This document shows, in pieces, positions 1 through 64,000 of a stretch of 64,000 bases of DNA; the stretch's first letter is position 1, and each line of letters opens with the position of its first letter. The DNA lies in the NCBI GenBank assembly GCA_964599625.1, contig CAZRGC010000005.1, positions 10,462 to 74,461 of the forward strand, written 5' to 3'. The notes under the pieces were generated by a model. The model worked only from the letters and a program-made list of their open reading frames with translations. It was not told the origin of the DNA and did not search any database. This stretch comes from an uncultured Gammaproteobacteria bacterium (lineage in GTDB: Bacteria; Patescibacteriota; Microgenomatia; UBA8517). A program made the position numbers and the translations under genes.

Positions 1-17
1 GAAGAATCATTCTGACA

Positions 18-470
18 ATGAAAAGCCTATTATTAAAGTTGTGGAAGGCTTTACACCTTCCCACAAATTTTCAACTGTTTCTAATGCGGCGTGTTAACGA
101 TCAGTTTCTTGTAGGAGTAACTGGAATTTTTTTGGATAAACAAAACAAAATATTATTAGTAAAACATACTTACAGGGGAAAGGGTTGGAGTCTGCCCGGC
201 GGATACGCCAAAGCGGGTGAACACCCCAAAGAAGCAATAGAGAGAGAAGTAAAAGAAGAGTCTGGATACATTGTTAGTGCCGACGAGAGAATAAAAATAA
301 GGACTGACAGAGATTCCGCAAGACTGGATATTATCTATAAAGGTGTCTACCTCGGGGGTGTTTTCAAAGCCTCAGAAGAGGTTTCGGCAGTAAAATTTTT
401 CAGTTTCGACAATCTTCCCCCACTTCCCGGAAATCAACTGCTTTTCATAGACAAAGCTTTAGAAAATTGA
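18..470 (+). CDS. NUDIX hydrolase
   Basis: Nudix box GGYAKAGEHPKEAIEREVKEESGY (GX5EX7REUXEEXGU pattern); 150 aa ORF. Confidence 0.8.
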   Translation: MKSLLLKLWKALHLPTNFQLFLMRRVNDQFLVGVTGIFLDKQNKILLVKHTYRGKGWSLPGGYAKAGEHPKEAIEREVKEESGYIVSADERIKIRTDRDSARLDIIYKGVYLGGVFKASEEVSAVKFFSFDNLPPLPGNQLLFIDKALEN

Positions 471-473
471 CTT

Positions 474-521
474 TTTTCAAAAAAAAGCCCCGGGGACAAT
501 TGCTTGTGCCTCGGGGCGAGT
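474..521. terminator. Bidirectional intrinsic terminator hairpin (GCCCCGGGG...CCTCGGGGC) flanked by A/T runs
   Basis: Inverted repeat between convergent genes 18..470(+) and 523..774(-); A8 run upstream gives a U-tract on the minus strand. Confidence 0.5.
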
Positions 522-522
522 C

Positions 523-774
523 TTACTTCTTTTCTTCTTCGGCTGATTCAATGTTTCTTGTGCGTGTTTGCGCAAAAAGCATTGTAAAGCCGTCGGGGGC
601 ATCCAAAGTTGTGGCAGGAAGAGTTCCGCAATACATCCAGTTTTGACAACCAGCGATGCGGATATAATCATCCCACTTCAAGGACCGTCCTTGAATTTCG
701 ACTTCATCAACTTTGGCAATCACGCCGTTAACAACTTCCACAAAGCGGTATTGAATGTATGTTTCCATTCTCAC
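523..774 (-). CDS. hypothetical small protein (83 aa), translationally coupled to upstream gene (ATGA overlap)
   Basis: ORF overlaps stop of 771..1736 by 4 nt; followed by terminator hairpin. Confidence 0.35.
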   Translation of the reverse strand: MRMETYIQYRFVEVVNGVIAKVDEVEIQGRSLKWDDYIRIAGCQNWMYCGTLPATTLDAPDGFTMLFAQTRTRNIESAEEEKK

Positions 775-1736
775 CTTGAGATATGACGACGCGGGTCGGC
801 CAATATCACCAAAATATCAGAACCTGGATCAATATCCTCTCCACAAGTGGAATTGGTATGGTCACGGTCATCAATCTCGAGTGCATAGATCTCGCCAGGC
901 CACCTTGTTCCCGTAACGCGTCGGTCCAAAACAAGCGGCGCAAACGGCGTCAAAAGCTCTGAGGCATCATCGCCAATCATCCGCGCACTTGCGAAGGTGT
1001 AAAGATATTGGGATGTCCCCGGGCGTCGGAAATAGACTTTGGAACCCGAAGAGAGTATGTGGTCATCACAGTCTGCAGTGCCACATGTTGGACAAATCGC
1101 TTCGTCGGTTGGTCTCAGACCAAAGGCCCTGCGGAACCTTGCTTCCCTGGTGATTTCCTTTGGCCAAAGTCCGTAAAACCCTTCGTGTCCAAATGGGCCC
1201 ATAAGCTTTTGCTGATACACCCTCACACTTGGCGTTTCGGAAAACGGCAAAAAGCTTCCGCCGGCAAAGTCGTCGGGATCAGATAAAACCACCACTGTGT
1301 CGCCATCTCTGATAGCATCATAGCGGCGCTTATTGGAGTCCACCATTCGTCCGTTGACGTAGGTCACCGCTTCGCGGTCGTCATCGTCGCCCAAGTTGCT
1401 GAGTACGTCATCAAGCTGACGGTTATAACTGCCGCTGGTGTAGGTATCCGCTAAAAGAATGTCACCCAGTCCCACAGGCAAGCTGTATTCGGTCCAGTCT
1501 TTGTTCTTGCGAACAATCAGGTTCTTGGCGTGTTCCACTTTGTGAACCAACTTAAGAGCCAAAATTTGCCGCCTGGTCATTTCACCTTTAAAGCGGAAAA
1601 GGTTTCCGGCGAGGGAATTTACTCGGCGCTTGAACAGGAATCCATTGATGTAATGTGCCGAAATCTGCACGTTTTGTTCAACAAACGCCGCAATTTCGGG
1701 ATAATCTCTTGCGAGATCGTTTCCTTTAGAAAACAT
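771..1736 (-). CDS. hypothetical protein with Cys cluster CPTCGTADCDDH (putative Zn-binding); GC-richer than surroundings
   Basis: 321 aa ORF, no recognisable family; antisense ORFs inside it rejected. Confidence 0.6.
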   Translation of the reverse strand: MFSKGNDLARDYPEIAAFVEQNVQISAHYINGFLFKRRVNSLAGNLFRFKGEMTRRQILALKLVHKVEHAKNLIVRKNKDWTEYSLPVGLGDILLADTYTSGSYNRQLDDVLSNLGDDDDREAVTYVNGRMVDSNKRRYDAIRDGDTVVVLSDPDDFAGGSFLPFSETPSVRVYQQKLMGPFGHEGFYGLWPKEITREARFRRAFGLRPTDEAICPTCGTADCDDHILSSGSKVYFRRPGTSQYLYTFASARMIGDDASELLTPFAPLVLDRRVTGTRWPGEIYALEIDDRDHTNSTCGEDIDPGSDILVILADPRRHISR

Positions 1737-1825
1737 TGTTCCTCCGAACTATCAAGTTAAAGATCGAACTAGAGCCAATTATGGCGTGCAATTGTACCAT
1801 GGAACATAGTTATGGGACTATTTCC

Positions 1826-1866
1826 CCACAAAAAAGGCAGACCTTAGTTACTTTGGTCTGCCCCAC
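1826..1866 (-). terminator. intrinsic terminator (GGCAGACC...GGTCTGCC hairpin + U-tract on minus strand)
   Basis: CCACAAAAAAGG + hairpin; reads hairpin-TTTTTTGTGG on minus strand directly after stop of 1871..2389. Confidence 0.6.
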
Positions 1867-1870
1867 GGCT

Positions 1871-2389
1871 TTATGATTCTGGATAAAGAAGCATGCCGCT
1901 TTGAATAATGTCGAGATCGTGAACAATCCCAAACGCATTTGTCCAATCGTCTTGATACTTTGGTGGAAGCGGACGGCCACGAACTTTCCAGGCTTCTTCC
2001 AGGTGACGAACCATTTCGTCTTTGTCGTCGAGGGTGAGATATCTGGGTCTAACAGGCTTTACGAATTCGTAAACCTCACCAGCGTCCTCGAAGACAGCCG
2101 CATTCCCTACATAAAATCCGTCAATCTTTGAAACTTGGTAATGAAGCTTATGCTTAAAGCTGTAAACCTCAATACGCTTGATTTCCGAATTTACAATGTC
2201 TGTGACGACTAAAACAATCATGTTTTTGTACCAGAACTCAATTTGGCGTTCATCCCGCGATTGGGAAAAAAACCACTGAGTCCGGAGGTTCTTTTTAATA
2301 GACATAACAGCCTCCAAAATAATAACTTTGTGCGAGTGCCTATAATTTTCAGGCACCCTGACTATAGCATACTTAGCCTCAAAAGTCAA
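1871..2389 (-). CDS. hypothetical protein (172 aa)
   Basis: clean ORF with own terminator. Confidence 0.55.
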   Translation of the reverse strand: MTFEAKYAIVRVPENYRHSHKVIILEAVMSIKKNLRTQWFFSQSRDERQIEFWYKNMIVLVVTDIVNSEIKRIEVYSFKHKLHYQVSKIDGFYVGNAAVFEDAGEVYEFVKPVRPRYLTLDDKDEMVRHLEEAWKVRGRPLPPKYQDDWTNAFGIVHDLDIIQSGMLLYPES

Positions 2390-2440
2390 GCTATAGGATA
2401 TAGAACCGCAACACGTGGGATGTTTTGTTTACTTGCCCAC

Positions 2441-2476
2441 AAAAAAGGCGCAGCTTTTCAATTCTGCGCCTGCCTG
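2441..2476 (-). terminator. intrinsic terminator (GGCGCAG...CTGCGCC hairpin + U-tract)
   Basis: same CCACAAAAAAGG-hairpin architecture after stop of 2478..2684. Confidence 0.6.
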
Positions 2477-2477
2477 G

Positions 2478-2684
2478 CTACTTCAATCGTTTGAAAGTGG
2501 CCGTAAAATCCTGGCCGTCGTTCATTCTGGAATCAAAAGGTGTCTTGATAACAAGATCCCAACCTTCCGACCCTTTGTCGATCAGATACCTCGGCCATCG
2601 AGGTAATGTTCCTGTTAGTGTGCGGTCAAATTCGTGGGTAACGTTGTACCCTTTGACCGTAACTTCCAAATACTCATAACCCAT
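2478..2684 (-). CDS. hypothetical small protein (68 aa)
   Basis: ORF followed by terminator; preceded by 2691..2954 in same orientation. Confidence 0.4.
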   Translation of the reverse strand: MGYEYLEVTVKGYNVTHEFDRTLTGTLPRWPRYLIDKGSEGWDLVIKTPFDSRMNDGQDFTATFKRLK

Positions 2685-2690
2685 TTTTCC

Positions 2691-2954
2691 TCACAATCTG
2701 GAATGAATCGCCAAAAGAACCATGATTATCAATGAAATCCATGCAGCGGGCCAAAATCCAATCCATAATGAAGCAACAAGAGCAATCAACATGCAAAACT
2801 CTGCTGCCCAATATTCGTCGGTCCCCAGCCTGCTCGATCTAAACCAGAAAAACATTGAAACCAGTATGACAACCGAAGAAACTAGCCACCAAATAATCAG
2901 TGCCGTTTCGTTTACATGATCAGGCATATCAGCCTCCGCAAAGATCTTTTTCAA
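2691..2954 (-). CDS. small integral membrane protein (87 aa, 2-3 TM helices)
   Basis: hydrophobic segments LIIWWLVSSVVILVSMFFWF and IALVASLWIGFWPAAWISLIIMVLLAI. Confidence 0.5.
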   Translation of the reverse strand: MKKIFAEADMPDHVNETALIIWWLVSSVVILVSMFFWFRSSRLGTDEYWAAEFCMLIALVASLWIGFWPAAWISLIIMVLLAIHSRL

Positions 2955-3032
2955 AAGTGCAGGCTACATTTTAACCACCATTGAGGTTTTAGTCAAACAC
3001 TATGAGACATCACAAGTTATGCTTTTGAGGCA

Positions 3033-3074
3033 ATAAAAAGGGCTACCCCGACTATTAGTCAAAAGGTAGCCCAA
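3033..3074 (-). terminator. intrinsic terminator (GGGCTACC...GGTAGCCC + U-tract on minus strand)
   Basis: hairpin immediately after stop of small ORF 3085..3249. Confidence 0.5.
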
Positions 3075-3084
3075 TGCTACGTTC

Positions 3085-3249
3085 TTATCCTGGCAAAAAA
3101 GCGGCGACTGTGCCGGAGGCGATGCCTGCGCCAGCCATGATTTTGCCAACGGTCTTCCAAAGATCCGGAAAAGGCAGAGAGACAAGTGTCCCTCCACAAC
3201 CCAGAAGTGTCAGACCGACAACGAACAAGGCGAACTTCAAATCGCTCAT
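3085..3249 (-). CDS. small membrane protein (54 aa), not in ORF track (<60 aa)
   Basis: ATG at 3249 preceded by strong SD GAGGAGAG; product MSDLKFALFVVGLTLLGCGG...GAGIASGTVAAFLPG with Gly-zipper-like TM helices; terminator follows. Confidence 0.5.
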   Translation of the reverse strand: MSDLKFALFVVGLTLLGCGGTLVSLPFPDLWKTVGKIMAGAGIASGTVAAFLPG

Positions 3250-3320
3250 GTCATCTCTCCTCTTACAATTTTTGAGTGCGACAAGCGGATTATACTACCT
3301 TGCAACTTTTGTTTTGCAAA

Positions 3321-3641
3321 TCACTTACGAAGGATACTTCGGATACGAGTTATGGCGCGGACTGCCAAGTTCCCCGCCGAATCAATGACAGAAAGAATCT
3401 TGTCTTCGCGGGCGGTAAGTGCATCAACCGTGCTTTGGAACAGGCCTGTCACAGTACCCCTCAAGGCTAGGCCGGAAAACTGCAAGGCAGGAGCAAAGTT
3501 ACCGTTTGCCAAAAGTAGACCGCTTGTTCCCAAATAAAGCGGAACCCGCGTGAGAAGTTTGGTTTCTTCTTTGCGCGCTTGAGCAACACGGTCCAGGTTC
3601 TTTATAACGGCATCCTGCAAATTATTTTTGAATGAACTCAT
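3321..3641 (-). CDS. hypothetical protein (106 aa)
   Basis: ORF only. Confidence 0.45.
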   Translation of the reverse strand: MSSFKNNLQDAVIKNLDRVAQARKEETKLLTRVPLYLGTSGLLLANGNFAPALQFSGLALRGTVTGLFQSTVDALTAREDKILSVIDSAGNLAVRAITRIRSILRK

Positions 3642-3730
3642 TTCTTCCTCCTCGGGTCGAAAAGACGGATTTTGCTCCGTGGGAGAATTTTAACAGAATT
3701 AGAAAAAACATGTCAGAATATTTTTTTGCC

Positions 3731-3764
3731 ACAAAAAAGGGACAAACCATTCGATTTGTCCCTT
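3731..3764 (-). terminator. intrinsic terminator (GGGACAAA-tcgaatgg-TTTGTCCC + TTTTTTGTGG on minus strand)
   Basis: directly after stop of 3771..4343; diverged copy of the hairpin after the two paralogs downstream. Confidence 0.65.
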
Positions 3765-3770
3765 GTGGGA

Positions 3771-4343
3771 TCAGTCTAAAGTGCCGATCGCGGCGCGAAC
3801 CCTTGGGTCTGTCAGGCTTTCTTCAAAGTATGTTTCGGCAACCTGGCGTGCAACTTCCAGATCTTTCGGACTGGCCAATCCAAGCCTTGAAAAAATCCCG
3901 TATGCCAGGCGTTTTTGGACTCCACCTTTGGGAGTCAGGAGCCATTCCAGGTATACCAAATATCCGTAGAAGGCAGGAATAAACGAATTCTCATCGTTGA
4001 CATTTTCCCCTGCTTTCTTGGCGAGAACCATTGTCTCCAAATAACGGACAAAGTATTCTGCCATGCCCTTCTTTGGAAATCTGTAACCCAAAAGCTTCAA
4101 GGAAAACTCTGTCCAAAGTTCATCTTCCTCGTAAACTTCTTTCATCGACGGAGTCCCTTGAAGCCACTGGTGAGCAAGTTTGTAGCTCTCCAGAAGTACA
4201 CGGAGCATCGGATGCGGCTTTCGGCTTTTGAGCCAATCCAAAGACTCACCCATGCGCTCCAAACCAACCTGACTCAGCTCAGCGGCAACATTAATGTTGA
4301 CAAGTTCCACAGTTTTTACTTTTTTTGATGTGCGAGAGGACAT
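3771..4343 (-). CDS. paralog family A member 1 (190 aa), unknown function
   Basis: shares motifs LLGYRFPKKGMAEYFVRYLE and C-terminal ARQVAETYFEESLTDPRVRAAIG with 4454..5206 and 5344..6105. Confidence 0.65.
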   Translation of the reverse strand: MSSRTSKKVKTVELVNINVAAELSQVGLERMGESLDWLKSRKPHPMLRVLLESYKLAHQWLQGTPSMKEVYEEDELWTEFSLKLLGYRFPKKGMAEYFVRYLETMVLAKKAGENVNDENSFIPAFYGYLVYLEWLLTPKGGVQKRLAYGIFSRLGLASPKDLEVARQVAETYFEESLTDPRVRAAIGTLD

Positions 4344-4405
4344 CTTAACTCCTAACCATTATTTAAATCCTAAGTGTGGATTTTACCACAAAACTATAGG
4401 AAAGC

Positions 4406-4440
4406 ACAAAAAAGGGGCAAACCAATATGATTTGCCCCTG
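4406..4440 (-). terminator. intrinsic terminator (GGGGCAAA-tcatattgg-TTTGCCCC + U-tract), near-identical to copy at 5301..5337
   Basis: CACAAAAAAGGGGCAAACCAATATGATTTGCCCCTGAGGGAA shared with 5301..5343. Confidence 0.7.
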
Positions 4441-4453
4441 AGGGAAACGAAAA

Positions 4454-5206
4454 CTATGCGGCGACGAGCTCCGCGACTTTGGGATTTTCAAGGCTTCCGC
4501 GCAGGAAAGCATCCGCTATTGCGCGAACCTCATCAAAATCCGATTTGGTCGAACCACCCAAACGCTTCCAAAGCATCAGGATGAGCTTCTGATGAAGCTT
4601 CTTGGCAGAATCCGGCACCCGGCGCTCCATGAAAGCGATGTTTCCTGCCATGACCTTCAAACCAGACTCCCGCCGGTTCATGATCGCATCCCCTTCCGAG
4701 ATTGCCGATTTTCCGGTCTCAAGCTCGGAAAGCAAAACTTCAAGCCGTTCAACCCTCGGGCCGAGATTTGGAATAAACTTGGCGTAAGCCTTGAGCGTCG
4801 GAATCAAATCCTCGCGGCTACACTCCAGCTCCACGGCCATCTGTGAAAGCTCGATCTCGATCAGGTTGGTTTTCAGCCTTGATTCTTCAATGATACTTGC
4901 CGCATTATCGCCAGCTTTGAGCACGCTCATAAGCGCAACGTATTTGCCAAAATATTCGGCAAGGCCGTACTTTTTGAAACTGAAGCCGAATTTGGCCGTG
5001 AGTTCGGCAAAAGCCTTCTCGTCATCGTCGGCGTCTTGAACGAACTTTTCAAGCATCGTTACAAGCCCAGGATGAATATTCATCGTTCTCGCACTCAAGC
5101 GGAGTTCGGGAAGTCTGTCTTCACCAAGACTCCTGAACATCTCGATCATCTTGATCCTGGCGGCCAGTCGTTCAACAAACTGCTTATCTTTTTTGGAAAG
5201 AGCCAT
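4454..5206 (-). CDS. paralog family A member 2 (250 aa), unknown function
   Basis: motifs FKKYGLAEYFGKYVALMSVLKAG and VRAIADAFLRGSLENPKVAELVAA align to the other two members. Confidence 0.65.
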   Translation of the reverse strand: MALSKKDKQFVERLAARIKMIEMFRSLGEDRLPELRLSARTMNIHPGLVTMLEKFVQDADDDEKAFAELTAKFGFSFKKYGLAEYFGKYVALMSVLKAGDNAASIIEESRLKTNLIEIELSQMAVELECSREDLIPTLKAYAKFIPNLGPRVERLEVLLSELETGKSAISEGDAIMNRRESGLKVMAGNIAFMERRVPDSAKKLHQKLILMLWKRLGGSTKSDFDEVRAIADAFLRGSLENPKVAELVAA

Positions 5207-5300
5207 TCTTCCTCCGTCAAACTGGAAAAAATTAGATAGAACTCCGGAATCTTAACTTAAACATGCATAAAAGTCAAAAATTATAGGTTGTAATTTTAAT

Positions 5301-5337
5301 CACAAAAAAAGGGGCAAACCAATATGATTTGCCCCTG
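5301..5337 (-). terminator. intrinsic terminator, near-identical copy of 4406..4440
   Basis: identical hairpin GGGGCAAACCAATATGATTTGCCCC. Confidence 0.7.
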
Positions 5338-5343
5338 AGGGAA

Positions 5344-6105
5344 CTACTTCTTACTTTCTGCGATCTTGGAAACTCTGCGGTTAAGGACGCTCTCGCGATA
5401 GAAGTCCTGGGCAAGCTTCTTTGCGCGTTCCAAGTCGAGCTTGGATGCACCATTTTCTGCCTTCCAGCGCTTTAAAAGCCCGTCTTCGTCGTCGCGGTTA
5501 AAATCCACCTGGCGGCTGAATTCGTTTAAGTATCCGAATATCGCCGGCAAGAAGATGCCCAGTACGCCGACAAGTGCTTCGGTAACCACCACTTCCTGCT
5601 TGAGTTTTTCGACGGCATTGACAGTCTTTTGGACCTCAAGCGCATCTTTCAAGCCTCCATTGCGGAGGGCCCAAATGGGAAGGTCTGATACCTTGACGCG
5701 AGCAGATGCGGCGATAGCGGCGAGCGGAATGGCGGCGGTCAATTGAAGAATTTTAAGGTTTGAGACCTCATCCTCAATCTCGCGGTACATGCTGGCAACA
5801 TGCAGGTTTTGCAGGTAGACCAAGAAATACTGAGCCATGCCAACCTTGGGAAGTTTGTATCCCAAAAGTCGCTCTGCCTTGTCCGCCCACTTCGCATCTT
5901 CCTCCAGAATGGTGCCCAGGTTCAACTCGCCTTTCACAGCCGACTTGATATCGAGCACCTCCAGGGCCTCTCCCAAAAGAGGATGAGCCTTATTGCGACG
6001 AACGAAGGCATCTGCCTCTTCCATCCCACGCTCACCGTCAATTGAGTAATCGAGTGCCTTACCCAAGCCCTTCAAGAGCTCTTCAAAGTTAATTTGCTTG
6101 GACAT
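5344..6105 (-). CDS. paralog family A member 3 (253 aa), unknown function
   Basis: motifs LLGYKLPKVGMAQYFLVYLQNLHVASM and AKKLAQDFYRESVLNRRVSKIAE. Confidence 0.65.
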   Translation of the reverse strand: MSKQINFEELLKGLGKALDYSIDGERGMEEADAFVRRNKAHPLLGEALEVLDIKSAVKGELNLGTILEEDAKWADKAERLLGYKLPKVGMAQYFLVYLQNLHVASMYREIEDEVSNLKILQLTAAIPLAAIAASARVKVSDLPIWALRNGGLKDALEVQKTVNAVEKLKQEVVVTEALVGVLGIFLPAIFGYLNEFSRQVDFNRDDEDGLLKRWKAENGASKLDLERAKKLAQDFYRESVLNRRVSKIAESKK

Positions 6106-6197
6106 TAGTCCTCCTAAACTAAAAGGTTCAAAACTAGCCTGGATATGATACTACATCAACAAAAATAAATAAACTATAAGATAATGATTAACAAAAA

Positions 6198-6593
6198 TTA
6201 CTTTGAAGCAATACTCTCCACGTCATCGGGAGAAAAAAAGGCATAAGTAGGCCCCCCTGCTCTATCAAACATCAAATAAGATTTTCCCTTGATAAACCCG
6301 ATCCTTGGCATAAGTTCGCGGGAACTCTCAAAAACAACATTTTTTCCTTCAAATATCCCGTGTTCATGGGCAAGTGACGATGTGATCGTGATTCCTTCTT
6401 CCCTGTACCTTTCAACTGCTGATGCTTTTATTTTTATAACAACCCCATCCTGTCTCACTCCCCACCCAAGCGGAGTTGCGATTTTTTTGGCAAATTCTTC
6501 TGAATTGGGATTTTTTTGCCAAAGTTTTAATCCGCTTTGTAAGTTCAGATTCAAAAGCCAAGTGTCAATATATTTTTCGTGAAGTCTTTCCAT
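6198..6593 (-). CDS. hypothetical protein (131 aa)
   Basis: ORF only. Confidence 0.5.
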   Translation of the reverse strand: MERLHEKYIDTWLLNLNLQSGLKLWQKNPNSEEFAKKIATPLGWGVRQDGVVIKIKASAVERYREEGITITSSLAHEHGIFEGKNVVFESSRELMPRIGFIKGKSYLMFDRAGGPTYAFFSPDDVESIASK

Positions 6594-6692
6594 TTTTAAC
6601 CAGAGTACAGTTTACAGATGCGGATTTGGGAAATCAAAGGCCAGTTTGGTATAATTCTGCCTTCGATCAGTACTTTCACAAAGGAGCATGTC

Positions 6693-7325
6693 ATGACCCC
6701 GTTAGAATATTTGGGTCTTTGGTTACTCTTAAACGTAATAATCTTGGTTCACGAGCTTGGCCACGCGGCAGCCGCGGGACTGGTTGGAAGTGATACAGAA
6801 AGCATCACGCTTGGATTTCCAACACTTTTTACCATCCCAATTTTTGGTATACCAACAAATGTTGGCCTCATTCCTCTTTTTGGTTTGGCTAAAATAAGCA
6901 ACTTTATGGACAGCGGACCAATCCGGAAGTTCATTATTGCTGTTGCGGGCCCCATTGCCAGTTTCGGACTTGCGCTACTGTGTTTCCAAATCGCAGGAGG
7001 AAATAGTCTTGTTCAGCAAATAGCTGCCAACAACTATTTCATACAAGAAACTTTGTCGTCTTTTTGGAACGACACACAAAATCCAATTCTCGAATTTACA
7101 AGCTTGTACGCGACCACAAAGGTTGCAACAGTTGCAGTGGCGGCTGGATGTATCAGCTTAATCTTGGCAATACTAAACATGCTCCCGGTCCCGATTCTCG
7201 ACGGCGGACGCGCCCTTTTTGCGCTTTTGGAAGCACTGTTTGGAGAGTGGGTAAGCAAAGTTCATACTGCGCTTATACCGATAAGCTTTTTTGCCCTGAT
7301 AATCTTCGAGATTATACGTTGGTGA
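6693..7325 (+). CDS. M50 family site-2 protease-like membrane metallopeptidase
   Basis: HELGH (HExxH) in a TM helix and LDGG motif (NMLPVPILDGGRALF); start set at ATG 6693 with SD AAGGAG 7 nt upstream (ORF track starts at 6618). Confidence 0.7.
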   Translation: MTPLEYLGLWLLLNVIILVHELGHAAAAGLVGSDTESITLGFPTLFTIPIFGIPTNVGLIPLFGLAKISNFMDSGPIRKFIIAVAGPIASFGLALLCFQIAGGNSLVQQIAANNYFIQETLSSFWNDTQNPILEFTSLYATTKVATVAVAAGCISLILAILNMLPVPILDGGRALFALLEALFGEWVSKVHTALIPISFFALIIFEIIRW

Positions 7326-7368
7326 TCGCAGTGATGCCATGGAAGAAATTTCGTGGCATCACATTTTT

Positions 7369-7842
7369 TCAAAACCTTACTGGTGGCTCTTTTCTTCGTT
7401 TTTCTTCGACAAATCTGTCAAAAAACATTTTTGAAAGGTTTGAATATTTCATGTTAAACCCGAACATTCGGGAAATTTCTACTTCACCCAAAGTTATTTC
7501 CTTTTGATACTTTTCCCTCTCAAACGGCCTGAGCGCGGCCAAAATAGCTTTTGGGTCTGTGTCCACCCTAGCTCTTTTAATAACCACTTCCACAATACTC
7601 CCTGCCTTAACTAGTCCTTTTGGAACATGGAAAATAACAGGACTGTCGTCGTTGTCCAACATCTTGCCAAAATCCAAAATCACCATGTCGAATCCGGGAA
7701 AATACTTTCTGTCGGAGAACGAGTCTAAAACCCTTATTGTCCCCGCGGTTTCAGGACGTCTAAACCACAAAGCTTCAGTAAAGTTGGCAAATGAGGCCTC
7801 CAAAAATGCCTCTGCTTTATCCAGGTTTCGTTCGATGCTCAT
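7369..7842 (-). CDS. hypothetical protein (157 aa)
   Basis: ORF, last gene of a 4-gene minus-strand operon led by the P-loop kinase. Confidence 0.5.
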   Translation of the reverse strand: MSIERNLDKAEAFLEASFANFTEALWFRRPETAGTIRVLDSFSDRKYFPGFDMVILDFGKMLDNDDSPVIFHVPKGLVKAGSIVEVVIKRARVDTDPKAILAALRPFEREKYQKEITLGEVEISRMFGFNMKYSNLSKMFFDRFVEEKRRKEPPVRF

Positions 7843-7854
7843 TTGCGAACTATA

Positions 7855-8289
7855 CTATCTGACTTCGAAGTTTTCAATTTCATGAGGCCTGAAAATTCCA
7901 ATTGTGCGCCAAACTTCACCATCTCTCTCTTCAAAAACGAAGTTGTATTTGTCTGTCAGCCTCATCTCACCATCGTGCCATTTTCTTATCCCAATCTTCA
8001 ACTTACCCACTTTTCCTTTTTTTGGTGCAAGGTTAAAAACAAAATAATCCCTTTCAACTTTTGCATACCGTCTTACGTCGTTAGCACCAACACTATTACG
8101 CGATTCCGAAAGACTCATTATTTCTCTCTTTATTCTAAAAGTCAGCCCTCTTCTTGTTAAATAGGCATCGTGCAAAACACTTGCCATTTGGTTGGCAGCA
8201 AAGTCATCATCGGGATTTGTTTGCCACGCAAAAAGTGCCTTTCGAAAATCGGCGTCTAGTCTATCAAATTGTTTTGGTCTTTCTTTCAC
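7855..8289 (-). CDS. hypothetical protein (144 aa)
   Basis: ORF; 4-nt overlap with upstream gene. Confidence 0.5.
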   Translation of the reverse strand: MKERPKQFDRLDADFRKALFAWQTNPDDDFAANQMASVLHDAYLTRRGLTFRIKREIMSLSESRNSVGANDVRRYAKVERDYFVFNLAPKKGKVGKLKIGIRKWHDGEMRLTDKYNFVFEERDGEVWRTIGIFRPHEIENFEVR

Positions 8290-8528
8290 TTGAGATTGTG
8301 ATCATCCAGTTCTGAGTGAGCTTTGATTAGTAGCTTCAGATCGTCTTCCGAAATAAGTTTCGATAAGTTTCTTTTGATTCCTTCCGTGATTTTTTGATCG
8401 TGTGGAGGGTTATGAAGAAAAATGCTGTGATAAATTGCAGCTGCCGCTTTCCTGCCAAGATTATTTATGCTTTGTTCCCGTCCAAAAAGCTCCGTAACAA
8501 ATCTCTTTTCAGAAATTCTTTCGGTCAT
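8286..8528 (-). CDS. hypothetical protein (80 aa)
   Basis: ORF. Confidence 0.4.
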   Translation of the reverse strand: MTERISEKRFVTELFGREQSINNLGRKAAAAIYHSIFLHNPPHDQKITEGIKRNLSKLISEDDLKLLIKAHSELDDHNLK

Positions 8529-8568
8529 TCAAAAAATATTAGACCCAAATGATGTTCAAATCAAATTT

Positions 8569-9219
8569 TTAATGTCTTTCGTGCCCGTGATGGTGGTGAT
8601 GGTGGTGTTTGTGTTCACTTTTAGAAGCTTCCGCCTCTTTGGAAACTCTCATTACACCAATACCCAACTCTAAAAAGGCCAAGTCTGCGTTTTGAATAAG
8701 TTCTTCTTTAGATCCTTCATTCCAAATTGTCCTATCAGCCAGCTCAAGACATTTGTCCACCTGCATTGCAGTGGAACCTTCTTCTCCTCTCTCTCTTTCA
8801 AGCATCTTTATAAATTCTTCAAATGTTTCGGGGTCTCCCGGGCGCTTCCTTTCTTTCATTCTTTTAAAAAGCGTTTCAGGACTTGCCGTGATTCCAATTA
8901 CTTTTGCATCAAAAAAGTCTTTAAGAAAAGTTATTTCATCGGGGTGTCTTATGCTGTCAATCACGACTAAATCGGCGTGTTTGAACTCATTTTTGGCAAC
9001 AGTCATTCTTGCCAAAATGTCAGCACCTTCTTTTGCTCTCATATCATCACCAAGGTTCTGAAGCACTTCGCGTTTATGTGACCATCCATATTTTGTAGCA
9101 ACTTCACGCAAGATGTCCGAAAGCGAAAAATAAGTAAATCCTTGGCCAACCAAATACTTGCTTATTTCCCCTTTTCCGCCGGACCCTGGTCCTGTAAAAC
9201 CAATTATCACTCTTTCCAT
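8569..9219 (-). CDS. P-loop NTPase, adenylate-kinase-like nucleotide kinase with native His-rich C-terminus
   Basis: Walker A GFTGPGSGGKGE resembles AK GxPGxGKGT; C-terminal KSEHKHHHHHHHGHERH. Confidence 0.55.
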   Translation of the reverse strand: MERVIIGFTGPGSGGKGEISKYLVGQGFTYFSLSDILREVATKYGWSHKREVLQNLGDDMRAKEGADILARMTVAKNEFKHADLVVIDSIRHPDEITFLKDFFDAKVIGITASPETLFKRMKERKRPGDPETFEEFIKMLERERGEEGSTAMQVDKCLELADRTIWNEGSKEELIQNADLAFLELGIGVMRVSKEAEASKSEHKHHHHHHHGHERH

Positions 9220-9275
9220 CTATGCTCTTTGTATAACAAGGAGGCTTGACTTGGTCAATATCCATATTTTTTGCC

Positions 9276-9312
9276 AAAAAAAACCGCCAGGTCTTTCGTA
9301 AAAAACCTGGCG
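9276..9312 (-). terminator. intrinsic terminator of the Ubl operon (CCGCCAGGT...ACCTGGCGG + U8)
   Basis: perfect 9-bp stem, A8 run on plus strand = U8 on minus strand, 30 nt after Ubl stop. Confidence 0.7.
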
Positions 9313-9341
9313 GAATTACCAACAAAACGATCAGAAACCGG

Positions 9342-9584
9342 TTACTTCCGGCCGCCCTCAACGAGGGGGATCAGGAAGATGCTGTCGCCGTTGCGGACAG
9401 TGGCGGTATCCCAGTCGTCCTCGGGGATGACTGCTTCGTTGCGCTCGACAGTGTTGACGTCATCGAGTGAGAAGCCGGCCGCTTCGACCGCTTCGCGCAA
9501 ATTCATGGCGTCACCTTCAAAGGTGTACTGCTTGGTATCGCCGTCCGAGAGGTCGGCAACCGTAATCGTGCTTTTTCGTGCCAT
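9342..9584 (-). CDS. ubiquitin-like / MoaD-ThiS-like beta-grasp protein ending LVEGG-RK (2-residue extension after di-Gly)
   Basis: 80 aa from ATG at 9584 with SD AAGGAG; ORF-track start at 9626 is a TTG; C-terminus GGRK; adjacent E1 and JAB genes; visibly GC-richer than neighbours. Confidence 0.65.
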   Translation of the reverse strand: MARKSTITVADLSDGDTKQYTFEGDAMNLREAVEAAGFSLDDVNTVERNEAVIPEDDWDTATVRNGDSIFLIPLVEGGRK

Positions 9585-9641
9585 CGTAGGCTCCTTGAAA
9601 AAAGTTGGGAATGTAATGTACTGCAATCTTACTTGCAGCGC

Positions 9642-10310
9642 CTATTCTACCATCATGCGGAATCTTTTCAAATCCACTGTTATGGCTTTAGGCAATGAAC
9701 CCGGATCTGTAAGAAAAGTTTTGACAACTTCGCCAACAACACCGGCACAGTTCATGACTGTGTAAAAAATAGCCGCTTGGGTGCAAACGGCATTGTGGAC
9801 TTTCACCTTGCGGAAAAGTTTTTCCTCGTATGCCTCCACCCGGATTTTGTCGCCCATTGGAATGGGGTAAATCTGATAAAGCTCTCCCGCCATCCTGGTT
9901 TCCACATACAAAGGAATGTGTTTGGAGCTCTTTCTTACCCCGCGCCAAATGTCTTGTCTGCCTTCGATCGAATGAACCGCACTCACAACAATTCCGTTAA
10001 GAGCTGTTGGTGCATGGTAATCTTTGGCAAATGGCGTTGCCTGGACAGTGGTGAATTCCATTAGATTTGTCGCCAAAGACTCTGCCTTTCCCTTACCAAG
10101 TTGAGATAACTTGAAAAACTGGTTGGGCAAATTATGGCTTTCGATCTTGTCGCTGTCCCAAATGGAAAGAATGTCCACACCCATCTTGGCAAGTGTGAAT
10201 CCGATCGGAGACCCCAGGCCGCCTGCACCAATCAAAACAAACGGATATTTGTTCAGGATTTGGGGAGGCAAAAGGCCCATCTGTCTCGTAAAGTTCAAGC
10301 GTTTTCCCAT
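9642..10310 (-). CDS. minimal ThiF/MoeB/E1-like adenylyltransferase (222 aa)
   Basis: Rossmann motif VLIGAGGLGSPIGFTLAKMGV and WDSDKIESHNLPNQFF (DxDxVExSNLxRQ-like); SD AGGAGG; candidate Cys in CTQAAIFYTVMNC. Confidence 0.8.
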   Translation of the reverse strand: MGKRLNFTRQMGLLPPQILNKYPFVLIGAGGLGSPIGFTLAKMGVDILSIWDSDKIESHNLPNQFFKLSQLGKGKAESLATNLMEFTTVQATPFAKDYHAPTALNGIVVSAVHSIEGRQDIWRGVRKSSKHIPLYVETRMAGELYQIYPIPMGDKIRVEAYEEKLFRKVKVHNAVCTQAAIFYTVMNCAGVVGEVVKTFLTDPGSLPKAITVDLKRFRMMVE

Positions 10311-10849
10311 TCAACCTCCTGTTTCGAAGATGGTTTGTAAACGACCTTCTCAGCAACTTCCTTTTCCAACTCTGCGCGCGTAAAGATTACTTCGTCTTTG
10401 CCCGTGTAGGTGTAAATCGTGAAGTTAAAAACGGAAAAGGGTTCGGGTTTTTGGATGTCGTACCGGGTCGCGAAATGTCCCTCTTTATTCCCCACAATTG
10501 AAAACAGTGGATATTTTTGGGACATCCGTTTGATTGTCTCGTCATCCTTGTCGCGCGACCAACCAACTTGGAAAACTCCATGGCTATGCCACCAAAGGCG
10601 GAAAGCCGAAAGAGGAATGCCTTTGCCAACCATCTCACGCACAAAGGCGGAGTGGCCCAATGGGTCAAAAGTGGTCAGAATATCTGTTGCGGTCTGTTTA
10701 ATAAGATAAAGATTGCGCACGTAGTGCACACCTTCAACCTCCTCAATATGACCCAGCCCACTAATCTCGCCTTTGGCAATGTCGATGTAGGTAAACCACT
10801 TTTCAAAAACAGTCTCCGGCATATAGACTACCGGTAAATAATCTTCCAT
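10295..10849 (-). CDS. JAB/MPN (JAMM) metallopeptidase
   Basis: Glu in GLGHIEE plus WWHSHGVFQVGWSRDKD (HxH-x7-S-x-D); 16-nt overlap with E1 gene; SD AAGGAG. Confidence 0.7.
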   Translation of the reverse strand: MEDYLPVVYMPETVFEKWFTYIDIAKGEISGLGHIEEVEGVHYVRNLYLIKQTATDILTTFDPLGHSAFVREMVGKGIPLSAFRLWWHSHGVFQVGWSRDKDDETIKRMSQKYPLFSIVGNKEGHFATRYDIQKPEPFSVFNFTIYTYTGKDEVIFTRAELEKEVAEKVVYKPSSKQEVEWENA

Positions 10850-10858
10850 ACCATCTCC

Positions 10859-11761
10859 TTATGATTCTCTTGCGAAAATCATCATCGACTCTGCGGCAAG
10901 GGCCAGTTCCTTCTTTTTCAAAAACTGGCTGACACCGTGGTGAATATTCCCCAAACAAAGTCCACCGCAGGAATATACATGTTCATGCTTTCCTTGATAT
11001 GCAGGGGATAAATAAAAAACCTGCACAAACGCGCTTTCATCCCAGTCGTTGGGGCGCATCACCACCAGTATCTCTCCAATGTTGACTTTGTTTTGGTCAC
11101 CACCAGATTCTCTGTACTGTGTTTTGCCCAAGCTAAACCTGATTTCATCTTCAGTTACAATCAGTTCGCCCTTGGATATCTTGTAGATATAGTCGTATTG
11201 CTTCTTGATCTGGGCATTGCTGAAATGGGTGCGTCTGAAAAAGGTCTGGAAGTTCTTGAACGATGCGCTTCTGAGATCTTGACGCTTTTTTCCTTCGATC
11301 ATTAACCTCTCTTCAAAGCCAGGAATTTTTTCATAGGCATCAAGAATGCGTTTAAGGACAAGGAGGGCTTTTTGCTTCTCATCGTCCTCGTAGACTGGAA
11401 GGTCAAAAGGTATGTAGATTGTGTTTCCCACCACCTCGGCCACCACGTTTTCGTCATTGTCCGTGATCGGATAACCTATGAGAGATGTTTGGACTCCTTC
11501 CCTTTGTGAATAGAGAAGTTCTACTCCGAACGCTTCGACAATTGAATTTTCGGAAGCGTTAGAAAATGGCCCAACCGAAGCGGAACGCCGGAAATAGATA
11601 TCCAGCCTGTTTTTGCGCATGTTTGGAATGCCAAAATCGGGTCGATCGAAGTCGTCATCCCCTATATGCACTGCATGAATATTGATCTTCCATCGTATTG
11701 CGTAAACCTGAAGAATCAACTTAATTTCTTCTTCAAGTCCTTCTACTTCAACTGTGTTCAT
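10859..11761 (-). CDS. protein with C-terminal UBC/E2-like active-site signature (300 aa from ATG 11761)
   Basis: HEHVYSCGGLCLGNIHHG matches E2 HPN-x7-C spacing and G-x-[IL]-C-L-x-[IN]-[IL]; N-terminal 240 aa unassigned; ORF-track start 11818 is TTG. Confidence 0.45.
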   Translation of the reverse strand: MNTVEVEGLEEEIKLILQVYAIRWKINIHAVHIGDDDFDRPDFGIPNMRKNRLDIYFRRSASVGPFSNASENSIVEAFGVELLYSQREGVQTSLIGYPITDNDENVVAEVVGNTIYIPFDLPVYEDDEKQKALLVLKRILDAYEKIPGFEERLMIEGKKRQDLRSASFKNFQTFFRRTHFSNAQIKKQYDYIYKISKGELIVTEDEIRFSLGKTQYRESGGDQNKVNIGEILVVMRPNDWDESAFVQVFYLSPAYQGKHEHVYSCGGLCLGNIHHGVSQFLKKKELALAAESMMIFARES

Positions 11762-11876
11762 ACTATCCTTTCCACGAAGTAGTCGTGATTTCGTTAAAAT
11801 TTCAAAGTTCAAAACCAAAAAACCAACTTGGGGATTTTATCATATCTCATAGTAAGCGGCAACTAAGCAAGGTGTG

Positions 11877-13079
11877 TTATTTGTCCTGCTGAAGTTGTTT
11901 GAGGCCCATCACTCTCAAGTAATCACGATCAAAAGCTGCCACTAATGACTCTTTGGAAGAAAGCGGTCCGGGTTTTAGAAACCTAGTGCCTGCGCCTTTC
12001 TGCACTCTTGCGCAAATATCCAAAAAGTCCTGCTTGTTGGTTAGGTCCCAAAAATCCACAGCATCCTTGGGGTTGTAGCCAGGAGACTTGGCAGCGTCTT
12101 TCCTAAAAAGCCATCTACTTATTATTTTTGTTTTGTTCTCAGATATGGGAACTATCAAGTCATAGTTGACATAATCCGGATGCACTCCCAAAAGAAGCAT
12201 TCCCGGAGAAAATGAATATGCGTAAAGCCGCTTAACCTCGTCCTCCTTAAAATCCCCCAAAAGGGGTGCGCAAAACTCGCCGGAGATTGTAAGGTCATCA
12301 TATCCTTCTTTAACAAGCATATACCCACCCAAAACCGGCCCTTCTGTAACATCGTTGAACCAGGATTTGTAACCGGAAACCCTTATCAACTGAGGATGCT
12401 TTGTAGGACAATGATCACACTCTTCATAGTTTTCAAAAATTATTTTCCAATTTGCAGGGATATTGTTATAAACAATTTCTGCTCCCAACTCTAGCTCCCC
12501 TAATCCGTATTTATCCAAATCTGTCGGCAGATAAGGAAATGCCTCTTCAAAATTCATTGGTCTATTCGGGTCAACATTAATAAATATAAAACCGTTCCAC
12601 ACATGAACTGCAGACTCCTGAATGCAAAGCTCTTCCCTTTCAAACCCTTCGGTTTCTTCCAATGCCATGGCATTAATTACTTTTCCATTTTTATCAAAGG
12701 TGATGCTGTGATAATCGCACTGAATAACCTTGTTCAACTTCTTTTCTTCTTTTTCTTCTGTTATTTCGACGTCCCTATGCCCGTGATTTTCATCGTGTGG
12801 ATCTTCCATCAAACGGATATTTCGGTGTGGGCAAACATTATGCAGTGCCTTAACACCTCCGTCTTCACCTCTAAAAACTATTATGCTTTCGCCGTCAATT
12901 TCATACAAAAAATAATTATCGGGATTGGGTATGTCGCTTACATGCCCAACACAAATGGGGTTTTCATAAATGAACTTTTCTTTTTCTTTTTGGAAAATCA
13001 CCTCGGAGGTGTAAAACTCACCACTCAATACTCGCGAACCCTTCACAAACGTCTCCTGTGTTCTTTTTGCTTCCGTCAT
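11877..13079 (-). CDS. Rieske [2Fe-2S] domain non-heme iron oxygenase-like protein
   Basis: Rieske boxes VCPHR and QCDYH (unusually long His-rich spacer DPHDENHGH); candidate mononuclear Fe site EECDHCPTKH. Confidence 0.55.
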   Translation of the reverse strand: MTEAKRTQETFVKGSRVLSGEFYTSEVIFQKEKEKFIYENPICVGHVSDIPNPDNYFLYEIDGESIIVFRGEDGGVKALHNVCPHRNIRLMEDPHDENHGHRDVEITEEKEEKKLNKVIQCDYHSITFDKNGKVINAMALEETEGFEREELCIQESAVHVWNGFIFINVDPNRPMNFEEAFPYLPTDLDKYGLGELELGAEIVYNNIPANWKIIFENYEECDHCPTKHPQLIRVSGYKSWFNDVTEGPVLGGYMLVKEGYDDLTISGEFCAPLLGDFKEDEVKRLYAYSFSPGMLLLGVHPDYVNYDLIVPISENKTKIISRWLFRKDAAKSPGYNPKDAVDFWDLTNKQDFLDICARVQKGAGTRFLKPGPLSSKESLVAAFDRDYLRVMGLKQLQQDK

Positions 13080-13115
13080 GTGCCGATTGTAACAAAAATT
13101 TTCTAATAAAGTAGG

Positions 13116-13988
13116 TCATCTTGGGCCTTCGTCTCTACTACGAAGTTCGTCGCTTATCATAGCTCTCACAATACCTTGGACCTCCTCCCTTGTTATGGGA
13201 ATATAAATTTTTTTAAGCTCACCTAAATACTTTGCATAAGCTTTTTCTGGGGATTCCTGAGGACGCATTGATTTCACACCAATATCATTCATGGAAACAA
13301 TATCAACTTGCTCGGGAAGCTCGGCCTCAAGGTCAAGACCTTGAATAATTCCGCGATACTGAGGTTTCATCCCATTTACCAACTTCCAAAGATTTCTTTT
13401 AAATCCTTCAAATTGCTTTTCACCTATTCCACCTTTAACTTTTGCGTCTAGTGCCCCTACAATTTTGGCAACTCTTTTACCCGAGACTGAATCTGTCTTT
13501 ATATCAATTAGTAAAGCGTCAGGATTCTCCACCGGCCTTGTTCCAGGAAAAAGATTCAGACTATACGTTAAATTATCCATATTTTCGCCATATTCACCGT
13601 TCTCGTCAGGCACTGGAAGCGGGTCCCCTTCCAAATTCATTTCGCTCTGGCTAAAAAAATCGATGTCTCTATATTTATTAGACATCAGAACTCTCTGCAA
13701 AAAATCTGCCAAAGCTCTGTTTTCTGGGTTATGAGTAAGTCTTGTGTAATAATAATTAAGGGCTATCTCCTCAAAAACAAACCCGGAAACACTTCCAAAC
13801 ACGTCGGGTGCTTCCAAAGCATCTTTTCCATGATTTTCTATACGGTTGTGGATATATGTTTTTACACCTTGATACCTGTCACTTGCATAAAATTCCTGGA
13901 CCAGTTCATCTTTGAGCCTATTCCTCTCGGTAAGCGCTTTATTTTCTACTTTTTCCCCAACCGGAAATCCTTCGCCAACTCCTTCCAT
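13116..13988 (-). CDS. hypothetical protein (290 aa), first gene of the Ubl operon
   Basis: 36-nt gap to Rieske gene, same strand; no recognisable motif. Confidence 0.5.
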   Translation of the reverse strand: MEGVGEGFPVGEKVENKALTERNRLKDELVQEFYASDRYQGVKTYIHNRIENHGKDALEAPDVFGSVSGFVFEEIALNYYYTRLTHNPENRALADFLQRVLMSNKYRDIDFFSQSEMNLEGDPLPVPDENGEYGENMDNLTYSLNLFPGTRPVENPDALLIDIKTDSVSGKRVAKIVGALDAKVKGGIGEKQFEGFKRNLWKLVNGMKPQYRGIIQGLDLEAELPEQVDIVSMNDIGVKSMRPQESPEKAYAKYLGELKKIYIPITREEVQGIVRAMISDELRSRDEGPR

Positions 13989-14178
13989 ACAAACCAGTAT
14001 ATATGAATAAAAATGTTTATTTGAAAGTCACCGTCTGAAATTTGTTTTTGACAAAGCGAGTGAATACATCTCCAAAGTTGCAATTGTTTGACGAGGGTTT
14101 ACCCCGAAGAAGTTTTGCAAACAAAACATGAACGAGCGAAGGAACTAACAAATTTCAGTGAGGTGGGCATTTCTTGGT

Positions 14179-14204
14179 TCATTCTTTGGGCAAACAAAGA
14201 ATGA
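14179..14204. promoter_or_regulatory. perfect 10-bp inverted repeat TCATTCTTTG-n6-CAAAGAATGA in divergent promoter region
   Basis: lies between divergent operons 13988(-) and 14229(+); candidate operator. Confidence 0.3.
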
Positions 14205-14228
14205 ACAATATTGGTATATAATTACAAT

Positions 14229-15041
14229 ATGAGACGAAATTTCGGCAAAAAAAGTATTAATAGTAGGCAACGCCGAACCATTCACACTGAGCGTAGCAGA
14301 AGTACTTCCTGGGAAAATTCTTCAAGGTGGTATAACAAGATCACGGGAGAAAAAGGACATTATTACCACGAACATGTGGTTATTCCCGGTGTACTAAAAC
14401 TTTTTGACCTCAAACCGGGAGATAAACTTTTGGACTTGGCTTGTGGCAACGGTATTTTGGGAAGAAGCATCCCCAAAGGAATCGAATATCTTGGTGTAGA
14501 TTTGTCGGAGAGCTTGATATCGGTAGCCAAAAAAATGGATACAAACATTAATCACAAATACACTTCGGGTGACGTTACCCATCCATTAAACGTAGGTGCA
14601 GATTTCAATAAAGCCGCAATTATACTTTCTTTGCAAAATATCAAAAAACCGCATCTTGCTATTGATAACGCGTCCAAACACCTTGCTTCCGGAGGAGTTT
14701 TTGTAATCGTACTCAACCACCCTGCATTTCGCATTCCAAGACAGTCTTCCTGGGGAATCGAACAAGGGAGGCAAATTCAGTACAGAAGAGTTGATAAATA
14801 CATGTCCCGAATGGTGATACCGATAAACACAAACCCCAGTGACAAAAACTCCCCCGTCACTTGGAGTTATCATTTCCCCATAAGTGAATATTCCAAGATG
14901 CTCAAAAACTGCGGGTTTGTAATTTCGGAAATAGAAGAATGGACAAGCGACAAAGAAAGTGAAGGAAAAGTGGCAAAGATGGAAAATCGGGGCAGGAGTG
15001 AAATCCCTCTATTTTTAGCAATTGTTGCCACAAAGATTTAA
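14229..15041 (+). CDS. class I SAM-dependent methyltransferase
   Basis: motif I LLDLACGNGILG, motif post-I LGVDLSE; start at MRRNFGKK (ATG 14229). Confidence 0.75.
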   Translation: MRRNFGKKSINSRQRRTIHTERSRSTSWENSSRWYNKITGEKGHYYHEHVVIPGVLKLFDLKPGDKLLDLACGNGILGRSIPKGIEYLGVDLSESLISVAKKMDTNINHKYTSGDVTHPLNVGADFNKAAIILSLQNIKKPHLAIDNASKHLASGGVFVIVLNHPAFRIPRQSSWGIEQGRQIQYRRVDKYMSRMVIPINTNPSDKNSPVTWSYHFPISEYSKMLKNCGFVISEIEEWTSDKESEGKVAKMENRGRSEIPLFLAIVATKI

Positions 15042-15085
15042 CTTCAGTTGGTTTCAAACTTGGGTAAGTTGTTCGAAGAAATAGT

Positions 15086-15120
15086 GCCCGGGGCTGATTT
15101 TCATCAGGATTACCCCGGGC
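15086..15120. terminator. bidirectional terminator hairpin GCCCGGGG...CCCCGGGC
   Basis: 8-bp GC stem between convergent genes 14229..15041(+) and 15154..15459(-). Confidence 0.5.
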
Positions 15121-15153
15121 AAGAACAAATTTCAGAAAAGCGGTTTCGGCAGA

Positions 15154-15459
15154 CTAGGCTTCGCGAGCGAGCGGGTAGCGCAACTTCCGCGCACCGACTT
15201 CGACAGGCAGGTCGGAAACAAGGCTACCGATGACGTGCATTTTTTCGATAGTACCGTCACACACCCAGGTCACATGCAAGATCTCGCCGCCGGGCAAGAC
15301 CAGATTGTCAGCTTCCTTGAGCTGTTCGAGGTCAACGACGTAATCGTCGCCACCGCAATAGCCCCAGGTGAACTTCAGATCGTCGCCGACGATCTCGTGG
15401 GCGCGCAAAGCGTTTTCGAGCGTGTCTTCGTCAAACGGGGTCAACACACGAGTGTTCAT
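15154..15459 (-). CDS. hypothetical protein (101 aa), GC-rich
   Basis: ORF; composition differs from neighbours. Confidence 0.4.
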   Translation of the reverse strand: MNTRVLTPFDEDTLENALRAHEIVGDDLKFTWGYCGGDDYVVDLEQLKEADNLVLPGGEILHVTWVCDGTIEKMHVIGSLVSDLPVEVGARKLRYPLAREA

Positions 15460-15741
15460 ACTGTCTCCTTGAATGAAAATGTTCGCTTTTATTTAAAAGC
15501 AGGCCTGTAGTACAATTACTATCTTATAATGTCAACTTGGGTGTATATCTGAAGTTAATTCCGATTATCCCAAAACCCTATCTAACGATAGTGTCTTGGC
15601 CTAAAGCTTCATATTTGGTAGAATACATGCTTGAGAGTGATCTTTCAGAAATTGTTTTTGGCCCTATTGCGTAAACAGGGGCCGAAAAAATAGATTTTTT
15701 GGACCTACGTCGCAGACGAGGGCCAGAAAGTCTGACTTTCT

Positions 15742-15814
15742 GGCCCTATCGTCTAGTGGCCTAGGACACGGGGTTTTCAGCCCTGTAACCTGGGTTCGAA
15801 TCCCAGTGGGGTCA
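15742..15814 (+). tRNA. tRNA-Glu (anticodon TTC)
   Basis: acceptor GGCCCTA/TGGGGTC (2 GU), D-arm GTCT-AGTGGCCTA-GGAC, anticodon loop TTTTCAG, T-arm CTGGG-TTCGAAT-CCCAG; no encoded CCA. Confidence 0.85.
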
Positions 15815-15831
15815 CTCAAAAAATCATTGGA

Positions 15832-15895
15832 GGGCCCATAACAACCTTGCTTCGCAAGAACGTTGTGGTGCCCGCTTGATGACTCGCGGGCCCAT
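15832..15895 (+). other. structured spacer bounded by GGGCCCAT repeats (third copy starts tRNA-Lys); internal hairpin ACAACCTTGC-ttc-GCAAGaacGTTGT
   Basis: GGGCCCATA at 15832, 15888 and 15928; possible tRNA remnant or processed spacer RNA. Confidence 0.3.
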
Positions 15896-15927
15896 AAGCA
15901 AAGCTTGTGTGCCACAGACAGTTACAT

Positions 15928-15999
15928 GGGCCCATAGCTCAATGGTAGAGCAACACCCTTTTAAGGTGATGGTTACAGGTTCGAGTCCTGTTGGGCTCA
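15928..15999 (+). tRNA. tRNA-Lys (anticodon TTT)
   Basis: acceptor GGGCCCA/TGGGCTC, D-arm GCTC-AATGGTA-GAGC, anticodon loop CTTTTAA, T-arm ACAGG-TTCGAGT-CCTGT. Confidence 0.85.
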
Positions 16000-16063
16000 C
16001 TCGCGTACGCTCCCTCTCCCACCACTCTTTGATAGTGCTTTTAAGGATAAATGTTTTGCGCAT

Positions 16064-16080
16064 GAGTCCTGTTGAACTCA
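16064..16080 (+). repeat. degenerate direct repeat of tRNA-Lys 3' end (GAGTCCTGTTGaaCTCA vs GAGTCCTGTTGggCTCA)
   Basis: 15/17 identity, about 65 nt downstream of the tRNA. Confidence 0.45.
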
Positions 16081-16150
16081 CTAGCTCTGGTTCCCATTCA
16101 ACATTTTTACCTCTATTTACTTGATAATTTATTTGTGAAAAAATCCAACT

Positions 16151-17584
16151 ATGCTTGACCGAGCAACAGATCAGGAGCACCTAATCGCAAACGAAAATAT
16201 AAAAGTTCTCGAGAGCCAAATAAGGTCAGGTGCAACCGTCGAAAACACAAACAGAAAATCTCTGCAGGATCTCGCCACAAAAAGACTTACCAATTGGAAC
16301 ACCGCAGATACCCCGGAAGAAGATAAATCTAACACCGACTATCAATATTCAGAGTTGGTAAAAATATTCGGAGACGAAAGATTGAGAGAAGTTGTAAGCG
16401 GAGCGATTGCAGACCTGGTTGCAATTCCTGAGTACCACGTTTTAACGGGTGAATACTGGGAAAGTTCCGAGTATTCACCACAAAACCTTGGCAAAAAATG
16501 GAGACCGATCGAAAAAACTACACCAGAAGAAAATTCCAAAATGGCTGGAGATTTTGCATCAAACTTTTTACCAAGTAAAAATAGTTTCAGTAACTTTTCG
16601 TACTTAGATAAAAAATATAAGTCTCTGGGTCCCGAGAACGAATGGATGGAAAAAACATATAAATACACAAAGAACATTCTTTCCGCAATGTACAATATTT
16701 GCGAGGTAGTTAAACAAGGCGACGCCAAAACAGTTGCTGCAAAAATAGCTCTGGAAAAATTACCACCAGGTCTTGTTTCAAAATCATTGAGCAGACTTTT
16801 CTTTGAGACAGACGGGATAATGAACAGAAGATACAAGTTCGCAATAGGTGATGACGAAAATGACTGGTCGGGTGACGCATCTGAACGGGGCAAGCAATAC
16901 TTCGAAGAATGGCTACTCCCCGTTTTACCCGGACTTAAAAAAATTTATGAGGAGGTAAAACAAAGTGAAGATGCCGACAAAATGATTTGTATTTTTTTAG
17001 ACAGAGATGCCAGACCGCTTATGCATGCCTTCAAATCGTATATTGGCAACGTTGATTGTGTTCCCCTTATGGCAAACAGCATGATGCTGGAAAGAAGTCG
17101 CGAACTATATAGGAATGCAAGCCTCGAAATACAAGATCAAGATATATCAAACCCGGACCTTTGGACACAAAAAATAAACGAGAGGCTAGACAAAGCAGAA
17201 TCAGATGAAATGCTAAACATGAGAGAGATTTATGGAAAACTCCTTTTAAGAAATCGACTAAAGGGTAAAACTAGAGCCCTTGTTGTTGACATTGGCCACT
17301 ACGGAACTGGAGCAAGCGCGGTTTCTTATATTCTAAGTAAATCATTTCCCGAAACAACCTTTACGCCTGTGTTAGCTTATGGGGTAGATTCAGGAGAGCA
17401 TATCAGAACTGTGGCTCCAAATTCGTCCTCCTGGGGTGCAGAACTTTCACTTCCAAAGGCTGTGCACGGATTATTCATCGAAAATGGAAAGGCTAAATAC
17501 TTAAGAAACCGTGGGAAAACAGATTTCGAAAGAGACTTTTACAAAAGTATTATTTTGGAAGTCCGAAAACTAAGAACAAAGTAG
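16151..17584 (+). CDS. large hypothetical protein (477 aa)
   Basis: long clean ORF immediately downstream of the tRNA-Lys att-like repeat; no motif recognised. Confidence 0.6.
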   Translation: MLDRATDQEHLIANENIKVLESQIRSGATVENTNRKSLQDLATKRLTNWNTADTPEEDKSNTDYQYSELVKIFGDERLREVVSGAIADLVAIPEYHVLTGEYWESSEYSPQNLGKKWRPIEKTTPEENSKMAGDFASNFLPSKNSFSNFSYLDKKYKSLGPENEWMEKTYKYTKNILSAMYNICEVVKQGDAKTVAAKIALEKLPPGLVSKSLSRLFFETDGIMNRRYKFAIGDDENDWSGDASERGKQYFEEWLLPVLPGLKKIYEEVKQSEDADKMICIFLDRDARPLMHAFKSYIGNVDCVPLMANSMMLERSRELYRNASLEIQDQDISNPDLWTQKINERLDKAESDEMLNMREIYGKLLLRNRLKGKTRALVVDIGHYGTGASAVSYILSKSFPETTFTPVLAYGVDSGEHIRTVAPNSSSWGAELSLPKAVHGLFIENGKAKYLRNRGKTDFERDFYKSIILEVRKLRTK

Positions 17585-17590
17585 AAAAAC

Positions 17591-17761
17591 TCACTGCATG
17601 AAGTAGTAAGCCAAAAGAACAAGAAGTGCAATTCCTACAACAATTACTGCCGTCTTGTCAGTTTTGGTAGCCTTTTTACTGGCAACAGCAGCACTCGACC
17701 TCACAACCTTTCTGGATTTAGCCGTCTTCCTGGGAGCAGATTTGGATTTCTTTTTAGCCAT
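17591..17761 (-). CDS. small basic protein with C-terminal TM helix (56 aa), not in ORF track
   Basis: MAKKKSKSAPRKTAKSRKVVRSSAAVASKKATKTDKTAVIVVGIALLVLLAYYFMQ; convergent with 16151..17584. Confidence 0.35.
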   Translation of the reverse strand: MAKKKSKSAPRKTAKSRKVVRSSAAVASKKATKTDKTAVIVVGIALLVLLAYYFMQ

Positions 17762-17829
17762 ATAAATAATCTATATATTAAACTTAGAATATCCTTAAAA
17801 CCTATGCAATAGGCAATTTTTGAACAGAT

Positions 17830-17860
17830 TTGCAAATATCGTTTGCACAAGGTGTATAAT
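17830..17860 (+). promoter_or_regulatory. sigma70-like promoter TTGCAA-n19-TGTATAAT giving a leaderless transcript
   Basis: ATG at 17867 lies 6 nt after the -10 element. Confidence 0.45.
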
Positions 17861-17866
17861 ACCCAC

Positions 17867-18073
17867 ATGGCAAAAGACACAGAACCCAAAGTAGGAGTGA
17901 TAACCCGCATATATGGCGAGGAAAATAGAGATCATTTGGTTGGCCGCGGCATTGGCGCGAACGGAGATGGTTTTTCTAACAGAGATTTGGAACTAGATGA
18001 AGAAATGCAAGTAATTGTTACCTTGGACGACGACTCGATCGCACGCCCCGCACCACCCGAGGAAAAAAAGTAA
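17867..18073 (+). CDS. small acidic protein (68 aa), probably leaderless
   Basis: MAKDTEPKVGVITRIYGEEN...; start chosen from promoter position (ORF track begins 17843). Confidence 0.4.
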   Translation: MAKDTEPKVGVITRIYGEENRDHLVGRGIGANGDGFSNRDLELDEEMQVIVTLDDDSIARPAPPEEKK

Positions 18074-18081
18074 AACCGGGT

Positions 18082-18306
18082 TTATTTAACTCTCCCCCCG
18101 CCAGACTCACCTTCCTGGCCCTCACGATGTTTTCTCAATATCTCAGCAACTCTGTCGGTCAAGTTTGATTCCCGTTCTCTTTGTTTTCTCCTTTTGATCA
18201 GAAGATTATTTGTCAAAGCATCCACCACTTCCCCGGTAGAGCCCTTTGTGGCTCCGCTTTCCGTCTTTTCCACCTCTGTTAGCTCTTTTTGTTTAATCGG
18301 TGACAT
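18082..18306 (-). CDS. small basic protein (74 aa)
   Basis: ORF convergent with 17867..18073. Confidence 0.35.
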   Translation of the reverse strand: MSPIKQKELTEVEKTESGATKGSTGEVVDALTNNLLIKRRKQRERESNLTDRVAEILRKHREGQEGESGGGRVK

Positions 18307-18341
18307 GGCAAAATTCTAACACAAACTACAATCTTAAGTGA

Positions 18342-19076
18342 TTATTTTGCAGGGGGTTCATCCAAAAAAACCTGAGGAAGCTGGTACAAGTCAAACGCTG
18401 TTATTCCCTGCATTTCTGCATCTTTCATCGCAATTTTCATAATCAACCTGTCAAACAATTGGTCCTTGGGAAACACTTCAGGCACAGGTCTTGATGAATC
18501 ACCTTCACCACCACTTTGAAATTTATTAAAAGTGTATATTCGGTCTTCGTTTTTGGACGGGGTAATCACCATTTTACCGATCTTCACTTTCTCCTGAAAT
18601 TGTCTATATGTTGGGTCCACAGTCCACCACTCGGATTCACTTTTGGCTTTGAATCTCAATATATAGTGAGGCATGGATTTGCTTGCAGTTTTCTCGTCCT
18701 CTCCAAGATCCATGTTGTTTGTGGAAACATGCACAACTTCAATATCAACATTATCTCCGTACTTAACTATTAGTGCCTGTTCAAGCGAAGCAACGGCAAT
18801 CGTACACATCCCGCTTCCTGTAAAATTTCCTTCAGACTTACCTACACTCATTTTGAATAATTTAGCCTCACTTTCCCCAACTACAGTCTTAGTTCTATCT
18901 TCTAGCGAAACTATTTGGGTATACCCAGAGTCCATTTTGTCAGCAATTTCCTGAAGTTTGTCCGAAAAAGGCTTTTCGTAGGACCTTATCCAATGAGCAA
19001 TCTGAGTATTTGAGGGGTTTTCGGGAGCTACCATTGCCTCGATCGGGGTATCCAATACTGGTTCTGCCATTATCAA
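18342..19076 (-). CDS. hypothetical protein (244 aa)
   Basis: ORF; GSGMCTIAVASLEQA segment of unknown significance. Confidence 0.55.
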   Translation of the reverse strand: MIMAEPVLDTPIEAMVAPENPSNTQIAHWIRSYEKPFSDKLQEIADKMDSGYTQIVSLEDRTKTVVGESEAKLFKMSVGKSEGNFTGSGMCTIAVASLEQALIVKYGDNVDIEVVHVSTNNMDLGEDEKTASKSMPHYILRFKAKSESEWWTVDPTYRQFQEKVKIGKMVITPSKNEDRIYTFNKFQSGGEGDSSRPVPEVFPKDQLFDRLIMKIAMKDAEMQGITAFDLYQLPQVFLDEPPAK

Positions 19077-19257
19077 ATTCTACACCATACTCCGTGACCA
19101 TCCCAGATAGCCGTTCTTCATGATAAAATAGCCTTGTCTTGTGGTTCTTTTGTGTGTTTCACCAAAATTCTGCAAGAATTTTGAGAGGAGAAACGATGAA
19201 GCGGTAGGGTTTAAGCGTAAGCGGTAAACCCGTCAGCGGAATCCGTTTCGACGACAT

Positions 19258-19328
19258 TGGGGGATCGTCTAATGGTAGGACAGCAGCCTTTGGAGCTGTG
19301 AATTGGGGTTCGAATCCCTGTCCCCCAG
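19258..19328 (+). tRNA. tRNA-Gln (anticodon TTG)
   Basis: acceptor TGGGGGA/TCCCCCA (U1-A72 typical of bacterial tRNA-Gln), D-arm GTCT-AATGGTA-GGAC, anticodon loop CTTTGGA, T-arm TGGGG-TTCGAAT-CCCTG. Confidence 0.85.
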
Positions 19329-19393
19329 CTCGCAGACTCGCTGTTGTTCAGTGATTCGATAGTGCGAAAAATGGAATCTAATACTTTGCACGG

Positions 19394-19410
19394 CGAATCC
19401 CTGTCCCCCA
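19394..19410 (+). repeat. 17-nt exact direct repeat of tRNA-Gln 3' end (CGAATCCCTGTCCCCCA)
   Basis: identical to 19311..19327, 66 nt downstream of tRNA; att-like scar. Confidence 0.5.
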
Positions 19411-19438
19411 ACACTTCGGCAAGCTCAGTGCAAACAAT

Positions 19439-20368
19439 TTACTTTCTATTTTTCTCTAAATAGTTTGTATACCAACTGTAATTTTTGCCAAATAATTTTG
19501 TGGTTAGCTCAATTGCCAGCTCCGCTGTTTTTCCGCCAATATCTTGGAGTGGGTTATATTCCACCACATCTATTCCAATAACATTGGATTTCTTACCGAT
19601 ATATTCACATATCGCAGCCACCTCTCTGTAAGTTAACCCTCCCATGTTGGGCATTCCGGCTCCTGGTGCGTATATGGAGTCAATAACGTCCAGATCCAAA
19701 CTAACCCAAACATTTTTGCTGGCGGTGCTCAGTTCTTCAATTTTTTTGAATAACGGCAAAAGCCCAGTCGCCAATATATCAGTAATTTTGTACATAGACA
19801 GTCCCTCCTTATCAATTAATTCAATTTCACCTGGGTCCAAGTCACACCCACCAATATGCAAAAGTTTTTCTTTTTTAAGTTTTATTGATTTACCCAAAAC
19901 CTCAACCAATCTTTTGTCCCCAAAGCCCATCAAAGAAGCCAGATGCATTCCGTGTATGTTTCCTGTTACCGTAGTTTTGTCTGTATTCATATCCCCATGT
20001 GCATCCAAATAAATAAGTCCAATATCTCCTTTTTTCGCAACCGAAGCTCCCGATATTGTTCCCAAGCTCATGGAGTGATCTCCTCCGAGTGCGATTACTT
20101 TTTTATTTTTGATTATCAAATCATGAACCACTTTTGCACTGGATTCGGACACACGAAGTATCTCTTCAAGATATTTTAGTTTAGGATTTCCGACTTTAAG
20201 TTTTTCCCTACTGACACAACTAATGTTGCCCGCATCAGATACCCTAAAGCCTGAAGCTTCAAGTTTTTCTTTTATATTTTGGTACCTTATTGCATTAGGG
20301 CCGATATCTACCCCAAGATTTTCCGCGCCAAGGTCTAATGGAATTCCCAAAATCGTTGCGTCAATCAT
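19439..20368 (-). CDS. arginase/agmatinase family ureohydrolase
   Basis: motifs GGDHS, DAHGD, SLDLDVID; adjacent to spermidine synthase. Confidence 0.8.
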   Translation of the reverse strand: MIDATILGIPLDLGAENLGVDIGPNAIRYQNIKEKLEASGFRVSDAGNISCVSREKLKVGNPKLKYLEEILRVSESSAKVVHDLIIKNKKVIALGGDHSMSLGTISGASVAKKGDIGLIYLDAHGDMNTDKTTVTGNIHGMHLASLMGFGDKRLVEVLGKSIKLKKEKLLHIGGCDLDPGEIELIDKEGLSMYKITDILATGLLPLFKKIEELSTASKNVWVSLDLDVIDSIYAPGAGMPNMGGLTYREVAAICEYIGKKSNVIGIDVVEYNPLQDIGGKTAELAIELTTKLFGKNYSWYTNYLEKNRK

Positions 20369-20387
20369 ATCCGAATATAATCCCAGA

Positions 20388-21848
20388 TTAATAAATAGAC
20401 ATCAAGTAGTCAGTTGGGGCATAGTTGTCTGTAGCCAATACACCGTTGCCATAATCTAATTCAATTTTGTTCTTTAAATATCCGGCAATTTCCGGGTCCA
20501 AAGATTTTGGAACAGTTGTTTTATTTTTGGAAGCAACCAACATTATGTTCTGAACAAAATCATCAGGAGTATCGGTTACTTTAAAAATGTGAACATTTCC
20601 AAAAACCTGATTGTATACCTTTGCCTGACTTGCCAAGATTTTGCTTTTTGGCCCACTAACTGCAGACAAAATGTTTACCATCACCACCCCGTCACCAACC
20701 AAACCACTGTGTATTTTTTCAACAGCTTCCAGTGTTGTAAGTTGGTGCGGAATAACTTTTGAATTGAAGGCATCAACATATATTGCATCGTATTCTGCAG
20801 TATTCCTGTTCAAAAAAATTCTACCATCGTCCACTATCGGCCTTATTCTTTCGTCATCGCGAAAGTGAAAATATTCTTTTGCAATTGGAACAATATCCGG
20901 ATCAATATCCACGACATCAATCGTGGATTCGGGCAAACGTCTCACAAAATCTTTCGGAAACGCGTAAACTCCGCCTCCAATCATGAGAGCTTTTTTGATG
21001 TCTTCCTTAAATGCTTTGTCCAAGCGGTAATACTTTAGATAGCCAAAAACCAAATCATTATCGTTATCGGTGAAAGCTGCTCCTTGCAAAGTGAATGCGT
21101 CTGATTGCAGCGCAACAATGGGCCTGCCTCCGCCAGAAAAATTTATTACCTTGTATCTGTTATAAGGAGTGTTCAACTCAACACATCCACAATCTACTTC
21201 AGACATCTTACCCAAAGCAATCAAAAGACCTATTCCAACCAAAGCCAAAAGGGTGTTTTTAGCATTGTCAGGTGTTTTGTGAATAACCAAAGACAACAAA
21301 ATAGTCACAATAAACAAACCAAAAAGTATCTCACTTGTTCCAATATTGGGAACAAGAACGAATCCTGCCAGAAAAGTTCCAACAATGCTTCCAATAGTAG
21401 ACAAGGCATATAAATTTCCTACAACGGTTGCAGAAATTTTGCCGTTCAATGCCTTCAACTTAACAGCGTATGGGGAGATCATCGCCAATAAAAAACTTAC
21501 AGGCCCAAAAACAAAAACTGAAGTAACAGATATTCCAAACATCCCAAATTGATAAATCGAAGTGATTCTAGGCAAAACAAACTTGTCCCAAAGACCAACA
21601 GCGGCAATTCCCAAAGCCGACAAAAAAATTATGCTTGCGAATTGCGCAACACTTGGATTTTTGTCAGCTAGTCTGCCACCATATCTGTATCCCAAACTCA
21701 AACTTGCCAGCACAACACCAATTAGTGAAGTCCAAACTATAACTGTAGTTCCAAAATAAGGAGCCAAAACGCGAGATCCCAAAATTTCAACAACCATTAC
21801 AGCGAAACCGCACCAAAAAACCGCAAGCTCAACAAAATACTTTTTCAC
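20388..21848 (-). CDS. membrane-fused spermidine synthase (polyamine aminopropyltransferase) with N-terminal multi-TM domain
   Basis: N-terminal 7-8 TM helices; C-terminal MIGGGVYAFPKDF, VVDIDPDIV, YDAIYVDAF spermidine synthase motifs. Confidence 0.7.
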   Translation of the reverse strand: MKKYFVELAVFWCGFAVMVVEILGSRVLAPYFGTTVIVWTSLIGVVLASLSLGYRYGGRLADKNPSVAQFASIIFLSALGIAAVGLWDKFVLPRITSIYQFGMFGISVTSVFVFGPVSFLLAMISPYAVKLKALNGKISATVVGNLYALSTIGSIVGTFLAGFVLVPNIGTSEILFGLFIVTILLSLVIHKTPDNAKNTLLALVGIGLLIALGKMSEVDCGCVELNTPYNRYKVINFSGGGRPIVALQSDAFTLQGAAFTDNDNDLVFGYLKYYRLDKAFKEDIKKALMIGGGVYAFPKDFVRRLPESTIDVVDIDPDIVPIAKEYFHFRDDERIRPIVDDGRIFLNRNTAEYDAIYVDAFNSKVIPHQLTTLEAVEKIHSGLVGDGVVMVNILSAVSGPKSKILASQAKVYNQVFGNVHIFKVTDTPDDFVQNIMLVASKNKTTVPKSLDPEIAGYLKNKIELDYGNGVLATDNYAPTDYLMSIY

Positions 21849-21881
21849 TATTCAATATAATAACACCCCAACACCCCAGAC

Positions 21882-22484
21882 ATGTCTCTGTGCGTGCATC
21901 ACATGCCCGATGCGAATATAATATGCTTACGAATGTATAAATATAAATCTGTCATTGCACTGGCTGCACTTTTATCTTCAACGCTCGGAATATTTCTTAT
22001 TTCAGATGTAAGAAAGTCAGAAAAAGAAGCGTTCAAACTGTACAAAACAGAAACGGGTCACGGAATTGTAATGGGGCCGGAACCGTGTGTATGGGAGGTA
22101 ACTGCTCCCGAAAAAGTAATTTCAGAAAACAAAACTTTTTCCGTTACCATAAACACAAAAAATATTAGCGGCACTCCATGCGAGTCGTTAATTTCACTCA
22201 GGGCTCCCGGTTTTGATATAAGTCCAAACAAAGAATCCCAAAAAGTAACTCTGGACATGGAGAAGTCAGGGGCAATCTCCTGGATACTTTCCCCCAGGAA
22301 AGTGGGTGTATATGAAATTGCAGTAACCGATGACATAAACACAGAAACTTTTGGAATAAGTGTAAAAAACATAATGGGACTATCAGCTTGGCAGGCGCAA
22401 ATTGCGGGGGGAATTGGAACGCTTTTTGGCCCAATGCTTACTATCCCCTGGTGGTGGGACAGATTCAAAAAGAAAAAAAAGTGA
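21882..22484 (+). CDS. hypothetical membrane-anchored/secreted protein (200 aa)
   Basis: N-terminal TM/signal VIALAALLSSTLGIFLI; TATAAT at 21856; true start uncertain. Confidence 0.5.
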   Translation: MSLCVHHMPDANIICLRMYKYKSVIALAALLSSTLGIFLISDVRKSEKEAFKLYKTETGHGIVMGPEPCVWEVTAPEKVISENKTFSVTINTKNISGTPCESLISLRAPGFDISPNKESQKVTLDMEKSGAISWILSPRKVGVYEIAVTDDINTETFGISVKNIMGLSAWQAQIAGGIGTLFGPMLTIPWWWDRFKKKKK

Positions 22485-22510
22485 ATCTTAATAAAATTCT
22501 ACAACAAAAG

Positions 22511-22936
22511 ATGTCAGATACAGACGTTGCTGTGGCATGCATTATTCGGAATGATGAATTGTTGATTGGGCTACGCAACTACACCGCAGATGTTTGGAAA
22601 GATATTTCTATTTGGACAATTCCGGGTGGAAGATGCAGTCCTCAAGAAACACTTGAAAAAACAATCCAACGAGAAGTCATGGAGGAGGTTGGGATTGGTA
22701 ACCTCCAAATATTAAGTTATCTTGGAAAGGTACCAGGAACAAAAGACAATGATGTTGTGCATATTTTTGTGTGTTCAACAAAAGAAGAACCAAAACTTAT
22801 GGAACCGGAAAAGTTCAGTGAATGGAAATGGTGTGACATAAACAAAATTCCAAAAAACTTCATTAATCCAAAAGGACTTAGAGTTCTCAAGAAACATCTG
22901 AGCAGTCCAAATATCTCCCATAGTTTTGACACTTAA
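22511..22936 (+). CDS. NUDIX hydrolase
   Basis: Nudix box IPGGRCSPQETLEKTIQREVMEEVGI; start at MSDTDV (ATG 22511). Confidence 0.75.
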   Translation: MSDTDVAVACIIRNDELLIGLRNYTADVWKDISIWTIPGGRCSPQETLEKTIQREVMEEVGIGNLQILSYLGKVPGTKDNDVVHIFVCSTKEEPKLMEPEKFSEWKWCDINKIPKNFINPKGLRVLKKHLSSPNISHSFDT

Positions 22937-22954
22937 ACTCATCTCCTGTAAAAT
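22917..22954 (+). promoter_or_regulatory. promoter copy 1: TTGACA-n17-TAAAAT, overlapping the last codons of the NUDIX gene
   Basis: 25-nt block CCCATAGTTTTGACACTTAAACTCA identical to 23494..23518. Confidence 0.5.
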
Positions 22955-22989
22955 TCGCCTGTAGAAATTCTTTAACAAGGAAGGTAATA

Positions 22990-23430
22990 GTGGAAACATT
23001 ATCACTCTCTAAAGTCTATGAACGGGACTGGATGAAAATCAAAAGCAAAGCTGTCTACACCGGGCAACTGCTTACAATCGAGGATTATTACGACTTTGGC
23101 GGCAGAGCTTTGACAACCGGCGGTTTTGACAATTTCATGCCTGGAGATTTTCTGATCCGCGATGGTCACGACGGCTGGATTCTCAGATCCGACCTGGCAA
23201 AAATCCATTACGAATCACGCAAAGGAAGCAAAGAGGGCCTCTTTGAGTTCACCCCCAAGGCTACACTTTTTGGGCTTATGCTGGCAGAGGAAACAGAGAT
23301 CCAACAACTTTACGGCCCGTCTGTGGTCGCCAAAGCAGGCACTTATGTCATAACAGACAAAGTGAATTTTCTGCTGGTTGTGTCCCTGGACACTTTTAGC
23401 GCTTCCTACGAAGTAATCAAGTCACATTAA
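22990..23430 (+). CDS. hypothetical protein (146 aa, GTG start)
   Basis: ORF begins GTG with AAGG 5 nt upstream. Confidence 0.5.
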   Translation: METLSLSKVYERDWMKIKSKAVYTGQLLTIEDYYDFGGRALTTGGFDNFMPGDFLIRDGHDGWILRSDLAKIHYESRKGSKEGLFEFTPKATLFGLMLAEETEIQQLYGPSVVAKAGTYVITDKVNFLLVVSLDTFSASYEVIKSH

Positions 23431-23445
23431 GTTGCTCGCCGCCTG

Positions 23446-23488
23446 AAGGTTGAATATTAACCTCAGGCGGTTTTTTGTGTATTCCCAT
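23446..23488 (+). terminator. intrinsic terminator (CCGCCTGAAGG...CCTCAGGCGG + TTTTTTGTG)
   Basis: hairpin + T6 after stop of 22990..23430. Confidence 0.65.
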
Positions 23489-23493
23489 AGTTT

Positions 23494-23532
23494 TGACACT
23501 TAAACTCACTCCAAGGTATAATCCCCCAGTTA
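23494..23532 (+). promoter_or_regulatory. promoter copy 2: TTGACA-n18-TATAAT for the NAPRTase gene
   Basis: consensus -35/-10; identical 25-nt block to copy 1. Confidence 0.6.
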
Positions 23533-23571
23533 GTTCTAGTTCTTTGATTCATCAAAACAAGGAGATATGGT

Positions 23572-24774
23572 ATGAGATCAAACTCAAAACCTATCATCAA
23601 AACCAGATGGGAAACCGATGCTTACAAACTGAGCATGGGCATGATCTTCTGGTTATTTTTCAAACACGTTTTCGCTCGATATGTGTTTGTAGACAGACTC
23701 AATCTCCCATATGTGCCTGGCTTGGCCGAGAGGATGCGCGAGCAAGTGAAAATGGTTGCCACCTTGCCTCCCCACATGGACCGCGCCGAATTCGTAAAAC
23801 GGAAATGGCCGTTCATCCTGTGGAGGTTTCTGGTTTGGTACGCCAATCTCAGATTCAACCCCGACCAGGTGAAAATCTCAGTAGTCAACGGAAGGCTTTC
23901 GATAATTGTAGAGGGTCCTATATACGAGGCAACTCACTGGGAAATCATGCTTTTGCGCATTCATTCCAGTCTCTATACGGAGATGACCGGAAGGACCCCC
24001 AAACCTGGCTGGCGCGAAGAAGCAATTGCGCACTCACGCTTTTTCTTTGAACATAGCGTGGCCTATGTCGAAGGTGGCGGACGCCGTCCGTTTTCCCCCG
24101 AGGTACACTGGGACGCGTTAACCGCATACTTCACCTATCCGCAAATCGAAAAAGGCAAAGGTGGAATCATGGGCACATCATTTATCGAGTATGCATTTCA
24201 GCTCGAAGTAATGATGTTTGGAACCCAAGCGCATGAATACGGTTCCTTCATGGGTGCTTTTTTTGGCCATGAGAATGCCAATGAAAAAGCCTTGGAGTAT
24301 TGGGTCAAAGTTTACGGCAATCAATTGGGATATGTGTTACCAGACACCTACACAACCGAGAAGTTCTTGGAAGCGTTCGTGCGTGGATATGCCATACTCT
24401 TTAGCGGCGGCCGACAAGACTCTGGAGACCCATACAAGTTTACCAACATGTTTATAGGCCACTACCGAAGTGAAGGCATCGAGGTAGATCCAACAAGCAA
24501 GAGCATCGTTTACAGCAATTCTTTGAGAAACGATGATGAAATCCTGCGTCTCAACGAGTACAAACTCGGTGAGTATATAAGGTCATTCCTGTTTGGCGGC
24601 CTCATCACCAACAACGTTGGGTACGATGCCTACAACACAGTGCTCAAGCTTTTTGCCATATGGTTGGTCGGCGAGCCCGAACACCTTGCTGTCAAACTCT
24701 CGGATGATCCAAGAAAATCCGTAGGCGACCCCCAAGAAATCATTGTGGCACGCCAAAAAGTCGGCATCACCTAA
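23572..24774 (+). CDS. pncB: nicotinate phosphoribosyltransferase (NAPRTase family)
   Basis: N-terminal TDAYKLSM, FGTQAHE (GTxAH) and GGRQDSGDP (RxDSGD) motifs; 400 aa; GC-richer than flanks. Confidence 0.7.
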   Translation: MRSNSKPIIKTRWETDAYKLSMGMIFWLFFKHVFARYVFVDRLNLPYVPGLAERMREQVKMVATLPPHMDRAEFVKRKWPFILWRFLVWYANLRFNPDQVKISVVNGRLSIIVEGPIYEATHWEIMLLRIHSSLYTEMTGRTPKPGWREEAIAHSRFFFEHSVAYVEGGGRRPFSPEVHWDALTAYFTYPQIEKGKGGIMGTSFIEYAFQLEVMMFGTQAHEYGSFMGAFFGHENANEKALEYWVKVYGNQLGYVLPDTYTTEKFLEAFVRGYAILFSGGRQDSGDPYKFTNMFIGHYRSEGIEVDPTSKSIVYSNSLRNDDEILRLNEYKLGEYIRSFLFGGLITNNVGYDAYNTVLKLFAIWLVGEPEHLAVKLSDDPRKSVGDPQEIIVARQKVGIT

Positions 24775-24797
24775 AGCGAAAACAGTTAGTCAACCCA

Positions 24798-24838
24798 ACC
24801 TGGAGAAAGGATATTAAGCCCCTCCAGGTTTTTTTGTG
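24798..24838 (+). terminator. intrinsic terminator (CCTGGAG...CCTCCAGG + TTTTTTTGTGGGG)
   Basis: hairpin + T8 after pncB stop. Confidence 0.65.
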
Positions 24839-24898
24839 GGGAAAAAACTTAAATATACTTAAACCCTATAATAAATATTTGTGCTATAATTCCCCTTT

Positions 24899-25528
24899 AT
24901 GGAATATTTACTCAGGCGTGCCAGAGAAATAATGACACCCAAAGAAAAGGTGCTGCCTTTAACCATGACAAACGAAGCTAGGGGCCATTTGAAAAGGTTG
25001 CTTTCTAGACCAAATCCCTTTCTTTCTGAATTTCTGTTCTATGCGCTTGGTAAAAACGGTATCATCGACACAATTGTGGCAAACGAACATCCCATGTATC
25101 CAGGTTCGGGGCTGCGTCAGGATGGCCCAAATAGCTACCTCTCTACGGCTGGAGAAGACGATGCAGAAGCACTAAACAAAAAACTGCTATCAGTTGGGCG
25201 ATTTGAAGACATGCTTGTTTATGGACACACTCACCCATCAGGTAGCTTTATATTCAAAGGCCAAAGACTGACGGTCGCGCCCAGTTACTCACACCTCAAT
25301 CCATCCTCGGGATCCAAGCTTTCAGGCGGAATTACAAGTGCTCACGATATGAAGGCGGCAAGACTCTTGGCCGAAAATTGGAGAATATCAAACACACCTC
25401 CCCACTTTGGAATTGCAGCACTCACCGAGGATGGTTACAAAATGAAAGTATTTAACACGCAGGATCTGGCAAAAGCCAAACGCTACCAAGACATAGACAA
25501 TGCCCAACAAATAACCATCGATCTGTAA
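24899..25528 (+). CDS. RadC-like JAB/MPN domain protein, tandem paralog 1
   Basis: ANEHP Glu, VYGHTHPSG (RadC HNHPSG-like) and downstream SAHD; 209 aa. Confidence 0.55.
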   Translation: MEYLLRRAREIMTPKEKVLPLTMTNEARGHLKRLLSRPNPFLSEFLFYALGKNGIIDTIVANEHPMYPGSGLRQDGPNSYLSTAGEDDAEALNKKLLSVGRFEDMLVYGHTHPSGSFIFKGQRLTVAPSYSHLNPSSGSKLSGGITSAHDMKAARLLAENWRISNTPPHFGIAALTEDGYKMKVFNTQDLAKAKRYQDIDNAQQITIDL

Positions 25529-25553
25529 AAACATGCAGTGCTAAAATCGAATT

Positions 25554-26177
25554 ATGGAAATCTCCACTCAACAACCGCAAGAACTGACAAAAACGATAGA
25601 GAACGAAGTCGCTCTCACCATGACTAAGGAATCATCTCAGCTTCTTGGAAAATTATTGCTCCGCCCCAACCCCATGTTTTCAGAGTTCATGTTTTTTGCC
25701 TTGGGTGAAAATGGAACCATCAACGAAATAGTTGTTGCAAATACCGAAAGCCACCACCCTGAATCCGGCATTAAATTCGGACTTACTGGTTTTGGCCTTG
25801 GGGTATCAAGGAACGAACTGATTCAAGTTATGCAGAAACTTGAAAGAGAAGGTAAAATCGACAAAATCATGGTAGTTGGGCATTCTCACCCCTCTGGTAG
25901 ATCTGTACACAAAGGAATCACTCTACAAATAGATCCCAGCGACGAACTTTTGGAGCCATCTATGGGTGGGGTGCTGCAAGGAGGCCCGACAAAAGCAAAA
26001 GATCTCAAATTTGCATACGACTTGGAGCACGATGCAGGATTTCCTCATGAATTTTTTGGTATTGGAGCCGTAACAAACGAAGGACCCAAACTCAGGATAT
26101 ACAGAACAAAAGACCTGTCAAAAGTTAAAAAGAGCAAAGAAATTAACAGCCTCCCCCAGCAAACAATCAAACTTTAA
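25554..26177 (+). CDS. RadC-like JAB/MPN domain protein, tandem paralog 2
   Basis: ANTESHHPESG, VVGHSHPSG, PSDE; colinear similarity to 24899..25528 (LLxRPNPxxSEFxFxALGxNG...). Confidence 0.55.
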   Translation: MEISTQQPQELTKTIENEVALTMTKESSQLLGKLLLRPNPMFSEFMFFALGENGTINEIVVANTESHHPESGIKFGLTGFGLGVSRNELIQVMQKLEREGKIDKIMVVGHSHPSGRSVHKGITLQIDPSDELLEPSMGGVLQGGPTKAKDLKFAYDLEHDAGFPHEFFGIGAVTNEGPKLRIYRTKDLSKVKKSKEINSLPQQTIKL

Positions 26178-26181
26178 AAAC

Positions 26182-26754
26182 ATGGAACCAAAAAAAATAA
26201 AATTGGGCGCCAAAGACCTACGGAAAACCCCCCCAACTCCCGAGACTTTCGGAACCATAAAAAGAAATCCAATATATTTTGTCTTGGACAATGTAATCGA
26301 TACATACAATATCGGATCAATGTTCAGGTTAGCCGACGCAGTTGCGGCAGAAAAACTATATATATGCGGAGACGTAGAATACCCCCCAAATAGCCGAATT
26401 CACAAAGCAGCCGTTGGAACAGAAGAATGGGTGCCATGGGAAAAACGTGACAATGCAGTTGAAACAATAAAATATCTTCAAAACAAAGGTATCCAAATAG
26501 TGTGTGTAGAACAATCCCCTACTTCAATACCAATGACACTACTTTCAATGAAACTCCAGTTTCCAGTTGCCATTGTTGTTGGCAACGAAACAACAGGAAT
26601 TTCACAAAATGTCCTGGATGAGTCAGATCTGATTGTTGAACTACCAATGTTTGGAGTAAATAAGTCTCTGAATGTTTGGGGCAGTGGAGCGATTGTTGCA
26701 TACAATGTAGTCCAAGCTTTAATATCCTCACCATATTTCAAAAAAAATAAATAA
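26182..26754 (+). CDS. SpoU/TrmH family RNA 2'-O-methyltransferase
   Basis: SPOUT motifs NIGSMFRLADA, VVGNETTGIS, MFGVNKSLNVWGSGAIVAY. Confidence 0.75.
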   Translation: MEPKKIKLGAKDLRKTPPTPETFGTIKRNPIYFVLDNVIDTYNIGSMFRLADAVAAEKLYICGDVEYPPNSRIHKAAVGTEEWVPWEKRDNAVETIKYLQNKGIQIVCVEQSPTSIPMTLLSMKLQFPVAIVVGNETTGISQNVLDESDLIVELPMFGVNKSLNVWGSGAIVAYNVVQALISSPYFKKNK

Positions 26755-26757
26755 AAC

Positions 26758-27294
26758 ATGCAGGAAAGAATTAACTTATTTTTATCACCGGAAGAAGTTG
26801 CAAAGATCGAAAGCGAATTCAAGCCAGGGCAAGTTCCTGAGTCTATTTGGTACGAACATTTACGCCTCAATGCAGTCGTCACAGTCGAAATCACGCCATA
26901 CAAAATTGTTAACGGAAAAATAATGGTTTACATGGAAATGCGACCACAGACTGACCGCTACTACCCCGGACTTTACCACACCCCTGGAACCATGGTAAAC
27001 GGAAACGATATATCTTTAGAAATGGCAATCGACAGAGTCAAAAGCAAAGAAATAGGCACCTTCATCACTGGAGATGTGGAACAAATTGCGGCTTATTTCA
27101 GAAAGACACCTCGCGGAAACGAAGGAGTATTCCAATATTTGCTGCAGGTGTACGAAGGAGGAAATACAGAAAATTGGTTTAATGCCGACAATCTTCCCGA
27201 AAACACAATCCCAGCACACAAAGAAATGGTGGCTTTATCAGTGAAAAATATCAAATCCAAAGGGCAAAAAAGACAGACTGCAGCCTTCGAATAA
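26758..27294 (+). CDS. hypothetical protein (178 aa)
   Basis: ORF. Confidence 0.5.
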   Translation: MQERINLFLSPEEVAKIESEFKPGQVPESIWYEHLRLNAVVTVEITPYKIVNGKIMVYMEMRPQTDRYYPGLYHTPGTMVNGNDISLEMAIDRVKSKEIGTFITGDVEQIAAYFRKTPRGNEGVFQYLLQVYEGGNTENWFNADNLPENTIPAHKEMVALSVKNIKSKGQKRQTAAFE

Positions 27295-27342
27295 TTCCCA
27301 CAAAAAAAACCGCTGTCGGCGGTTATTAGCGAAGTCAAAGAA

Positions 27343-27804
27343 TTATCTTGTAACCGAAATGGTTGGGGTTGTTCCACCTACAGCCTCAGCAGCTGGTGCG
27401 GCAACTGTAACTCTACCTGCTGTATCTCTGACAACTGTATATCCTGTCGCGTATGCGGCTGCACAATTGCTGACTGCCGTTCCACTTGTCGGAGGTGATG
27501 GGTCCGAAGGAAGAGACGCAATGTAAGTCGGGCTTATAGCTGCACAAATATCAGCAGCACCCGTTGCAATCTCTTGAGCGGTAGTTGTAATTCCGGCTGG
27601 AAGAACTCCTTTGTTATCGGCTGCATATTGATGAATTGCATTCAAAAGCTGAGTTACATCACTTCTTCTGGCTGTGTTATTTGCCTGGGCAAACTGTCTG
27701 GCTGGGTTAATGGCAATAAGGACGATTGCAAGAAGAATACCCAATATACCAATTACTACAAGAAGTTCAATCAGTGTGAAACCTTTAACTCTTAACTTGG
27801 GCAT
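27343..27804 (-). CDS. type IV pilin (major pilin-like)
   Basis: prepilin N-terminus KGFTLIELLVVIGILGILLAIVL. Confidence 0.8.
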   Translation of the reverse strand: MPKLRVKGFTLIELLVVIGILGILLAIVLIAINPARQFAQANNTARRSDVTQLLNAIHQYAADNKGVLPAGITTTAQEIATGAADICAAISPTYIASLPSDPSPPTSGTAVSNCAAAYATGYTVVRDTAGRVTVAAPAAEAVGGTTPTISVTR

Positions 27805-27852
27805 AATTAAATCTAGATCACCAAAATATTAGTGTCAAGTGGTAATTAAAAT

Positions 27853-28518
27853 TCACCTTCTAAAAATCAGTAGTGCAGCAAGCACCACCAAAAGTATTCC
27901 AAACACCAAAAGCATGTATGGCAATGCTTTGCTTTTTTGTTTTACTTCTACCTGTTTTGGAGTTTCAGACTGCTGAACTGCAATTTTATTGATCATGCTT
28001 CCACTGAGATTCGATGAGTAATTTTCCAATATTGTAGTTGCAAAAACCTCATCCAACACTCTTCCGGGCACATATCCCGGGAACATCATTGCCGGAGTCA
28101 CTGTCTCAACCACAAATCCCTCTTTCCCCAATACTTCAGCAATCAGCTCAACAGTTTCTTTGTTGGTGGCCACTGTTCTTATTCCGTCTTTAGTACGATA
28201 ATTCTTAGCAAGAACCTGTCCATATGGCACGGCGTCTATAAACTGCTCCATCTTCTCGTTCATAATATTTGGGTCGGTTTCGGATAAGTCATTAGATATG
28301 CACACATCGTTTGCCAGAACCATACTCACACTCCCCGCAGTGCGGCCATTCTTTTTAATAAAAATGTCAACAAATCCGTCAAAAGCACTTCTGTCCAACA
28401 CATCAAAATCTTTGATAACTTTGGGGTCTAAATCTTCTTTTGTAACAATCTTTCCGTCAAAAAAAGATAAACTTTTTGAATCAATAAAAAGAATGTATTT
28501 ACCTTTATCTTCGTGCAT
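27853..28518 (-). CDS. pilus-associated hypothetical protein with C-terminal TM anchor
   Basis: located in pilus operon; C-terminal LPYMLLVFGILLVVLAALLIF. Confidence 0.5.
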   Translation of the reverse strand: MHEDKGKYILFIDSKSLSFFDGKIVTKEDLDPKVIKDFDVLDRSAFDGFVDIFIKKNGRTAGSVSMVLANDVCISNDLSETDPNIMNEKMEQFIDAVPYGQVLAKNYRTKDGIRTVATNKETVELIAEVLGKEGFVVETVTPAMMFPGYVPGRVLDEVFATTILENYSSNLSGSMINKIAVQQSETPKQVEVKQKSKALPYMLLVFGILLVVLAALLIFRR

Positions 28519-28902
28519 TTATTTTTCTTTCCAATAAACCTGAGTCAAAACATTCTGACTGTTTGTAACAACGCTTTCAACTCTTTTGGAATAAGTACCG
28601 TTTGTAGCAGTAGAAACAATAGTCGCGTTTTCCCCGAACCAGCTAACTGAAACAACTATAGTTCCACCACCTGGCTCGTTAATCGTTTCACCGACATAGC
28701 TTGGGTCCCTTAGTAGTTTTATATATGCAGTCTCAATTCCGGAGTCCGCCATTTGCTTAGTGGATATACCCATCGATAAGTCATTTGACGCAACTGCGTT
28801 GGCAGTAACAACAAATATAGCTGTAGAGGCAACCAGTACCGCCATTAATACAAAGATCAGAAGAACTATCAAAGTTTGTCCGGCTTCTTGACTTGTTTTC
28901 AT
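28519..28902 (-). CDS. minor pilin / pseudopilin-like protein
   Basis: N-terminal hydrophobic helix LIVLLIFVLMAVLVASTAIFVV; operon context. Confidence 0.55.
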   Translation of the reverse strand: MKTSQEAGQTLIVLLIFVLMAVLVASTAIFVVTANAVASNDLSMGISTKQMADSGIETAYIKLLRDPSYVGETINEPGGGTIVVSVSWFGENATIVSTATNGTYSKRVESVVTNSQNVLTQVYWKEK

Positions 28903-28911
28903 AATAAAAGT

Positions 28912-29415
28912 TTACCTCAAAGAAACAGCTGTGCTTACAGATCTTAACAAGTCACTTTGAGAATTAATGTTTGATTTCAAAACGTAGTCAACCTTAATAG
29001 TGCTTTTACCCCCCGGTTTACCTGTGTTTGCAAAACTAATATTTACCAGGTCAGTATCCAAACTATTCAGACTGTGAGACTCCGCACCATTGGTCAAAAT
29101 CATCTTGCCGGACGACGACGCCACTTGAATATCCTGGCCATTGTGAACTACATGCAATGTGTCCGATGTGGTCCCATATGCAGGTGATATTACATCTTCA
29201 GAATTTTGTAAAATATAAATTAATTTTGAAAGTATATAGCGCGAATCCCTATTTACCGAACCAACACTTTCGCTATTGAGTTTTGTGTCCAAAGTTGTTG
29301 TAAACATATTCATTAATACCAAAATAAATATCGACATTAGCCCCATATAAAGCACAAGTTCTATCAAAGAAGAACCCAAATACTTTGAATTTTTGGTGTT
29401 TATGTAGTTGTTCAT
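28912..29415 (-). CDS. pseudopilin (prepilin-type N-terminus)
   Basis: GSSLIELVLYMGLMSIFILVL. Confidence 0.65.
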   Translation of the reverse strand: MNNYINTKNSKYLGSSLIELVLYMGLMSIFILVLMNMFTTTLDTKLNSESVGSVNRDSRYILSKLIYILQNSEDVISPAYGTTSDTLHVVHNGQDIQVASSSGKMILTNGAESHSLNSLDTDLVNISFANTGKPGGKSTIKVDYVLKSNINSQSDLLRSVSTAVSLR

Positions 29416-31793
29416 GGCGAATAATTAATGTTAACGTCATTAAGTTGCGGAGTTTGGTTAAAGTCGGTAGTGTCCAAATAACTTTTGTATTTCACACAGC
29501 GTTCGGGGTTGGAGTAACCTCCAAAAGTGCCGACAGGAAAAGTCCCCGAGATGGAAGCAGCACTAGGTGTGTAGTAAGTCGCCGAACTATTGTCTGGCCC
29601 CAAAAAATTGTATAAAGCACCTGTACACAAACCAGCAGAAGGAGTTGCTACCGCTACCTGCATTTTGATATTGGTATTTGCGGGTTGTGTAACACCGGCG
29701 GTAAATCGGTTAAAAGCTGACGATGTTGCAAACGATATCGGACTCGACTCAAAAGTTCCCGAGCCAACATATATCCCCGTATCTGGCCCACCCTGAATAA
29801 TCTTAAGCTGCTTTTCTGTTGTGTTGGCAATCATATAAACAAAATTGTCGCCATCTGCCTCCGAAACACTTGTCAGATCATTAAAACCGGGAAGGTAGTT
29901 CACACCACCGCAATACGCAGGCGCATTCTCGTTTTCAATATTTAAGACTTGGTATTCTTTGGGTTCTGTGGAATCCTGGACCCCATCCTGGCCTACCAAT
30001 ATAGCCCTCCCCCCATTAAGAACAGTAAGGCTTCTCCTGGGAAACAGCTGTATGTTTGTTAAATCTCCATCGTAATATCCGCCCGAGACAATAGAAGGCG
30101 AACTTTTATTGGAAGTGTTCAAGATATAAAACTGGTGGCTATCCGGCGAGCCGTTGTTGTTGCCGTCAATACCTCCATTGCTGGACACATACGCCCTTGT
30201 GCCGTCCGACTTTATATAAACAGAGTTGGCAGCTTCTTCGGTGCCGCTTGAGGAGTTAAAATCCAACGATCCAATTCTTTTCCAACCGCTTGCACCACCT
30301 GAAATTCTTCCGCAGCTGCTACTATTGATCCTTGGATTTGTGGATGAAGAAGGAACACTTGTTACATTTGCTATATTAAACTCTGGATTAGTTCCGGCTC
30401 CCACCGCCACATAGACATAAGTGCTTCCGGACACATTGACTACATCCAGGTCATTGTCTGCATGCAGTTCAATATTGCCCCCATCTGAACAGTTGTTGTG
30501 TGCGGGTGAAGTTGTATCACTCCAGGACGACCCTGTTTCGTTTGATGAATACTTCCTGTCAACTCCGGTTCCGGGAGAACAATCATATCCGTCCAGCTGG
30601 ATCCTGCAACCAACCATATCAAGGCCTATGGTGGGAGATTTGGTGTCAATATTTGTTAAATCAAAAACATAAAGGTAACCGCCCGAAAGTAAATATCCTC
30701 TATTTCCGGATACCGTAAGCGCAGACGCCCCATACCCAAACGGCGCGTGATCCTGATTGGGGGTGGACCGTGTATCACCTTGGTACTGCTTCGTGTTAAA
30801 AAAAGTCCAGTATTTATATATTTTGTTTACGGGATCCTGAAAAGCGCTGGTTCCTCCATTTGTTATCTGAACAACAACGACCTCATGGTCGGGAAGATTT
30901 GTTGCCAGTAGTGCATACATATTACCGCTACCAGCGACATAATATTTAACATCTTTGGTCTTAAAACTGTTGTTCAAATTTATGCCTGTTGGAAAATATG
31001 AAATATCAGAATATTTTGATTGATCTAGAGTAAAAGTACCTTTAAGTGTGGCTAGTGGAGGATCTGTGTCAGCAGTAACACTAATGTATGCAAGTTTAGA
31101 CGAGTTTGTTGCTTCGGGAGACACTGCCACAAATGCCTCATTTGGAATAGCAGAAGATGTCGCCGAGGCGTAGGCACTTACCGCAACAGGAGGTCCGTCA
31201 GGAAGATCGATTGTGGTTTGCGATATTTCAGGTGAGCACCATTTTGCTTTGTTATTATTTGCAAGTTTAACTTCACCTCCATTAACTGTAGTAGTTTGCA
31301 CAGAATTCAATACACCGGCGTTGAAGTCTGCTTGAGTTGTTTGAACCGTCGACGTATTGCCCACATACCTTGAAAGTAAAAATGTAGTCGAAACATTTGT
31401 TGGAATAACGTTATTCCAGGATACAATTACCGTTACTCTTTTAAGCGATGGGTCCCACGGACTTACTTCGCTTATTTCGACGGATCTTGTAAAATCGCCG
31501 ATTGTTTCCTGTCCCAAATCCAAAGCCCACCTCGTACCGTTAAGTTTGGGATGAAAAACGCCGTTTGATTGCACGTTTGCCCAACCCTCTTCCCTCACAC
31601 TTCTGGCTGCACTCACTCCCTCTTCCAAATAACCTGTGGCAATATTTCTTTGTTCTTGTTGAACCTTGCCCCCGCGCGATGCTGCGAACCCGGAAACAAT
31701 CAAAGGTAAAAATATTGTCGCCAACCCAAAAGCCACCACAACTTCGACAACTGTCTGACCAGGCCCTTTTTTCAAATTAATAGGTCGCTCCAT
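29412..31793 (-). CDS. large pilin-like protein (793 aa) with N-terminal prepilin helix and Ser/Thr/Asn/Gly-rich beta-rich body
   Basis: GQTVVEVVVAFGLATIFLPLIV N-terminus; candidate tip adhesin/minor pilin. Confidence 0.6.
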   Translation of the reverse strand: MERPINLKKGPGQTVVEVVVAFGLATIFLPLIVSGFAASRGGKVQQEQRNIATGYLEEGVSAARSVREEGWANVQSNGVFHPKLNGTRWALDLGQETIGDFTRSVEISEVSPWDPSLKRVTVIVSWNNVIPTNVSTTFLLSRYVGNTSTVQTTQADFNAGVLNSVQTTTVNGGEVKLANNNKAKWCSPEISQTTIDLPDGPPVAVSAYASATSSAIPNEAFVAVSPEATNSSKLAYISVTADTDPPLATLKGTFTLDQSKYSDISYFPTGINLNNSFKTKDVKYYVAGSGNMYALLATNLPDHEVVVVQITNGGTSAFQDPVNKIYKYWTFFNTKQYQGDTRSTPNQDHAPFGYGASALTVSGNRGYLLSGGYLYVFDLTNIDTKSPTIGLDMVGCRIQLDGYDCSPGTGVDRKYSSNETGSSWSDTTSPAHNNCSDGGNIELHADNDLDVVNVSGSTYVYVAVGAGTNPEFNIANVTSVPSSSTNPRINSSSCGRISGGASGWKRIGSLDFNSSSGTEEAANSVYIKSDGTRAYVSSNGGIDGNNNGSPDSHQFYILNTSNKSSPSIVSGGYYDGDLTNIQLFPRRSLTVLNGGRAILVGQDGVQDSTEPKEYQVLNIENENAPAYCGGVNYLPGFNDLTSVSEADGDNFVYMIANTTEKQLKIIQGGPDTGIYVGSGTFESSPISFATSSAFNRFTAGVTQPANTNIKMQVAVATPSAGLCTGALYNFLGPDNSSATYYTPSAASISGTFPVGTFGGYSNPERCVKYKSYLDTTDFNQTPQLNDVNINYSP

Positions 31794-32238
31794 ATTTATT
31801 TATTCTGACGACTGTGTTTTTGTCACTGACTGTGTTTGTCAATGTAAAACTGTCATTTCCGGCCAAATACCCAACAAAATCGCCGCTTCCGGATGCAAAA
31901 ATAATCTCGTCGTTTGGTAAATCACTGGCAACAACCACTCCTCCATCCAATTCCACAACCAATTTACCTTCGCCTGTTATGTAACTTTCTCCTTTAAACA
32001 GAGTATAAGAACCCGACTCAAAATGAATTCCATATCCCGAGGTTCCGGACATTGCCAATGTTTGCTGTGCCCTGATATCGTTTACGACTTTGTCATACGA
32101 CAGATCCTGACTTGTGTTGGGAATAAGATTAGAAAGGCTGATTGAGGCTATGCCAAACAACGTTGCCAAAATCCCCATTGTTACAATGAGTTCAATTAAA
32201 GTGAATCCAGACGTCTTACTGTAAGTAAAATTCTTCAT
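31777..32238 (-). CDS. pseudopilin (GspH/FimT-like)
   Basis: SGFTLIELIVTMGILATLFGIA prepilin motif. Confidence 0.7.
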   Translation of the reverse strand: MKNFTYSKTSGFTLIELIVTMGILATLFGIASISLSNLIPNTSQDLSYDKVVNDIRAQQTLAMSGTSGYGIHFESGSYTLFKGESYITGEGKLVVELDGGVVVASDLPNDEIIFASGSGDFVGYLAGNDSFTLTNTVSDKNTVVRINKYGATY

Positions 32239-33299
32239 CTTACACTTCCCACCTGGCTTATGAGTCCGTAGATTGGAGTAATCAATGCAAGCATCAGTCC
32301 TCCTACAACTATTCCCACAAAAACCAACATTATCGGCTCCAATAGCGCAGTTAAAGTTTTCAAAAGGTTGGAAACTTCATAGTCAAAATACTCTGAGATG
32401 TCACTTAAGGACTTATCCAAAGTTCCTGTTTTTTCACCTGTCTCGATAAGTTTAATCATAATTGACGGTAAATATCCCTTTCCTGATCTCAATCCGTCTG
32501 AAAATGTTTTTCCGGAAAGTATTAGCTCTTTTGACTTTTGAATGATATTCCTGGTTTTTTTACTAGAAACAATGTCTTCTGTGAGCTCAAGTGCCCGCAC
32601 TATCGATAGTCCCGAACGAAGAAGAAGGTGCAAACTTCGAGAGAACCGGGTTACATCAATTAGTTTTACCAAATCAGAAATTCCTGGAAGTGAATAAAAA
32701 ATATTCAAGAAAAATTTTTTTTGTTGGGAAAAAATATATATAGCCACCACTGTCACGGCCATTAGCCCAAACAAAAATGGAACCGTATTTTTGGTGAGTA
32801 TGTCAGAAACAAAAATAAGTATTTTGGTTGGCAGCGGCAGCGGGACTTTCAGATTTGAAAATACAACTGCAACTTTTGGTATGACAAAAACCAAATTGAC
32901 AACAAGTACCAAGATAAAAACTAGAATAATAAATATTGGATAAATTAAAGCTGAACGGATCTTGTCGTTAAACTCATTTTGTTTTCTGATATCATCCCTT
33001 AAATCTTTCAGGGTCACATCAAGTGTTCCCGCCATCTCAGAAGCCCTGACAACATTTACCATAACCTTGTCAAAAATCTTGGGAAATCTGGCAAATGTAT
33101 AATTAACCTGGTGTCCTTGAGTCAAGTCATCACGGAGCGTTTCCAAAACCTTTTTTTGATTCCCTTTAGCATCGTCCAAAAGGTTTGAAACAGCATCAAG
33201 GATTGGAATACCCGAAGAAAGCATCGTAGAAAGATTGCTTATAAAGCTTATTTTTTCGCTTTGACTCAGACTGATGTTACCTAAGCTTTGCTCCTTCAT
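32235..33299 (-). CDS. pilC: type IV pilus assembly platform protein PilC (GspF family)
   Basis: two GspF-like repeats, 3 TM segments, 354 aa; overlaps pilB stop. Confidence 0.8.
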   Translation of the reverse strand: MKEQSLGNISLSQSEKISFISNLSTMLSSGIPILDAVSNLLDDAKGNQKKVLETLRDDLTQGHQVNYTFARFPKIFDKVMVNVVRASEMAGTLDVTLKDLRDDIRKQNEFNDKIRSALIYPIFIILVFILVLVVNLVFVIPKVAVVFSNLKVPLPLPTKILIFVSDILTKNTVPFLFGLMAVTVVAIYIFSQQKKFFLNIFYSLPGISDLVKLIDVTRFSRSLHLLLRSGLSIVRALELTEDIVSSKKTRNIIQKSKELILSGKTFSDGLRSGKGYLPSIMIKLIETGEKTGTLDKSLSDISEYFDYEVSNLLKTLTALLEPIMLVFVGIVVGGLMLALITPIYGLISQVGSVR

Positions 33300-34984
33300 A
33301 CCGTTGATTCAATTTTTGTGACCCTGATTACTTCCTCAATTGTTGTCATACCGGCCGCAACCTTTGCCAAACCGTCATCAAGCATCGTGTTCATCCCCTC
33401 TTTGATTGCTTGACTTAATATCGCGTCAGCGTCTGCCTTCTCAGAAATTAATCTTCTTATTTCTTTACTTATCTCCAATACCTCAAAAACCCCCAATCTA
33501 CCAACATAACCCGTTCTTCTGCAAACTTTGCAACCTTGGCCTTTGTGCAAAGTCACATCTCTCCCTTCACCAAAATATTTTCTGGAAAGATCTTGCGGAA
33601 AGTGCTTGGTTATATCTGTAATCGGCACCCTTTCTTCAACCTTGCACGATGAACATATTTGTCTCACCAACCTCTGAGCCACAATTACGTTTACAGTTGA
33701 GGCAACCAAAAATGGCTCTACCTTCATATCCGTCAAACGCGGGATAGCAGTCGCTGCGTCATTTGTATGCAAAGTCGATAACACTAAATGTCCCGTAAGG
33801 GCAGCGTTAACAGCAATACCTGCCGTTTCCGAATCGCGGATCTCCCCCACAAAAATGACATTTGGATCCTGCCTCAAAATCGATCTAAGCCCATTCGCAA
33901 AAGTAAGGTTTGTTTTCGCATTGACTTGCACCTGATTAGCACCAAAAATCTTATACTCCACAGGGTCTTCTATCGTCATTATGTTTTTCTCACGCGTGTT
34001 TAATATTTTCAAAATTGCGTAAATAGAAGTGGTTTTACCGCTGCCTGTTGGTCCGGTCGATAAAATCATTCCGTAAGTTTTGTTAAACGCGTTTGTAACC
34101 TTCTGCAAGTCGTCTGGATTCATTCCCAAGTCGGAAAGTGTATATTCCCTCGAATGACTGGACAAAAGCCTTAATACCGCCTTCTCACCTTCCGTAACCG
34201 GAAGTATAGAAACACGTATATCGAGATTTTCTTCCTCCAACTTCTGAACCATTTTTCCGTCTTGGGCGGAAAGATGCTCGTCGGTTCGCAAGTTTGACAA
34301 AACTTTAATGCGGGAGATTACTCTGTCGTGTATTTCGCGTGGAACACGCAATACATCCTGTAAAACACCGTCGATCCTGAACCTTATAAGTGAACTTTTT
34401 TCCTCGGGTTCGATATGAATATCGCTTGCCCTATCCTGGTAGGCAGCACTCACCAGAACGTCGACAACTTTTATAATTGGCAGGTCTCCCTGATACAGAG
34501 TTGCCTGTTTAACGTACTCTTTCAAAAGTTCATCAATTGTTTTTTGCAGTGCCTTTTTGTAAAGCTGGATTGTGCCAATTATCTCCTCCTGGCTTGTGTA
34601 ATAGACAGAGACTTTTTGTCCTGTTTTTTTTGCAACAACGTCTGCAATCAATTTATTTTCCGGATCGTTTACGGCAAGTTTTATACCTCCCTCGTTTCTA
34701 TCAAAAGCTATAGCCATTTGTTTTCGGGCTACACGTTCCGGAATAAGATGCGCAACATCTTCAGGGATAGATACATCCGAAAGTGTAATGTAGGGGACCT
34801 TATAATAGCCGGCGACAATCTGCCCCAGCTGTTCTTTTGTTATAGCACCGCTTTCCAAATAACTATTAACTCCCAACTGGGTTCTGGAAGTCGTCGAATA
34901 AGCCTCCGCTTTATTGTGAGATGAGGGTTCTACTAAAGAACTTTTTTTAACTAGGTCCAAAAGGACAGCATCGGGCAGAGCCAT
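33296..34984 (-). CDS. pilB: type IV pilus assembly ATPase PilB (GspE family)
   Basis: Walker A GPTGSGKTTS, Asp/His boxes, tetracysteine CSSCK...CKVCRRTG; 562 aa. Confidence 0.9.
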   Translation of the reverse strand: MALPDAVLLDLVKKSSLVEPSSHNKAEAYSTTSRTQLGVNSYLESGAITKEQLGQIVAGYYKVPYITLSDVSIPEDVAHLIPERVARKQMAIAFDRNEGGIKLAVNDPENKLIADVVAKKTGQKVSVYYTSQEEIIGTIQLYKKALQKTIDELLKEYVKQATLYQGDLPIIKVVDVLVSAAYQDRASDIHIEPEEKSSLIRFRIDGVLQDVLRVPREIHDRVISRIKVLSNLRTDEHLSAQDGKMVQKLEEENLDIRVSILPVTEGEKAVLRLLSSHSREYTLSDLGMNPDDLQKVTNAFNKTYGMILSTGPTGSGKTTSIYAILKILNTREKNIMTIEDPVEYKIFGANQVQVNAKTNLTFANGLRSILRQDPNVIFVGEIRDSETAGIAVNAALTGHLVLSTLHTNDAATAIPRLTDMKVEPFLVASTVNVIVAQRLVRQICSSCKVEERVPITDITKHFPQDLSRKYFGEGRDVTLHKGQGCKVCRRTGYVGRLGVFEVLEISKEIRRLISEKADADAILSQAIKEGMNTMLDDGLAKVAAGMTTIEEVIRVTKIESTV

Positions 34985-35019
34985 AATTCATTCTAACATT
35001 AGGGGTTAACCAATACTAA

Positions 35020-35835
35020 CTAAAACTTGAATTCTTTTAGAAGCTTTTCCTGTCCGTTTTCCAAAATGTATGCACCCACTTCGACATATTTTTCAAGCTT
35101 AGAGCCTTTAATTTTTTCTTTCATAAGATCATCTACTTGGAATATACCGGCAGGATTCACCATTATTATTTTTATCTCCAAAGGAGTTTCCTCGCCTTCT
35201 ATAATCTCCACCTTTTCGATAGCCACATCCGATATGGAGTAAATATTCATTTCCCCACGCTTAAAGGTAATTCTGCTTCTACCTTTACCCATATCAAGCG
35301 CGTCAGCAATCCTCACAATCCCCGCCTCAACCGTAGAGGGCTTTCCATTGGCTCTGTGACTTATTATTGAATGAAGAACTTCAGATAAAACCACCATTTT
35401 TTCTTCTATCGGCAAAAATGAAAGAATTTCTTTGAGCATATCTCTGGCAATAAAAAGGCTGAACCCTTCATGCCCCTCTCTGTGAATACTCATACCCAAG
35501 TCGTGCATAATACATGCCAAAAACACCACCACTTCCGCATAGTCATTAGTAAGACCAAAGTCGTCAACAATCGACATTTTGACACCTTTTTTCTCCAAAA
35601 TTCTAGCCAACTTAAGACCGTTGTTGGCAACAATTTGAAAATGTGTAGGACCGTGATCGCTCATTCCAAGCCTATCAATAGCATTCACATTCATAATTTT
35701 CCAAAGAGTTTTTATTTCTTCGTTTTCGTTAATCCTTCGGACTATTTCTGCCAAAACTTTATTATCACGCACATCAACATTAAGACTAACAAGTCTCAAT
35801 GAATCTTTTGTAATTTTTGTATGACTCTTGTTCAT
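35020..35835 (-). CDS. HD domain phosphohydrolase
   Basis: H..GPTH...IMHDLGM HD motif. Confidence 0.65.
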   Translation of the reverse strand: MNKSHTKITKDSLRLVSLNVDVRDNKVLAEIVRRINENEEIKTLWKIMNVNAIDRLGMSDHGPTHFQIVANNGLKLARILEKKGVKMSIVDDFGLTNDYAEVVVFLACIMHDLGMSIHREGHEGFSLFIARDMLKEILSFLPIEEKMVVLSEVLHSIISHRANGKPSTVEAGIVRIADALDMGKGRSRITFKRGEMNIYSISDVAIEKVEIIEGEETPLEIKIIMVNPAGIFQVDDLMKEKIKGSKLEKYVEVGAYILENGQEKLLKEFKF

Positions 35836-35895
35836 TTATCTGAATTCTAATCTCCCGGAAGTACTCAACGTCTAGAAGACAAGCCTATTATATCA

Positions 35896-36804
35896 TTATT
35901 TGAGGGCCGATTCTGCACTGCCCTTCATGTCTGTCCATGAATACGCACCGTCAAATCGGACTGTGTTGAAGAAAAATCCTGGTGTCCCAGTCACTCCCAA
36001 AGTGGATGCTGAAATGTTCTGTTCGTCTGTCAGCCTTGAGTCATATTTCCCGCTGTCCAAACATTCTTTCATCTTACCTGCATTGGCTACCCCACCGAGA
36101 AAGTTTGCCATATCCTGGGACTTTGTTTTGTCATTTCCTACCACAACTTTTGCAGCAATTCCGTCTGAACCGGCGCCGTTTTGGATAGCATAACCTTTAT
36201 CACTCATCAAAAGATCATGCACTTCCCAGAACTTACCCATGTCATAGGCACAATACATTGCCTTCATTGCCATTTCTCCATTTCCATGTCCCGGAAAGTA
36301 AAGATATGCGAAAGCCGCCTTTTTGGAGTCAACAAGTTTTTTGATCTCTGGTACCGGGGGCTGGTACGAACCACCTTTGCTGGCATACTTAAACTGGGCA
36401 CCAACCTTCTCTGCAAGTTCGGGGTCGTTTCCACCTGCAACGTGACAATATGGACAGGAAGGGTCTGCAATCTCAACAACCATCAATTTACTGTCTTTGT
36501 CACCGAACTTGATTACGTTTTTATCCCAAATACCTTTAACTGCATCAATTTCCACATTTGATGGTTTTGCAGCGGCAGCATTTGCTGCTGTATTTGCCTG
36601 TGCAGCCGAACCACCCTTCTCAAGACTCGAAACCTTCTCCCACAAAACACCAACCATAAAAGACAAAACTATCGAAAAGAAAACCAAAACAGGAACCATC
36701 TTTTCATAAATACTGGGGCCCGAGTAAACTTCTACTTTTCTCTCTTCTACCACCTGAGGTTGACGTTTAACTGTTTTTGTAGCTTTCTTTGCCATCGGAC
36801 ACAT
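35896..36804 (-). CDS. membrane-anchored DsbA-like thiol-disulfide oxidoreductase
   Basis: CPYC active site, N-terminal TM anchor, thioredoxin fold length. Confidence 0.7.
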   Translation of the reverse strand: MCPMAKKATKTVKRQPQVVEERKVEVYSGPSIYEKMVPVLVFFSIVLSFMVGVLWEKVSSLEKGGSAAQANTAANAAAAKPSNVEIDAVKGIWDKNVIKFGDKDSKLMVVEIADPSCPYCHVAGGNDPELAEKVGAQFKYASKGGSYQPPVPEIKKLVDSKKAAFAYLYFPGHGNGEMAMKAMYCAYDMGKFWEVHDLLMSDKGYAIQNGAGSDGIAAKVVVGNDKTKSQDMANFLGGVANAGKMKECLDSGKYDSRLTDEQNISASTLGVTGTPGFFFNTVRFDGAYSWTDMKGSAESALK

Positions 36805-36897
36805 TGTCTTAAAAAATTAAATGGTTGTCAACAACTTAAAGTGTGGAAAAATACCAAGTTATAGGTTAAAATTCACTTTCGCACTTTAAGGAGGCAT

Positions 36898-37710
36898 ATG
36901 CCAACAATTACTTACAACTCATGGACCGAATGGGTTCTGGGCGAATATGTTGCCAAAACAAAAAAGCCGACGGATACCGAAATCGCAACAGTCAGACACC
37001 AGCTCAAAAAGCTTGAGCGGATGGAAGACAAACATTTCACCAAATCCGAAAACGCCGATGACGAAATCAGCGATGCAGAAGAAAAGCTTCGCGAAAAGCT
37101 CTTGGTGCTCGAGTCGGCCAAACGCGGCTACTCAGTTATCAATCTGGGTTTTCTTGGCGAAACTGACGAAAAAGGCTTCCCTTCCTACGCGGCCCACCAG
37201 GTAGATACCTACAGATTCCGAATGGAGATGGAAGCCCGCAACGAAAATCACAATTATCCGGGAAGTATCGGATGGGATAGATCAGATCCCAAAACGCCGG
37301 TACTGGAACGCTCGGATATCGATTTCCAAACAAGCAACTCAAGATATGCCCTTTCCGATGTTTATGCTCCTTCACTCAGAACACTGATGGCTATATCCGC
37401 GGAAAAACATGAATGGGGTTTGGTATTTTTGGAAGCCATCACCAAAGGCATCGCTTTCGGAAATTCAACCAGAACACAGATCAAAAAAGCAGAGCAGTAT
37501 TTTGACACTGTTTTTGTCATATACAACTCTTCCAAAATCTGGAAGCTCAATGAAAGTGTTGAATACTCCCCCAAAGTCGGCCTTGTGTTTGGTGTCAAAA
37601 ACAGCATACCGTTTTATGTTGGTTCTTTTGAGACAGTAAAAACAAGCGACTACATTCAAGCCGAACTCAAAAAACCAGCACCCAAAGTTGTTTCCAAAAA
37701 GTCCAAATAA
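36898..37710 (+). CDS. paralog family B member 1 (270 aa), unknown function
   Basis: C-terminal block FDTVFVIYNSSKIWKLN...VGLVFGV...YVGSFETV aligned with 37809..38513 and 40001..40732. Confidence 0.6.
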   Translation: MPTITYNSWTEWVLGEYVAKTKKPTDTEIATVRHQLKKLERMEDKHFTKSENADDEISDAEEKLREKLLVLESAKRGYSVINLGFLGETDEKGFPSYAAHQVDTYRFRMEMEARNENHNYPGSIGWDRSDPKTPVLERSDIDFQTSNSRYALSDVYAPSLRTLMAISAEKHEWGLVFLEAITKGIAFGNSTRTQIKKAEQYFDTVFVIYNSSKIWKLNESVEYSPKVGLVFGVKNSIPFYVGSFETVKTSDYIQAELKKPAPKVVSKKSK

Positions 37711-37712
37711 GC

Positions 37713-37754
37713 CAGTCCCGGCCGGGTAATAAAAACCTGTCCGGGATTTTTTTG
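37713..37754 (+). terminator. intrinsic terminator (CCCGGCCGGG...CCGGG + TTTTTTTGTG)
   Basis: hairpin + T8 right after stop. Confidence 0.6.
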
Positions 37755-37808
37755 TGATACAATACACATTCTGTCTTATAGTATTCGCACTTTACACAAG
37801 GAGCAGAT

Positions 37809-38513
37809 ATGCTTTTAACAGATGTTCTCCCAAAATACACTGTTATTTTGGACACCCGAGAGGATCATGAGCGAAGACTCAGAATCGAAGCAATTGAGCT
37901 TCGAATCAGAGAGCTCGAAACAGAAAAAAGCCGCCTAATGGGCTTCGAGGGTAAGAGTGGACGCGAAGAAGCAATAAAGCGTCTAACTGCTGACAAAAAG
38001 CACCTCGAGATGGCTCTTGCAGGATACCCGGAACTTTTGTCTCTCGACTTTTTATCGATGACAAGCGGACTACAACGTTTTCCTCAGTTCATGGTACTCA
38101 CCACATCAAGCAATGAGTTCACCATGGAGATCGAAAGACATAGCGTTGGTTTTATGCCGCAGCTTCCGGACGGGATCACCAAGCATTACAAACGAACCAT
38201 TGATCACATAAGGTGGCTTATCACCAAAGACTGGTACCCCTACGCCTCTGTAACACTCAGGGCCAGGTTCGAAGGTGAAATGTCAGACGAGGATCGCGAA
38301 GCGGTTATGAAGGCACAGCAAAGCAGACTTTTTGCAAACCTTTATGTGATCGCGGAAGCGCCTGTGTGGGACGTCAAAAAAGTTGCAAAGGTCAAAAAAG
38401 ACCCTGTGGTGATTGGTTGGGTGTCATCTACCAATCAGGCGTATATCGTCAGGGTTTTTCAGCCCACCGAAAAAGAACATTACGTGCTCACCCAAAACAC
38501 AAAGACAGCTTAA
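37809..38513 (+). CDS. paralog family B member 2 (234 aa), unknown function
   Basis: C-terminal FANLYVIAEAPVWDVKKVAKVKKDPVVIGWVSSTNQAYIVRVFQPTEKEHYVLTQ. Confidence 0.65.
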   Translation: MLLTDVLPKYTVILDTREDHERRLRIEAIELRIRELETEKSRLMGFEGKSGREEAIKRLTADKKHLEMALAGYPELLSLDFLSMTSGLQRFPQFMVLTTSSNEFTMEIERHSVGFMPQLPDGITKHYKRTIDHIRWLITKDWYPYASVTLRARFEGEMSDEDREAVMKAQQSRLFANLYVIAEAPVWDVKKVAKVKKDPVVIGWVSSTNQAYIVRVFQPTEKEHYVLTQNTKTA

Positions 38514-38518
38514 CACTG

Positions 38519-38557
38519 TCGGCCCGACGGAATCAAAAACCGCTCGGGCTTTTTTGT
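38519..38557 (+). terminator. intrinsic terminator (GCCCG...CGGGC + TTTTTTGTG)
   Basis: hairpin + T6. Confidence 0.6.
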
Positions 38558-38579
38558 GCCAATAAAAAATACGTAAGTG

Positions 38580-38999
38580 TTACTGCTGAACTGGAGTTTC
38601 TGCGGGAGGCACTTCCATAGGTGGAACCTGGGGAAGTTCCGAAGGAGACATGGCATCATGTGAATTGACTACAGGAGGTGTATCAGCTGCAGGTGTAGAC
38701 AAGTCCGCAACAGGTGCGGGGGTCTCAGCTTCCGGAACCGATGCTTCTGCCTCGGGTTCTTGTAAAACAGCTTCGTTCTCACCTGCGTAATTAGCCAAAA
38801 TTTCTTTGGCTGCTTCGTATTCCTGCGATTTACCCAACTCCTCTATCACAATAGAAAGCGCTTCAATATTGTTGGGTGTGGGGCTAGCAACAACGTCGTT
38901 TATCAAAGATAACAAGTCTTCTTTGTCGTCGTCGTCAAGATTTGGGTCAGTACTTACCTGATTCAAAAGTTGAGTTAATGTTTTTCCTAGTTCGTCCAT
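38580..38999 (-). CDS. acidic, Pro-rich hypothetical protein (139 aa)
   Basis: ORF; low-complexity C-terminus. Confidence 0.45.
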   Translation of the reverse strand: MDELGKTLTQLLNQVSTDPNLDDDDKEDLLSLINDVVASPTPNNIEALSIVIEELGKSQEYEAAKEILANYAGENEAVLQEPEAEASVPEAETPAPVADLSTPAADTPPVVNSHDAMSPSELPQVPPMEVPPAETPVQQ

Positions 39000-39002
39000 A
39001 GT

Positions 39003-39872
39003 TTATATAACGTTATTGTTTACTCTGTTGTCAAGAGTTTTTGCAGCGTCAGTCGCCAGGTTCTGGGCAACTTCTCCAACGTTACTCCCGTCTGTATTGA
39101 TCTGTGAAGCTGCTGCCTCAGCCATTCCAGGTACCACATTTTGTGCTGCATCAAGTCTACTGGCTGCATCAGCGATTGCGGTTGCGTTTTCGGCCTGTTG
39201 AGTGGCCAAGTCAGATTTCTGTCTGTTAAGTTCAACCGTCCTGGCATTATCCTGATCCTGCAAGCCTTGCTCCAAAGCACCTTTCATTGCAGTAGAACCT
39301 GCCAAAAGTCCATTGGCAAGTGATTTCCAAACATTGGCATTGTGCAATCTTCCTTCAGCACGTCTCGATTTACTTTCAGCATTACTCTTGTTCCAAGCGG
39401 CTCTCATCTTATCAATCCCAGCTACAATGACACTGTCAAACCAGGTGTTTTTGTCCTTAAGATTAACAGTCAAACCTTGTTGTTCAATATAAGCCTTTAT
39501 ATTAGCCGTTTGCTTCTCTGCGGTGATTCTTTTTCCTGCTTTTGCCTGAAGTGCATCAACAGTATTGAGACTCTTTTCTGCTGTTGCTGTTAAATCACCA
39601 GCCTTATCTTCGTTCCCCTTAGCCCACTTCTCCATCCTTCGTGCCTGCTTTTCGGCAATCTTACCCACAAACTTCATTGCCTTTTCCAAAACACCGCCAT
39701 CAGGACTTACTTTTTCAAGTCTCTTGTTAACCGCATCAAGCCGGGCTTTAAGACCTTCTTGTTTAGCGCTGGCATCACCCAAGTCCTGAGCTTCTTTATT
39801 TGCTGCAGGAACCCATGAAGATTCAACCATTCCTCTTCCAAACTCGGCAGTAGAATTGTCAGACATATTCAA
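39003..39872 (-). CDS. Ala/Gln/Lys-rich coiled-coil hypothetical protein (289 aa), GC-richer
   Basis: long predicted helical repeats; 3-nt gap to downstream ORF. Confidence 0.5.
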   Translation of the reverse strand: MNMSDNSTAEFGRGMVESSWVPAANKEAQDLGDASAKQEGLKARLDAVNKRLEKVSPDGGVLEKAMKFVGKIAEKQARRMEKWAKGNEDKAGDLTATAEKSLNTVDALQAKAGKRITAEKQTANIKAYIEQQGLTVNLKDKNTWFDSVIVAGIDKMRAAWNKSNAESKSRRAEGRLHNANVWKSLANGLLAGSTAMKGALEQGLQDQDNARTVELNRQKSDLATQQAENATAIADAASRLDAAQNVVPGMAEAAASQINTDGSNVGEVAQNLATDAAKTLDNRVNNNVI

Positions 39873-40000
39873 TAATTAATAACTCAACCAGTTTAGATTT
39901 TCACAAAGACTATTGTCAATAGGTATTCACTAAAAGTTGTCCAAATTGACTCCCTCTGTATAATATAGCCTCGCACATTTCACTTATCAAAGGAGTCACA

Positions 40001-40732
40001 ATGGAAACGCTTACGTTGGAAAATGACTTTCTCAAGTTGTTTGCACCATATGTGCAAGTAGCTCCCGAGCCGCCGGCCTTACTAAATGAGTTTCAGAAAG
40101 TCTCAGAACAACTTAACGAACTTCAAACAGCAAGAGGAAAGATGTTCCAGTTTGAAGACAAGACAGAGATCGATGCCAAAATTCGTCCGTTTTACCTCAG
40201 ACGAAGAGATCTTCTGTATGCTCAGGAAGGTTACACCGAGAAACTCAGTCCGGATGCCTTTAAGTTACGCCGCCAAGATGGCCTGCCAACATTCATGGTC
40301 ATAAATCTTGACGAAAGAGAGCGCATATTTGGTATTAGGGTAACTGATCCCAACAGCTACAACGTTGTGCCGTGGAGCCTGCCAGATATAATCAAAAATC
40401 AATTTGGTGATGTATCCAAGCTTCTCTATTCCAAAATGCGTTTCTGGCAGTCGGAAATAACAATTCACGCAGAACTTTCCGGTTACATGCCCGATCACGT
40501 TCGCCCGCTTGTACAAAAAGCCAAGGATGCCAAAGTTAGCGGCTCAAAAGCATTTGACAAGATGTTCATCATTGCCGAAGCTCCAGAATGGAAGTTCAAC
40601 CAGATGCCGGTCATCAAAACAGATCCGATCGTTGTTGGGTATGACTACTGGACTCAAAGGTTATACCTAATCACTGTCTACGATCCAACAGATCTGGAAA
40701 CATATCTGGCCGAACAATACACCCATTCATAA
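40001..40732 (+). CDS. paralog family B member 3 (243 aa), unknown function
   Basis: C-terminal FDKMFIIAEAPEWKFNQMPVIKTDPIVVGYDYWTQRLYLITVYDPTDLETYLAEQY. Confidence 0.65.
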   Translation: METLTLENDFLKLFAPYVQVAPEPPALLNEFQKVSEQLNELQTARGKMFQFEDKTEIDAKIRPFYLRRRDLLYAQEGYTEKLSPDAFKLRRQDGLPTFMVINLDERERIFGIRVTDPNSYNVVPWSLPDIIKNQFGDVSKLLYSKMRFWQSEITIHAELSGYMPDHVRPLVQKAKDAKVSGSKAFDKMFIIAEAPEWKFNQMPVIKTDPIVVGYDYWTQRLYLITVYDPTDLETYLAEQYTHS

Positions 40733-40739
40733 CTGCGAC

Positions 40740-40774
40740 CGCCCGCGAAGGCCATCCACTTTGCGGGTTTTTTA
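40740..40774 (+). terminator. intrinsic terminator (CCCGC...GCGGG + TTTTTT)
   Basis: hairpin + T6. Confidence 0.6.
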
Positions 40775-40785
40775 TTGGGGGAAAG

Positions 40786-41745
40786 TCATTTCCCTTCCTG
40801 AAGATACTTAAGAACATCCATTGCAGCCATACAACCAAATGCAGATGCCGTTATTGCTTGTTTATAAAAGTGATCCTCCACATCACCTGCAACATAAATT
40901 CCAGGGACAGAAGTCTTTGTTCTTTCGTGTGCAACAACAAAACCACGCTCATCCAAGTCCACTTTTCCTTTGAATGCCATTGTTTCGGGTTCATGGCCAA
41001 TTGCAACAAATATTCCATCCAAAACAATTTCAGATGTTTCACCATTTTGGGAATCTTTCAAAATTACTTTTTCCAACTTATTCTCCCCCACCACTTCTTG
41101 CACCTCTTTATTCCATAAAACTTTTATCTTTGGATCATTCAGAACTTTTTGCTGCATGGCTTGGCTCGCTTTAAACGAATCTCTTCTGTGTATAACACTT
41201 ACTTCCAGGGCGTATTTAGTCAAAACCAATGCTTCTTCCATTGCGCTGTCTCCACCGCCAACCACAGCTACTTTCTTATCTTTAAAAAAGGGTGCGTCGC
41301 ACGGGGCACAAGAAGAAACCCCCCTGCCAATAAGTTTTTGAATGCCTGGCGCATCCAGCCATTTTGTTCTGGCTCCTGTTGCAATTATTACAGTTTTTGC
41401 TTTATAAATTTTTCCTTCAACACTAATTTCAAAAGGAGACTTTGTTGTATCAATTCCTTCAACATTTTTGCTTACAAATTCTGCTCCAAACATCAAAGCA
41501 TGCTCTCTCATTTTACCCATAAGTTCCGGGCCCAAAATTCCCGGCTGACTTGGGAAATTATCAACATTGGTGGTAAGCATAAGTTGCCCTCCCCAAATTT
41601 CACCACCAAAAACAATAGTAGAGGCGGCACCGCGGGTAGCATAAATTGATGCGGTTAATCCAGCCGGCCCCGAACCTATTACCGCAACATCCCACACCCC
41701 ATATTGGTCGTCTGGTTTTGGTGCAAAAATTTGATGATCTGCCAT
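40786..41745 (-). CDS. trxB: thioredoxin-disulfide reductase
   Basis: FAD motif VAVIGSGPAGLTASIYATRG, redox CAPCDA, NADPH motif VAVVGGGDSAMEEA; ORF extends to 41841 with a possible 32-aa N-terminal extension. Confidence 0.85.
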   Translation of the reverse strand: MADHQIFAPKPDDQYGVWDVAVIGSGPAGLTASIYATRGAASTIVFGGEIWGGQLMLTTNVDNFPSQPGILGPELMGKMREHALMFGAEFVSKNVEGIDTTKSPFEISVEGKIYKAKTVIIATGARTKWLDAPGIQKLIGRGVSSCAPCDAPFFKDKKVAVVGGGDSAMEEALVLTKYALEVSVIHRRDSFKASQAMQQKVLNDPKIKVLWNKEVQEVVGENKLEKVILKDSQNGETSEIVLDGIFVAIGHEPETMAFKGKVDLDERGFVVAHERTKTSVPGIYVAGDVEDHFYKQAITASAFGCMAAMDVLKYLQEGK

Positions 41746-41860
41746 TTTTGTTTTATTAAAACTGAAGAAAGAATCCCAATAAATTGGGATCCCTTCTTCA
41801 TTCGCCTCTGCGAATATTAGTTTCAAAAGTTCCACCTTCAAAGGTAGAACTCACACCGTA

Positions 41861-42145
41861 TTACGCCGCAGGCACTCCTGTTGGAGGCGTTCCTCCCTGA
41901 GGAGCATCTCCTGCTGGTGCATCTACCGGAGCTGCCGGTACCGGCTCAGTTGGAGCTGGTTCTGGCATGGTTGGCATAACTGGCTCAGGTGTAGCAACGG
42001 GAGCTGCCGGCTCTGCCGGTACCCCTGGCATTACGGGAGCAGGTGTTCCTGTAGGAACAGCTGGCTCAGGCATTGCAGACGGAGCTGCTGGTGCGACTAC
42101 ACCAGGATCAGCTGCTGGTTGCGGATTTTGTGCATTAGGATCCAT
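41861..42145 (-). CDS. Pro/Ala-rich low-complexity protein (94 aa) between trxA and trxB
   Basis: strong SD GGAGGTGA 5 nt upstream of ATG; mirror plus-strand Gly/Ala ORF rejected. Confidence 0.5.
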   Translation of the reverse strand: MDPNAQNPQPAADPGVVAPAAPSAMPEPAVPTGTPAPVMPGVPAEPAAPVATPEPVMPTMPEPAPTEPVPAAPVDAPAGDAPQGGTPPTGVPAA

Positions 42146-42197
42146 AAAATATCACCTCCGTCTAAATCAGGCCATTTTCAAGACGTGCGAGTGAGGA

Positions 42198-42518
42198 CTA
42201 TAAACCCTTCTCAATTGTGTCTTTAAAGGCTTGTTTTCCGGAAAAACCCACTTGTCTCGCCACTTCTTTGCCGTCTTTAAACATCACGGTTGTGGGGATT
42301 GAAAAAATACTGTATTTCATAACACTGTCATGATTGGCATCAACATCAATCTTCACTATTTCTGCTTTGTCTTTATATTCTTCAGACAACTCTTCCAAAA
42401 CAGGGGCAGCCATTTGGCAAGGCCCACACCAAGTAGCCCAAAAATCCACCAACACTGGCTTGGAATTTTTCAGGACTGCTTCTTCAAAATCTTTATCTGT
42501 AATAACTTTGGTTGCCAT
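42198..42518 (-). CDS. trxA: thioredoxin
   Basis: WCGPC active site; start at MATKVITDKDF. Confidence 0.85.
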   Translation of the reverse strand: MATKVITDKDFEEAVLKNSKPVLVDFWATWCGPCQMAAPVLEELSEEYKDKAEIVKIDVDANHDSVMKYSIFSIPTTVMFKDGKEVARQVGFSGKQAFKDTIEKGL

Positions 42519-42575
42519 GTTTACAACTACCGTCCCAATATACACGCTTAAATCAATTTGGGTCAATACTAAAAA

Positions 42576-44480
42576 CTAAATTCTTGCCCTACCCAATCTC
42601 AGCGAGTTAAGAACAACCGATATCGAAGATAAACTCATTGCCGCCGCTGCCAACATAGGGTTTAAGTATCCAAGTGCTGCAACAGGAATCAAAACGATGT
42701 TATATCCAAATGCCCAAAAAAGGTTTTGGGTGATTATACCCAAAGTTTTTTTGGACAAATTCAAAAGCGTCAAAACAGTTCTAAAATCTTTATTCATCAA
42801 AGTTATTCCGGCAGATTCAATTGCAATATCTGTTCCACTGCCCATGGCAATGCCAACATCTGAAGATGCCAAAGCCGGAGCGTCGTTAATACCATCTCCA
42901 ACAAAAGCCGCTGAGCCAATTTTTTTAACTTCCAACGCTTTTTCGTTTGGCATCACTTCTGCAACAATGTTGGATATGCCGACTTTTTTAGCCACTGTTT
43001 TGGCATTTTCTTTATTATCCCCGGTTATCATCCATGGAGTCACTCCCCTGCTTTTGATACTTTCCACAACCTCTTTGGCATATTTTCTTGGGTTATCCGC
43101 AACTCTAAAGCTAGCCAAAGTTTTTCCCGCGCTAACAAGGGATATGCCGGTGCTGCCAGTCTTTCCCAAAAAATATTTTTTACCTTTTACGAACCCTTCA
43201 ACACCTAATCCTTCCAGGGCTTTAAACTTTGTCACATTCATTGTTTTCAATTTGAGATCCTTTGCTTTTTGGACGATAGCCAAAGCAATCGGGTGTTCAG
43301 AATTCACTTCCAAAGAAGCGGCTATTGCCAGATATTTTTTATCACCCATATAATCGGTCACAACAGGTCTTCCTTCTGTTAGAGTTCCTGTTTTGTCAAA
43401 AACGATATTTTTAACTTTGTTTAATATCTCCAAAGCCTGAATATCCCTAACCAATATTCCTCGCTTTGCGGCAGTCCCAACAGAAACCAAAATCGCAGTT
43501 GGAGTTGCCAAACCCATGGCACAAGGGCATGCAATAACCAAAACAGCAATTGCATTGGTAAGTCCAAAAAAGAAAAATGTAACCAAAGCTATAAGGAGGA
43601 CTATAGGGATGAAATATGAAGAAACCACATCTACTAGTTTTTGTATCTCGGCCCTACTACCCTGCGCCTCACTTACCATCTTAATTATTTGGGCCAACAC
43701 TGTTTCTTTACCCACCTTTGTTACCTTAAAAGTAAAACTACCGTTTTTGTTTATTGTTCCACCAGTAACCGCATCCCCTTTGTTTTTGTGTACCGGGATT
43801 GCTTCTCCGGTTATCATTGATTCGTCTACAAACGATTCCCCCACGGTAACAACACCGTCTGTTGGTATTTTCTGTCCGGGTTTAATACGTACAACATCCC
43901 CAACTAACAAATTTTGATCAAGCTCTTTTTGAAGTCCCACAAGTTTTTTTATTGCCTCTGAACTTTTTCCTTTGGCATTTAGCTCCAAAAATCTTCCGAG
44001 AAGTATCAAAGCAATAATAGTTACTGATGTTTCATAGTAACCCCCGATTACGGCAGCCGTTGTGCCAATTGCCACCAGACTGTTCATGCCAAAACTAAGG
44101 TTTCTGATGTCTGACCAAAGCGACTGATAAAATTCCAGGCCGATGATTAGTTGTATGGGAAAAGCCAAAAAATAAAAATACTCAGGAAAAAACATCACTA
44201 ATGCCGCGCTTATCAAAGAAATAACAACTTTGATTTTTAGATTTTTGAGTTCCTTTTTCTTTTCCGCTTCAACATCAATGCCAATTTTATATCCCAAACT
44301 CTCAACGGCTTCCTTTATTTTTGCGTCCATTTCCAAAGAAGACTCTACATATGCCGTCTCGTTGCCGTAATTAACACTAGCGGAAGAAACTCCTTCAATA
44401 CGGTTTATTTTCCTTTCTATAAGGTTTGCGCAACTTGCACAGTGCATGCCAACAATCGGATAAGATTTTTTTGTTATCAT
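42576..44480 (-). CDS. copA: copper-translocating P1B-type ATPase
   Basis: N-terminal HMA GMHCASCA, CPC motif ACPCAMGLATP, DKTGTLT phosphorylation site, GDGINDAPAL. Confidence 0.9.
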   Translation of the reverse strand: MITKKSYPIVGMHCASCANLIERKINRIEGVSSASVNYGNETAYVESSLEMDAKIKEAVESLGYKIGIDVEAEKKKELKNLKIKVVISLISAALVMFFPEYFYFLAFPIQLIIGLEFYQSLWSDIRNLSFGMNSLVAIGTTAAVIGGYYETSVTIIALILLGRFLELNAKGKSSEAIKKLVGLQKELDQNLLVGDVVRIKPGQKIPTDGVVTVGESFVDESMITGEAIPVHKNKGDAVTGGTINKNGSFTFKVTKVGKETVLAQIIKMVSEAQGSRAEIQKLVDVVSSYFIPIVLLIALVTFFFFGLTNAIAVLVIACPCAMGLATPTAILVSVGTAAKRGILVRDIQALEILNKVKNIVFDKTGTLTEGRPVVTDYMGDKKYLAIAASLEVNSEHPIALAIVQKAKDLKLKTMNVTKFKALEGLGVEGFVKGKKYFLGKTGSTGISLVSAGKTLASFRVADNPRKYAKEVVESIKSRGVTPWMITGDNKENAKTVAKKVGISNIVAEVMPNEKALEVKKIGSAAFVGDGINDAPALASSDVGIAMGSGTDIAIESAGITLMNKDFRTVLTLLNLSKKTLGIITQNLFWAFGYNIVLIPVAALGYLNPMLAAAAMSLSSISVVLNSLRLGRARI

Positions 44481-44752
44481 TTTTTCTGCAAAACTTCCAT
44501 AATCTCGCTTACAACCTTGTCAGTCTTCCCTTCTTTGATTGAGTCAGCTACGCAACATTTAAGGTGGTTTTCTAATATTTCCTGATCTACTTTTTTGAGT
44601 GCGGCCTGCACAGCCAAAGACTGGTGGACGATATCAATACAATATTCATCGTCAACCACCATTTTTAGAACTTTCTCCAGGTGTCCTTTGGCGATCTGCA
44701 ATCTCCTTACCACTTTATTTTTTTGAGTAACTTGTTCTTTTGACGCTTGCAT
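44477..44752 (-). CDS. csoR: CsoR/RcnR family copper-sensing transcriptional repressor
   Basis: YCIDIVHQ and HLKCC metal-ligand motifs; 91 aa; ATGA overlap with copA start. Confidence 0.8.
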   Translation of the reverse strand: MQASKEQVTQKNKVVRRLQIAKGHLEKVLKMVVDDEYCIDIVHQSLAVQAALKKVDQEILENHLKCCVADSIKEGKTDKVVSEIMEVLQKK

Positions 44753-44767
44753 TTTAGTAGCTAAGTG

Positions 44768-44800
44768 TTACCATATGGTAATCCCCCCCCAGGGGGGTTG
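44768..44800. promoter_or_regulatory. candidate CsoR operator: CCATATGG palindrome + C8-A-G6 inverted repeat
   Basis: GC-tract inverted repeat typical of CsoR operators, located in csoR-copA promoter and upstream of divergent gene. Confidence 0.5.
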
Positions 44801-44806
44801 TCAAGA

Positions 44807-45790
44807 ATGAATCAATTTTTACTTGCTTTCATAACAGGACTCACAAGCGGAGGTATCTCATGCGTTGCAGTACAAGGTGGACTTTTGGCAGCAACCATTG
44901 CAGATTCGGGTAAATCAAAAAATAAAGCAACACTTCTTTTTTTAATTGCAAAGACTTTAGCTTACACAGTTCTTGGCGGATTTCTTGGACTATTCGGAGC
45001 CAGCATTGTATTCTCCCCCACCATCCAAGGTTGGTTTCAAATATTGGTTGGCCTTTTTATGGTTGCTACGGCAGGCAGACTATTAAACATTCATCCCTTG
45101 TTTAGGTATCTTGTTATCCAACCACCGGTAAAGTTTCTTAGAGTTCTATCCAAAGTTTCCAAAGATTCTTCAATCCTAACACCTATTCTTTTGGGATTTC
45201 TTACTGTTCTTGTGCCTTGTGGTGTCACACAAGCAATGATGATTTATGCAGTAGGATCAGGATCCATAGTTAATGGCGCACTTACAATGTTTGCTTTTGT
45301 ACTGGGAACTTTTCCCGTGTTTTTCCTCTTTGGTCTTGCTTCGGTGGAAATATTTAAAAATAAATTGTTAACGGTTTTTGCTTCAATTGTTATTTTGTAT
45401 ATAGGACTCCTGTCAATTAACTCAGGTCAAATCCTAAGAGGTTCTGTACACACATTCCAAAATTACTGGAAAGTTATAGCAGGATCTACTATTGTTCCCG
45501 GAAAAATTAAAATCGAAAACGGCTATCAAATTGTAAAAATCGACGTCTTCTCCAAAGGGTATAAGGCCGACACAAATACGCTTAAACTTGGAGTTCCGGT
45601 TAAATTAACTCTGGTAACCAATAATGTGCTCAGTTGCGCAAGGGCTTTTGTCATTCCCTCGTTGGGAATTTCTAAAGTTCTTCCCGTTACCGGTAGCGTT
45701 GATGTAGAGTTCACACCAACAAAAGAAGGAATACTTACCTATACATGCAGTATGGGAATGTATACAGGTAGTTTTAATGTAATAAAATAA
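44807..45790 (+). CDS. multi-TM membrane protein with C-terminal cupredoxin-like domain (copper-handling candidate)
   Basis: about 6 TM helices then beta-rich tail with TYTCSMGMYTG; start set at ATG 44807 because ORF-track start 44765 would translate the operator. Confidence 0.45.
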   Translation: MNQFLLAFITGLTSGGISCVAVQGGLLAATIADSGKSKNKATLLFLIAKTLAYTVLGGFLGLFGASIVFSPTIQGWFQILVGLFMVATAGRLLNIHPLFRYLVIQPPVKFLRVLSKVSKDSSILTPILLGFLTVLVPCGVTQAMMIYAVGSGSIVNGALTMFAFVLGTFPVFFLFGLASVEIFKNKLLTVFASIVILYIGLLSINSGQILRGSVHTFQNYWKVIAGSTIVPGKIKIENGYQIVKIDVFSKGYKADTNTLKLGVPVKLTLVTNNVLSCARAFVIPSLGISKVLPVTGSVDVEFTPTKEGILTYTCSMGMYTGSFNVIK

Positions 45791-45800
45791 CAGAGTAAAA

Positions 45801-45992
45801 ATGGATAAAAAAGTTTACAAACTAAAAGGTATGGATTGTGCTTCTTGCGCTTCGTTGTTGGAAATGGACCTGGAAGATGCAGGGATAAAGGCAAAATGCA
45901 GTTATCCAAAAGAAACTTTGGAGGTAGATTCAAATGCAGATCTTAAAAAAGTTGAGTCTATTGTTAAATCTTCAGGTTTCACTCTAAGTTAA
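45801..45992 (+). CDS. copZ: HMA-domain copper chaperone
   Basis: GMDCASCA metal-binding motif, 63 aa. Confidence 0.85.
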   Translation: MDKKVYKLKGMDCASCASLLEMDLEDAGIKAKCSYPKETLEVDSNADLKKVESIVKSSGFTLS

Positions 45993-46921
45993 GCTCCACA
46001 GCTTCCGCCGGTTGGTCGCCCTGGCAATGGCCCCACCTTGCTGGAGATATCAGAACTTCCCGAAGCAGAAGAAAAATCATTCCCCAGAACTTTCTTTGCA
46101 TCAACCTTGTCCCATTCAATTCCTTGCCTATCAAAATAGATAGCCGCACTTATATAGCTGTCGGGAAACCAAACAGAGTTTAATTTTAATGCATTTTTAT
46201 AAATCTCATCATCGCTCATGTTTTGAGAAACCATAAGCTCTATTGCTGCAAGCATTGCCATGCCGTGATTGCAATCAGGAAACCATGTGGAATTGCCACA
46301 GCAGGGCCTATAAATGTTTTTGGAAATTTCCGAAACTCTTTTCTGCTGATCAGGAGTAAGCGGAATCAAGTCAAATTTGTTTAAATATTTTAATGGATCA
46401 CCTTTTGCCAGAGTCCACCCCCCGGTTGATGCAAAATTGCCGACTTCACTTTTGTAGTCAGTGCCCAATGGGCCCAAATCGTAAACTTCTGATTTTTGTG
46501 CAAGTCCCAATGCCCACAAAAAATCCACAACAAATTGGCTGTTGTCTGGGTTTATGTTTATCTCACTACCGGAGCCTTTGGTTAGAATATTTTTCTGCTC
46601 TTCACTCAAGCTCACAGCTTCTTCAAACTTTTTCTGATCAATAACGCCCAATTCAATAAGCTTGGGTCCGAAGTCTCCCCAGGATATCGGCAAAGTAAAT
46701 CCTGATTTAGGAACAACAATTTCCGAAATTTTGTTAACTTTAGCCTCTTCTTGTTGATTTTTAGTTGCAAGTAGGTTTGTTTGAATTTTGCTCCACATGC
46801 CCGGAATCCCCATTCCCAAAACCATACCTCCAAGGCCCAGCCCAAGAAGTCCAAAAACCAGTACTAACTTTTTTGCAAAACTTATTTCGTTTTCTCTTTT
46901 TTCTTTCTTGATTTCGTCCAT
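45989..46921 (-). CDS. membrane-anchored hypothetical protein with CCG...CNH cysteine motif
   Basis: N-terminal TM LVLVFGLLGLGLGGMVLGMGI; RPCCGNSTWFPDCNHGMAML. Confidence 0.5.
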   Translation of the reverse strand: MDEIKKEKRENEISFAKKLVLVFGLLGLGLGGMVLGMGIPGMWSKIQTNLLATKNQQEEAKVNKISEIVVPKSGFTLPISWGDFGPKLIELGVIDQKKFEEAVSLSEEQKNILTKGSGSEININPDNSQFVVDFLWALGLAQKSEVYDLGPLGTDYKSEVGNFASTGGWTLAKGDPLKYLNKFDLIPLTPDQQKRVSEISKNIYRPCCGNSTWFPDCNHGMAMLAAIELMVSQNMSDDEIYKNALKLNSVWFPDSYISAAIYFDRQGIEWDKVDAKKVLGNDFSSASGSSDISSKVGPLPGRPTGGSCGA

Positions 46922-47010
46922 ATCGTAAGATTACAACAGCATTCTACTTACTTTTACCTTAAAACAGTAACAAACCGGCTACAAAATCTGCAACCGGGTT
47001 GTCATCGAAC

Positions 47011-47679
47011 TTACTGAGACTTTTTGGCTAACTGTATGCCAAGGGTTAACGCTGAAAGTGCGATAGCTACATAAGACAATGCCTTACTGCCTCCGTTAGC
47101 TCCAGTCGATGGGGCTGGGCTAGCAAGAGTAGCTAAATCGTTTATAACCTTCGTAGTTGAGTATGGTCTCGGGGCATTGTGGTCGTCAGACATAGCACCA
47201 CCCTCTTTTGGAGGGTTATTTTTGGTGTACTCCGCAATCACCTCGGGACTATTCTCCCATGCAACCACATCACCGTCGCCATATGTTTGGTATGCTTTCC
47301 AAACTATAGTCGTTGCTTCAGCTGGTGCCATAGCACTAAATACGAACTCATCTCTTTGTTCAGCGGGGATTCGCCCACCGGACCAAATAACCTCTGTAAC
47401 ACGAGCTTCGTCACCCTCTCCAACTTTTTTGAGTTGAATATTCCAACCCACCTTAACATTAGGTCTTACACTCGTAACACCCTCTGGTATAACAAGCCGG
47501 ACCATCACGGTCGGAACTTCTTCTTCAGTCGGAACACTAACTACAAAGTTGAGCCTTTGACCAACACCAGCTTCACCAGGCTTAATTGTTACATGGGCCA
47601 AAGCTGGAGTTGCCGACAAAAGCATTCCAAAGACTGCTATTAAAACACCAATTATATTTTTTTTCATATTTATCACCAC
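47011..47679 (-). CDS. YcnI-like (DUF1775) copper-binding protein
   Basis: signal peptide then mature N-terminal His (AHVTIKPGEA), W..YQ.YGDG..V.W core, C-terminal TM anchor. Confidence 0.75.
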   Translation of the reverse strand: MVINMKKNIIGVLIAVFGMLLSATPALAHVTIKPGEAGVGQRLNFVVSVPTEEEVPTVMVRLVIPEGVTSVRPNVKVGWNIQLKKVGEGDEARVTEVIWSGGRIPAEQRDEFVFSAMAPAEATTIVWKAYQTYGDGDVVAWENSPEVIAEYTKNNPPKEGGAMSDDHNAPRPYSTTKVINDLATLASPAPSTGANGGSKALSYVAIALSALTLGIQLAKKSQ

Positions 47680-47687
47680 CCTCCTAA

Positions 47688-48071
47688 TTATACAAACTTG
47701 TTGAAAACTTGACTAAATACTATGTCAGGGGGATCTCTTGTTCTTTCTCGATAATCTGTGTAAAACGGTTTTAAATAAGCCCCACTCCCCCAGTGTATTA
47801 AATTTATCTCGACACTTGGCAAATCAAAGACTGGTAACAAATTAGTAGCCAAAACCTGACAACACATATGTTGATTTTTATCGCCCGAAGCCATTTGGTG
47901 TCCTTGCATCAGTGATAACTTCAATGGAAACAAGTGCACACCAATCGCAAGGAAAAACAATGCCACAGAAAACAATTTAAAGTTCAACACTCTTCTAAAT
48001 TTGATGGCAATCAATAAACAGACAGCCGCCTGTATGACAAATGGTGATATGTGCGAACTGTGTTCGTTCAT
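47688..48071 (-). CDS. hypothetical membrane protein (127 aa)
   Basis: 2 TM helices; HMCCQ motif. Confidence 0.45.
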   Translation of the reverse strand: MNEHSSHISPFVIQAAVCLLIAIKFRRVLNFKLFSVALFFLAIGVHLFPLKLSLMQGHQMASGDKNQHMCCQVLATNLLPVFDLPSVEINLIHWGSGAYLKPFYTDYRERTRDPPDIVFSQVFNKFV

Positions 48072-48098
48072 TAAATGTTGTTATTAACCCAAACTTTG

Positions 48099-49109
48099 TT
48101 AGTTTTTACCAACACTCTTTTTTACTGACAATTTTGTTATATATACCAAAATTATGCCTACCAAAATAGTCACTACTATATAAATTGAATCTCGATTAAC
48201 TATCCTCATGTTGAAATCCGTTGGATTTGTTTCTTTCTCGTCTTTGTCTTTATTTGCAATTTTTAAAAAGGAGTCAACGTAAAAACCATTTTTGTCTATA
48301 ACTCGCAACGTAACGTCATACAAGAAGTAATCATCCTTAAAAACATTCGTCACTTCGGCACCAACCTTTGGTTTGTCATCATACTCATCAAATAGCCATA
48401 TATATTTGACTACCTCTGCCGAACCAGATGTTTTTGAAGCGTCAAAATTGACTTTCCTGGGTGTCTTAAACCATTTATTATGGCTATAAATTTCGACAAT
48501 CGCTGCAGATTGTTCTAGAATACCCAATTTATTTTTCACTAGTGTGTTTATATTTGCACCATCGACGAATACCACAGGCTTAGGCAGATCGTATGATGTT
48601 TCAGGAGTTATGTGTATTAAAATTAACTGATTTTGAGGTGGTATCGCAGACGGGTCGTTTACGCTAACCCCGAATCTATTGAGGTCGCTATATTCAATTT
48701 TAACATTAATCTCAAACGACCCCTGCTTAGAATAAGTGTGCTCAACCTTTAATCCTTCTGCAACTGTTCCATCACCAAAATCCCATATATATCTTCCCTG
48801 ATCAGTGACTTCTTTAGGGAACGGTAATTGTGTAGGATCAGCCTCAAAAATAATTTTCTGATTAATTAAGTATTTTTTTGGAGCGGCATCTGAAGGTATT
48901 GGTTCGTCGCCAATATACGAACCTTCTGACAATGTGTATATTGTTGTAAGTTCACCATCAATTTTTATAAAAGGTTTGCCTCTAAAGTGGGCAAGGGTGT
49001 TTTTTGTTAAAAATACCGACAAGGTTAACAGTATTAAAAAAGATAAAAAACATCTACCGATTTTATTCAAAATATTTTTGTAAGATATTTTTCCAATCAC
49101 ATCTATCAT
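48099..49109 (-). CDS. secreted PKD-domain protein with C-terminal TM anchor
   Basis: PKD signature WDFGDGTVAEG...HTY; signal peptide; C-terminal IYIVVTILVGIILVYI. Confidence 0.6.
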   Translation of the reverse strand: MIDVIGKISYKNILNKIGRCFLSFLILLTLSVFLTKNTLAHFRGKPFIKIDGELTTIYTLSEGSYIGDEPIPSDAAPKKYLINQKIIFEADPTQLPFPKEVTDQGRYIWDFGDGTVAEGLKVEHTYSKQGSFEINVKIEYSDLNRFGVSVNDPSAIPPQNQLILIHITPETSYDLPKPVVFVDGANINTLVKNKLGILEQSAAIVEIYSHNKWFKTPRKVNFDASKTSGSAEVVKYIWLFDEYDDKPKVGAEVTNVFKDDYFLYDVTLRVIDKNGFYVDSFLKIANKDKDEKETNPTDFNMRIVNRDSIYIVVTILVGIILVYITKLSVKKSVGKN

Positions 49110-49696
49110 TTTGTTTTTTTATTCCCATGCCGCCTATTGATTAAAACATTGGCGGCAATTATCAGAAATATAAACCCAACTATTGATAATGCAGTATATG
49201 TTCCATCAGACTCTTGCTTGTTATTTGTGTTGTCAATTACCTTTTCTGATACCCTATCAACTCTTATGTCCCATTCCAAACTAAATGGATCAAATGTGTT
49301 TTCTTCCATGGGTTTTCCAACTACGCGCACCTTATACATGGCTTTTGCCGGAAACACGAATGAGAAACTTGCATTTTCCAATCCTGTGGCCATGCCGTTT
49401 TGAAAAACTGGCGCTGAAAATAATTCCTTTCCGTTTTGTAGGACCACACCAACACAGTCACAGTTATCTGATTTGAGTTTATTTTTTTTGTCTTTAAGAT
49501 CAAAATAAAAATCTGTGGATTCACCTGCAATTGGATCATCTTCGGGCGAAACATGAATCACCGCACCTATGGAACCGTGTGTTTTTAAAACATGGGCGTA
49601 AATTTTGTCAGTTGAAATACCAAAAACAAACAAAAAAACGGCAATAAACATCAAGAGCTTCGAAAAATTTGACCGATCTAAAAACCTGTTTTTCAT
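49106..49696 (-). CDS. secreted hypothetical protein with mature N-terminal His (CopC/YcnI-like?) and C-terminal TM anchor
   Basis: signal peptide ...KIYA/HVLKTHGS; C-terminal LSIVGFIFLIIAANVLI. Confidence 0.45.
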   Translation of the reverse strand: MKNRFLDRSNFSKLLMFIAVFLFVFGISTDKIYAHVLKTHGSIGAVIHVSPEDDPIAGESTDFYFDLKDKKNKLKSDNCDCVGVVLQNGKELFSAPVFQNGMATGLENASFSFVFPAKAMYKVRVVGKPMEENTFDPFSLEWDIRVDRVSEKVIDNTNNKQESDGTYTALSIVGFIFLIIAANVLINRRHGNKKTK

Positions 49697-49705
49697 GAAA
49701 AATAT

Positions 49706-51271
49706 TTAGTCAATTTTAACTGTAAAATCACTAGTAAACAACTTGTTGTCGGGGTTAAACTGGGCAAAAACTCTATATGTACCGGGCTTGATTGAGCCAT
49801 ATAATCCAAGTGGCATAAATTCAACATCGGGGCCGCCGTTCTGGTCGGGAAATGGAGTGTTTAGATCATTCGGGTGGACATGAACATAGTCAAACGTCTC
49901 TGCATTTATCATGACAACATGACCATATGCGGTAAGGTATGGTTTAAGTGTAACAACTGGACTTTTTGTCTTAGAGTCTTTTATTGTGTATTTCAAAAGC
50001 TGTTGGCCAATCGAGACTTGTGAAGATCTTAGTGGTTTTGGATAGTTGAGTGTAACGTCATAGTCTCCGAATGTTTTAGTTAATTCTACGTCTGGCTTTG
50101 CGCTAGACTTTTTTGCTTCACCAATATTGCCAACATTTAGGGTGAATGCTATTTGTTGTTCGATAGCTCCAAATGGCTGAAAATCAACATAAAGGTGGTA
50201 TTTTCCAGTTTTTTGGAACCGTGTATTAATTGTGAATGTATTTCCTTTTTGCTCGGGGTGAATATGGCTAAAAGTTTGCAATTCTTCATCAACGATAATC
50301 AAATGAACCACTTTATCGTATACTCTGTTGAAAAGCACAACCTCATTGCCACTACTGGCATCGTACACTTGGAATTCCAGTTTCGTGTCCTGATTAATAC
50401 GAATATTTGCTGGTTTGTTGAAACTTAACGTATAACGCTTTGTTTTGTCACCTTGCAGCCCTGGTATTTTTATCTTACTGTTTGTCCCACCACCCTGCTG
50501 GGCCTCTTTTGCTAACTGGATATGTTGAGAGTGAATCCCAAACGATATGCCATTCTCACCTGGAACTGGCAGAAAAAAGTAAATTAGTCCGGCGAATATA
50601 GATCCCAAAACCAAGACAGTGGCGTAACTAAACTTCGCCTCAACTTTAAACCTTTCTTTTAGCCAGGTGTCAATTCTTAAACTCTCAAGGAAAAGTAAAA
50701 AAGCAAGGCCTATAAAACTTACTTGTGGGACAAATCTAAACAAATCCTGAAAATGAGTCCCCAACATTAAGGCGTGAATAATAATCAAAACACCTGCCAG
50801 GTAAATAAATCTGTGAATGGCTTTCCATCTCTTGAATCCCAACCTCTGGATCATTGCGTCAAATGCGGTTGCCGCCATTGCGGTCATTATTAAGAGTGCC
50901 GTAAAAGCTATAGATATAGCAATTAAGTACCTGTCACTCAAAAAACCCAAACCATTAAAGCCACCAAGTTGGAAAAAGAAAGCTAAGCATGCATGCAAAA
51001 GACCAAAGTAAAAAGCGGATATGCCAAGCGCCCTGCGGGATTTAATATATTCACCTCTGTATGGAAGCTGTTTAAAATACCTGGTCAGAGGAGTTGCTAA
51101 AAGTGTTATGTAAAGAAAAAACAAAGCAGTCAGTGCATAAATCTGTGTAAGTTTTATTATCTGGATAGAGCCGGAGGGTATGGTGGTTTTCACAAACATA
51201 AAAACCCCCAATGAAAAGGTAAAAGAAATAAGAAGTATCCAAAAACGTATATTACCTTTCAGATCTTTCAT
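49706..51271 (-). CDS. ferric reductase-like transmembrane domain protein with extracytoplasmic C-terminal beta domain
   Basis: six TM helices with paired His (LHACLAFF, IHALMLGTHF); start at MKDLKGN (ORF extends to 51340). Confidence 0.55.
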   Translation of the reverse strand: MKDLKGNIRFWILLISFTFSLGVFMFVKTTIPSGSIQIIKLTQIYALTALFFLYITLLATPLTRYFKQLPYRGEYIKSRRALGISAFYFGLLHACLAFFFQLGGFNGLGFLSDRYLIAISIAFTALLIMTAMAATAFDAMIQRLGFKRWKAIHRFIYLAGVLIIIHALMLGTHFQDLFRFVPQVSFIGLAFLLFLESLRIDTWLKERFKVEAKFSYATVLVLGSIFAGLIYFFLPVPGENGISFGIHSQHIQLAKEAQQGGGTNSKIKIPGLQGDKTKRYTLSFNKPANIRINQDTKLEFQVYDASSGNEVVLFNRVYDKVVHLIIVDEELQTFSHIHPEQKGNTFTINTRFQKTGKYHLYVDFQPFGAIEQQIAFTLNVGNIGEAKKSSAKPDVELTKTFGDYDVTLNYPKPLRSSQVSIGQQLLKYTIKDSKTKSPVVTLKPYLTAYGHVVMINAETFDYVHVHPNDLNTPFPDQNGGPDVEFMPLGLYGSIKPGTYRVFAQFNPDNKLFTSDFTVKID

Positions 51272-51502
51272 TACTTTTTTATTTTTTTGGCTAAAAGATG
51301 AAGTGTATTCTTCATAGCCTCTTCTCTTGTCTGCCCCCAAGCCTTTGCTGCCTTTTCAAATGTAGCAACTGTAATATTATCCTGGTTTCCCATGTTGTCA
51401 TCGGGGTTGTCGCATCCGCAGTTGTAACACATATTTAATTCTACTTTATATATTCTATATGTTGAATATGATTAATGTAGCAAGGAGATTATCAACGAAA
51501 TG

Positions 51503-52273
51503 TTAAATAGTTTCAAGAAGCTTTTTTATATCTTCTGACCTTCTCTTTAAGATTTCTTTAATGATTTCTTTGGCCTTTTTCAAAGATTCCGAAATCATTT
51601 TGTCGTCAGTCGCCACGTCCAAACATTCTATTTTTTTCTGAATTTCAAAAGCACTCAAAGTGCCCAGCCTTTTTTCCAGGTCCATTACCAATTTTTCTTC
51701 CAAGGTTTGTTTTTTCATGAAGAGTGCTTCGCTACTTCCTCCATACAACTCTTGCAAATGGCTTATTACCCCTTCTCCACTACTTTCGTCGTTTATTTCA
51801 TCTCCCGGAAAAGCGAAATTCCTCATCATTCCCAATATTCCGGTGTTGAACCTTTCGAAACCTTTTTTTAAATTCAGGATCGTCTTTTCGAAATTTTCAC
51901 CTTGTCTTGCATTCTCCACTAAAAGTGCCGTCGTTTCCCAATCATGTGCATCTTCACTCCCCAGTACTCCAAAAATATTTCCCAAAACTATCAAACCTCT
52001 CTCGTGGGCGGGTAGAACCAGGGACTTTCCAAAAAGAACGTGTGACATACTCCCTTCACCCATCAGGCTTTCAGCCATTTTCCCAACGGCATTCATCATG
52101 ACTTTTTCCATAGCAGAACCGGCTGCCTCGTCCAAACCTAGCTGGCTTCTCATATTTGTCATCAAAACAGCCTTTGTAGCCTTGTTCCAACTTCCCTGAA
52201 CTGCGGCAATCGCCATAGTTGTAGCCACCAAACTATCACTTTTTTCCCTATTTTCGGTCAAAAATCTTTCCAT
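51503..52273 (-). CDS. hypothetical protein (256 aa)
   Basis: ORF. Confidence 0.5.
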   Translation of the reverse strand: MERFLTENREKSDSLVATTMAIAAVQGSWNKATKAVLMTNMRSQLGLDEAAGSAMEKVMMNAVGKMAESLMGEGSMSHVLFGKSLVLPAHERGLIVLGNIFGVLGSEDAHDWETTALLVENARQGENFEKTILNLKKGFERFNTGILGMMRNFAFPGDEINDESSGEGVISHLQELYGGSSEALFMKKQTLEEKLVMDLEKRLGTLSAFEIQKKIECLDVATDDKMISESLKKAKEIIKEILKRRSEDIKKLLETI

Positions 52274-52313
52274 GGGGAAGAATTATAACACGGAGTTTTG
52301 AAATTGAGGCAAG

Positions 52314-53564
52314 TTACACCCTACCCCGAAGCATCATAGCGTCTATTATCCGTTTGAGTGATAAATAGTTTGCAGCCCGTCTGTAGGAAATTCTTTTGGC
52401 CTTTTTAACTTTGTCGATATCGTTAAATGCTTTTGTTATTGTTGCCTTGAGTTCGTCGTTAACCTGAGTTTTTGTCCAATAATAACCGTGAAGATTTTGA
52501 ACCCATTCAAAATAACTCACCGTTACCCCACCTGAGTTAGCCAATATGTCAGGTATTACGTCAATTCCCTTTTCAAACAAATAATGATCAGCTTCGCTTG
52601 TTGTTGGGCCGTTTGCCATTTCAAATACAACTTTTGCGGAAATATTTTCCATATTATCCTCATTGATTGCGTTTTCCAGTGCAGCAGGAACTAAGACGTC
52701 GACTGGAAGTTCCAAGAGTTCAGAGTTTGATATCAAGCCAAGCTTTTCCTTTTTGGCGGCGGCCACAAAACTTCCGTATTTCTCTTTTAATGCAAGCAGT
52801 TTGTCTATATTAAGGCCTTTTTTGTCATATACGCCGGTGCTTGAGTCCGAAATTGCAACCACTTTATATCCCAAGGTGGTAGCTAATTTTGCAAACCAAA
52901 AACCTACGTTTCCAAAACCTTGAATAGCAATAGTAGCCCCTTTCTTGATACCGTTCGCTTTTGCGTATGCCCCAAGTACAAACACCCCACCTTGTCCGGT
53001 CGCCTCTGTTCTACCTAATGACCCCCCCAATTCAAGGGGTTTGCCTGTAAAAGTCCCCGGCGCTTGATAGCCGACCTTTTTCTCGTAGGCTTCAAGCATC
53101 CAAGACATTATCTGTCCGTCAGTATTAACATCAGGTGCGGGTACATCTTTCCATGGTCCAATGTAAGGAGTTATAAGTTTGGCATACTCGGTTGAAAGAT
53201 CTTTTAGTTCAGATTGCGTCAGTTTTGAAGGATCAACTATAACCCCACCTTTTCCTCCTCCGTATGGAATTCCCGCAACCGAACACTTAAGACTCATTAA
53301 AGTTGCAAGGGCCCTAACCTCGTCCTCGCTTACGTTCTGGTGAAATCTTATTCCACCCTTAAACGGACCCCTTGCATCGTTATGTTCAATTCTAAATGCC
53401 TTGTAGGTTTTTTTACCTGCCTTAATCTTACCTTTAACTACTCTTTGGGGAGTTAAAACCATTTCAATCGCCTTTTTGAGTCTCTTTTTGTCCGAATAGT
53501 CTTCCTCAAGAAGTGTCGAGGTGTTTTTTATCTGATCCAGTGCCGCCTTGAGCATTGCGTTCAT
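52314..53564 (-). CDS. gdhA: Glu/Leu/Phe/Val dehydrogenase (glutamate dehydrogenase)
   Basis: KGGIRFHQNVSEDEVRALATLMSLKCSVAGIPYGGGKGG catalytic motif; Rossmann GFGNVG. Confidence 0.9.
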   Translation of the reverse strand: MNAMLKAALDQIKNTSTLLEEDYSDKKRLKKAIEMVLTPQRVVKGKIKAGKKTYKAFRIEHNDARGPFKGGIRFHQNVSEDEVRALATLMSLKCSVAGIPYGGGKGGVIVDPSKLTQSELKDLSTEYAKLITPYIGPWKDVPAPDVNTDGQIMSWMLEAYEKKVGYQAPGTFTGKPLELGGSLGRTEATGQGGVFVLGAYAKANGIKKGATIAIQGFGNVGFWFAKLATTLGYKVVAISDSSTGVYDKKGLNIDKLLALKEKYGSFVAAAKKEKLGLISNSELLELPVDVLVPAALENAINEDNMENISAKVVFEMANGPTTSEADHYLFEKGIDVIPDILANSGGVTVSYFEWVQNLHGYYWTKTQVNDELKATITKAFNDIDKVKKAKRISYRRAANYLSLKRIIDAMMLRGRV

Positions 53565-53591
53565 AGTACTGCGATACTACATCATTAAAAA

Positions 53592-54131
53592 TTAAATGAA
53601 AAGGCCTATTATCAAATTTATAACAACCATGATTACCCAATAAATTTTCGACTGTTCAAACGTCATTTTTATCGGGAAGGTGTTAAGCCAATTATCAAAA
53701 CTTCCAGTGTCCACAATATCGATTATCTGGTCTACCAAAAGGTGAATTGAGAAAGAAAACACCAACCCCCTGCCAAATAGCGACCCCGAAGAGCTCATTA
53801 TCCAAAAGGTAAGAATTACAAAAAGAACTTGAAAAAAAACAGTGTGGAAAATTAAATTTTTCCTTTCGTTTCTTGTGTCATATAAAAGCGATATTGCCCT
53901 TACAAGTTCTTTTTTGTCTGCCAAATAGTTGACTCTTTTGGAGGTGAGTTCATTGGGTTTGGTGTAAATGTATATCAAATGGTCCAAATCCGGCAGAAAC
54001 AGTCCAAAAAGTCCACCCAACCAAAAAGGTAAATAAGGCAAGGTGAAGTGTCTGTGAATCACCGCAAAAAACAAAGACAATGCAAACCAGTAAACAAAGT
54101 GTGTAAGTATTTCTTTTCTAATGGCAGTCAT
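53592..54131 (-). CDS. hypothetical integral membrane protein (179 aa)
   Basis: 5-6 TM helices. Confidence 0.5.
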   Translation of the reverse strand: MTAIRKEILTHFVYWFALSLFFAVIHRHFTLPYLPFWLGGLFGLFLPDLDHLIYIYTKPNELTSKRVNYLADKKELVRAISLLYDTRNERKNLIFHTVFFQVLFVILTFWIMSSSGSLFGRGLVFSFSIHLLVDQIIDIVDTGSFDNWLNTFPIKMTFEQSKIYWVIMVVINLIIGLFI

Positions 54132-54156
54132 ACTTAACTAAAGTATATATCATCAG

Positions 54157-54543
54157 TTAAGAAAATTGGATTTTGTTTGCGACCATTTCCAAATATTCTG
54201 GTGCAAGTTTCAACTCCTTTAGAACCTCATTACCAGGGCGGAACCTGAAAGCTTCAATATCAAAAGAGAAATCATCATCGAATTTAACACCCTCACCCTC
54301 TAATAAAGCTTTTTGCTCATTGGCAGAAAACCGTGAGGCCTTAATCGAAACATAACCTTTGTTGTTTACAACCCTCCACCATGGAATGTTTGTCTCGACA
54401 CCCAAACCTCTCAATATCCAACCAACTTGCCTGGCCGCTCTTGGTGCTCCTACAAGAAGTGCAACCTGCCCGTAACTGGCAACCTTACCAAAAGGTATAC
54501 GGGAAACAACCAACATGACCCTTTGCTTAAATTCCGAAATCAT
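54157..54543 (-). CDS. atl: alkyltransferase-like protein (MGMT family DNA-binding domain, Trp replaces active-site Cys)
   Basis: IPWWRVVNNKGY instead of PCHRV; 128 aa. Confidence 0.7.
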   Translation of the reverse strand: MISEFKQRVMLVVSRIPFGKVASYGQVALLVGAPRAARQVGWILRGLGVETNIPWWRVVNNKGYVSIKASRFSANEQKALLEGEGVKFDDDFSFDIEAFRFRPGNEVLKELKLAPEYLEMVANKIQFS

Positions 54544-54833
54544 TTAGAAGTACGCTCCTCTTGAGTATTCCCCTTCTCGGCTTTCAGCTGAGAAAGTTTC
54601 CACATGAATAGCCTACCTTTAGACCTTGCGTTTTGAGCATCCTTTACAAAACTTCTGGCTTTTTCCAATAGAACCCTGGGGGTAGATTTGGCCAATCTCA
54701 TATATAAAGATTTATGTGCCAAGTCCCCCAGCTCCTCTGCTAATTCGTAGGCATATTTCTGAAACTCCCTGGATATATATTTGTCAGTATCATCCAGTTT
54801 GAATTTATTAACTATATCTCCAATTTTTTGCAT
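54540..54833 (-). CDS. hypothetical protein (97 aa)
   Basis: ORF overlapping neighbours by 4 and 22 nt. Confidence 0.45.
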   Translation of the reverse strand: MQKIGDIVNKFKLDDTDKYISREFQKYAYELAEELGDLAHKSLYMRLAKSTPRVLLEKARSFVKDAQNARSKGRLFMWKLSQLKAEKGNTQEERTSK

Positions 54834-55279
54834 ACATCTTCAACTACTTTGGAAATTACCGTTTCTTCTTCTGGTAAAAAATCCGACAGAACATACTCCT
54901 CTCCTTTGGTTCTGTTTTCAGAAGTCCGATTGTCCACCCCCACTCTCACATGCCAAAAGTCTTTGGTTCCAAGCTTTTGGTAAATATCACTTAGCCCATT
55001 GTGGACCTTAGGACCTTTACCAAATTGGATTTTGTAGTCACCAAGCCTAATGTCTAAGTCGTCATGAACTATATATATGTCACTAGATTCAAGTTTATAA
55101 TTTCCCTTTATCCTCAACACAAACGACCCGGAGTCGTTCATGAATGTATCCGACATTTTTAACACAACTCCTTTGAAGTTTTTCTTTTGAAGCTGCTCAA
55201 CCACTCTGTGGCCAATATTGTGCCTGTTGTTTTTGTACTTCTCTCCTGGATTACCAAGCCCGATTACTGCTTTCATCAA
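54812..55279 (-). CDS. pth: peptidyl-tRNA hydrolase
   Basis: GLGNPGEKYKNNRHNIG N-terminal motif; HNG; 155 aa. Confidence 0.85.
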   Translation of the reverse strand: MMKAVIGLGNPGEKYKNNRHNIGHRVVEQLQKKNFKGVVLKMSDTFMNDSGSFVLRIKGNYKLESSDIYIVHDDLDIRLGDYKIQFGKGPKVHNGLSDIYQKLGTKDFWHVRVGVDNRTSENRTKGEEYVLSDFLPEEETVISKVVEDVCKKLEI

Positions 55280-55430
55280 AAATGATTATACAATACAAAC
55301 AAATCCGCAAATACGGAGAGAAATACTAAAATACACTTCACAGCAAAGCTGGAAAAAAGCTATTAAGCCTTTTCATACTGAAAGTGGAAGAAAGCCTCAG
55401 GCTTTCTTCAAGATACAGGCGGAAGAAGGA

Positions 55431-55754
55431 TTAAGCCTTCTTCATTATCTCTACTGCCAGTTTACCGATAAAAGGCACTTCCCACTTTTCACCTTGCCAA
55501 GCTTTGTAGGTCATAACCAGCCACAAAACCATACCCAATACAAATACCAAAGGTGTAAGCATAATAAGGAAAATTGTCAAAACCAAAACCCACTTAAGTA
55601 TGAATAGTGCAAGAAACACCACTATTGATTGGAATGCCCAAAATTTTACAAATTCGTCTTTTTCCAAAAGGATAAAAAGCACAGGTACAACCAAGGTGGG
55701 TCCCAAAAGTACACAAAGTGCTGCAGAGGTCTCTTTTTTAAGTCCTGTTGCCAT
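55431..55754 (-). CDS. small membrane protein (DUF4870-like)
   Basis: 3 TM helices, 107 aa. Confidence 0.5.
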   Translation of the reverse strand: MATGLKKETSAALCVLLGPTLVVPVLFILLEKDEFVKFWAFQSIVVFLALFILKWVLVLTIFLIMLTPLVFVLGMVLWLVMTYKAWQGEKWEVPFIGKLAVEIMKKA

Positions 55755-55933
55755 AAATTATCACCTTCTTTCCTTAAAATATCTTTTCATATCAACACAC
55801 CCCGGTCAATTGGTATTATTCCAGAACCTAAGAGGCACCAGGCGCAGTTCTGTGGAATGCCGTGCCTGCCGGCAGGCAGGAATTAGATTCTGGAATGTCA
55901 TACCCCGCGACAAAACACCTTCACAAGGAGTTG

Positions 55934-56323
55934 TTATTCGGTAGGACCGAGAAGTTGAGAATAAACATAACTTTCAAAATATCTTCCGAGGTGATCCAGC
56001 CTTCGTCTTGCTGCCTTTGGGCCGTTGATACCGCTGGACCCTGCAATTGCACCAGCAAGCGCCATCATACTCAGTTTTATCATCATCTCCCCCATTTCTG
56101 TACCGGCGGTCGAATTGATCGTATCCATCGATTGTTTAACCAGTACTCTGTTGCGCTCTGAAGATTGGAGAACCGCTTCATATACATCCGCGGGGATGGG
56201 CTCGTTCATAAATGTGTGATACATGGCTCTTATCTGACACTCTCGCGGAGTCTCCGTGTCATGTTTTACAGGTCTTTCGTAAAGAAAATCCCTTTCCATG
56301 CGGCAAGAGTACCACAAACCCAA
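55934..56323 (-). CDS. hypothetical protein (129 aa)
   Basis: ORF. Confidence 0.45.
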   Translation of the reverse strand: MGLWYSCRMERDFLYERPVKHDTETPRECQIRAMYHTFMNEPIPADVYEAVLQSSERNRVLVKQSMDTINSTAGTEMGEMMIKLSMMALAGAIAGSSGINGPKAARRRLDHLGRYFESYVYSQLLGPTE

Positions 56324-56366
56324 TTACACCACAACAAAACTCAAGAAACTATCTGTAACTTATATA

Positions 56367-57752
56367 TCAAATGAAGTAATTAAGTATTACTTTAAACGTA
56401 AAATAACCAAAAAAAGCAAACGACACAAGCATTGCACCAACTCTAAAAAGCGACGGTTTCACTTCTCTCTCCAAAACAGAAACGTTTAAAATCAGAGTGG
56501 CACCAATATGCACAAACATCGCAAGTGCATTTATCACAGCCGCTAGGGTCAAAAGAAATAAAGGTTCTCTAAAATTTGTTGTAAAAATTATTATGCCAAG
56601 CAATATTTGCGCCCACAAAAAAGAATAGTAAATTTTGGGGAGCAGGTTGCTTCCCCACACATGTCTTTTAAGTATCAACAAATTTTCTGCCATGATTCTA
56701 CTGGTGGCGTCCATCACTGTCATCTGTGTCGAGAAAAGCATCAACCCTCCAATCACCAAAAAGAATGTTCCGATCATAGGCGACGAAAGTCTTGCTATGG
56801 CTTCGGCTTCACTTAAAACAAAAGTTAGACCTGAGGTGTTCCCTTTTGTTGTGGTTGCAAACGCCAAAAGTCCCAAAAAACAAATCGACAAAGCCCCGGT
56901 TGCCCAAAAAACAATTGCATGCTCCCAATTAATAAGCTTCCACCATTTTTTGAATTTTTGTACATTTTCACCCGTCATTGGGAACTTACTGCCTTCAAGT
57001 TCTATACTCTCCACCTCCTCAGACAGAATACTCGTGATTCTTCCCCCGTATTTACCCATCCCGTATCCTTTTTCTTTGATATAAAACGACTGGGCAAGAT
57101 TCAAGTTTCCCCCAGCGCCAGAAAAGGCAAACGCGGCCAAAAAAGATGCCAAAGGAATGTCTTTGGGTAGAAATCTATACCCATCACCAAATCCTGCAAG
57201 ACCATTCAAAAGCGCTTGCCAGTGTAAAGGCTCCGCAAGGTGTACAGCCAATCCAAAAATCGCCGGCACGCCAAGTCCTATTAGAAGCATCGAAAACTTT
57301 TCCATTGTTTTATATAAAACTTTCCCGGCAGTAAGAATCAAACCCATCAAAACAAGCATCCCCATCGCAACAAAGTGGCTTTCGGAAAAACCAAACGCTT
57401 TTGAAATCAACACAGCTGAAGAAGCAACAATGCCCGGCCAAACGAAACCGATAAAAGTAGAAACTATAAACCAAACAGGAGCCCACCCAACCTTTCGTGC
57501 AAAACCGACAAAAATACTTTCACCGCGCAAAAGCGAATAACGTTCAATTTCCATATTTATAAAAAACTGAAGTGTAATCCCGAGAACCGCCCCCCAGATT
57601 ATTCCCATTCCAAAGTTTGACGTAAGATAAGGCCAAAGGATTATCTCCCCGCTTCCAAGTCCCAAACCAAGAAGAATAAAAGACGGCCCTAAAAGCGAGG
57701 TAAACTTTGGCGGAGAAGGCATTTGAGCGATTTTGTGATCTTTAAGTGGCAT
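56367..57752 (-). CDS. NRAMP/SLC11-like divalent metal transporter (divergent, lacks canonical DPGN)
   Basis: 11-12 TM, N-terminal GPSFILLGLGLGSGEI resembling NRAMP motif 1. Confidence 0.45.
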   Translation of the reverse strand: MPLKDHKIAQMPSPPKFTSLLGPSFILLGLGLGSGEIILWPYLTSNFGMGIIWGAVLGITLQFFINMEIERYSLLRGESIFVGFARKVGWAPVWFIVSTFIGFVWPGIVASSAVLISKAFGFSESHFVAMGMLVLMGLILTAGKVLYKTMEKFSMLLIGLGVPAIFGLAVHLAEPLHWQALLNGLAGFGDGYRFLPKDIPLASFLAAFAFSGAGGNLNLAQSFYIKEKGYGMGKYGGRITSILSEEVESIELEGSKFPMTGENVQKFKKWWKLINWEHAIVFWATGALSICFLGLLAFATTTKGNTSGLTFVLSEAEAIARLSSPMIGTFFLVIGGLMLFSTQMTVMDATSRIMAENLLILKRHVWGSNLLPKIYYSFLWAQILLGIIIFTTNFREPLFLLTLAAVINALAMFVHIGATLILNVSVLEREVKPSLFRVGAMLVSFAFFGYFTFKVILNYFI

Positions 57753-59456
57753 CTATTTCTTTTGTAGAGACATTATAGACTTAAGCTCCTTAAGGGTTGT
57801 CACGTCACCGGAAGATTTATCGTCTCTAAATTTAATAAGCCTTGGAAAACGCAAAGCATACCCGGATGTGTGATTAGGGCTAACTGTTATTTCATCTGCC
57901 GCCAGTTCAACAACTACTTTAGGTCTAACCCATCGGTCAGGAGTAAGAATTTTGCTGACTTCATAATCTTTCGGCATTGTGCCAAGTTCGATCTTGGATA
58001 ATCTTGTATTTAATTCTCTAAACTGTTCATCTGTCAATCCGGTTCCCACTTTTGTTACAGATTTAAACGACTCACCATCTTTTATTCCCGCAAGGAATTG
58101 GCCTACTCCAAACCCGGCCCGCTTACCTTTTCCGGCTGTATAACCCATTATCACACAGTCAACAGTATCCGAAAGTTTGCCGGTCCTCCCTTCTTCTTCT
58201 TTCATCTTCACCCAATTCCAACCCGTCCTGCCGCTTACATACAAACCTTCTGACTTCTTAACAACTACACCCTCAAGGTTCATTGATAAATATTTCAAAT
58301 GAAGCTCCCTTATAACCTCGGGGTCTTGGGTGACAGTATTTTCATCAACCCTAAGAAGTCTCCCATTCACTATGATTTTTTTGAGGTCTTCTCTCCGCTT
58401 TAAATACGGAGTATCCATATAGCTTTTTCCGTCAGCATAAATTATGTCAAAAACTTGAAACTGAAGCGGTATTTCTTCTGCGTTTTTTTGAATATCATGT
58501 TTTCTTCTCCTTTGAATAGTTTTTTGGAAATCAAGAAATTTTTCTCTTTTTTCATCAATACCAATCGCTTCAGTGTCCAAAATTACTTCCTCGGCTTTTA
58601 TAAAATCACCAACCTCTTTTAGTTCCGGGAAAGTGGATACGTCTATTGAATTCATGTTTCTGGTGAATATTTTCAGAAACTTGTCTTTCTTTCGGTAATG
58701 GATAAATATGCGAAGCCCGTCAAATTTGGGTTCCACAGAAACCACGCCCATTTTTTTGACCATTTCGGTTGCCGAGTTTAGACGCTGTGCAAGCATTGGC
58801 ACAACAGGAACACCCAAAGTCGGCTTTGCGTTTTTCAGCTGTTTTTCTTTTACAAGGCGCGAAATGTAACCAATATCAGGTCTTATATTGTAAGCACTTT
58901 CAATATCCGAAGCTTTAACACCTGAAGCCTGAGCCAAAGCATCGATAACTGTCTTTTCCGAAAATCCCAACCGGAGATTGCCGATTGGAAACCTGGAAAC
59001 AAATCTGACACTTCGGGAATCCAAAGATTTCAAAAGCTCCGCAAGTTTTTCCACTTTCCTGTCCTGGCTCCCTTCCCCATTGTCTCCCGCCACAGACAGA
59101 AGAGTTTCAAACACTTGTGTGACAGACAGTTTTTTTGACCCTTCGGACTTACTCGCAAATTTTTCCGCCACTACTCCGATGTCTCCCGACTTTTTGTAAT
59201 CTGTTTTAACTTCATCCTCGTCTACGCCGTAAGCCAAAGCAACAACTCTCACCATCATTTTTTCGGCCAAGTTCAAAAGCACGCCTTCATAGTTAGGTGC
59301 CAAAGTCCCCAGGCTCAAAAAAATTATTTTGTCTATTTCTTTGGAATCTGAGTCTTTTATTAACCTTGCAAGAATATCTGTTATCTCAAGACGTTTTGTG
59401 GTTTTTTCCAGTTCAGACAAATAAATGGAAAGATCCTTAAAATCCATAGCACTCAT
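57753..59456 (-). CDS. ATP-dependent DNA ligase
   Basis: motif I KFDGLR, motif III ILDTEAI, motif IV DGKSY, motif V EGVVVKK; 567 aa. Confidence 0.85.
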   Translation of the reverse strand: MSAMDFKDLSIYLSELEKTTKRLEITDILARLIKDSDSKEIDKIIFLSLGTLAPNYEGVLLNLAEKMMVRVVALAYGVDEDEVKTDYKKSGDIGVVAEKFASKSEGSKKLSVTQVFETLLSVAGDNGEGSQDRKVEKLAELLKSLDSRSVRFVSRFPIGNLRLGFSEKTVIDALAQASGVKASDIESAYNIRPDIGYISRLVKEKQLKNAKPTLGVPVVPMLAQRLNSATEMVKKMGVVSVEPKFDGLRIFIHYRKKDKFLKIFTRNMNSIDVSTFPELKEVGDFIKAEEVILDTEAIGIDEKREKFLDFQKTIQRRRKHDIQKNAEEIPLQFQVFDIIYADGKSYMDTPYLKRREDLKKIIVNGRLLRVDENTVTQDPEVIRELHLKYLSMNLEGVVVKKSEGLYVSGRTGWNWVKMKEEEGRTGKLSDTVDCVIMGYTAGKGKRAGFGVGQFLAGIKDGESFKSVTKVGTGLTDEQFRELNTRLSKIELGTMPKDYEVSKILTPDRWVRPKVVVELAADEITVSPNHTSGYALRFPRLIKFRDDKSSGDVTTLKELKSIMSLQKK

Positions 59457-59471
59457 TATATATCAGGATGC

Positions 59472-59681
59472 TTAAATAGTTTTTGGCGTAGAAAGATATG
59501 AAGAAAAGAAGAAGTAGGCAAAAATAACAGAACCAATAAACATAAGGCCAAATATGACTGACAAAATTCCGTTCCATTCTTCATGGGCAATCTTATTCAA
59601 ACCTTCACCCAAGAGTGTTAACCCGAAAAGTGTCGGCAAAACTAAAATCATATACAGAAACTGTGGGTCAGTTGTGCTCAT
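59472..59681 (-). CDS. small membrane protein (69 aa)
   Basis: 2 TM helices. Confidence 0.4.
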   Translation of the reverse strand: MSTTDPQFLYMILVLPTLFGLTLLGEGLNKIAHEEWNGILSVIFGLMFIGSVIFAYFFFSSYLSTPKTI

Positions 59682-60742
59682 TTATTGGCAATCACGTACT
59701 TGGACGCTTTCGTACTCCCTTGCTTTTTTAGTATACCCTTTCCCAGAAGATCTCGTAGCTCCCTAAGTATGGTGTCTTCAGATACCATCGACAAAACTTT
59801 TTTAAGTTCTGCCATTCCTCCTGAACCCTGGTCAGAAATATACTCAATCAACCTCATTTGCCTCTCGTTCAAAGCCACTTGTTCACCAATTTTAACTTTG
59901 AGACGGCTGTCTACTGAGAGTTTTCTGACTTTGTCTTTTATTTTTTCTAGTTCAGCCGCAACAACCACAGTAAAATATTCTAACCATGGTGTAATGTCAC
60001 GGTTACCCAAGTTTGGAGATTGCTTATCCACCTGAGACAGGGAATCATAATAAGCAGCAGGGTCCTCGTCAAAGTGTTCCTCCAAGGAAAAAAATTTTTT
60101 GATATCGTAGCCTTCGCGCATCAAGACCAAAGATGAAAACGCACGCACAGTACGCCCGTTACCCTCAACAAACGGGTGTATTGCCACCAAAATATAATGC
60201 GCAATCCCTGCTCGGATTACGGGGTGAATTTCCCGCGCGGCTGCATCGTTTAGCCATTCCAAGAAGTCCTCAAGCAAATACGGCACCTCAATTGCGGGAG
60301 GGGGTGAAAATATAACTGCCCCGGTACCCTCTTCTTTTATGACAACTTCAGTGTTTCGGAATACACCTACTTTTTCGGGAACTATTATTTTATCAACCGT
60401 AACTCTGTGGATGTCCTTAAGCATCTCAAGCTCATACCCACCTCTTTTGGAAACAAGCTCGTCCAAGAGTGTTGTGACATTTCTGTAGTTCACAACTTCC
60501 TGAATATCTCTCGCCCTTGCGTACACTTCCGCGCCTTCCAAAATCTTTTTAGTCTGATAAAGTGTCAAGTCGTTCCCCTCTATGTGTGTTCCGTGATGAA
60601 CTGTTCTGAGTGTTGCATCAGTCTGAAATTGTTTTTCAAAAGAGGGTACGAGCGGGGCGTTTTCAATTACCTCTTTTGAGGCTTCAATAGAACCAACATT
60701 TTTAAGAATTTTATTGGAAATTATAAATTTTGGAGCATACAT
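59678..60742 (-). CDS. Fic/DOC family protein
   Basis: Fic motif HPFVEGNGRTVRA; C-terminal wHTH-like region. Confidence 0.85.
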   Translation of the reverse strand: MYAPKFIISNKILKNVGSIEASKEVIENAPLVPSFEKQFQTDATLRTVHHGTHIEGNDLTLYQTKKILEGAEVYARARDIQEVVNYRNVTTLLDELVSKRGGYELEMLKDIHRVTVDKIIVPEKVGVFRNTEVVIKEEGTGAVIFSPPPAIEVPYLLEDFLEWLNDAAAREIHPVIRAGIAHYILVAIHPFVEGNGRTVRAFSSLVLMREGYDIKKFFSLEEHFDEDPAAYYDSLSQVDKQSPNLGNRDITPWLEYFTVVVAAELEKIKDKVRKLSVDSRLKVKIGEQVALNERQMRLIEYISDQGSGGMAELKKVLSMVSEDTILRELRDLLGKGILKKQGSTKASKYVIANK

Positions 60743-60788
60743 GTTTAAGTTATATTAACGCACATTTTGCGGAGAAAACAAGGAGTTT

Positions 60789-61445
60789 TTATTTTCTCAG
60801 TTTGTCTTTAATTTTTTCCAAAATTCCCCTGTTTGGGTAAAAATTACTCAACCATCTTTTTTCTATTCTATTTTTAATACCGATAGGTAACATGAGGCCC
60901 ATTACTTCATATTTATAACGAGGCCTGACTACATAACCTTCGACGCCGGAGTATTTATATCTCTTCACTCCGGGAAACACTTCCGGAGTATCAGGGTCTG
61001 TATACAAAAAACTGTGCTCAGGGAACCAATAGAGTCCTGGATGTTTGGAGTCTACTGATTTTGGCATAACTAATGCGTTTAAATGTGTTAGAACAAATGT
61101 AATACCTGGTTCAGATTCCGCCCGCTTGTTCACAAGCATAACAGTCTTGTCTCCTTCGGGTGTATTTGTAAAATCTGCGAAAGATACATTTCTCCAATAT
61201 GAGTTCTTTTCACTTAATAGTAGTAAGGGCTCTTGAAGGTTATCGGTAAAAAATGCGATTTGTCCCTGTGATAAATCCCCCCACCCAACTTTTTGACCGC
61301 TTATATTGTACAAACCTTCATTCTTAAACACTTGTTCGGGCCCTGGCAATCTTTGTCCATCTCTGAAACCTAGTGACTGGAGATATTCCCAAGTGACTTG
61401 AGATTGAGTTCCAGAAATATCAGGCTGATGGCTTTTTTCACTCAT
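60789..61445 (-). CDS. hypothetical protein (218 aa)
   Basis: ORF. Confidence 0.5.
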   Translation of the reverse strand: MSEKSHQPDISGTQSQVTWEYLQSLGFRDGQRLPGPEQVFKNEGLYNISGQKVGWGDLSQGQIAFFTDNLQEPLLLLSEKNSYWRNVSFADFTNTPEGDKTVMLVNKRAESEPGITFVLTHLNALVMPKSVDSKHPGLYWFPEHSFLYTDPDTPEVFPGVKRYKYSGVEGYVVRPRYKYEVMGLMLPIGIKNRIEKRWLSNFYPNRGILEKIKDKLRK

Positions 61446-61447
61446 TA

Positions 61448-62290
61448 TTATTCTTTACTTAACTCCCAAAAAGTGTTTGCCACCCTACTGGACAGGTCAT
61501 CGGAATTATAAAAAGGGCCAACCTCATCAAACAATTTTTCTGCAGTTTTTTTGATGACATAAGATGCGGTAGCCGCTGATATATCAGCATCGTTTTTAGC
61601 AAAAAGTGCCACAACAAGTCCTGCCAGCGTGTCTCCCGTTCCTCCTTTGGATAAACCCGCGTTTCCGCCTTCAACCACAACAACACGTCCGCCTGAATAA
61701 ACCTTATCCGTGATATCTTTCAACAGTATTGTGCAATTAAGCGATTTGCTCACTTCTTTGGGGTCTTTGCTACCAAAAAGTATTTTATATTCACTTTGAT
61801 TTGGGGTTATTATTGATCCTTCGGGAATTGACGAGCCCTTGATGACCTGCAAACTGCCTGCGTCTATAACCCACTTCTTTTGGGGAAACCTCTTCAAAAG
61901 CTTGATTGTAACATCATAAGTCAGCTCCGAAGCTTCGTCTTTTGTTTCAGGATTTTGGTTCTCATTTTTTTCCGTTCTATACCGCATTAGTCCGGGGCCA
62001 ATAAGAACAGCGTCTGACTTTTCTATATAATCACCGACCTCATCCCAAGGAACCCATATAAAAGCAGATAGTCGCGACTTTATTTGAGCAGCAACCAATT
62101 CCATTGTTTTTTCAGGAGAGGCAAAAAAAACCATATCATTAACACGCGAAGATGCTGTTAGAGAAAATATAGGCGCTCCATGAAACAACGAAGACCCACC
62201 TATTATTGTTACTTGTCCGTTTTTTGACCTGCCGAGTGGTCTGAAGAGTTTTTTTATTTCTTTAGGATCAAATCTGGATTCGCTATCCAT
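61448..62290 (-). CDS. nnrD: ADP-dependent NAD(P)H-hydrate dehydratase (YjeF C-terminal/carbohydrate kinase fold)
   Basis: GGTGDTLAGLVVALFAKN signature; 280 aa. Confidence 0.8.
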   Translation of the reverse strand: MDSESRFDPKEIKKLFRPLGRSKNGQVTIIGGSSLFHGAPIFSLTASSRVNDMVFFASPEKTMELVAAQIKSRLSAFIWVPWDEVGDYIEKSDAVLIGPGLMRYRTEKNENQNPETKDEASELTYDVTIKLLKRFPQKKWVIDAGSLQVIKGSSIPEGSIITPNQSEYKILFGSKDPKEVSKSLNCTILLKDITDKVYSGGRVVVVEGGNAGLSKGGTGDTLAGLVVALFAKNDADISAATASYVIKKTAEKLFDEVGPFYNSDDLSSRVANTFWELSKE

Positions 62291-62328
62291 ACTTTGGTAT
62301 TATACTCAAGAAACTTAGTTTCGAGTAC

Positions 62329-62601
62329 ATGGCCAAAAAACCTGCAAAAAAAATCAGTCACGTTCAGAATTTTAGAAAAGAAGTGCTTGGACAAATGTTA
62401 AAACTTTCAACAAGCGGCTTTGGACTTGTAGCCGCTCTGGCATGGAACGAACTCATCAAAGAAATAGTAGCTGTTTATGTTAAGCCAATAGTGGGCGGCG
62501 CTTCAGGGGCCGTATCTCTTTTGATATATGCAGTTCTCGTTACATTTTTGGCAGTATTTGTCACCTACAACCTTTCACAACTCACAAAAAAAGATAAATA
62601 A
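62329..62601 (+). CDS. small membrane protein (90 aa)
   Basis: 2 TM helices. Confidence 0.45.
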   Translation: MAKKPAKKISHVQNFRKEVLGQMLKLSTSGFGLVAALAWNELIKEIVAVYVKPIVGGASGAVSLLIYAVLVTFLAVFVTYNLSQLTKKDK

Positions 62602-62603
62602 GA

Positions 62604-63032
62604 ATGTTTAGAGTCGAAGATCTTTTGAAAGTGCCCGACTTTGAATTCAGAGCAAATGAGTTTATAAAAAAGGTCGAAAGACTGGCCGGAATATTCCCCA
62701 ACGTCTACGCAGTTGCCCGCAATAAAACTCTCAAAGAACTCGAATCAGGACCAACAAATATTGCCTGGATGGACAAAGAGTATCCAGAATTTTCCAAAGC
62801 AGAAAGACAAAGAGACAGGGAAAACGAAATTGAGTCAAGCTACATGAACGTAGTGGGAATACAAGTTGGATCGGAATATAGAAAAGAGTTGGCGGAATTT
62901 ATACGTACAGTAGATGGTATAGCAAAAGAGATGATGGCTAGAAAACAGCAGTCAAAAAGAATCTCCGACCATGGAGTTGATTCGGGCTACACTTTCAGAT
63001 ACGAAGGCGAATTGTGGTACGACTTTGACTAG
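62604..63032 (+). CDS. hypothetical protein (142 aa)
   Basis: ORF. Confidence 0.45.
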   Translation: MFRVEDLLKVPDFEFRANEFIKKVERLAGIFPNVYAVARNKTLKELESGPTNIAWMDKEYPEFSKAERQRDRENEIESSYMNVVGIQVGSEYRKELAEFIRTVDGIAKEMMARKQQSKRISDHGVDSGYTFRYEGELWYDFD

Positions 63033-63319
63033 TTGCCTTGAGACCCCCCAATTGGAGGATTCTCATCTCCACCAGCTTTTTCCCAAGCACGCCTCATGCT
63101 TCTAACGTCAACTTTATGAAAAGCGCTTACGGCAGCTTGCTTCAAAAGTTCCTCGCGCTCAGAATAAGGTACAAAATAATGCCCAGATTTAGTCTTTTGT
63201 TCACCTTCGCGCCTTGCCTGTTCCAAATATTCCAGGTATCTTTCTTGAACATCGGCTCCAGCGCCCTGCAATAGAATCTCAAAGCTCTTCTGTTCACTGC
63301 TTTTTTCCGTCATTGCCAT
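63029..63319 (-). CDS. hypothetical protein (96 aa)
   Basis: ORF. Confidence 0.4.
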   Translation of the reverse strand: MAMTEKSSEQKSFEILLQGAGADVQERYLEYLEQARREGEQKTKSGHYFVPYSEREELLKQAAVSAFHKVDVRSMRRAWEKAGGDENPPIGGSQGN

Positions 63320-63325
63320 ATGATA

Positions 63326-64000
63326 TTACCCCAGATTTATTTTTTCCACTTTTATATCGCTATCCACAAAATGTTCGTCAGCTGTGGTGATAACTGTTTG
63401 CTGTCTTTTGGCTAGGTCAAAAACATCTTTGCGGTGCAAATGATCCAATTCCGAAAATATATCGTCCAAAAGCAGAGTGGGACGCAAACCGCTCTGGGAT
63501 TCTATAAAGTTAAGTTCCGATAGCTTAAGCCACAAAACTCCCATCCTTTGCTCGCCCCGGCTACCAAAAGAGGCTAAATTACGCTCCCCGTCGAAAAACA
63601 CAAAATCGTCCCTATGTGGGCCGACCAATGTAGTTGCCGCCGCGATTTCTTCGTTTTTGTATTTTTCCAAACGAGTTTCAGAAATAACTGAATTTTCGTA
63701 CAAAAGTCTCAACTTCTGACCGTTTGGTGCAGGTTCAATGTTGGCAAAATCAATAAATTCATTTCTTTTTCGGGTAATATAATTACCGTTTTTAATGAGA
63801 AGTTGATTCCAAAATAAGAGTTGCGACCGACTAACCCCCTCCTCCCTGATGCGTAACAAGAGTTTATTCCTTTGTCTTAGTCCTTTTTCATATGACAAAA
63901 TACATCTTCTATATTCCCTATCTACCTGGCCCAAAACGTTATCCAAAAATTTTCTCCTGAGCGAAGGCGCCTCCGTTACCAAGTCCATATCCCAAGGCCC
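63326..64000 (-). CDS. recF: DNA replication/repair protein RecF, C-terminal part (gene continues beyond window end)
   Basis: signature/Walker B region TLLLDDIFSELD, FLDNVLGQ; reading frame open to window edge; Walker A expected upstream is missing. Confidence 0.75.
   Translation of the reverse strand, partial: GPWDMDLVTEAPSLRRKFLDNVLGQVDREYRRCILSYEKGLRQRNKLLLRIREEGVSRSQLLFWNQLLIKNGNYITRKRNEFIDFANIEPAPNGQKLRLLYENSVISETRLEKYKNEEIAAATTLVGPHRDDFVFFDGERNLASFGSRGEQRMGVLWLKLSELNFIESQSGLRPTLLLDDIFSELDHLHRKDVFDLAKRQQTVITTADEHFVDSDIKVEKINLG

Follow-up and report, generated by a model that had tools for sequence, protein, structure and literature searches.

Gene content of the locus

In the 64,000-nucleotide stretch of DNA analysed here (the window), six co-directional genes and their flanking signals lie on the minus strand, where all the sequence features listed in an earlier sequence-only reading are present:

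9274..9313, minus strand: intrinsic terminator (13-bp stem, 4-nt loop, T8 tail) closing the cassette
9342..9584, minus strand: Ubl, 80 aa, ThiS/MoaD-like beta-grasp protein ending LVEGG-RK (G77 G78 R79 K80), Pfam ThiS
9642..10310, minus strand: minimal E1, 222 aa, single adenylation domain (ThiF/MoeB/Uba5-like), Pfam ThiF 4.5e-14
10295..10849, minus strand: JAMM/MPN+ metallopeptidase, 184 aa, with family-invariant E28, H88, H90, S98 and D102
10859..11761, minus strand: E2-like protein, 300 aa, with a C-terminal UBC-fold domain
11762..11876, minus strand: leader/promoter region of the cassette, from a promoter-like match and conservation
11877-13079, minus strand: Rieske/Ring_hydroxyl_A protein, Pfam 3e-16 and 1.5e-26
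13116-13988, minus strand: 290-aa open reading frame

The functional unit comprises four of these genes, not six, and runs in the order E2-like protein, JAMM peptidase, minimal E1, Ubl. Folds and families could be assigned to all four proteins, and every catalytic residue named below is conserved.

Four proteins of a probable ubiquitin-like conjugation cassette

The Ubl matches Pfam ThiS at 1e-07 and 32.8 bits (cutoff 22.5). Its orthologues end in GG-QK, GG-KK, GG-KS or GG-EK, and the family C-terminus across 24 aligned loci reads [KE]-G-[GAN] followed by 0-3 residues, a looser form of the tail singled out by the sequence-only reading; the E1/JAB/E2-like genes are adjoined by a small Ubl ending in G-[GAN] in 20 loci or more. 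The impression that the Ubl gene is GC-richer than its neighbours is borne out by a GC content of 58.8% (GC3 0.74), the window averaging 41.9%, and its dN/dS relative to the related locus L001 is 0.145. The strong terminator proposed downstream was also recovered: located 29 nt past the Ubl stop codon, its stem (9313..9284, 7 GC pairs) is followed by TTTTTTTTGG.

The assignment of the 222-aa protein as a ThiF/MoeB-type E1 is confirmed by its Pfam match and by the motifs GAGGLGS and DSDKIESHNL, and among PDB entries the family profile matches Uba5 (3.8e-17) and ThiF (5.5e-17). Invariant residues in 29 sequences are G28, G30, D52, D54, N60, Q64, K75, R118, R139 and C176; the last, found in 44/44 sequences that cover the position, is a candidate catalytic Cys within the crossover loop. 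Position 113, the site of a Mg-binding Asp, holds Asp in 45/47 sequences and is His solely in the lineage of the window, L001 and L114, in which adenylation may be impaired or altered. The dN/dS of the E1 is 0.077.

The JAMM and E1 genes overlap over 16 nt. No Pfam family was matched by the single JAMM sequence; compared with the PDB, the family profile has as its top match 6fjv ("26S proteasome regulatory subunit N11-like protein", 1.5e-12), which we take to be the Caldiarchaeum enzyme, followed by Rpn11/PSMD14, CSN5, JAMM1, BRCC36 and AMSH. Only the five residues listed above and Q52 are invariant columns in 33 family members. The motif E28...H88-S-H90-x7-S98 agrees with what had been read from the sequence, except that the invariant Asp is D102, giving S-x3-D, in which one residue is inserted compared with the usual S-x2-D, instead of S-x-D. 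Measured against L115, dN/dS is 0.05.

The E2-like protein, whose C-terminus reads ...GKHEHVYSCGGLCLGNI, consists of an N-terminal alpha/beta domain (aa 1-145), a helical linker (aa 126-173) and the UBC-fold domain (aa 178-300). Its active-site region, H259-E-H261-x7-C269-L-G-N, only partly corresponds to the UBC/E2 site initially proposed: the fold and an invariant Cys (127/127) stand, the latter being C269 of GGLC and not C265 of SCGG, whereas the presumed HPN is HEH (family consensus HPH) and so lacks the Asn that is catalytic in canonical E2s. C269 aligns with the catalytic Cys of E2s, using human E2 query sequences that are approximate, and is the predicted catalytic Cys; the H-x-H...C arrangement could instead be a metal site. 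No member of the family is significant against Pfam UQ_con (best 0.028). Neither the E2-like nor the JAB protein matches any family in Pfam, NCBIfam, PADLOC or PHROG.

A conserved leader and a largely viral family

Since all E2-like homologues start at MNTVEVEG, the gap to the Rieske gene measures 115 nt and not the 58 nt given before. Within it lies what appears to be a conserved extended -10 promoter of the cassette's own, with a putative -35 TTGCCG at 11862-11857 and TG-n-TAAAAT at 11842-11834, downstream of which come the conserved element GAACTTTGAAAT and the ribosome-binding site GGAAAGG. TG.TAAAATCCC and GAAC.TTGAAAT are invariant in the leaders of six loci, including L003, which has a divergent methyltransferase upstream in place of the Rieske gene. 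Moreover, the leader is 98% identical to that of L114, though the coding regions on both sides have diverged. A promoter in this gap had been named beforehand as evidence against the Rieske gene belonging to the operon; in substance this is what is found, the putative promoter being that of the cassette.

The four genes strictly co-occur. The triad or tetrad is present in L001, L003, L006, L007, L009, L011, L014, L018, L116, L117 and most of 32 IMG/VR loci, and the E1, JAB and Ubl genes, whose separation would have spoken against the earlier reading, stay together in every relative examined. The cassette family is large and, going by IMG/VR classification, found mostly on viral contigs, beside replication and recombination genes (DnaB, primase, SSB, ERF, RadC, DUF932, methylase and RNR); many viral loci have the gene order Ubl-E2-JAB-E1. 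In cultured phages, the JAB-E1 pair was found only in the Flavobacterium FpV4 group. With a GC content of 46.7% versus the window mean of 41.9%, the cassette is compositionally foreign in the chromosome. None of the four genes is disrupted, and all evolve under purifying selection (dN/dS 0.05-0.15); the cassette has been kept throughout a clade whose E2-like proteins are 34-90% identical. Compared with L001, the E2-like protein shares 53% of its amino acids and JAB 49%, whereas the values are 77% (E1), 84% (Ubl) and 82-87% (flanking genes). Evolution has been much faster in the E2-like and JAMM proteins than in E1 and Ubl.

Weighing of alternative explanations

The sequence-only reading joined all six genes in one operon, in which the Rieske oxygenase and the 290-aa protein could be an effector, a target or tailoring enzymes of a pathway using the Ubl as carrier. 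The genes are indeed co-directional neighbours, the minus strand carries no terminator-like site between the Rieske and E2-like genes, the arrangement is kept in L001, L006, L113 and L114, and the L117 cassette also adjoins a Rieske gene. There, however, the cassette sits on the opposite side, so that its position varies between lineages; Rieske orthologues (61-65% identity) occur in the same MTase/kinase neighbourhood without a cassette in L109 and L111, and in an unrelated context, again without it, in L110; and L109, L116 and L117 lack the 290-aa gene, which is also missing between MTase and cassette in L003. No Rieske or 290-aa homologue was found near more than 30 viral or metagenomic cassettes. 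The putative promoter and distinct GC content of the cassette also tell against a six-gene unit, as does the similarity of the Rieske protein, which most resembles the quaternary-amine monooxygenases of CntA, GbcA and Stc2 type, all ordinary catabolic enzymes. Synteny thus largely refutes the six-gene operon, which we regard as very unlikely; cassette and Rieske gene occur separately among relatives, and the oxygenase and the 290-aa gene appear to be neighbours only, not components.

A small protein ending in GG plus a two-residue tail, encoded beside a JAB peptidase, is the CysO/QbsE pattern, and the cassette might accordingly be a sulfur-carrier system (ThiS/MoaD, CysO-Mec+ or QbsE-QbsD type) in which JAB trims the Ubl, E1 adenylates it and the resulting thiocarboxylate serves a sulfur-insertion reaction, with the E2-like protein as a non-catalytic adaptor. 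The Ubl has this tail and is ThiS-like by sequence (its best match in both Pfam and NCBIfam), ThiF is the best NCBIfam match of the E1, and Cys176 corresponds to ThiF C184 and MoeB C187. Yet the E1 has no rhodanese domain; no sulfurtransferase, cysteine desulfurase or sulfur-accepting biosynthetic enzyme is found in the cassette or recurrently nearby (~40 loci); the JAB protein resembles Rpn11/CSN5 and does not match Prok-JAB models; and the context is that of phage replication modules. Conjugation, as first suggested, is favoured because Ubl, E1, JAB and an ever-present UBC-fold partner form one syntenic unit, in which the Cys at the catalytic position of E2s never varies and the Ubl keeps a C-terminal G-[GAN]; this makes sulfur carriage improbable. 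Slightly less probable is an inactive relic, a phage-derived cassette stranded in the chromosome that has lost E1 adenylation through Asp113 to His and conjugates nothing. This substitution, the foreign composition and the mainly viral family would fit; against it stand the intact, constrained genes, the conserved promoter, ribosome-binding site and terminator, the retention across the E2-like clade and the sharing of H113 between the window and L001, whose E1s retain 77% identity although synonymous change is saturated. Least probable of all is a divergent offshoot of one of the antiphage ubiquitination families already described (Bil type I/II, Bub/6E or type II CBASS Cap2/Cap3), akin to the earlier Bil/Bub-type suggestion. 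The same four activities are found in BilABCD, whose gene order recurs in many viral loci, and the E1 weakly matches the PADLOC CBASS E1-E2 models and the NCBIfam 6A-MBL cap2_3 model. Bil E1s, in contrast, have the domains IAD-AAD-CYS (PMC11601596), whereas the cassette E1 is a single domain; Bil-type E2s characteristically conserve a His downstream of the Cys, and in the 6d group the classical upstream His is lacking (PMC1779556, PMC10557695), whereas the E2-like protein has H-x-H ahead of its Cys and no conserved His beyond it; and Bub uses Ser/Tyr oxyester chemistry and DUF6527 (PMC11601596), whereas both cassette Cys are invariant and DUF6527 is absent. A CD-NTase is likewise absent, none of the PADLOC models recognizes the E2-like, JAB or Ubl proteins, and membership in Bil, Bub or CBASS fails on the features that define each of them.

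Proposed mechanism

We consider it likely, on the whole, that the locus is a self-contained four-gene Ubl-conjugation cassette with its own promoter and terminator, set beside Rieske and 290-aa genes resident in the chromosome. For this cassette the homodimer, the thioesters, each chemical step and any target are inferred. Transcription would start at ~11840 and stop at ~9300. The JAMM peptidase would cut the C-terminal Arg-Lys off the Ubl, exposing Gly78, which would be adenylated by the E1, probably a homodimer as are ThiF, MoeB and Uba5, and then form a thioester with the invariant crossover-loop Cys176. From there the Ubl would be handed to Cys269 in the UBC-fold domain of the E2-like protein, whose variable parts, the N-terminal alpha/beta domain and the helical linker, may choose the acceptor; no E3 gene is found in the cassette. 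The same JAMM enzyme could reverse the modification. The cassette type is absent from the family libraries and papers searched and most likely represents an undescribed compact Ubl-conjugation system. Because the family is mostly viral, the cassette's composition foreign and its E2-like and JAMM proteins fast-evolving, involvement in virus-host conflict, as defence or as a domesticated phage function, seems the likeliest role, though this is a guess with odds slightly below even.

Comparison with known systems

Uba5, the best solved-structure match of the E1 profile, is a short E1 that forms homodimers and carries its catalytic Cys in the crossover loop, and the UFM1 precursor carries a two-residue C-terminal extension past its Gly that needs trimming. 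This likeness is limited to the adenylation domain, for which ThiF is nearly as good a match; the cassette has no UFC1-type E2 or UFL1 E3, and trimming is proposed to rely on a JAMM metalloprotease instead of the Cys protease of the UFM1 pathway. CysO-Mec+ and QbsE-QbsD similarly pair a small beta-grasp protein, its GG masked by extra residues, with a JAB peptidase and a ThiF-like enzyme, but the cassette has an E2-like protein in place of a sulfur-transfer or biosynthetic partner.

BilABCD (PMC10557695, PMC11601596) resembles the cassette in having four separate proteins (Ubl, E2, JAB/JAMM and E1) and no E3, a Ubl whose conserved Gly precedes a short non-conserved tail expected to be removed by JAB, the order Ubl-E2-JAB-E1 seen in many viral versions, and conserved E1 and E2 Cys that imply thioester chemistry. 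It differs in that the cassette E1 places its Cys in the crossover loop, with neither an inactive adenylation domain nor an inserted CYS domain, while the E2-like protein has His-x-His at the HPN position and its additional domain and linker; furthermore, the cassette Ubl is ThiS-like, PADLOC matches are missing and the family is largely found on viral contigs. Bub systems (6E/DUF6527; PMC11601596) use Tyr/Ser oxyesters and a DUF6527 serine protease, neither of which the cassette has, and their proteins are fused (Ubl-E2, JAB-E1 or E2-E1) whereas those of the cassette are not.

The Caldiarchaeum subterraneum ubiquitin operon (Ub, E1, E2, RING E3 and Rpn11-like; PMC3082918, PMC5654768) is alike in its Ubl-E1-E2-JAMM organization, in the top PDB match of the JAB profile and in an E2 with His at the HPN position; unlike it, the cassette has no RING E3, a ThiS-like rather than ubiquitin-like Ubl, a far smaller E1 and an E2-like protein with a non-UBC N-terminal domain. 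Finally, the archaeal SAMP/UbaA/HvJAMM1 and Thermus TtuB/TtuC systems (PMC4443979, PMC4895103) are similar in that their ThiS/MoaD-like Ubl carries di-Gly at its C-terminus, their E1 has a single MoeB/ThiF-like domain and a JAMM protease serves both processing and deconjugation, but they lack an E2 and also act as sulfur carriers, whereas the cassette has an obligatory UBC-fold partner with an invariant Cys.

Gene content of the locus

The genes for the E2-like protein, the JAMM peptidase (JAB), the minimal E1 and the ubiquitin-like protein (Ubl) form a real and well-defined feature, a variant within the class of ubiquitin-like conjugation operons known from prokaryotes. They are the last four of six co-directional ORFs that occupy the minus strand from 13988 to 9342, and what the sequence-only reading had observed in the six genes is borne out with three small corrections.

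13116-13988 (-), 290-aa protein, no match in Pfam, NCBIfam, PADLOC, PHROGs or PDB
11877-13079 (-), Rieske oxygenase alpha subunit (Pfam Rieske and Ring_hydroxyl_A)
10859-11761 (-), E2-like protein, 300 aa
10295-10849 (-), JAMM peptidase, 184 aa
9642-10310 (-), E1, 222 aa (Pfam ThiF)
9342-9584 (-), Ubl, 80 aa, C-terminus LVEGG-RK (Pfam ThiS)

The JAB gene runs 16 nt into the E1 gene, and a terminator made of a 13-bp stem followed by T8 is located at 9313..9284. The GC content of the Ubl gene is 58.8% (GC3 0.74), compared with a window mean of 41.9%. Another small ORF of very high GC content (15154-15459, -; 101 aa, GC 57%, GC3 0.72), which has no family match and lies just past the divergent methyltransferase (MTase) gene, joins it as a GC outlier against a background of roughly 40%. 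On the 3' side of the cassette, a kinase-like gene (8569-9219, -; AAA_17/AAA_18) encodes a natural His-rich C-terminal tail, SEHKHHHHHHHGHERH, and is a conserved neighbor of the Rieske gene in relatives that lack the cassette. The only Rfam matches are three tRNAs: tRNA-Glu(TTC) and tRNA-Lys(TTT) at 15742-16000 (+), 0.7 kb past the methyltransferase gene, and tRNA-Gln at 19258; ORF calls that overlap the tRNAs are spurious.

The UBC-fold domain of the E2-like protein

A word-indexed search yielded only five close homologs of the E2-like protein, compared with 165 cluster representatives (E of 0.001 or better) from an exhaustive profile search. The family combines an N-terminal module, repeated in some members, with a C-terminal module; five members of 650-1070 aa (P0033, P0052, P0074, P0082 and P0134) carry two or three tandem N-terminal alpha/beta modules. 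All 127 sequences that cover the C-terminal module share an invariant Cys at the C269 position and an invariant Gly two residues past it. The family consensus HPH[VI]xxxGxxCLGN, which is HEH or HDH in the window clade, is a putative E2 layout of the "HPN-x7-C" kind in which His takes the place of Asn. Of the UBC/E2 motif named by the sequence-only reading, the family keeps the spacing, the first His and the Cys; the Asn is replaced by His in 114 of the 127 members. In the window protein HEH corresponds to residues 259-261, and positions 274 (S/A/E) and 275 (E/D/S), past the Cys, are variable.

AlphaFold2, run with a 72-sequence alignment in place of the five close homologs (which alone gave an unusable pLDDT of 61), produced a model of the E2-like protein with pLDDT 93.3 and pTM 0.91. 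It consists of an alpha/beta domain (aa 1-145), long helices (aa 126-173) and a C-terminal domain made of a helix, a beta-meander, a loop bearing H259, H261 and C269, and two helices. These elements follow the UBC topology, in which helix 1 leads into a meander of four strands, then a loop, the active-site Cys and helices 2 and 3. A Foldseek search against the PDB returned nothing significant (best E 5e-3, TM below 0.3), and BFVD a single unnamed match (7e-4). hhalign aligned the C-domain profile with four human E2s over 119 columns (probability 92%, E 6e-7), pairing HEH259-261 with HPN75-77 and C269 with Cys85 of UBE2D2; the three controls (N-domain, reversed C-domain and JAB family) all scored 0.3% or less.

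Whether the 300-aa protein is an E2 was the key test set by the sequence-only reading. Our conclusion is that its C-terminal part is a domain of the UBC fold in which the active-site Cys is conserved. We also conclude that the family falls outside the coverage of Pfam, NCBIfam, PADLOC and PHROGs. As single sequences, neither the E2-like nor the 290-aa protein had a significant match in these four collections. The window E2-like protein matched neither Pfam UQ_con nor Prok-E2 above threshold, and UQ_con, which more relatives matched than any other Pfam family, was hit weakly (4/72, best E 0.028).

JAMM peptidase, E1 and Ubl

As a single sequence, the JAB protein has no match at all in Pfam, NCBIfam, PADLOC or PHROGs, and single sequences of its family remain under the Pfam Prok-JAB cutoff; the collagenase matches that were all phmmer returned for it from the PDB were rejected as spurious. 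The invariant columns in an alignment of 33 members from related loci are only E28, Q52, H88, H90, S98 and D102, which apart from Q52 are exactly the predicted JAMM motif; the window protein has S-x3-D rather than the S-x2-D of this motif as a result of a one-residue insertion. Against the PDB, the family profile matches an Rpn11-like protein (1.5e-12), Rpn11 (5e-12), CSN5 (4.5e-8) and archaeal JAMM1 (2e-6), with further matches to BRCC36 and AMSH.

The window E1 scores 52.6 bits against Pfam ThiF (cutoff 28.1), and the best solved-structure matches of its family are Uba5 (3.8e-17) and ThiF (5.5e-17). An alignment of 29 members retains the Arg finger, GxGxxG, DxD, Lys, R118 and R139, the conserved residues being R9, G28/G30/G33, D52, D54, K75, R118 and R139. 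Also invariant in this alignment is Cys176, just ahead of the last long helix, which by motif comparison we take to occupy the position of MoeB C187, ThiF C184 and the catalytic Cys of Uba5. Position 113, that of the Mg-binding Asp, aligned with the Asp of Uba5 "VDNFEAR", is Asp in 45/47 relatives and His in the window and in two related loci, L001 and L114. The codon (9972-9974) encodes His here despite strong purifying selection on the gene.

Across 24 loci, the Ubl is a beta-grasp protein of 68-98 aa, in one case a tandem Ubl, that ends in [KE]-G-[GAN] plus 0-3 residues; C-termini of the orthologs read GG-RK, GG-QK, GG-KK, GG-KS and GG-EK.

A compact Ubl cascade is the best-supported model for these proteins, and we infer each of its chemical steps: the JAMM enzyme would trim the RK tail of the Ubl, which the ThiF/Uba5-like E1 would adenylate and then bind as a thioester at Cys176, before the Ubl moves from the E1 to Cys269 in the UBC domain. 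Choosing the target would fall to the N-terminal part of the E2-like protein, and the JAMM enzyme would also reverse the modification.

Boundaries of the cassette

The six genes had been proposed to form one operon. The gene orders of related loci mark out four of them as the unit, with the Rieske gene as a neighbor, and do not support the most striking element of the proposal, a tie between the cassette and a Rieske oxygenase. The Rieske gene is found without the cassette at L109 and L111, the cassette lies on its other side at L117, and the methyltransferase gene directly adjoins the cassette at L116 and L003. L003 was also considered as an instance of a cassette without the Rieske gene; its contig stops just past the Ubl gene, so that only the upstream side is informative, and this use of it was dropped.

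Gene orders at the window and related loci (L numbers). A contig that is short shows only part of the gene order of its row. E2L, E2-like gene.
Window, L001, L006, L113, L114: MTase (divergent), 290-aa, Rieske, E2L-JAB-E1-Ubl, kinase, p80, p144, p157, M50
L109: MTase, Rieske (65% identity), kinase, p80, p144; lacks the cassette and the 290-aa gene
L111: 269-aa, Rieske (61% identity), kinase; lacks the cassette
L110: Rieske, surroundings unrelated
L117: MTase, E2L-JAB-E1-Ubl, Rieske (41% identity), kinase, ..., M50; cassette lies on the opposite side of Rieske
L116, L003: MTase directly adjoining the cassette

The nearest solved relative of the Rieske protein is carnitine monooxygenase CntA (2.3e-32), and its nearest NCBIfam model is GbcA, at a score far under the model cutoff. 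For the 290-aa protein (13116-13988, -), neither a family nor a solved relative is detectable; its L001 ortholog shares only 46% identity with it, compared with 82-87% for the flanking genes, and its gene is missing from L109, L116 and L117. In a distant member, L007, the order E2L (425 aa)-JAB-E1-tandem Ubl is set amid Fic, AAA_15/21, NYN and HTH genes.

Within the 115 nt on the 5' side of the E2-like gene lie an extended -10, TGATAAAAT, and an element, GAACTTTGAAAT; both are invariant in six loci, among them L003, whose upstream neighbor differs. This conserved region coincides with a promoter-like match at 11862..11834; since the promoter scan alone returned 6 sites against 9.3 expected, not above chance, the assignment rests on cross-locus conservation. 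Just downstream of the -10, in the leader of the E2-like gene (11790-11815, -), a direct repeat, TTTGAAC/TTTGAAA, is also invariant in the six loci and may be a regulator-binding site.

The GC content of the cassette is 46.7%, compared with about 40-41% on both flanks. Together, the gene orders, the conserved upstream region and this GC shift show a mobile module of four genes, with a putative promoter of its own, inserted into a conserved chromosomal neighborhood; some read-through transcription from the Rieske gene into the cassette may also occur. The window encodes PilB/PilC, a P-type ATPase, an ATP-dependent ligase, GDH, NAPRTase, thioredoxin reductase and agmatinase, and its PilB/PilC, ligase, thioredoxin reductase and agmatinase content identifies it as part of a cellular chromosome.

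Selection and divergence

Estimates of dN/dS are 0.07 for the E2-like gene (versus L114), 0.05 for JAB (versus L115) and, versus L001, 0.077 for E1 and 0.145 for Ubl; these values indicate that all four genes, including the E1 with H113, are maintained. Amino-acid identity to L001 is 53% for the E2-like protein, 49% for JAB, 77% for E1 and 84% for Ubl, next to 82-87% for flanking genes. That the components presumed to set specificity change faster would be in keeping with a role in conflict, without proving it.

Compared with L114, a contig from another sample, a 5.6-kb stretch of the window is identical in nucleotide sequence outside two patches. One is the Rieske gene (13050-11860; about 87% at the nucleotide level, dS 0.73, 97% at the amino-acid level), the other the part of the E2-like gene for the N-terminal half (11757-11060; 74-92% identical), and the intergenic region between the two genes is 98% identical. 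The patches look like strain-level recombination or allelic mosaicism.

Distribution and possible function

The unexpected part of the outcome is the prevalence of the cassette on viral contigs. A scan with the E1 alignment identified 32 loci on IMG/VR viral contigs (up to 175 kb), plus a further metagenome set, and by local HMMs most viral loci carry the E2L-JAB-E1 triad, with a small Ubl directly upstream or downstream of it. Neighbors of the viral cassettes encode phage replication and recombination functions (DnaB, primase/helicase, SSB, ERF, SbcC, exonuclease, RNR, RadC, DUF932, DNA methylase, RtcB and endolysin); BLAST clustering of the neighbors of about 40 cassettes revealed no fifth conserved gene. 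One IMG/VR contig, L096 (1067-8607), has two JAB-E1 pairs, one with an E2-like gene and each with its own small Ubl, ending in KGN and SGGSF, respectively. A scan of genome contigs recovered one short contig, labeled Nitrospiraceae.

Among cultured phages, the Flavobacterium FpV4 group has a JAB (423 aa)-E1 pair whose E1 is annotated as "thiamine biosynthesis protein ThiF", probably a misannotation that the present assignment corrects. In Flavobacterium phage FpV4 itself (L108; KT876724.1 58974-69483), the gene for the 423-aa JAB-domain protein is followed by that for a 228-aa E1, and the pair adjoins toprim and uracil-DNA glycosylase genes. The motif HSH...FCIGS marks a 420-aa protein encoded upstream of the pair as a possible diverged form of the E2-like protein. 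When cultured phages were searched by tblastn with a viral E2-like protein, no match was returned.

Bacterial Ubl conjugation, as in CBASS Cap2, Bil and Bub, has been shown to be real and antiviral only recently, and to our knowledge every case so far is host-encoded. With most of the cassette copies found here next to replication genes on viral contigs, phages themselves may run ubiquitin-style tagging. A tentative reading, to which we give a little under even weight, is that the cassette specifies an undescribed, compact four-component Ubl-conjugation pathway that is primarily phage-encoded, the window copy being a chromosomal representative. If so, prokaryotic viruses would for the first time be seen to carry a complete E1-E2-DUB-Ubl cascade; phages would use it early in infection to mark proteins of the host or their own, and some small-genome bacteria would have captured the cassette. 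Composed of four short proteins, the system should be reconstitutable and would provide a minimal model for E1-to-E2 transfer, with natural variants on offer in the HPH for HPN of the E2 and the His for the Mg-binding Asp of the window E1.

Comparison with known systems

Bil operons are defined by a multidomain E1 (PMC11601596), whereas the cassette E1 has a single adenylation domain in its 222 aa. The Bil E2 (BilB/CEHH) has a conserved His after the catalytic Cys, and the 6d group lacks the classical His before it (PMC1779556, PMC10557695); in the cassette protein, by contrast, H259 and H261 precede the Cys and positions 274/275 are variable. Bub (6E/DUF6527) relies on oxyester chemistry, with a DUF6527 serine protease and an E1 and E2 that lack catalytic Cys; there is no DUF6527 in the six proteins or the flanks, and both Cys are invariant in the cassette. 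Type II CBASS (Cap2/Cap3) combines a CD-NTase with an E2-E1 fusion, whereas the cassette E1 and E2-like protein are encoded by separate genes and the locus contains no nucleotidyltransferase; on the cassette E1, matches to the PADLOC E1-E2 models are confined to residues 19-97. As for PRTRC (ParB-related, ThiF-related cassette), TIGR03736 scores 28.9 bits on the E1 (cutoff 144.75), and the NCBIfam models for PRTRC A-F otherwise give no match. Lacking these defining features, the cassette is set apart from the Bil, Bub, type II CBASS and PRTRC models. No description of it was found in the searchable literature, a scope that stops short of subscription-only surveys of E2 folds and E1 enzymes (from the Aravind laboratory, for example).

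If the Ubl and E1 instead served as a sulfur-carrier pair of the ThiS/MoaD type, the Ubl would form a thiocarboxylate, and genes for a donor of the sulfur and for a biosynthetic enzyme that accepts it would lie alongside. That role is weakened both by the Cys-bearing E2 domain, an obligatory partner in the cassette, and by the absence of a sulfur-transfer partner across about 40 loci: rhodanese, desulfurase, ThiG, MoaE and CysM-type genes are neither part of the cassette nor recurrent near it.

As a conjugation system, the cassette would add a much smaller version to those described, with a 222-aa E1, an 80-aa Ubl and no E3. Its enzymes would be closer to the eukaryotic/archaeal toolkit than those of known bacterial systems, given the His-x-x...Cys layout of the E2, the Rpn11-like JAMM enzyme and the Uba5-like minimal E1. 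In gene content (Ubl, E2, JAB and E1, without an E3) the cassette agrees with Bil, which is also the system that it works most like, sharing four activities, no E3 and a masked Gly, and whose gene order the cassettes often match (PMC10557695, PMC11601596).

Follow-up and report, generated by a model that had tools for sequence, protein, structure and literature searches.

A gene for a Rieske-type oxygenase, which lies next to the components of a putative ubiquitin-like (Ubl) cassette and encodes an extended segment between its two cluster-binding boxes, raises the question of whether enzyme and cassette work together or simply share a locus. The gene was found in a 64,000-nucleotide stretch of DNA, hereafter the window, and we know of no bacterial or phage Ubl cassette, Bil-type or CBASS Cap2/Cap3, that includes a Rieske oxygenase. 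The reading we favour, with a probability of about 0.7, is that the protein is a "group V" alpha-only oxygenase, that its long spacer is a weakly constrained loop and that its adjacency to the Ubl cassette reflects locus history.

The open reading frame (11877..13079, minus strand) begins with an ATG codon and encodes a Rieske non-haem iron oxygenase alpha subunit of 400 aa. Its Rieske [2Fe-2S] domain (residues 41-143; 12651..12959, minus strand) was recognized by the Pfam profile PF00355 with 59.5 bits against a cut-off of 20.3 (E 3e-16), and its catalytic Ring_hydroxyl_A domain (residues 199-392; 11904..12485, minus strand) by PF00848 with 94.1 bits against a cut-off of 24.9 (E 1.5e-26). Both matches exceed chance by a wide margin. 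The AF2 model of the protein has a pLDDT of 93.5 and a pTM of 0.92, with low confidence limited to residues 91-110, and its best Foldseek matches are 3n0q, the stachydrine demethylase Stc2 and the carnitine monooxygenase CntA (probability 1.00, TM 0.75-0.84). The same proteins were matched when PDB sequences were searched, the CntA match (2e-32) spanning the N-terminal 232 residues only; over the fold alignment, identity to CntA and Stc2 amounts to 21-24%. Against the NCBIfam GbcA equivalog model, the protein scores 138.8 bits for a cut-off of 670. From its sequence and model, the gene is predicted to encode an intact, functional-looking Rieske-type iron oxygenase.

The metal ligands are consistent with this assignment. 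Both cluster-binding boxes, C83-P84-H85 (12825..12833, minus strand) and C121-D-Y-H124 (12708..12719, minus strand), were read from the sequence, and C83, H85, C121 and H124 are invariant in the 98 sequences of the family alignment. The mononuclear-iron motif, N210-W-K...E-N-Y218-E-E220-C221-D-H223-C224-P-T-K-H228 (12396..12452, minus strand), was aligned with the CntA segment DNYMECYHCGPAH; according to this alignment, it contains a bridging Glu, a Cys pair, the aromatic residue Y218 and two His ligands. H223 and H228, set within N-W-K-x3-E-N-x2-E-C-x-H-C-x3-H, are conserved in 98/98 sequences, as is E220, which aligns with CntA E205, while C221 and C224 are each found in 96/98. The position of Y218, which aligns with CntA Y203, is occupied by Tyr in 58 of the 98 relatives and by Phe in 37. 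Further downstream, D351 of a T-N-x-Q-D motif (12027..12029, minus strand) is kept in 97/98 relatives and, by analogy with Rieske oxygenase structures, would be the third iron ligand. A preliminary description of this DNA had called the protein Rieske oxygenase-like and had singled out EECDHCPTKH (residues 219-228) as a candidate mononuclear-iron motif; both proposals are borne out, by the strength of the two profile matches and by the conservation of H223, H228 and the downstream D351. The structural model is confident around the ligands (pLDDT 97 in the blocks with both boxes) and well matched in fold.

Group V comprises CntA (PDB 6y8j, 6zgp), Stc2 (3vca, 4quq) and GbcA, of which the structurally solved CntA and Stc2 are quaternary-ammonium enzymes. 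With this group, the oxygenase shares a two-domain, alpha-only architecture, its closest sequence and fold matches, a bridging Glu instead of Asp and a Cys-x-x-Cys pair with the first iron His between its two Cys. It also has, like CntA, an aromatic residue at the Y203 position, the pi-cation contact site of clade Va (CntA residue roles and group V signatures are from PMC7948474 and PMC10952381). In contrast, it is only 21-24% identical to CntA and Stc2, has a spacer of 35 instead of 18 residues, and carries Asp in place of the Tyr of E-C-Y-H-C. This substitution is one of several unusual metal-site neighbours in the clade, which has CPH for CRH, CDYH for CPYH and ECDHC for ECYHC.

In the mechanism proposed, a reductase or ferredoxin would reduce the [2Fe-2S] cluster held by C83, H85, C121 and H124. 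In a head-to-tail trimer, the bridging E220 would then relay the electron to the next subunit and its iron (H223, H228, D351), where O2 would be activated, most likely for mono-oxygenation or N-dealkylation of a small cationic or methylated substrate. Like the trimer, the electron path, the O2 chemistry and the class of substrate, independence from the cassette is what we infer for this enzyme. Unlike CntAB, GbcAB and Stc2-4, the oxygenase is not accompanied by an adjacent reductase gene, and no reductase or ferredoxin gene was found in the operon or within ~25 kb. The nearest flavoprotein reductase-like gene lies ~28 kb away and encodes a Pyr_redox_2 protein (40786-41841); a ferric-reductase-like membrane protein (49706-51340) is another distant candidate partner. 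Among distant homologues, the oxygenase gene has a GCV_T aminomethyltransferase and amine-oxidase-like proteins encoded beside it, which speaks only indirectly for a quaternary-ammonium substrate.

The most conspicuous feature of the protein is the segment between its boxes, which counts 35 residues from H85 to C121. Here the norm of the family is 17-19 residues: the spacer has 18 residues in 87 of the 98 aligned family members and 16-23 in the others, save the query and two close relatives, P0001 (97% identical) and P0002 (84%), in which it reaches 35-36. The excess resides in a lineage-specific loop, residues 95-114 (HDENHGHRDVEITEEKEEKK; 12738..12797, minus strand), which replaces three orthologue residues for a net gain of 17 aa, is seen only in these three proteins and is missing from orthologues of 61-68% identity. 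At the DNA level, it is an in-frame insertion of 51-54 nt with an AAG repeat, the imperfect AAG/CTT repeat lying at 12738-12759, and the loop appears to have arisen in part through slippage of this repeat. A pseudogene or a frameshift artefact was considered and ruled out, because the insert keeps the reading frame and recurs, in varying form, in three independent assemblies.

Several lines of evidence indicate that this loop is under little constraint. Its pLDDT is 59-62 and falls below 50 at residues 97-99, its conservation is ~40% against 84% overall, and it diverges quickly. It includes three His residues, H95, H99 and H101; H95 and H101 are retained in the query, P0001 and P0002, and H99 is replaced by Arg in P0001. 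It also includes K110, K113 and K114, with K117 just past the insert, and the corresponding loop in L001 has five or six Lys. The loop is highly charged and weakly constrained and is predicted to be disordered; going by the canonical Rieske fold, it would form the exposed end of the hairpin that joins the boxes. The insert is unlikely to perturb cluster binding, since the flanking ligands are modelled at high confidence. The preliminary description had reported an atypical, His-rich spacer of ~34 residues against a usual 15-17. Its length stands, at 35, with respect to close relatives, whereas the reference value is rather 17-19 and far longer spacers occur in the wider family, as described below. 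The DPHDENHGH segment (residues 93-101) is present, yet "His-rich" amounts to three His, one of them lost at 97% identity. A special functional element is not what a partly repeat-derived and poorly conserved segment, predicted to be disordered, suggests.

In a wider sample, in which the invariant Asn two positions ahead of box 1 served to delimit the spacers, 45 of 143 distinct inter-box segments have 27-33 residues, so that this oxygenase is not alone in having a long spacer. These relatives (L015-L071), from MAGs of Steroidobacteraceae, Acidoferrales, Chloroflexota and Actinomycetota, belong to the same family (26-33% identity), bear their insertions at the same site and retain every ligand. 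Their inserts differ in sequence from that of the window, however, and are conserved per subfamily, and their loci, unlike the window, have no Ubl cassette genes, kinase or methyltransferase nearby. A longer-than-usual spacer is also known in the Rieske alpha subunit MsmA, the large subunit of an active methanesulfonate monooxygenase, with 26 residues (CXH-X26-CXXH; PMC4433239). MsmA and the present oxygenase are likened by their spacers alone, and whereas the MsmA spacer is conserved and a family signature, that of the window is restricted to a shallow clade and fast-evolving. Judging from these alignments, the inter-box site is prone to, or tolerant of, insertions in this family, and the hairpin can take up to ~18 extra residues, which is relevant to annotation rules assuming a spacer of 16-18 residues, a length usual in the family without strictly defining it.

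The preliminary description was also right in placing Ubl, E1 and JAB genes beside the oxygenase. The Ubl protein (80 aa; 9342..9584, minus strand) belongs to the ThiS family (Pfam PF02597, 6.9e-8) and ends in VEGG-RK, its orthologues ending in GG-QK, GG-KK or GG-K. The small E1-like adenylyltransferase (222 aa; 9642..10310, minus strand) is a member of the ThiF family (Pfam PF00899, 4.5e-14), with matches to PADLOC E1-E2 models down to 2e-12 and to NCBIfam ThiF and Cap2-type models. The third protein, p184 (184 aa; 10295..10849, minus strand), is a JAB/JAMM-family metallopeptidase with 1766 relatives. Its JAMM motif, E...H-x-H-x7-S-x2-3-D, is present, with E28, H88, H90, S98 and D102 invariant in 49 family members; 18 of these 49 match Prok-JAB (PF14464), and no Pfam family was matched directly by the query. 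The fourth gene (10859..11761, minus strand) encodes p319/p300, a narrowly distributed protein with only three database relatives and a possible E2-like C-terminus, H-x-H-V-Y-S-x-G-x-L-C269-L-G-N. H259, H261 and C269 are invariant among the relatives, and the alignment of the motif with the UBC E2 2fo3, at its active site, has a non-significant E=1. The AF2 model of this protein, from a three-sequence alignment, has a pLDDT of 49, and PDB sequence searches with p184 and p319 returned insignificant matches only. With a ThiF-type E1, a JAB, a beta-grasp Ubl with a GG end and a possible E2, the four genes resemble Bil-type defence and CBASS Cap2/Cap3, but unlike known Ubl systems, the cassette has no PADLOC system-level match beyond the E1 domain.

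Around the cassette, a promoter-like site lies between it and the Rieske gene, and a strong intrinsic-terminator-like hairpin (9284..9313, minus strand; 13-bp stem, seven GC pairs, T8 tail) directly follows the Ubl gene; no such hairpin was detected at the equivalent place in L001 or L084. Next comes a P-loop nucleotide-kinase-like protein (8569..9219, minus strand; Pfam AAA_17/AAA_18), which matches AdkA-like and UPF0200 proteins in the PDB and has a His-rich C-terminal tail, which L001 and L006 share with the window and L003 retains in part. On the other side of the oxygenase, a class I SAM methyltransferase (14211..15041, plus strand; Pfam Methyltransf_23/11/25) is divergently transcribed and serves as a conserved anchor of the locus, its orthologues being 62-87% identical in L001, L003, L006, L082 and L083. 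Between the two lies the gene of a 290-aa protein (13116..13988, minus strand), with homologues in L001 (45%) and L083 (38%) and no family match in Pfam, PADLOC or NCBIfam scans; since L083 is cassette-free, this protein is not cassette-specific. For the oxygenase and its uncharacterised neighbours, PADLOC and NCBIfam returned nothing specific besides the E1 and kinase domains.

Comparison of related loci separates the oxygenase from the cassette. Oxygenase orthologues of 40-66% identity occupy the same syntenic locus without a cassette in L003, L005, L006 and L083. L004 has the Rieske gene with neither cassette nor kinase, and L006/7 likewise has the oxygenase but no cassette. In L003 the kinase gene immediately adjoins the Rieske gene, and in L006 the two overlap by 13 nt; as judged from gene order, relatives conserve the kinase-like gene as the partner that lies downstream of their Rieske gene. 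Conversely, L082 has the cassette beside the same methyltransferase without a Rieske gene, and 21 of 29 phage contigs contain a homologous JAB-E1 pair and no oxygenase. As oxygenase and cassette each occur alone and JAB-E1 pairs are common in phage contigs, no obligatory coupling is apparent, and the earlier proposal that the enzyme is tied to the Ubl pathway is not supported by this comparison. The locus is made up of the divergent methyltransferase, the Rieske gene, the nucleotide-kinase-like gene and small genes, with a self-contained E2-like/JAB/E1/Ubl cassette sitting, in some lineages, between oxygenase and kinase. That the cassette is a recent insertion confined to the clade of the window was considered and dropped, as L084 shows the same Rieske-cassette-kinase order in a distant clade, with Rieske proteins only 40% identical.

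This recurrence is part of what speaks for a partnership between oxygenase and cassette, in which the Lys/acid-rich loop would be a docking or conjugation site for the E1, E2-like or JAB proteins, or the oxygenase would have a Ubl-linked molecule as its substrate. The Rieske and cassette genes are co-directional and tightly spaced, the loop offers the Lys residues described above, and spacers are long at every cassette-bearing locus (35, 35, 36 and 28 residues), against 17-18 in all five cassette-free lineages; the 28-residue spacer of L084 compares with 17 in its 63%-identical cassette-free relative in L083. Both independent cassette-bearing lineages have a loop insertion and none of the five cassette-free lineages does, a contrast for which a naive Fisher test, uncorrected for phylogeny and based on just two independent events, gives p ~0.05. 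Pure neighbourhood coincidence does not explain the pairing of cassette and insertion in both clades. However, spacers of 27-33 residues are common in cassette-free distant relatives, the inserts of L084 and of the window are not alignable, and that of L084 has one Lys and one His. Moreover, a promoter-like site parts the Rieske gene from the cassette, and each is found without the other (L003-L006 and L083; L082 and phage contigs). A partnership is unlikely in our view, and the narrower idea that the loop co-evolves with the adjacent cassette is, if anything, slightly harder to credit. If such a link were true, its importance would be raised by the fact that targets of bacterial Ubl conjugation beyond phage defence are largely unknown: the loop would give a bacterial ubiquitin-like system a handle for modifying or regulating a neighbouring metabolic enzyme, and the conjugation would have a housekeeping, non-defence role in a small-genome bacterium.

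In another reading, the ThiS-like Ubl would act with the E1 and the JAB peptidase as a sulfur-carrier (thiocarboxylate) system comparable to CysO/Mec+ or QbsCDE, and the three enzymes outside the cassette, oxygenase, methyltransferase and kinase, would tailor the small molecule made by a single biosynthetic cluster. The Ubl does end in GG plus two residues that need JAB trimming, the E1 is a minimal ThiF, and the three other activities could be typical of tailoring. Yet a Pfam search of the cluster found no rhodanese, cysteine desulfurase or sulfur-acceptor enzyme, the E2-like H-x-H...C-L motif of the fourth cassette gene favours conjugation, the methyltransferase, oxygenase and kinase stay together without the cassette, and phage genomes typically carry the JAB-E1 pair; this explanation is very improbable. 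Even less credence is given to the idea that the loop His residues form an extra metal-binding or redox-tuning site by the Rieske cluster, which the P-loop protein with its His tail might supply. While the retention of H95 and H101 and the conserved His tail of this neighbour fit such a site, the Arg at position 99 in P0001, the predicted disorder of the loop and the single His of the L084 insert do not, and the insert-free orthologues of L006 and L003 keep both the kinase partner and its His tail. We hence retain the group V oxygenase with a weakly constrained loop, for which adjacency to the cassette would be a matter of locus history rather than of a demonstrated common pathway.

Besides these genes, the window encodes type IV pilus genes, an ATP-dependent ligase and many small orphan genes, and the kinase-like protein has CPR/DPANN relatives. 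From this gene content and these relatives, the locus probably belongs to a small-genome, CPR/Patescibacteria-like lineage. Such bacteria are commonly considered fermentative, and an O2-dependent enzyme is for this reason unexpected. Its retention in a conserved small-genome locus is of mild interest for the physiology of these organisms, and with this protein the Rieske oxygenase family gains an uncharacterised branch that is probably associated with CPR bacteria. As a side observation, oxygenase relatives of 84% identity are found in MAGs labelled Gammaproteobacteria and Nitrospiraceae, for which mis-binning is probable.

The oxygenase is encoded by a single minus-strand ORF at positions 11877-13079 of the window, whose 400-residue product matches both Pfam Rieske PF00355 at 59.5 bits (cut-off 20.3; E 3e-16) and Ring_hydroxyl_A PF00848 at 94.1 bits (cut-off 24.9; E 1.5e-26). 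The preliminary description of this gene, which took the lack of any profile hit as grounds for rejection, thus stands on this point, and both domains are present in all of about 100 database relatives. The two cluster-binding boxes reported there have also been located, as C83-P-H85 and C121-D-Y-H124, together with the long gap between them (35 residues from H85 to C121, estimated earlier at about 34), the DPHDENHGH segment (D93-PHDENHG-H101) and the EECDHCPTKH motif (residues 219-228). In an alignment of 98 sequences, N81, C83, H85, C121, H124, N210, W211, K212, E220, H223 and H228 are invariant, and D351 is kept in 97 of the 98 aligned relatives. The AlphaFold2 model built from this alignment reached a mean pLDDT of 93.5 and a pTM of 0.92; its sole weak stretch comprises residues 91-110 (block means 62 and 59), with residues 97-99 below 50. 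The protein has two intact metal sites, a bridging glutamate and a confident Rieske oxygenase fold.

By sequence, the closest solved relatives are the carnitine monooxygenase CntA (6y8j, 2e-32), the putative dioxygenase 3n0q and the stachydrine demethylase Stc2. The same three proteins were the top Foldseek matches in the PDB (probability 1.00, TM 0.75-0.84), with terephthalate, salicylate, naphthalene and biphenyl oxygenases ranking below them. The marks of the "group V" quaternary-ammonium Rieske oxygenases are a bridging glutamate (CntA E205) and a Cys-x-x-Cys pair near the iron site, and clade Va adds an aromatic residue at CntA position 203 which makes a pi-cation contact (PMC7948474, PMC10952381). 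In the HMMER alignment, the CntA segment D-N-Y203-M-E205-C206-Y-H-C209 corresponds to E-N-Y218-E-E220-C221-D-H-C224 of the query, and these positions are kept across its family, which argues that the oxygenase works in a group V-like manner. Judged by this active-site signature, it is a group V-like enzyme. It is not orthologous to any characterised group V enzyme: the GbcA equivalog model gave it 138.8 bits where the cut-off is 670, it shares 21-24% identity with the solved structures, and its clade has substitutions of its own next to the two metal sites (CPH, CDYH and ECDHC). The data support placing it in a known kind of enzyme as a new member, one that is uncharacterised and bears a loop specific to its lineage.

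By analogy with established Rieske oxygenases and the work on CntA, the oxygenase would form a head-to-tail alpha3 trimer in which electrons pass from a reductase to the Rieske cluster and reach the iron of the adjacent subunit by way of E220. O2 would then be activated, and a cationic or methylated small molecule mono-oxygenated or oxidatively dealkylated. No reductase gene adjoins the oxygenase gene. At two other loci, L076 (an Anaerolineales MAG) and L077, homologues at 38-42% identity adjoin two amine-oxidase or phytoene-desaturase-like FAD genes, with a GCV_T aminomethyltransferase gene also adjacent in L077. These neighbours hint at demethylation or amine chemistry in the wider family; transferring this to the query clade would be unsafe.

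The preliminary description had attached special significance to the His-rich spacer, a view which the comparisons do not sustain. The spacer counts 18 residues in 87 of the 98 aligned sequences, including P0003-P0007, orthologues at 61-68% identity, and 35-36 only in the query, P0001 (97% identical) and P0002 (84%). At the DNA level, the excess corresponds to 51-54 nt inserted cleanly and in frame, part of which is an imperfect AAG repeat (12738-12759) coding for EEKEEKK. The resulting loop, lying between both boxes, is the sole low-confidence, apparently disordered region of the model. While the whole protein is 84% identical to P0002, the loop is only about 40% identical, and H99 is replaced by Arg in P0001, so that DPHDENHGH does not qualify as a conserved motif. 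A wider sample of 143 distinct inter-box segments, taken from loci in genome and metagenome collections, gave spacers of 17-19 residues in 93, 23 in one, 27-33 in 45 and 35-36 in three; those of 27-33 comprise several unrelated sequence types from MAGs of Steroidobacteraceae, Acidoferrales, Chloroflexota and Actinomycetota. The query spacer is therefore real and the longest within this sample, and the inter-box site is insertion-prone. Functional precedent for a long spacer exists in the methanesulfonate monooxygenase MsmA (CXH-X26-CXXH; PMC4433239). The most suitable reading of the spacer is therefore a tolerated expansion of a surface loop, not a novel type of cluster site.

The oxygenase gene follows a 290-aa gene of unknown function (13116-13988) on the minus strand and precedes the cassette: a 300/319-aa protein (10859-11761/11818), JAB (184 aa, 10295-10849), a ThiF-type E1 (222 aa, 9642-10310; Pfam 4.5e-14) and a ThiS-family Ubl (80 aa, 9342-9584) ending in VEGG-RK. 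A P-loop kinase-like gene (8569-9219) and several small orphan genes come next, all on the same strand, and a class I methyltransferase gene (14211-15041) is divergently transcribed. The 184-aa protein gave no direct match in a Pfam search. Its relatives in an exhaustive HMMER search number 1766; E28, H88, H90, S98 and D102, the JAMM signature, are invariant in 49 aligned ones, 18 of which match Prok-JAB PF14464. The reported proximity of a Ubl/E1/JAB operon is thus confirmed by the ThiF, ThiS and JAMM/Prok-JAB matches. The 300-aa protein has just three database relatives; it carries an invariant H259-x-H261...C269-L-G-N, which can be aligned to the active-site region of the UBC E2 2fo3, but at E=1. 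This segment, H-x-H-V-Y-S-x-G-x-L-C-L-G-N (gene at 10859-11761, minus strand), recalls the HPN...C found at UBC E2 active sites, yet the match lacks statistical support, and the protein is a candidate E2 as a lead and not as a result.

A functional tie to the Ubl pathway, also proposed earlier, was not borne out by co-occurrence. The Rieske-kinase interval holds the cassette in L080/L081 (Rieske 97% identical, spacer 35) and in L001/L002/L008/L009 (84%, spacer 36). The two genes are directly adjacent in L003 (65%, spacer 18), separated by a gene-free gap of about 200 nt in L005 (61%, spacer 18) and overlapping by 13 nt in L006/L007 (42%, spacer 17). L083 (40%, spacer 17) has an unrelated 607-aa gene in the interval, and L004 (63%, spacer 18) lacks both cassette and kinase. 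Conversely, L082 has no Rieske gene, and its cassette directly follows the methyltransferase gene (62% identical). Among viral contigs scanned with an E1 alignment, 29 phage contigs carry a relative of the window E1, adjoined in 21 by a homologue of the 184-aa JAB; none carries an oxygenase, a kinase or a methyltransferase gene. Within the window, a promoter-like site (11862-11834) stands between oxygenase and cassette, and a strong hairpin resembling a terminator (9313-9284) lies just after the Ubl gene. Collectively, these observations indicate that oxygenase and cassette are separable modules in a shared variable locus; the kinase-like gene and the methyltransferase are the oxygenase's more constant partners.

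The locus L084 has the order of the window (Rieske, p319-like, JAB, E1, Ubl, kinase), with a kinase 53% identical. Its oxygenase is 40% identical to the query and belongs to the other clade (CRH/CPYH/ECYHC), with a 28-residue spacer that includes an acidic insert located in the alignment precisely where the query has its own; the cassette-free L083, whose Rieske protein is 63% identical to that of L084, has 17. The loop is expanded in both independent cassette-bearing lineages and in none of five cassette-free ones, a correlation which, coming from two events, is only suggestive. Insertions at this site are also widespread without any cassette in the wider locus sample. Between window and L084, E1 (45%) and Ubl (42%) have diverged nearly as far as the oxygenase (40%). 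Because L084 shows the same order, the Rieske-cassette-kinase arrangement, instead of being a recent insertion, may go back to an ancestor and have been lost repeatedly.

Several minor observations concern these loci. A promoter-like element (TTGAAA, 16 nt, TAGAAT, with TG in front) lies inside the E1 3' end, just upstream of the Ubl gene, in the window (9644-9671, minus strand), L001 (8627-8654) and L084 (5571-5598), whose E1 proteins are down to 45% identical; the element may act as an internal Ubl promoter or arise from conservation of the E1 C-terminus. The IMG/VR phage contigs L165-L192 (13-175 kb) carry E1 relatives of 24-40% identity, with the JAB homologue of the 21 mostly upstream as in the window and a detectable Ubl homologue in two. 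Between window and L083, the oxygenase is 40% identical, against 69% for the methyltransferase, 68% for the kinase, 66% for p80 and 63% for p131; either the oxygenase of the window clade has evolved unusually fast or another member of the family took its place. The 84%-related locus also occurs in near-identical copies, the short contigs L008 and L009, in MAGs labelled Gammaproteobacteria and Nitrospiraceae; these contigs are probably mis-binned.

The family of the kinase-like protein is common among CPR and DPANN genomes, frequently as a fusion with dCMP deaminase, and the gene may simply serve nucleotide salvage. The C-terminus of the protein (8569-8640, minus strand) is a His-rich tail, SEHKHHHHHHHGHERH, resembling the metal-binding tails of metallochaperone NTPases; such a tail occurs in the orthologues of L001 (HEHHHHGHEHHG) and L006 (ERDHHHHHGH), partly in L003, and is absent in L005.

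Elsewhere in the window, tandem paralogues of 207-209 aa (24899-25528 and 25554-26177, plus strand), without Pfam match, carry GH(T/S)HPSG, a motif that recalls JAMM peptidases, and are flanked by NAPRTase and SpoU methylase genes; L003 also has a 209-aa gene between its copies of these two genes. In a run of three genes (190, 250 and 253 aa; 3771-6105, minus strand), the 190- and 253-aa products match one 251-aa L001 protein and look like paralogues, and the 250-aa product gave no match in that comparison. Three plus-strand tRNA genes close to the oxygenase locus (15742-15814, 15928-15999 and 19258-19328), a type IV pilus cluster (about 27300-35000), an ATP-dependent DNA ligase (57753-59456) and a Fic protein (59678-60742) are consistent with a cellular small-genome bacterium, not a phage.

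Follow-up and report, generated by a model that had tools for sequence, protein, structure and literature searches.

Copies and complements of tRNA ends in the flanks of a Patescibacteria tRNA cluster: a candidate set of duplicative modules

Known tRNA-gene fragments and flanking elements

Partial copies of tRNA genes beside intact ones are usually taken as scars of integration and are used to delimit genomic islands. Two reports describe displaced tRNA-gene fragments and partial, non-canonical tRNA genes at the integration sites of islands and prophages (PMC9897764; PMC4383910). In the Islander scheme, a regenerated target and a displaced fragment mark the ends of an island (PMC4383910). The tRNA cluster described here lies in a 64-kb window, the whole stretch of 64,000 nt that was analysed, and shares several traits with fragments of this type. 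The 3' part of a tRNA, from the T-loop onward, is directly repeated downstream of the intact tRNA, the repeat is present in some close relatives while others have an empty site, neighbouring genes vary, and mobile genes stand at the same tRNAs in three relatives (loci L066, L007 and L002). Unlike Islander-type fragments, however, the repeats enclose 64-65 nt, with neither an integrase nor cargo between the copies. The enclosed sequence is one member of a conserved family that stands behind two different tRNAs, and 5' fragments and complementary anti-fragments are present as well.

A second precedent is the tyrT/tyrV region of Escherichia coli, where Egan and Landy reportedly described in 1978 a 178-bp repeat in about three copies, each with the last 19 nt of tRNA-Tyr. 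In E. coli K-12, the 178-nt repeat was verified as three copies of 95% identity that overlap the last 19 nt of tyrV, and the trailer is transcribed, yielding a small RNA annotated rttR. As in tyrT/tyrV-rttR-tpr, the final 17-19 nt of a tRNA are repeated downstream along with trailer sequence, in a unit that starts inside the tRNA 3' end. Whereas the whole 178-nt unit is in tandem in E. coli, the sequence following the copy here does not repeat the trailer, and the unit measures 81-83 nt. The two cases also differ in that related trailers stand here behind different tRNAs, each with the end of its own tRNA.

Bacterial tRNA operons carry structured pre-tRNA leaders and trailers and 3' external transcribed spacer RNAs. 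The flanks of the present cluster resemble these in being conserved above the neutral level, predicted to be structured and presumably co-transcribed with the tRNA. To our knowledge, neither a leader hairpin sequestering tRNA nt 1-6 nor a trailer whose last part copies the 3' strand of its own tRNA belongs to any described family. Short (~40 nt) palindromic intergenic units in tandem duplication also recall REP/BIME or MITE elements; unlike those, the units here were found only at the tRNAs whose ends they copy (64-kb window and fetched loci), with no sign of a RAYT or transposase.

Three kinds of flank module (leader, spacer and trailer) recur across seven related loci. We give about even credence to the account as a whole, in which the locus is a Patescibacteria (CPR) tRNA cluster whose flanks are short modules that copy or complement the adjacent tRNA ends. 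The repeats are not an attL/attR pair delimiting an integrated element.

The tRNA genes and their neighbourhood

All features described here lie on the + strand. The first-pass annotation had called a tRNA-Glu and a tRNA-Lys, and ARAGORN and the Rfam tRNA model (RF00005, gathering score 29) agree that both are real: tRNA-Glu(UUC) (anticodon ttc, 15742-15815) scores 55.8 bits and tRNA-Lys(UUU) (ttt, 15928-16000) scores 72.3 bits. An equally genuine tRNA-Gln(UUG) (ttg, 19258-19329, 58.7 bits) lies 3.3 kb beyond them. These three are the tRNAs of this genome covered by the analysis, and extending outward past the window edges revealed no further tRNAs. Their gene bodies are taken here as 15742-15814, 15928-15999 and 19258-19328, and none of the three encodes CCA. 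The tRNA-Glu sequence is identical in the window, L002, L061, L064 and L066, and an exact 41-mer of tRNA-Lys has 0 matches in GTDB genomes. Apart from tRNA, no Rfam 15 family reaches its gathering score at the locus, the sub-threshold matches being generic hairpins or tRNA look-alikes. The sequence features claimed at the outset were all found where they had been placed, above the level of chance.

A promoter-like site (TTGGCC-17-TAGAAT with an upstream TG, 15596-15624) precedes the cluster, as judged by a scan and by alignment with relatives. Its -10 hexamer and the sequence downstream are kept in the relatives, and the sequence upstream is different in every lineage.

The three tRNAs are contiguous in L064 and L070, and relative to these loci the Lys-to-Gln interval of the window is indeed inserted. 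In L070 the order is reversed, Lys-Glu, 1 nt apart. The proposal that 16.1-19.2 kb is an insert holds in part: the 477-aa ORF (16151-17584) has no counterpart in the sister species, but the 56-, 76-, 74- and 244-aa genes are shared. This ORFan lies outside the repeat pair in a variable slot 3' of tRNA-Lys, a slot filled in L061 by a glyoxalase-family gene. A comparison with 5.8 billion proteins gave no homologue beyond its own species, and nothing in Pfam, PHROG or PADLOC matches it.

Leader, spacer and trailer modules

The tRNA-Glu leader opens with a conserved start (AATACATGCTTGAGAGTGATC..., 15616-15639) that is common to the window, L002, L061, L063 and L066. It is followed by a 98-nt stretch (15640-15737) made of two degenerate 41-nt units (15655-15695 and 15696-15736) and absent from the sister species L061, in which GAGAGTGATC-T runs straight into tRNA-Glu, whereas the window and L002 carry the 98 extra nt. 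Each unit consists of a T-run with GGCCCTA, about 12 nt, and then AGGGCC with an A-run. Judged by its letters, GGCCCTA is a mimic of the tRNA-Glu 5' end and AGGGCC is the complement. The combination of tRNA-Glu 5' end and T-run, TTTTTGGCCCTAT, occurs three times in the leader at 41-nt spacing, a pattern that the first-pass annotation had missed.

The hairpin that had been claimed, GGGCCAGAAAG-tctga-CTTTCTGGCCC, is present exactly at 15720-15746, and its 11 bp extend to a perfect 14+14 inverted repeat, AGGGCCAGAAAGTC-T-GACTTTCTGGCCCT (15719-15747). The 3' arm contains tRNA-Glu nt 1-6, which bears out the claimed overlap and would sequester these nucleotides in the predicted pairing. The hairpin is the last arm of a ~40-nt leader unit pairing with the real tRNA-Glu start. 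The 64-kb window has only three loci with perfect hairpins of at least 11 bp, where dinucleotide shuffles average 0.37. Two leader units are found in the window, one each in the distantly related L066 and L064, and none in L061 or L070. The corresponding hairpins over the tRNA-Glu start are AGGGCCAAAAA-CTGCG-TTTTTGGCCCT in L066 and AGAGCCAAAATC-GGA-GATTTTGGCCCT in L064, with two compensatory pairs changed on both sides. Across the stem, 97% of cells are paired, compared with at most 63% in slid controls; the covariation comes from three distinct sequences, and 54 of 500 shuffles are equally good.

Predicted folds of the tRNA-Glu precursor differ among lineages. For the window, the minimum free energy fold has tRNA-Glu nt 1-5 paired to the leader, at -83.7 kcal/mol against -76.1 when the native acceptor stem is enforced, and the same holds for L064 (-48.5 vs -41.8 kcal/mol). 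The two folds tie in L066, and L061 takes the native fold. The leader as a whole is predicted to be structured (z = -5.1 vs shuffles). As one of two module types, the Glu leader hairpin looks selectively conserved, although fold-back replication would also yield complementary arms with no need for selection. A terminator reading of the hairpin was rejected: a consensus scan found no + strand terminator in 15000-18900, and the tRNA body follows the hairpin. The same scan led to rejection of the trailers as terminators.

The Glu-Lys spacer is hypervariable, ranging where Glu precedes Lys from 4 nt in L066 through 51 in L061, 78 in L064 and 112 in the window to 193 nt in L002, L003 and L006. Conspecific strains that are 99% identical downstream have an unrelated 193-nt spacer in place of the window's, and the L002 spacer is homologous to leaders that precede tRNA-Gln. 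By eye, the L002 spacer also resembles the whole Lys-Gln spacer of L064. Similarity between the window and L061 spacers is not significant (z = -0.4).

The strain-specific spacer of the window (15815-15927) is structured (z = -3.6) and not tRNA-like. The GGGCCCATA repeats reported there are confirmed at 15832 and 15888 and at 15928, the start of tRNA-Lys; with a fourth match at 1195, the window holds four against 0.36 expected, a number never reached in shuffles. From their sequence, the spacer copies are 5'-end fragments of tRNA-Lys. The first 9-nt copy (15832-15840) pairs in a predicted hairpin with an anti-copy, GTTGTGGTGCCC, at 15862-15873, and the second (15888-15896, also 9 nt) is followed by AAGCAAAGCTTGTGTGCCA. 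By eye only, AAGCAAAGCTTGTGTGCCA looks like the leader behind a 20-nt tRNA-Lys fragment of L064. The 64-nt element at 15832-15895, described earlier as a tRNA-derived remnant or structured spacer RNA, does fold more stably than its shuffled versions (-27.5 vs -18.0 kcal/mol, z = -3.4) and does contain tRNA-Lys 5' fragments, but it is not tRNA-like, as neither ARAGORN nor the Rfam tRNA model at E <= 10 finds a tRNA-like fold in the spacer. Longer 5' fragments occur in relatives: L064 has the 20-nt tRNA-Lys fragment upstream of tRNA-Lys, and L061 has a 20-nt tRNA-Gln fragment, both ending in ...AATGGTA.

Behind tRNA-Lys, the 17 nt of its 3' end (15983-15999) recur as GAGTCCTGTTGAACTCA at 16064-16080, 15/17 identical, as had been observed. 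The copy runs from the T-loop to the discriminator and starts 64 nt past the tRNA, and two matches arose in 0 of 100 shuffles. At both mismatches the tRNA has G where the copy has A. A diversity-generating retroelement was rejected as the source of these G/A differences, with no reverse transcriptase nearby and a tRNA making no sense as a variable repeat. A further repeat, of the tRNA-Lys anticodon-loop 9-mer CTTTTAAGG at 16038, had been overlooked.

The intervening trailer (CTCGC...GATAGTGC...TTTGCGC, 16000-16063) is paralogous to the tRNA-Gln trailer, with 39-42/64 identities and z of 3.2-4.7 over a full-length alignment, and its reading as foreign filler was dropped in favour of this paralogy. 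Trailer and copy form an 81-nt module found in this species only. Both are absent from four related lineages (L061, L064, L066 and L070), and the 17-mer therefore marks an insertion in this species, in line with the suggestion that it is a duplicated tRNA 3' fragment, here one that starts in the T-loop. The accompanying proposal that the repeats are attL/attR sites bounding 16100-19200 fails, since they enclose just 64 nt, no gene and no integrase; a search of the window for more copies of the 17-mer found none at up to 3 mismatches.

The Lys trailer folds no better than shuffles (z = +0.3), and comparison of the L061 flank with the flank after the Lys copy gives z = 1.1. A degenerate trailer motif had three matches in viral scans, none close to a tRNA. 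Decayed whole tRNA copies were rejected as the origin of the trailers: comparison with the 5' 55 nt of the tRNAs gives z of at most 1.3, and the tRNA model finds none at E <= 10. The tRNA-derived parts of spacer and trailers are terminal fragments of 9-19 nt only.

The tRNA-Gln is preceded by a leader (19130-19257) of a type that recurs in the clade. This leader is well conserved in L061 (identity judged by eye), is predicted to be structured (z = -2.4), and also stands before tRNA-Lys in L002-type strains. The trailer module behind tRNA-Gln (19329-19412) comprises a 65-nt trailer with a conserved inner stem and then CGAATCCCTGTCCCCCAAC, a copy of this tRNA's own T-loop-to-3'-end. Its repeat, CGAATCCCTGTCCCCCA at 19311-19327 and again at 19394-19410 (17/17 identical), is absent from the first-pass annotation. 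The period is 83 nt for the Gln module and 81 nt for the Lys module, and both begin in the T-loop. Gln trailer and fragment are common to the window, L061/L007 and L070, with 49-55/65 identities and the 17-nt fragment unchanged, compared with 48% identity at four-fold degenerate sites between the window and L061/L007. On these alignments three lineages keep the Gln trailer far more alike than neutral divergence would predict, and the module looks selectively conserved. RNAalifold finds little covariation in the trailers.

A different tRNA-Gln, in L065, has its own 3'-end copy (TAGTCCCGCAGC) 42 nt downstream. The tRNA-Gln trailer pattern has 0 matches in JGI metagenomes, and tRNA-Gln next to arginase (synteny through arginase) was found in none beyond the nearest relatives. 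The idea that CPR tRNAs generally carry downstream 3' copies was rejected on a small sample, as 0 of 5 other tRNAs in the fetched CPR loci have one. In the viral scans, one T-loop-type match to the tRNA-Gln 17-mer, L038, lies beside ORFs that by eye look like prophage genes, one dUTPase-like and one short and integrase-like, with no link to the clade.

Origin and possible function of the modules

In the account to which we give about even credence, the leader module would join an imitation of the tRNA-Glu start to the complement of that sequence, in two copies here, of which the last complement arm pairs with the real tRNA start. The spacer would hold tRNA-Lys 5' fragments, one with its complement, in a stretch swapped wholesale between strains, and the trailer module of 81-83 nt would be a 64-65-nt trailer followed by a cognate tRNA copy from T-loop to discriminator. 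By comparison of the loci, the trailer module appears old and conserved behind tRNA-Gln and inserted behind tRNA-Lys in this species only. As the aligned loci show, modules are gained and lost by short insertions and deletions that always leave the tRNA intact. Template switching or duplicative recombination may carry them from one tRNA cassette to another, with short shared sequences as joints: GTTCGAnTCC in the T-loop, AATGGTA in the D-loop, and the CTCG behind each tRNA. Joints in such shared loop sequences would be the reason that fragments start or end in T- and D-loops and match the local tRNA. We infer this recombination or copy-choice mechanism from the positions of the breakpoints, as the loci offered no pair of donor and recipient. 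Since the Lys trailer is ~38% off the Gln trailers but the copy only 2/17 off tRNA-Lys, today's Gln trailer was not the donor, and the analysis showed no alternative one.

The CCA-less tRNAs are presumably transcribed together with their flanks. For this reason the two old modules (Glu leader hairpin, Gln trailer) have probably been kept through cis action on the precursor. They might compete for acceptor-stem strands or supply leader or trailer structure. By this account the spacer repeats, like the tRNA-Lys copy, are young and probably neutral products of the same process.

Classical integration scars are a possible origin, if one on the unlikely side. Tyrosine- or serine-recombinase elements would have entered the T-loop-to-3'-end part of tRNA-Lys and tRNA-Gln, regenerating the tRNA and displacing the old 3' end, and would since have eroded through deletions to a 64-nt remnant beside the tRNA, the 5' fragments and hairpin being unrelated local duplications. 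The fragments do run from T-loop to discriminator, a region that Williams is said to have identified in 2002 as a sublocation for integrase crossover in tRNA genes, and the absence of the Lys copy from four relatives fits as well. So does gene order around tRNA-Gln: its T-arm directly adjoins arginase in L058 (a contig that stops inside the tRNA), a RibD_C gene is flanked by two tRNA-Gln 3' fragments in L007, and a large serine recombinase element begins at tRNA-Gln in L066. A PcfJ-like gene also lies upstream of tRNA-Glu in L002. With mobile DNA at these tRNAs in relatives, integrase-mediated events may be the source of the 3' fragments. The flank of the intact L066 tRNA-Gln resembles the flanks past the distal fragments of the window (ACTTCGGCA, P ~0.009) and of L007 (P ~0.02), and IMG/VR phages hold the same tRNA-Gln 17-mer in tRNA-Gln genes or attP-type 3' halves, without this trailer.

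Erosion, however, would have had to leave 64-65 nt between the repeats at both tRNAs, with two independent events arriving at the same length and both stopping exactly at the core boundary. The Gln remnant is 75-85% identical in three lineages, compared with 48% at neutral sites. No integrase or recombinase domain was found among window ORFs of at least 250 aa, no phage or defence signature in the neighbouring ORFs, and no match to the tRNA-Lys 17-mer on viral contigs. The scar origin also leaves the 5' fragments and anti-fragments unexplained.

A functional reading, which we consider unlikely, holds that clade-wide cis-acting pre-tRNA modules gate folding or RNase P/RNase Z processing of CCA-less tRNAs, are under selection and spread by recombination at the D- and T-loops, which are universally conserved. 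The leader hairpin would hide the acceptor strand at the 5' end, a decoy copy of which lies upstream, and the trailer would close with an imitation of the 3' acceptor and T-stem strand of its own tRNA. While spreading, the modules would take on the end sequence of each new host tRNA.

Local tandem duplication by slippage or unequal crossing-over, followed by neutral decay without function or transfer between tRNAs, is quite unlikely. The E. coli K-12 unit that overlaps the end of tyrV offers a parallel, and the 41-nt spacing of TTTTTGGCCCTAT in the Glu leader is exact. The 36 nt that separate the tRNA-Gln 5' fragment of L061 from the gene are similar to the adjacent upstream leader (z = 3.2, P ~0.01), and all differences between fragments and tRNAs run from G to A, as for a copy decaying in an AT-rich genome. 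Tandem duplication would nevertheless repeat the sequence after the tRNA behind the copy as well, and the two are not alike at tRNA-Lys (z = -0.4) and only borderline at tRNA-Gln (z = 1.9). The homology of the Lys trailer to the trailers of another tRNA tells against purely local events, and neutral decay would not have kept the Gln module and the Glu hairpin in lineages whose neutral sites are saturated.

That the hairpin and repeats are DNA-level protein-binding sites such as repressor operators (TTTTTGGCCCT-N12-AGGGCCAAAAA between promoter and tRNA) is very improbable: 11-bp inverted repeats with a ~12-nt spacer do stand 25-100 nt downstream of the promoter-like site and are kept in three lineages, but the tRNA's own 5' end would have to serve as one half-site, no regulator gene is evident nearby, and L061 and L070 are without the element.

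Meaning for tRNA loci

The duplicative tRNA-flank modules are an unusual variant of the known tRNA-gene "scars". Read as a scar, the repeat behind tRNA-Lys would misplace island boundaries. It is part of a small module, found again behind a second tRNA. The trailer module is conserved in three lineages in which neutral sites are near saturation. At this locus the tRNA genes stay in place as anchors while the leaders, spacers, gene order and neighbours around them are exchanged, even between strains 99% identical downstream. If the leader hairpin and the trailer mimic do act on the precursor, they would represent a previously undescribed control of tRNA maturation, in poorly known organisms with minimal genomes and probably few copies per tRNA gene.

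The tRNA genes and the loci compared

ARAGORN and Rfam agree on three tRNA genes, tRNA-Glu(UUC) at 15742-15814, tRNA-Lys(UUU) at 15928-15999 and tRNA-Gln(UUG) at 19258-19328, so the tRNA-Glu and tRNA-Lys of the first-pass annotation are genuine. None of the three encodes CCA, unlike the tRNA-Lys of the related locus L070. The flanking genes (type IV pilus, ATP-dependent ligase, arginase, spermidine-synthase-like) are typical of Patescibacteria/CPR, and the closest named relatives of the arginase are Levyibacteriota and Saccharimonadales MAGs.

Loci for comparison were found through flanking proteins, and one locus pair through a scan with a tRNA-Glu 49-mer. They comprise conspecific strains (L002-L006; 99% identity right of tRNA-Lys), two contigs of the sister-species MAG GCA_964600575.1 (L061 and L007; methyltransferase 87% and arginase 84% amino-acid identity), L058 (arginase 91% identical), L066 and L070 (methyltransferase 66-69% and 68% identical; L070 is from GCA_034680565.1), and the JGI contigs L064 and L065 (methyltransferase 57% identical, tRNA-Glu identical). 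Four-fold degenerate sites are 48% identical between the window and L061/L007; unconstrained sequence should be near random at that distance.

The three tRNAs are contiguous in L064 (2649-3137) and L070 (7967-8388), in the order Lys-Glu-Gln in L070 versus Glu-Lys-Gln elsewhere, and 2-3 kb of genes separate tRNA-Lys from tRNA-Gln in the window, L061 and L066. The upstream side is also variable: the window has a 101-aa ORF, L002 a PcfJ-like ORF (528 aa) and one of 125 aa, and L061 and L066 have ORFs of 113 and 122 aa. The upstream homology breakpoint lies inside the promoter. Left of the cluster (window 14040-15615, L002 1-3210), nucleotide identity is about 87%, with 92% amino-acid identity in the methyltransferase, against 99% right of tRNA-Lys, indicating that the tRNA cluster is a recombination breakpoint. 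A conserved cluster, possibly a ubiquitin-like modification system, lies beside the tRNA locus (window 9642-13079, minus strand; L061 5354-9069). In L061 it encodes ThiS-like and ThiF-like ORFs, ORFs of 183 and 300 aa, and a Rieske ring-hydroxylating oxygenase. At 8569-9219 (minus strand), an ORF of 216 aa that resembles P-loop kinases has a histidine-rich C-terminal tail (HKHHHHHHHGHERH).

The tRNA-Glu leader and the Glu-Lys spacer

The hairpin proposed at the start of tRNA-Glu is borne out; at full length it is a perfect 14+14 inverted repeat (15719-15747), with tRNA-Glu nucleotides 1-6 inside it. Perfect hairpins of at least 11 bp occur at 3 places in 64 kb, against 0.37 expected; the other two are TTCATTCTTTGG-gcaaac-CCAAAGAATGAA (14177-14206), just 5' of the methyltransferase start, and GAAGAAAGCCT-c-AGGCTTTCTTC (55387-55409).

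TTTTTGGCCCTAT, the tRNA-Glu 5' end with a T-run, is found three times, at intervals of 41 nt. All lineages have in common the -10 hexamer and, at the start of the leader, GCTTGAGAGTGATC (the latter in the window, L002, L061, L066 and the related locus L063). In L061, tRNA-Glu directly follows this start, while the window and L002 have 98 nt more, made up of two degenerate 41-nt units. Each unit consists of a T-run and GGCCCTA, about 12 nt, then AGGGCC and an A-run; it thus mimics the tRNA 5' end and then supplies the complement of that sequence. A single homologous unit is found in L066 and in L064; L070 has none, because its tRNA-Glu comes 1 nt after tRNA-Lys.

Wherever units occur, the complement arm nearest the tRNA pairs with the final nucleotides of the leader and tRNA nucleotides 1-6 (arms AGGGCCAGAAAGTC/GACTTTCTGGCCCT in the window, AGGGCCAAAAA/TTTTTGGCCCT in L066, AGAGCCAAAATC/GATTTTGGCCCT in L064). 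Paired cells reach 97% in the three-sequence stem alignment (slid controls, at most 63%), and two stem pairs have changed on both sides (G:C to A:U, A:U to U:A); the shuffle control is weak at three sequences (54/500). At that sample size, arm complementarity might be kept by selection or by fold-back mutation. By RNAfold, the sequestered form is more stable than the alternative by 7.6 kcal/mol in the window and by 6.7 kcal/mol in L064, and the two tie in L066; the predicted sequestered form also has the decoy copy further upstream paired with the tRNA 3' acceptor strand. The leader alone folds far better than shuffles (z = -5.1). The leader hairpin is therefore an old, structured module that gained a second copy in this species and disappeared from L061.

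The spacer between tRNA-Glu and tRNA-Lys measures 4 nt in L066, 51 in L061, 78 in L064, 112 in the window and 193 in L002, L003 and L006; with the order reversed in L070, it is 1 nt. Conspecific strains are 99-100% identical to the window across tRNA-Glu and its leader and again from tRNA-Lys on, yet their spacer between these near-identical anchors is unrelated to that of the window. The leader in the 193-nt spacer is homologous to that before the window tRNA-Gln, and by eye the spacer has the terminator-hairpin-plus-leader layout of the pre-tRNA-Gln spacers of L064 and L070.

In the window spacer, the reported GGGCCCATA repeats are present at 15832 and 15888 and at the start of tRNA-Lys (15928). 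The first GGGCCCATAAC pairs with GTTGTGGTGCCC (15862-15873), again a 5'-end copy and complement. The spacer is structured (z = -3.6), as one of two earlier suggestions had it; the other, a tRNA-derived remnant, fails, as neither ARAGORN nor the Rfam tRNA model finds tRNA likeness. Fragments of 20 nt from a tRNA 5' end, terminating at ...AATGGTA in the D-loop, occur in the L064 spacer (from tRNA-Lys) and the L061 leader (from tRNA-Gln), the latter followed by 36 nt resembling the upstream leader (P about 0.01). GGGCCCATAAGC at 1195-1206, within a 321-aa ORF (771..1736), is identical to the second spacer copy (15888-15899), a 12-mer match unlikely to arise by chance.

A tRNA leader type with a CAAAATTC-TGCAA-GAATTTTG hairpin, AAGCG repeats and a GGGTTTA...TAAACCC hairpin recurs at window 19130-19257, L061 13960-14143, L002 3480-3603, L064 2960-3064 and L070 8039-8150. 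It lies ahead of tRNA-Gln in several lineages and ahead of tRNA-Lys in strains of the L002 type, and in L061 the first of the two hairpins shows a C:G to U:A change that is compensatory.

Trailer modules behind tRNA-Lys and tRNA-Gln

The last 17 nt of tRNA-Lys do recur downstream, at 16064-16080, with two mismatches and 64 nt past the gene; the anticodon-loop 9-mer CTTTTAAGG recurs at 16038. This copy and its 64-nt trailer are present in all conspecific strains and missing from L061, L064, L066 and L070, which makes them an 81-nt insertion confined to this species. tRNA-Gln is followed by the same arrangement, with a period of 83 nt: a 65-nt trailer and then, 66 nt downstream of the gene, an exact copy of the 17 nt that run from its T-loop to its 3' end (tRNA and module, 19258-19412). 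The window shares the Gln module with L061/L007 and L070: no position of the 17-nt fragment differs, and the trailer retains 49-55/65 identities, far above the 48% of neutral sites.

Lys and Gln trailers align end to end (39-42/64 identities, z 3.2-4.7) and fail to align with the first 55 nt of any tRNA, so they form a family of their own and are not decayed tRNAs. Each trailer closes with the 3' end of the tRNA it follows; in L065, a divergent tRNA-Gln is likewise followed, after 42 nt, by a copy of its 3' end. No Rfam family matches the modules. Contigs of four independent assemblies (L007, L058, L061, L063) stop in tRNA-Gln, in its trailer or at the tRNA-Glu leader, which may reflect population heterogeneity.

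Origin of the modules

Short lineage-specific indels at these tRNA ends always spare an intact tRNA and yield copies or complements of tRNA terminal sequence. Of the module types, the Glu leader unit and the Gln trailer are old and conserved. Modules might spread between tRNA cassettes by recombination or template switching, with the short sequences that cassettes share (T-loop, D-loop, the CTCG after each tRNA) as joints, and the conserved ones would act on the precursor, competing for acceptor-stem strands. This combined explanation is given an even chance.

That the copies are eroded integrase scars is unlikely, though several loci do point to insertion. What follows the intact tRNA-Gln of L066 resembles the flank beyond the distal fragment in both the window and L007, and the tRNA-Gln T-arm of L058 lies 8 nt from the arginase with no module. 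In L007 (7530-8300, read on the minus strand), a RibD_C (dihydrofolate-reductase-like) gene sits between the tRNA-Gln trailer and the arginase, flanked by full 19-nt and partial 11-nt tRNA-Gln 3'-end copies. A 520-aa large serine recombinase gene in L066 (14261-15834; Resolvase, Recombinase and Zn_ribbon_recom) ends within the tRNA-Gln 3' part on the opposite strand and is followed by small HTH-type ORFs; the whole looks like an integrated element.

Against a simple scar, the repeats are no more than 64-65 nt apart at either tRNA, the module behind tRNA-Gln is conserved, no integrase occurs among window ORFs of at least 250 aa, and the tRNA-Lys 17-mer was not found in the viral contigs scanned. 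The locus resembles tDNA fragments at island ends, but without integrase or cargo between the repeats. The att-like duplication first proposed therefore stands as a tRNA 3' copy inserted in this species, and not as the boundary of an element. Nor is 16100..19200 a repeat-bounded insert: the 477-aa ORF (16151-17584) lies outside the repeat pair, and the 56-, 76-, 74- and 244-aa genes are common to L061 and the window. L061 has a glyoxalase-family gene in place of the 477-aa ORF, whose product matches nothing in Pfam, PHROG or PADLOC and, in a search of 5.8 billion proteins, has homologues in its own species only; the ORF is cargo specific to this lineage, in a slot next to tRNA-Lys whose content varies.

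Plain tandem duplication followed by decay is more doubtful still. The E. coli tyrT/tyrV locus, whose 178-nt repeat was verified in this analysis, is similar, but the trailer here is not tandemly repeated, and the sequence past the Lys copy is not a trailer repeat (z = -0.4). A role as DNA operators is highly improbable.

Overall, the observation of the first-pass annotation is confirmed and its interpretation supported in part; the parts worth follow-up are the conserved leader hairpin and the tRNA-Gln trailer module.
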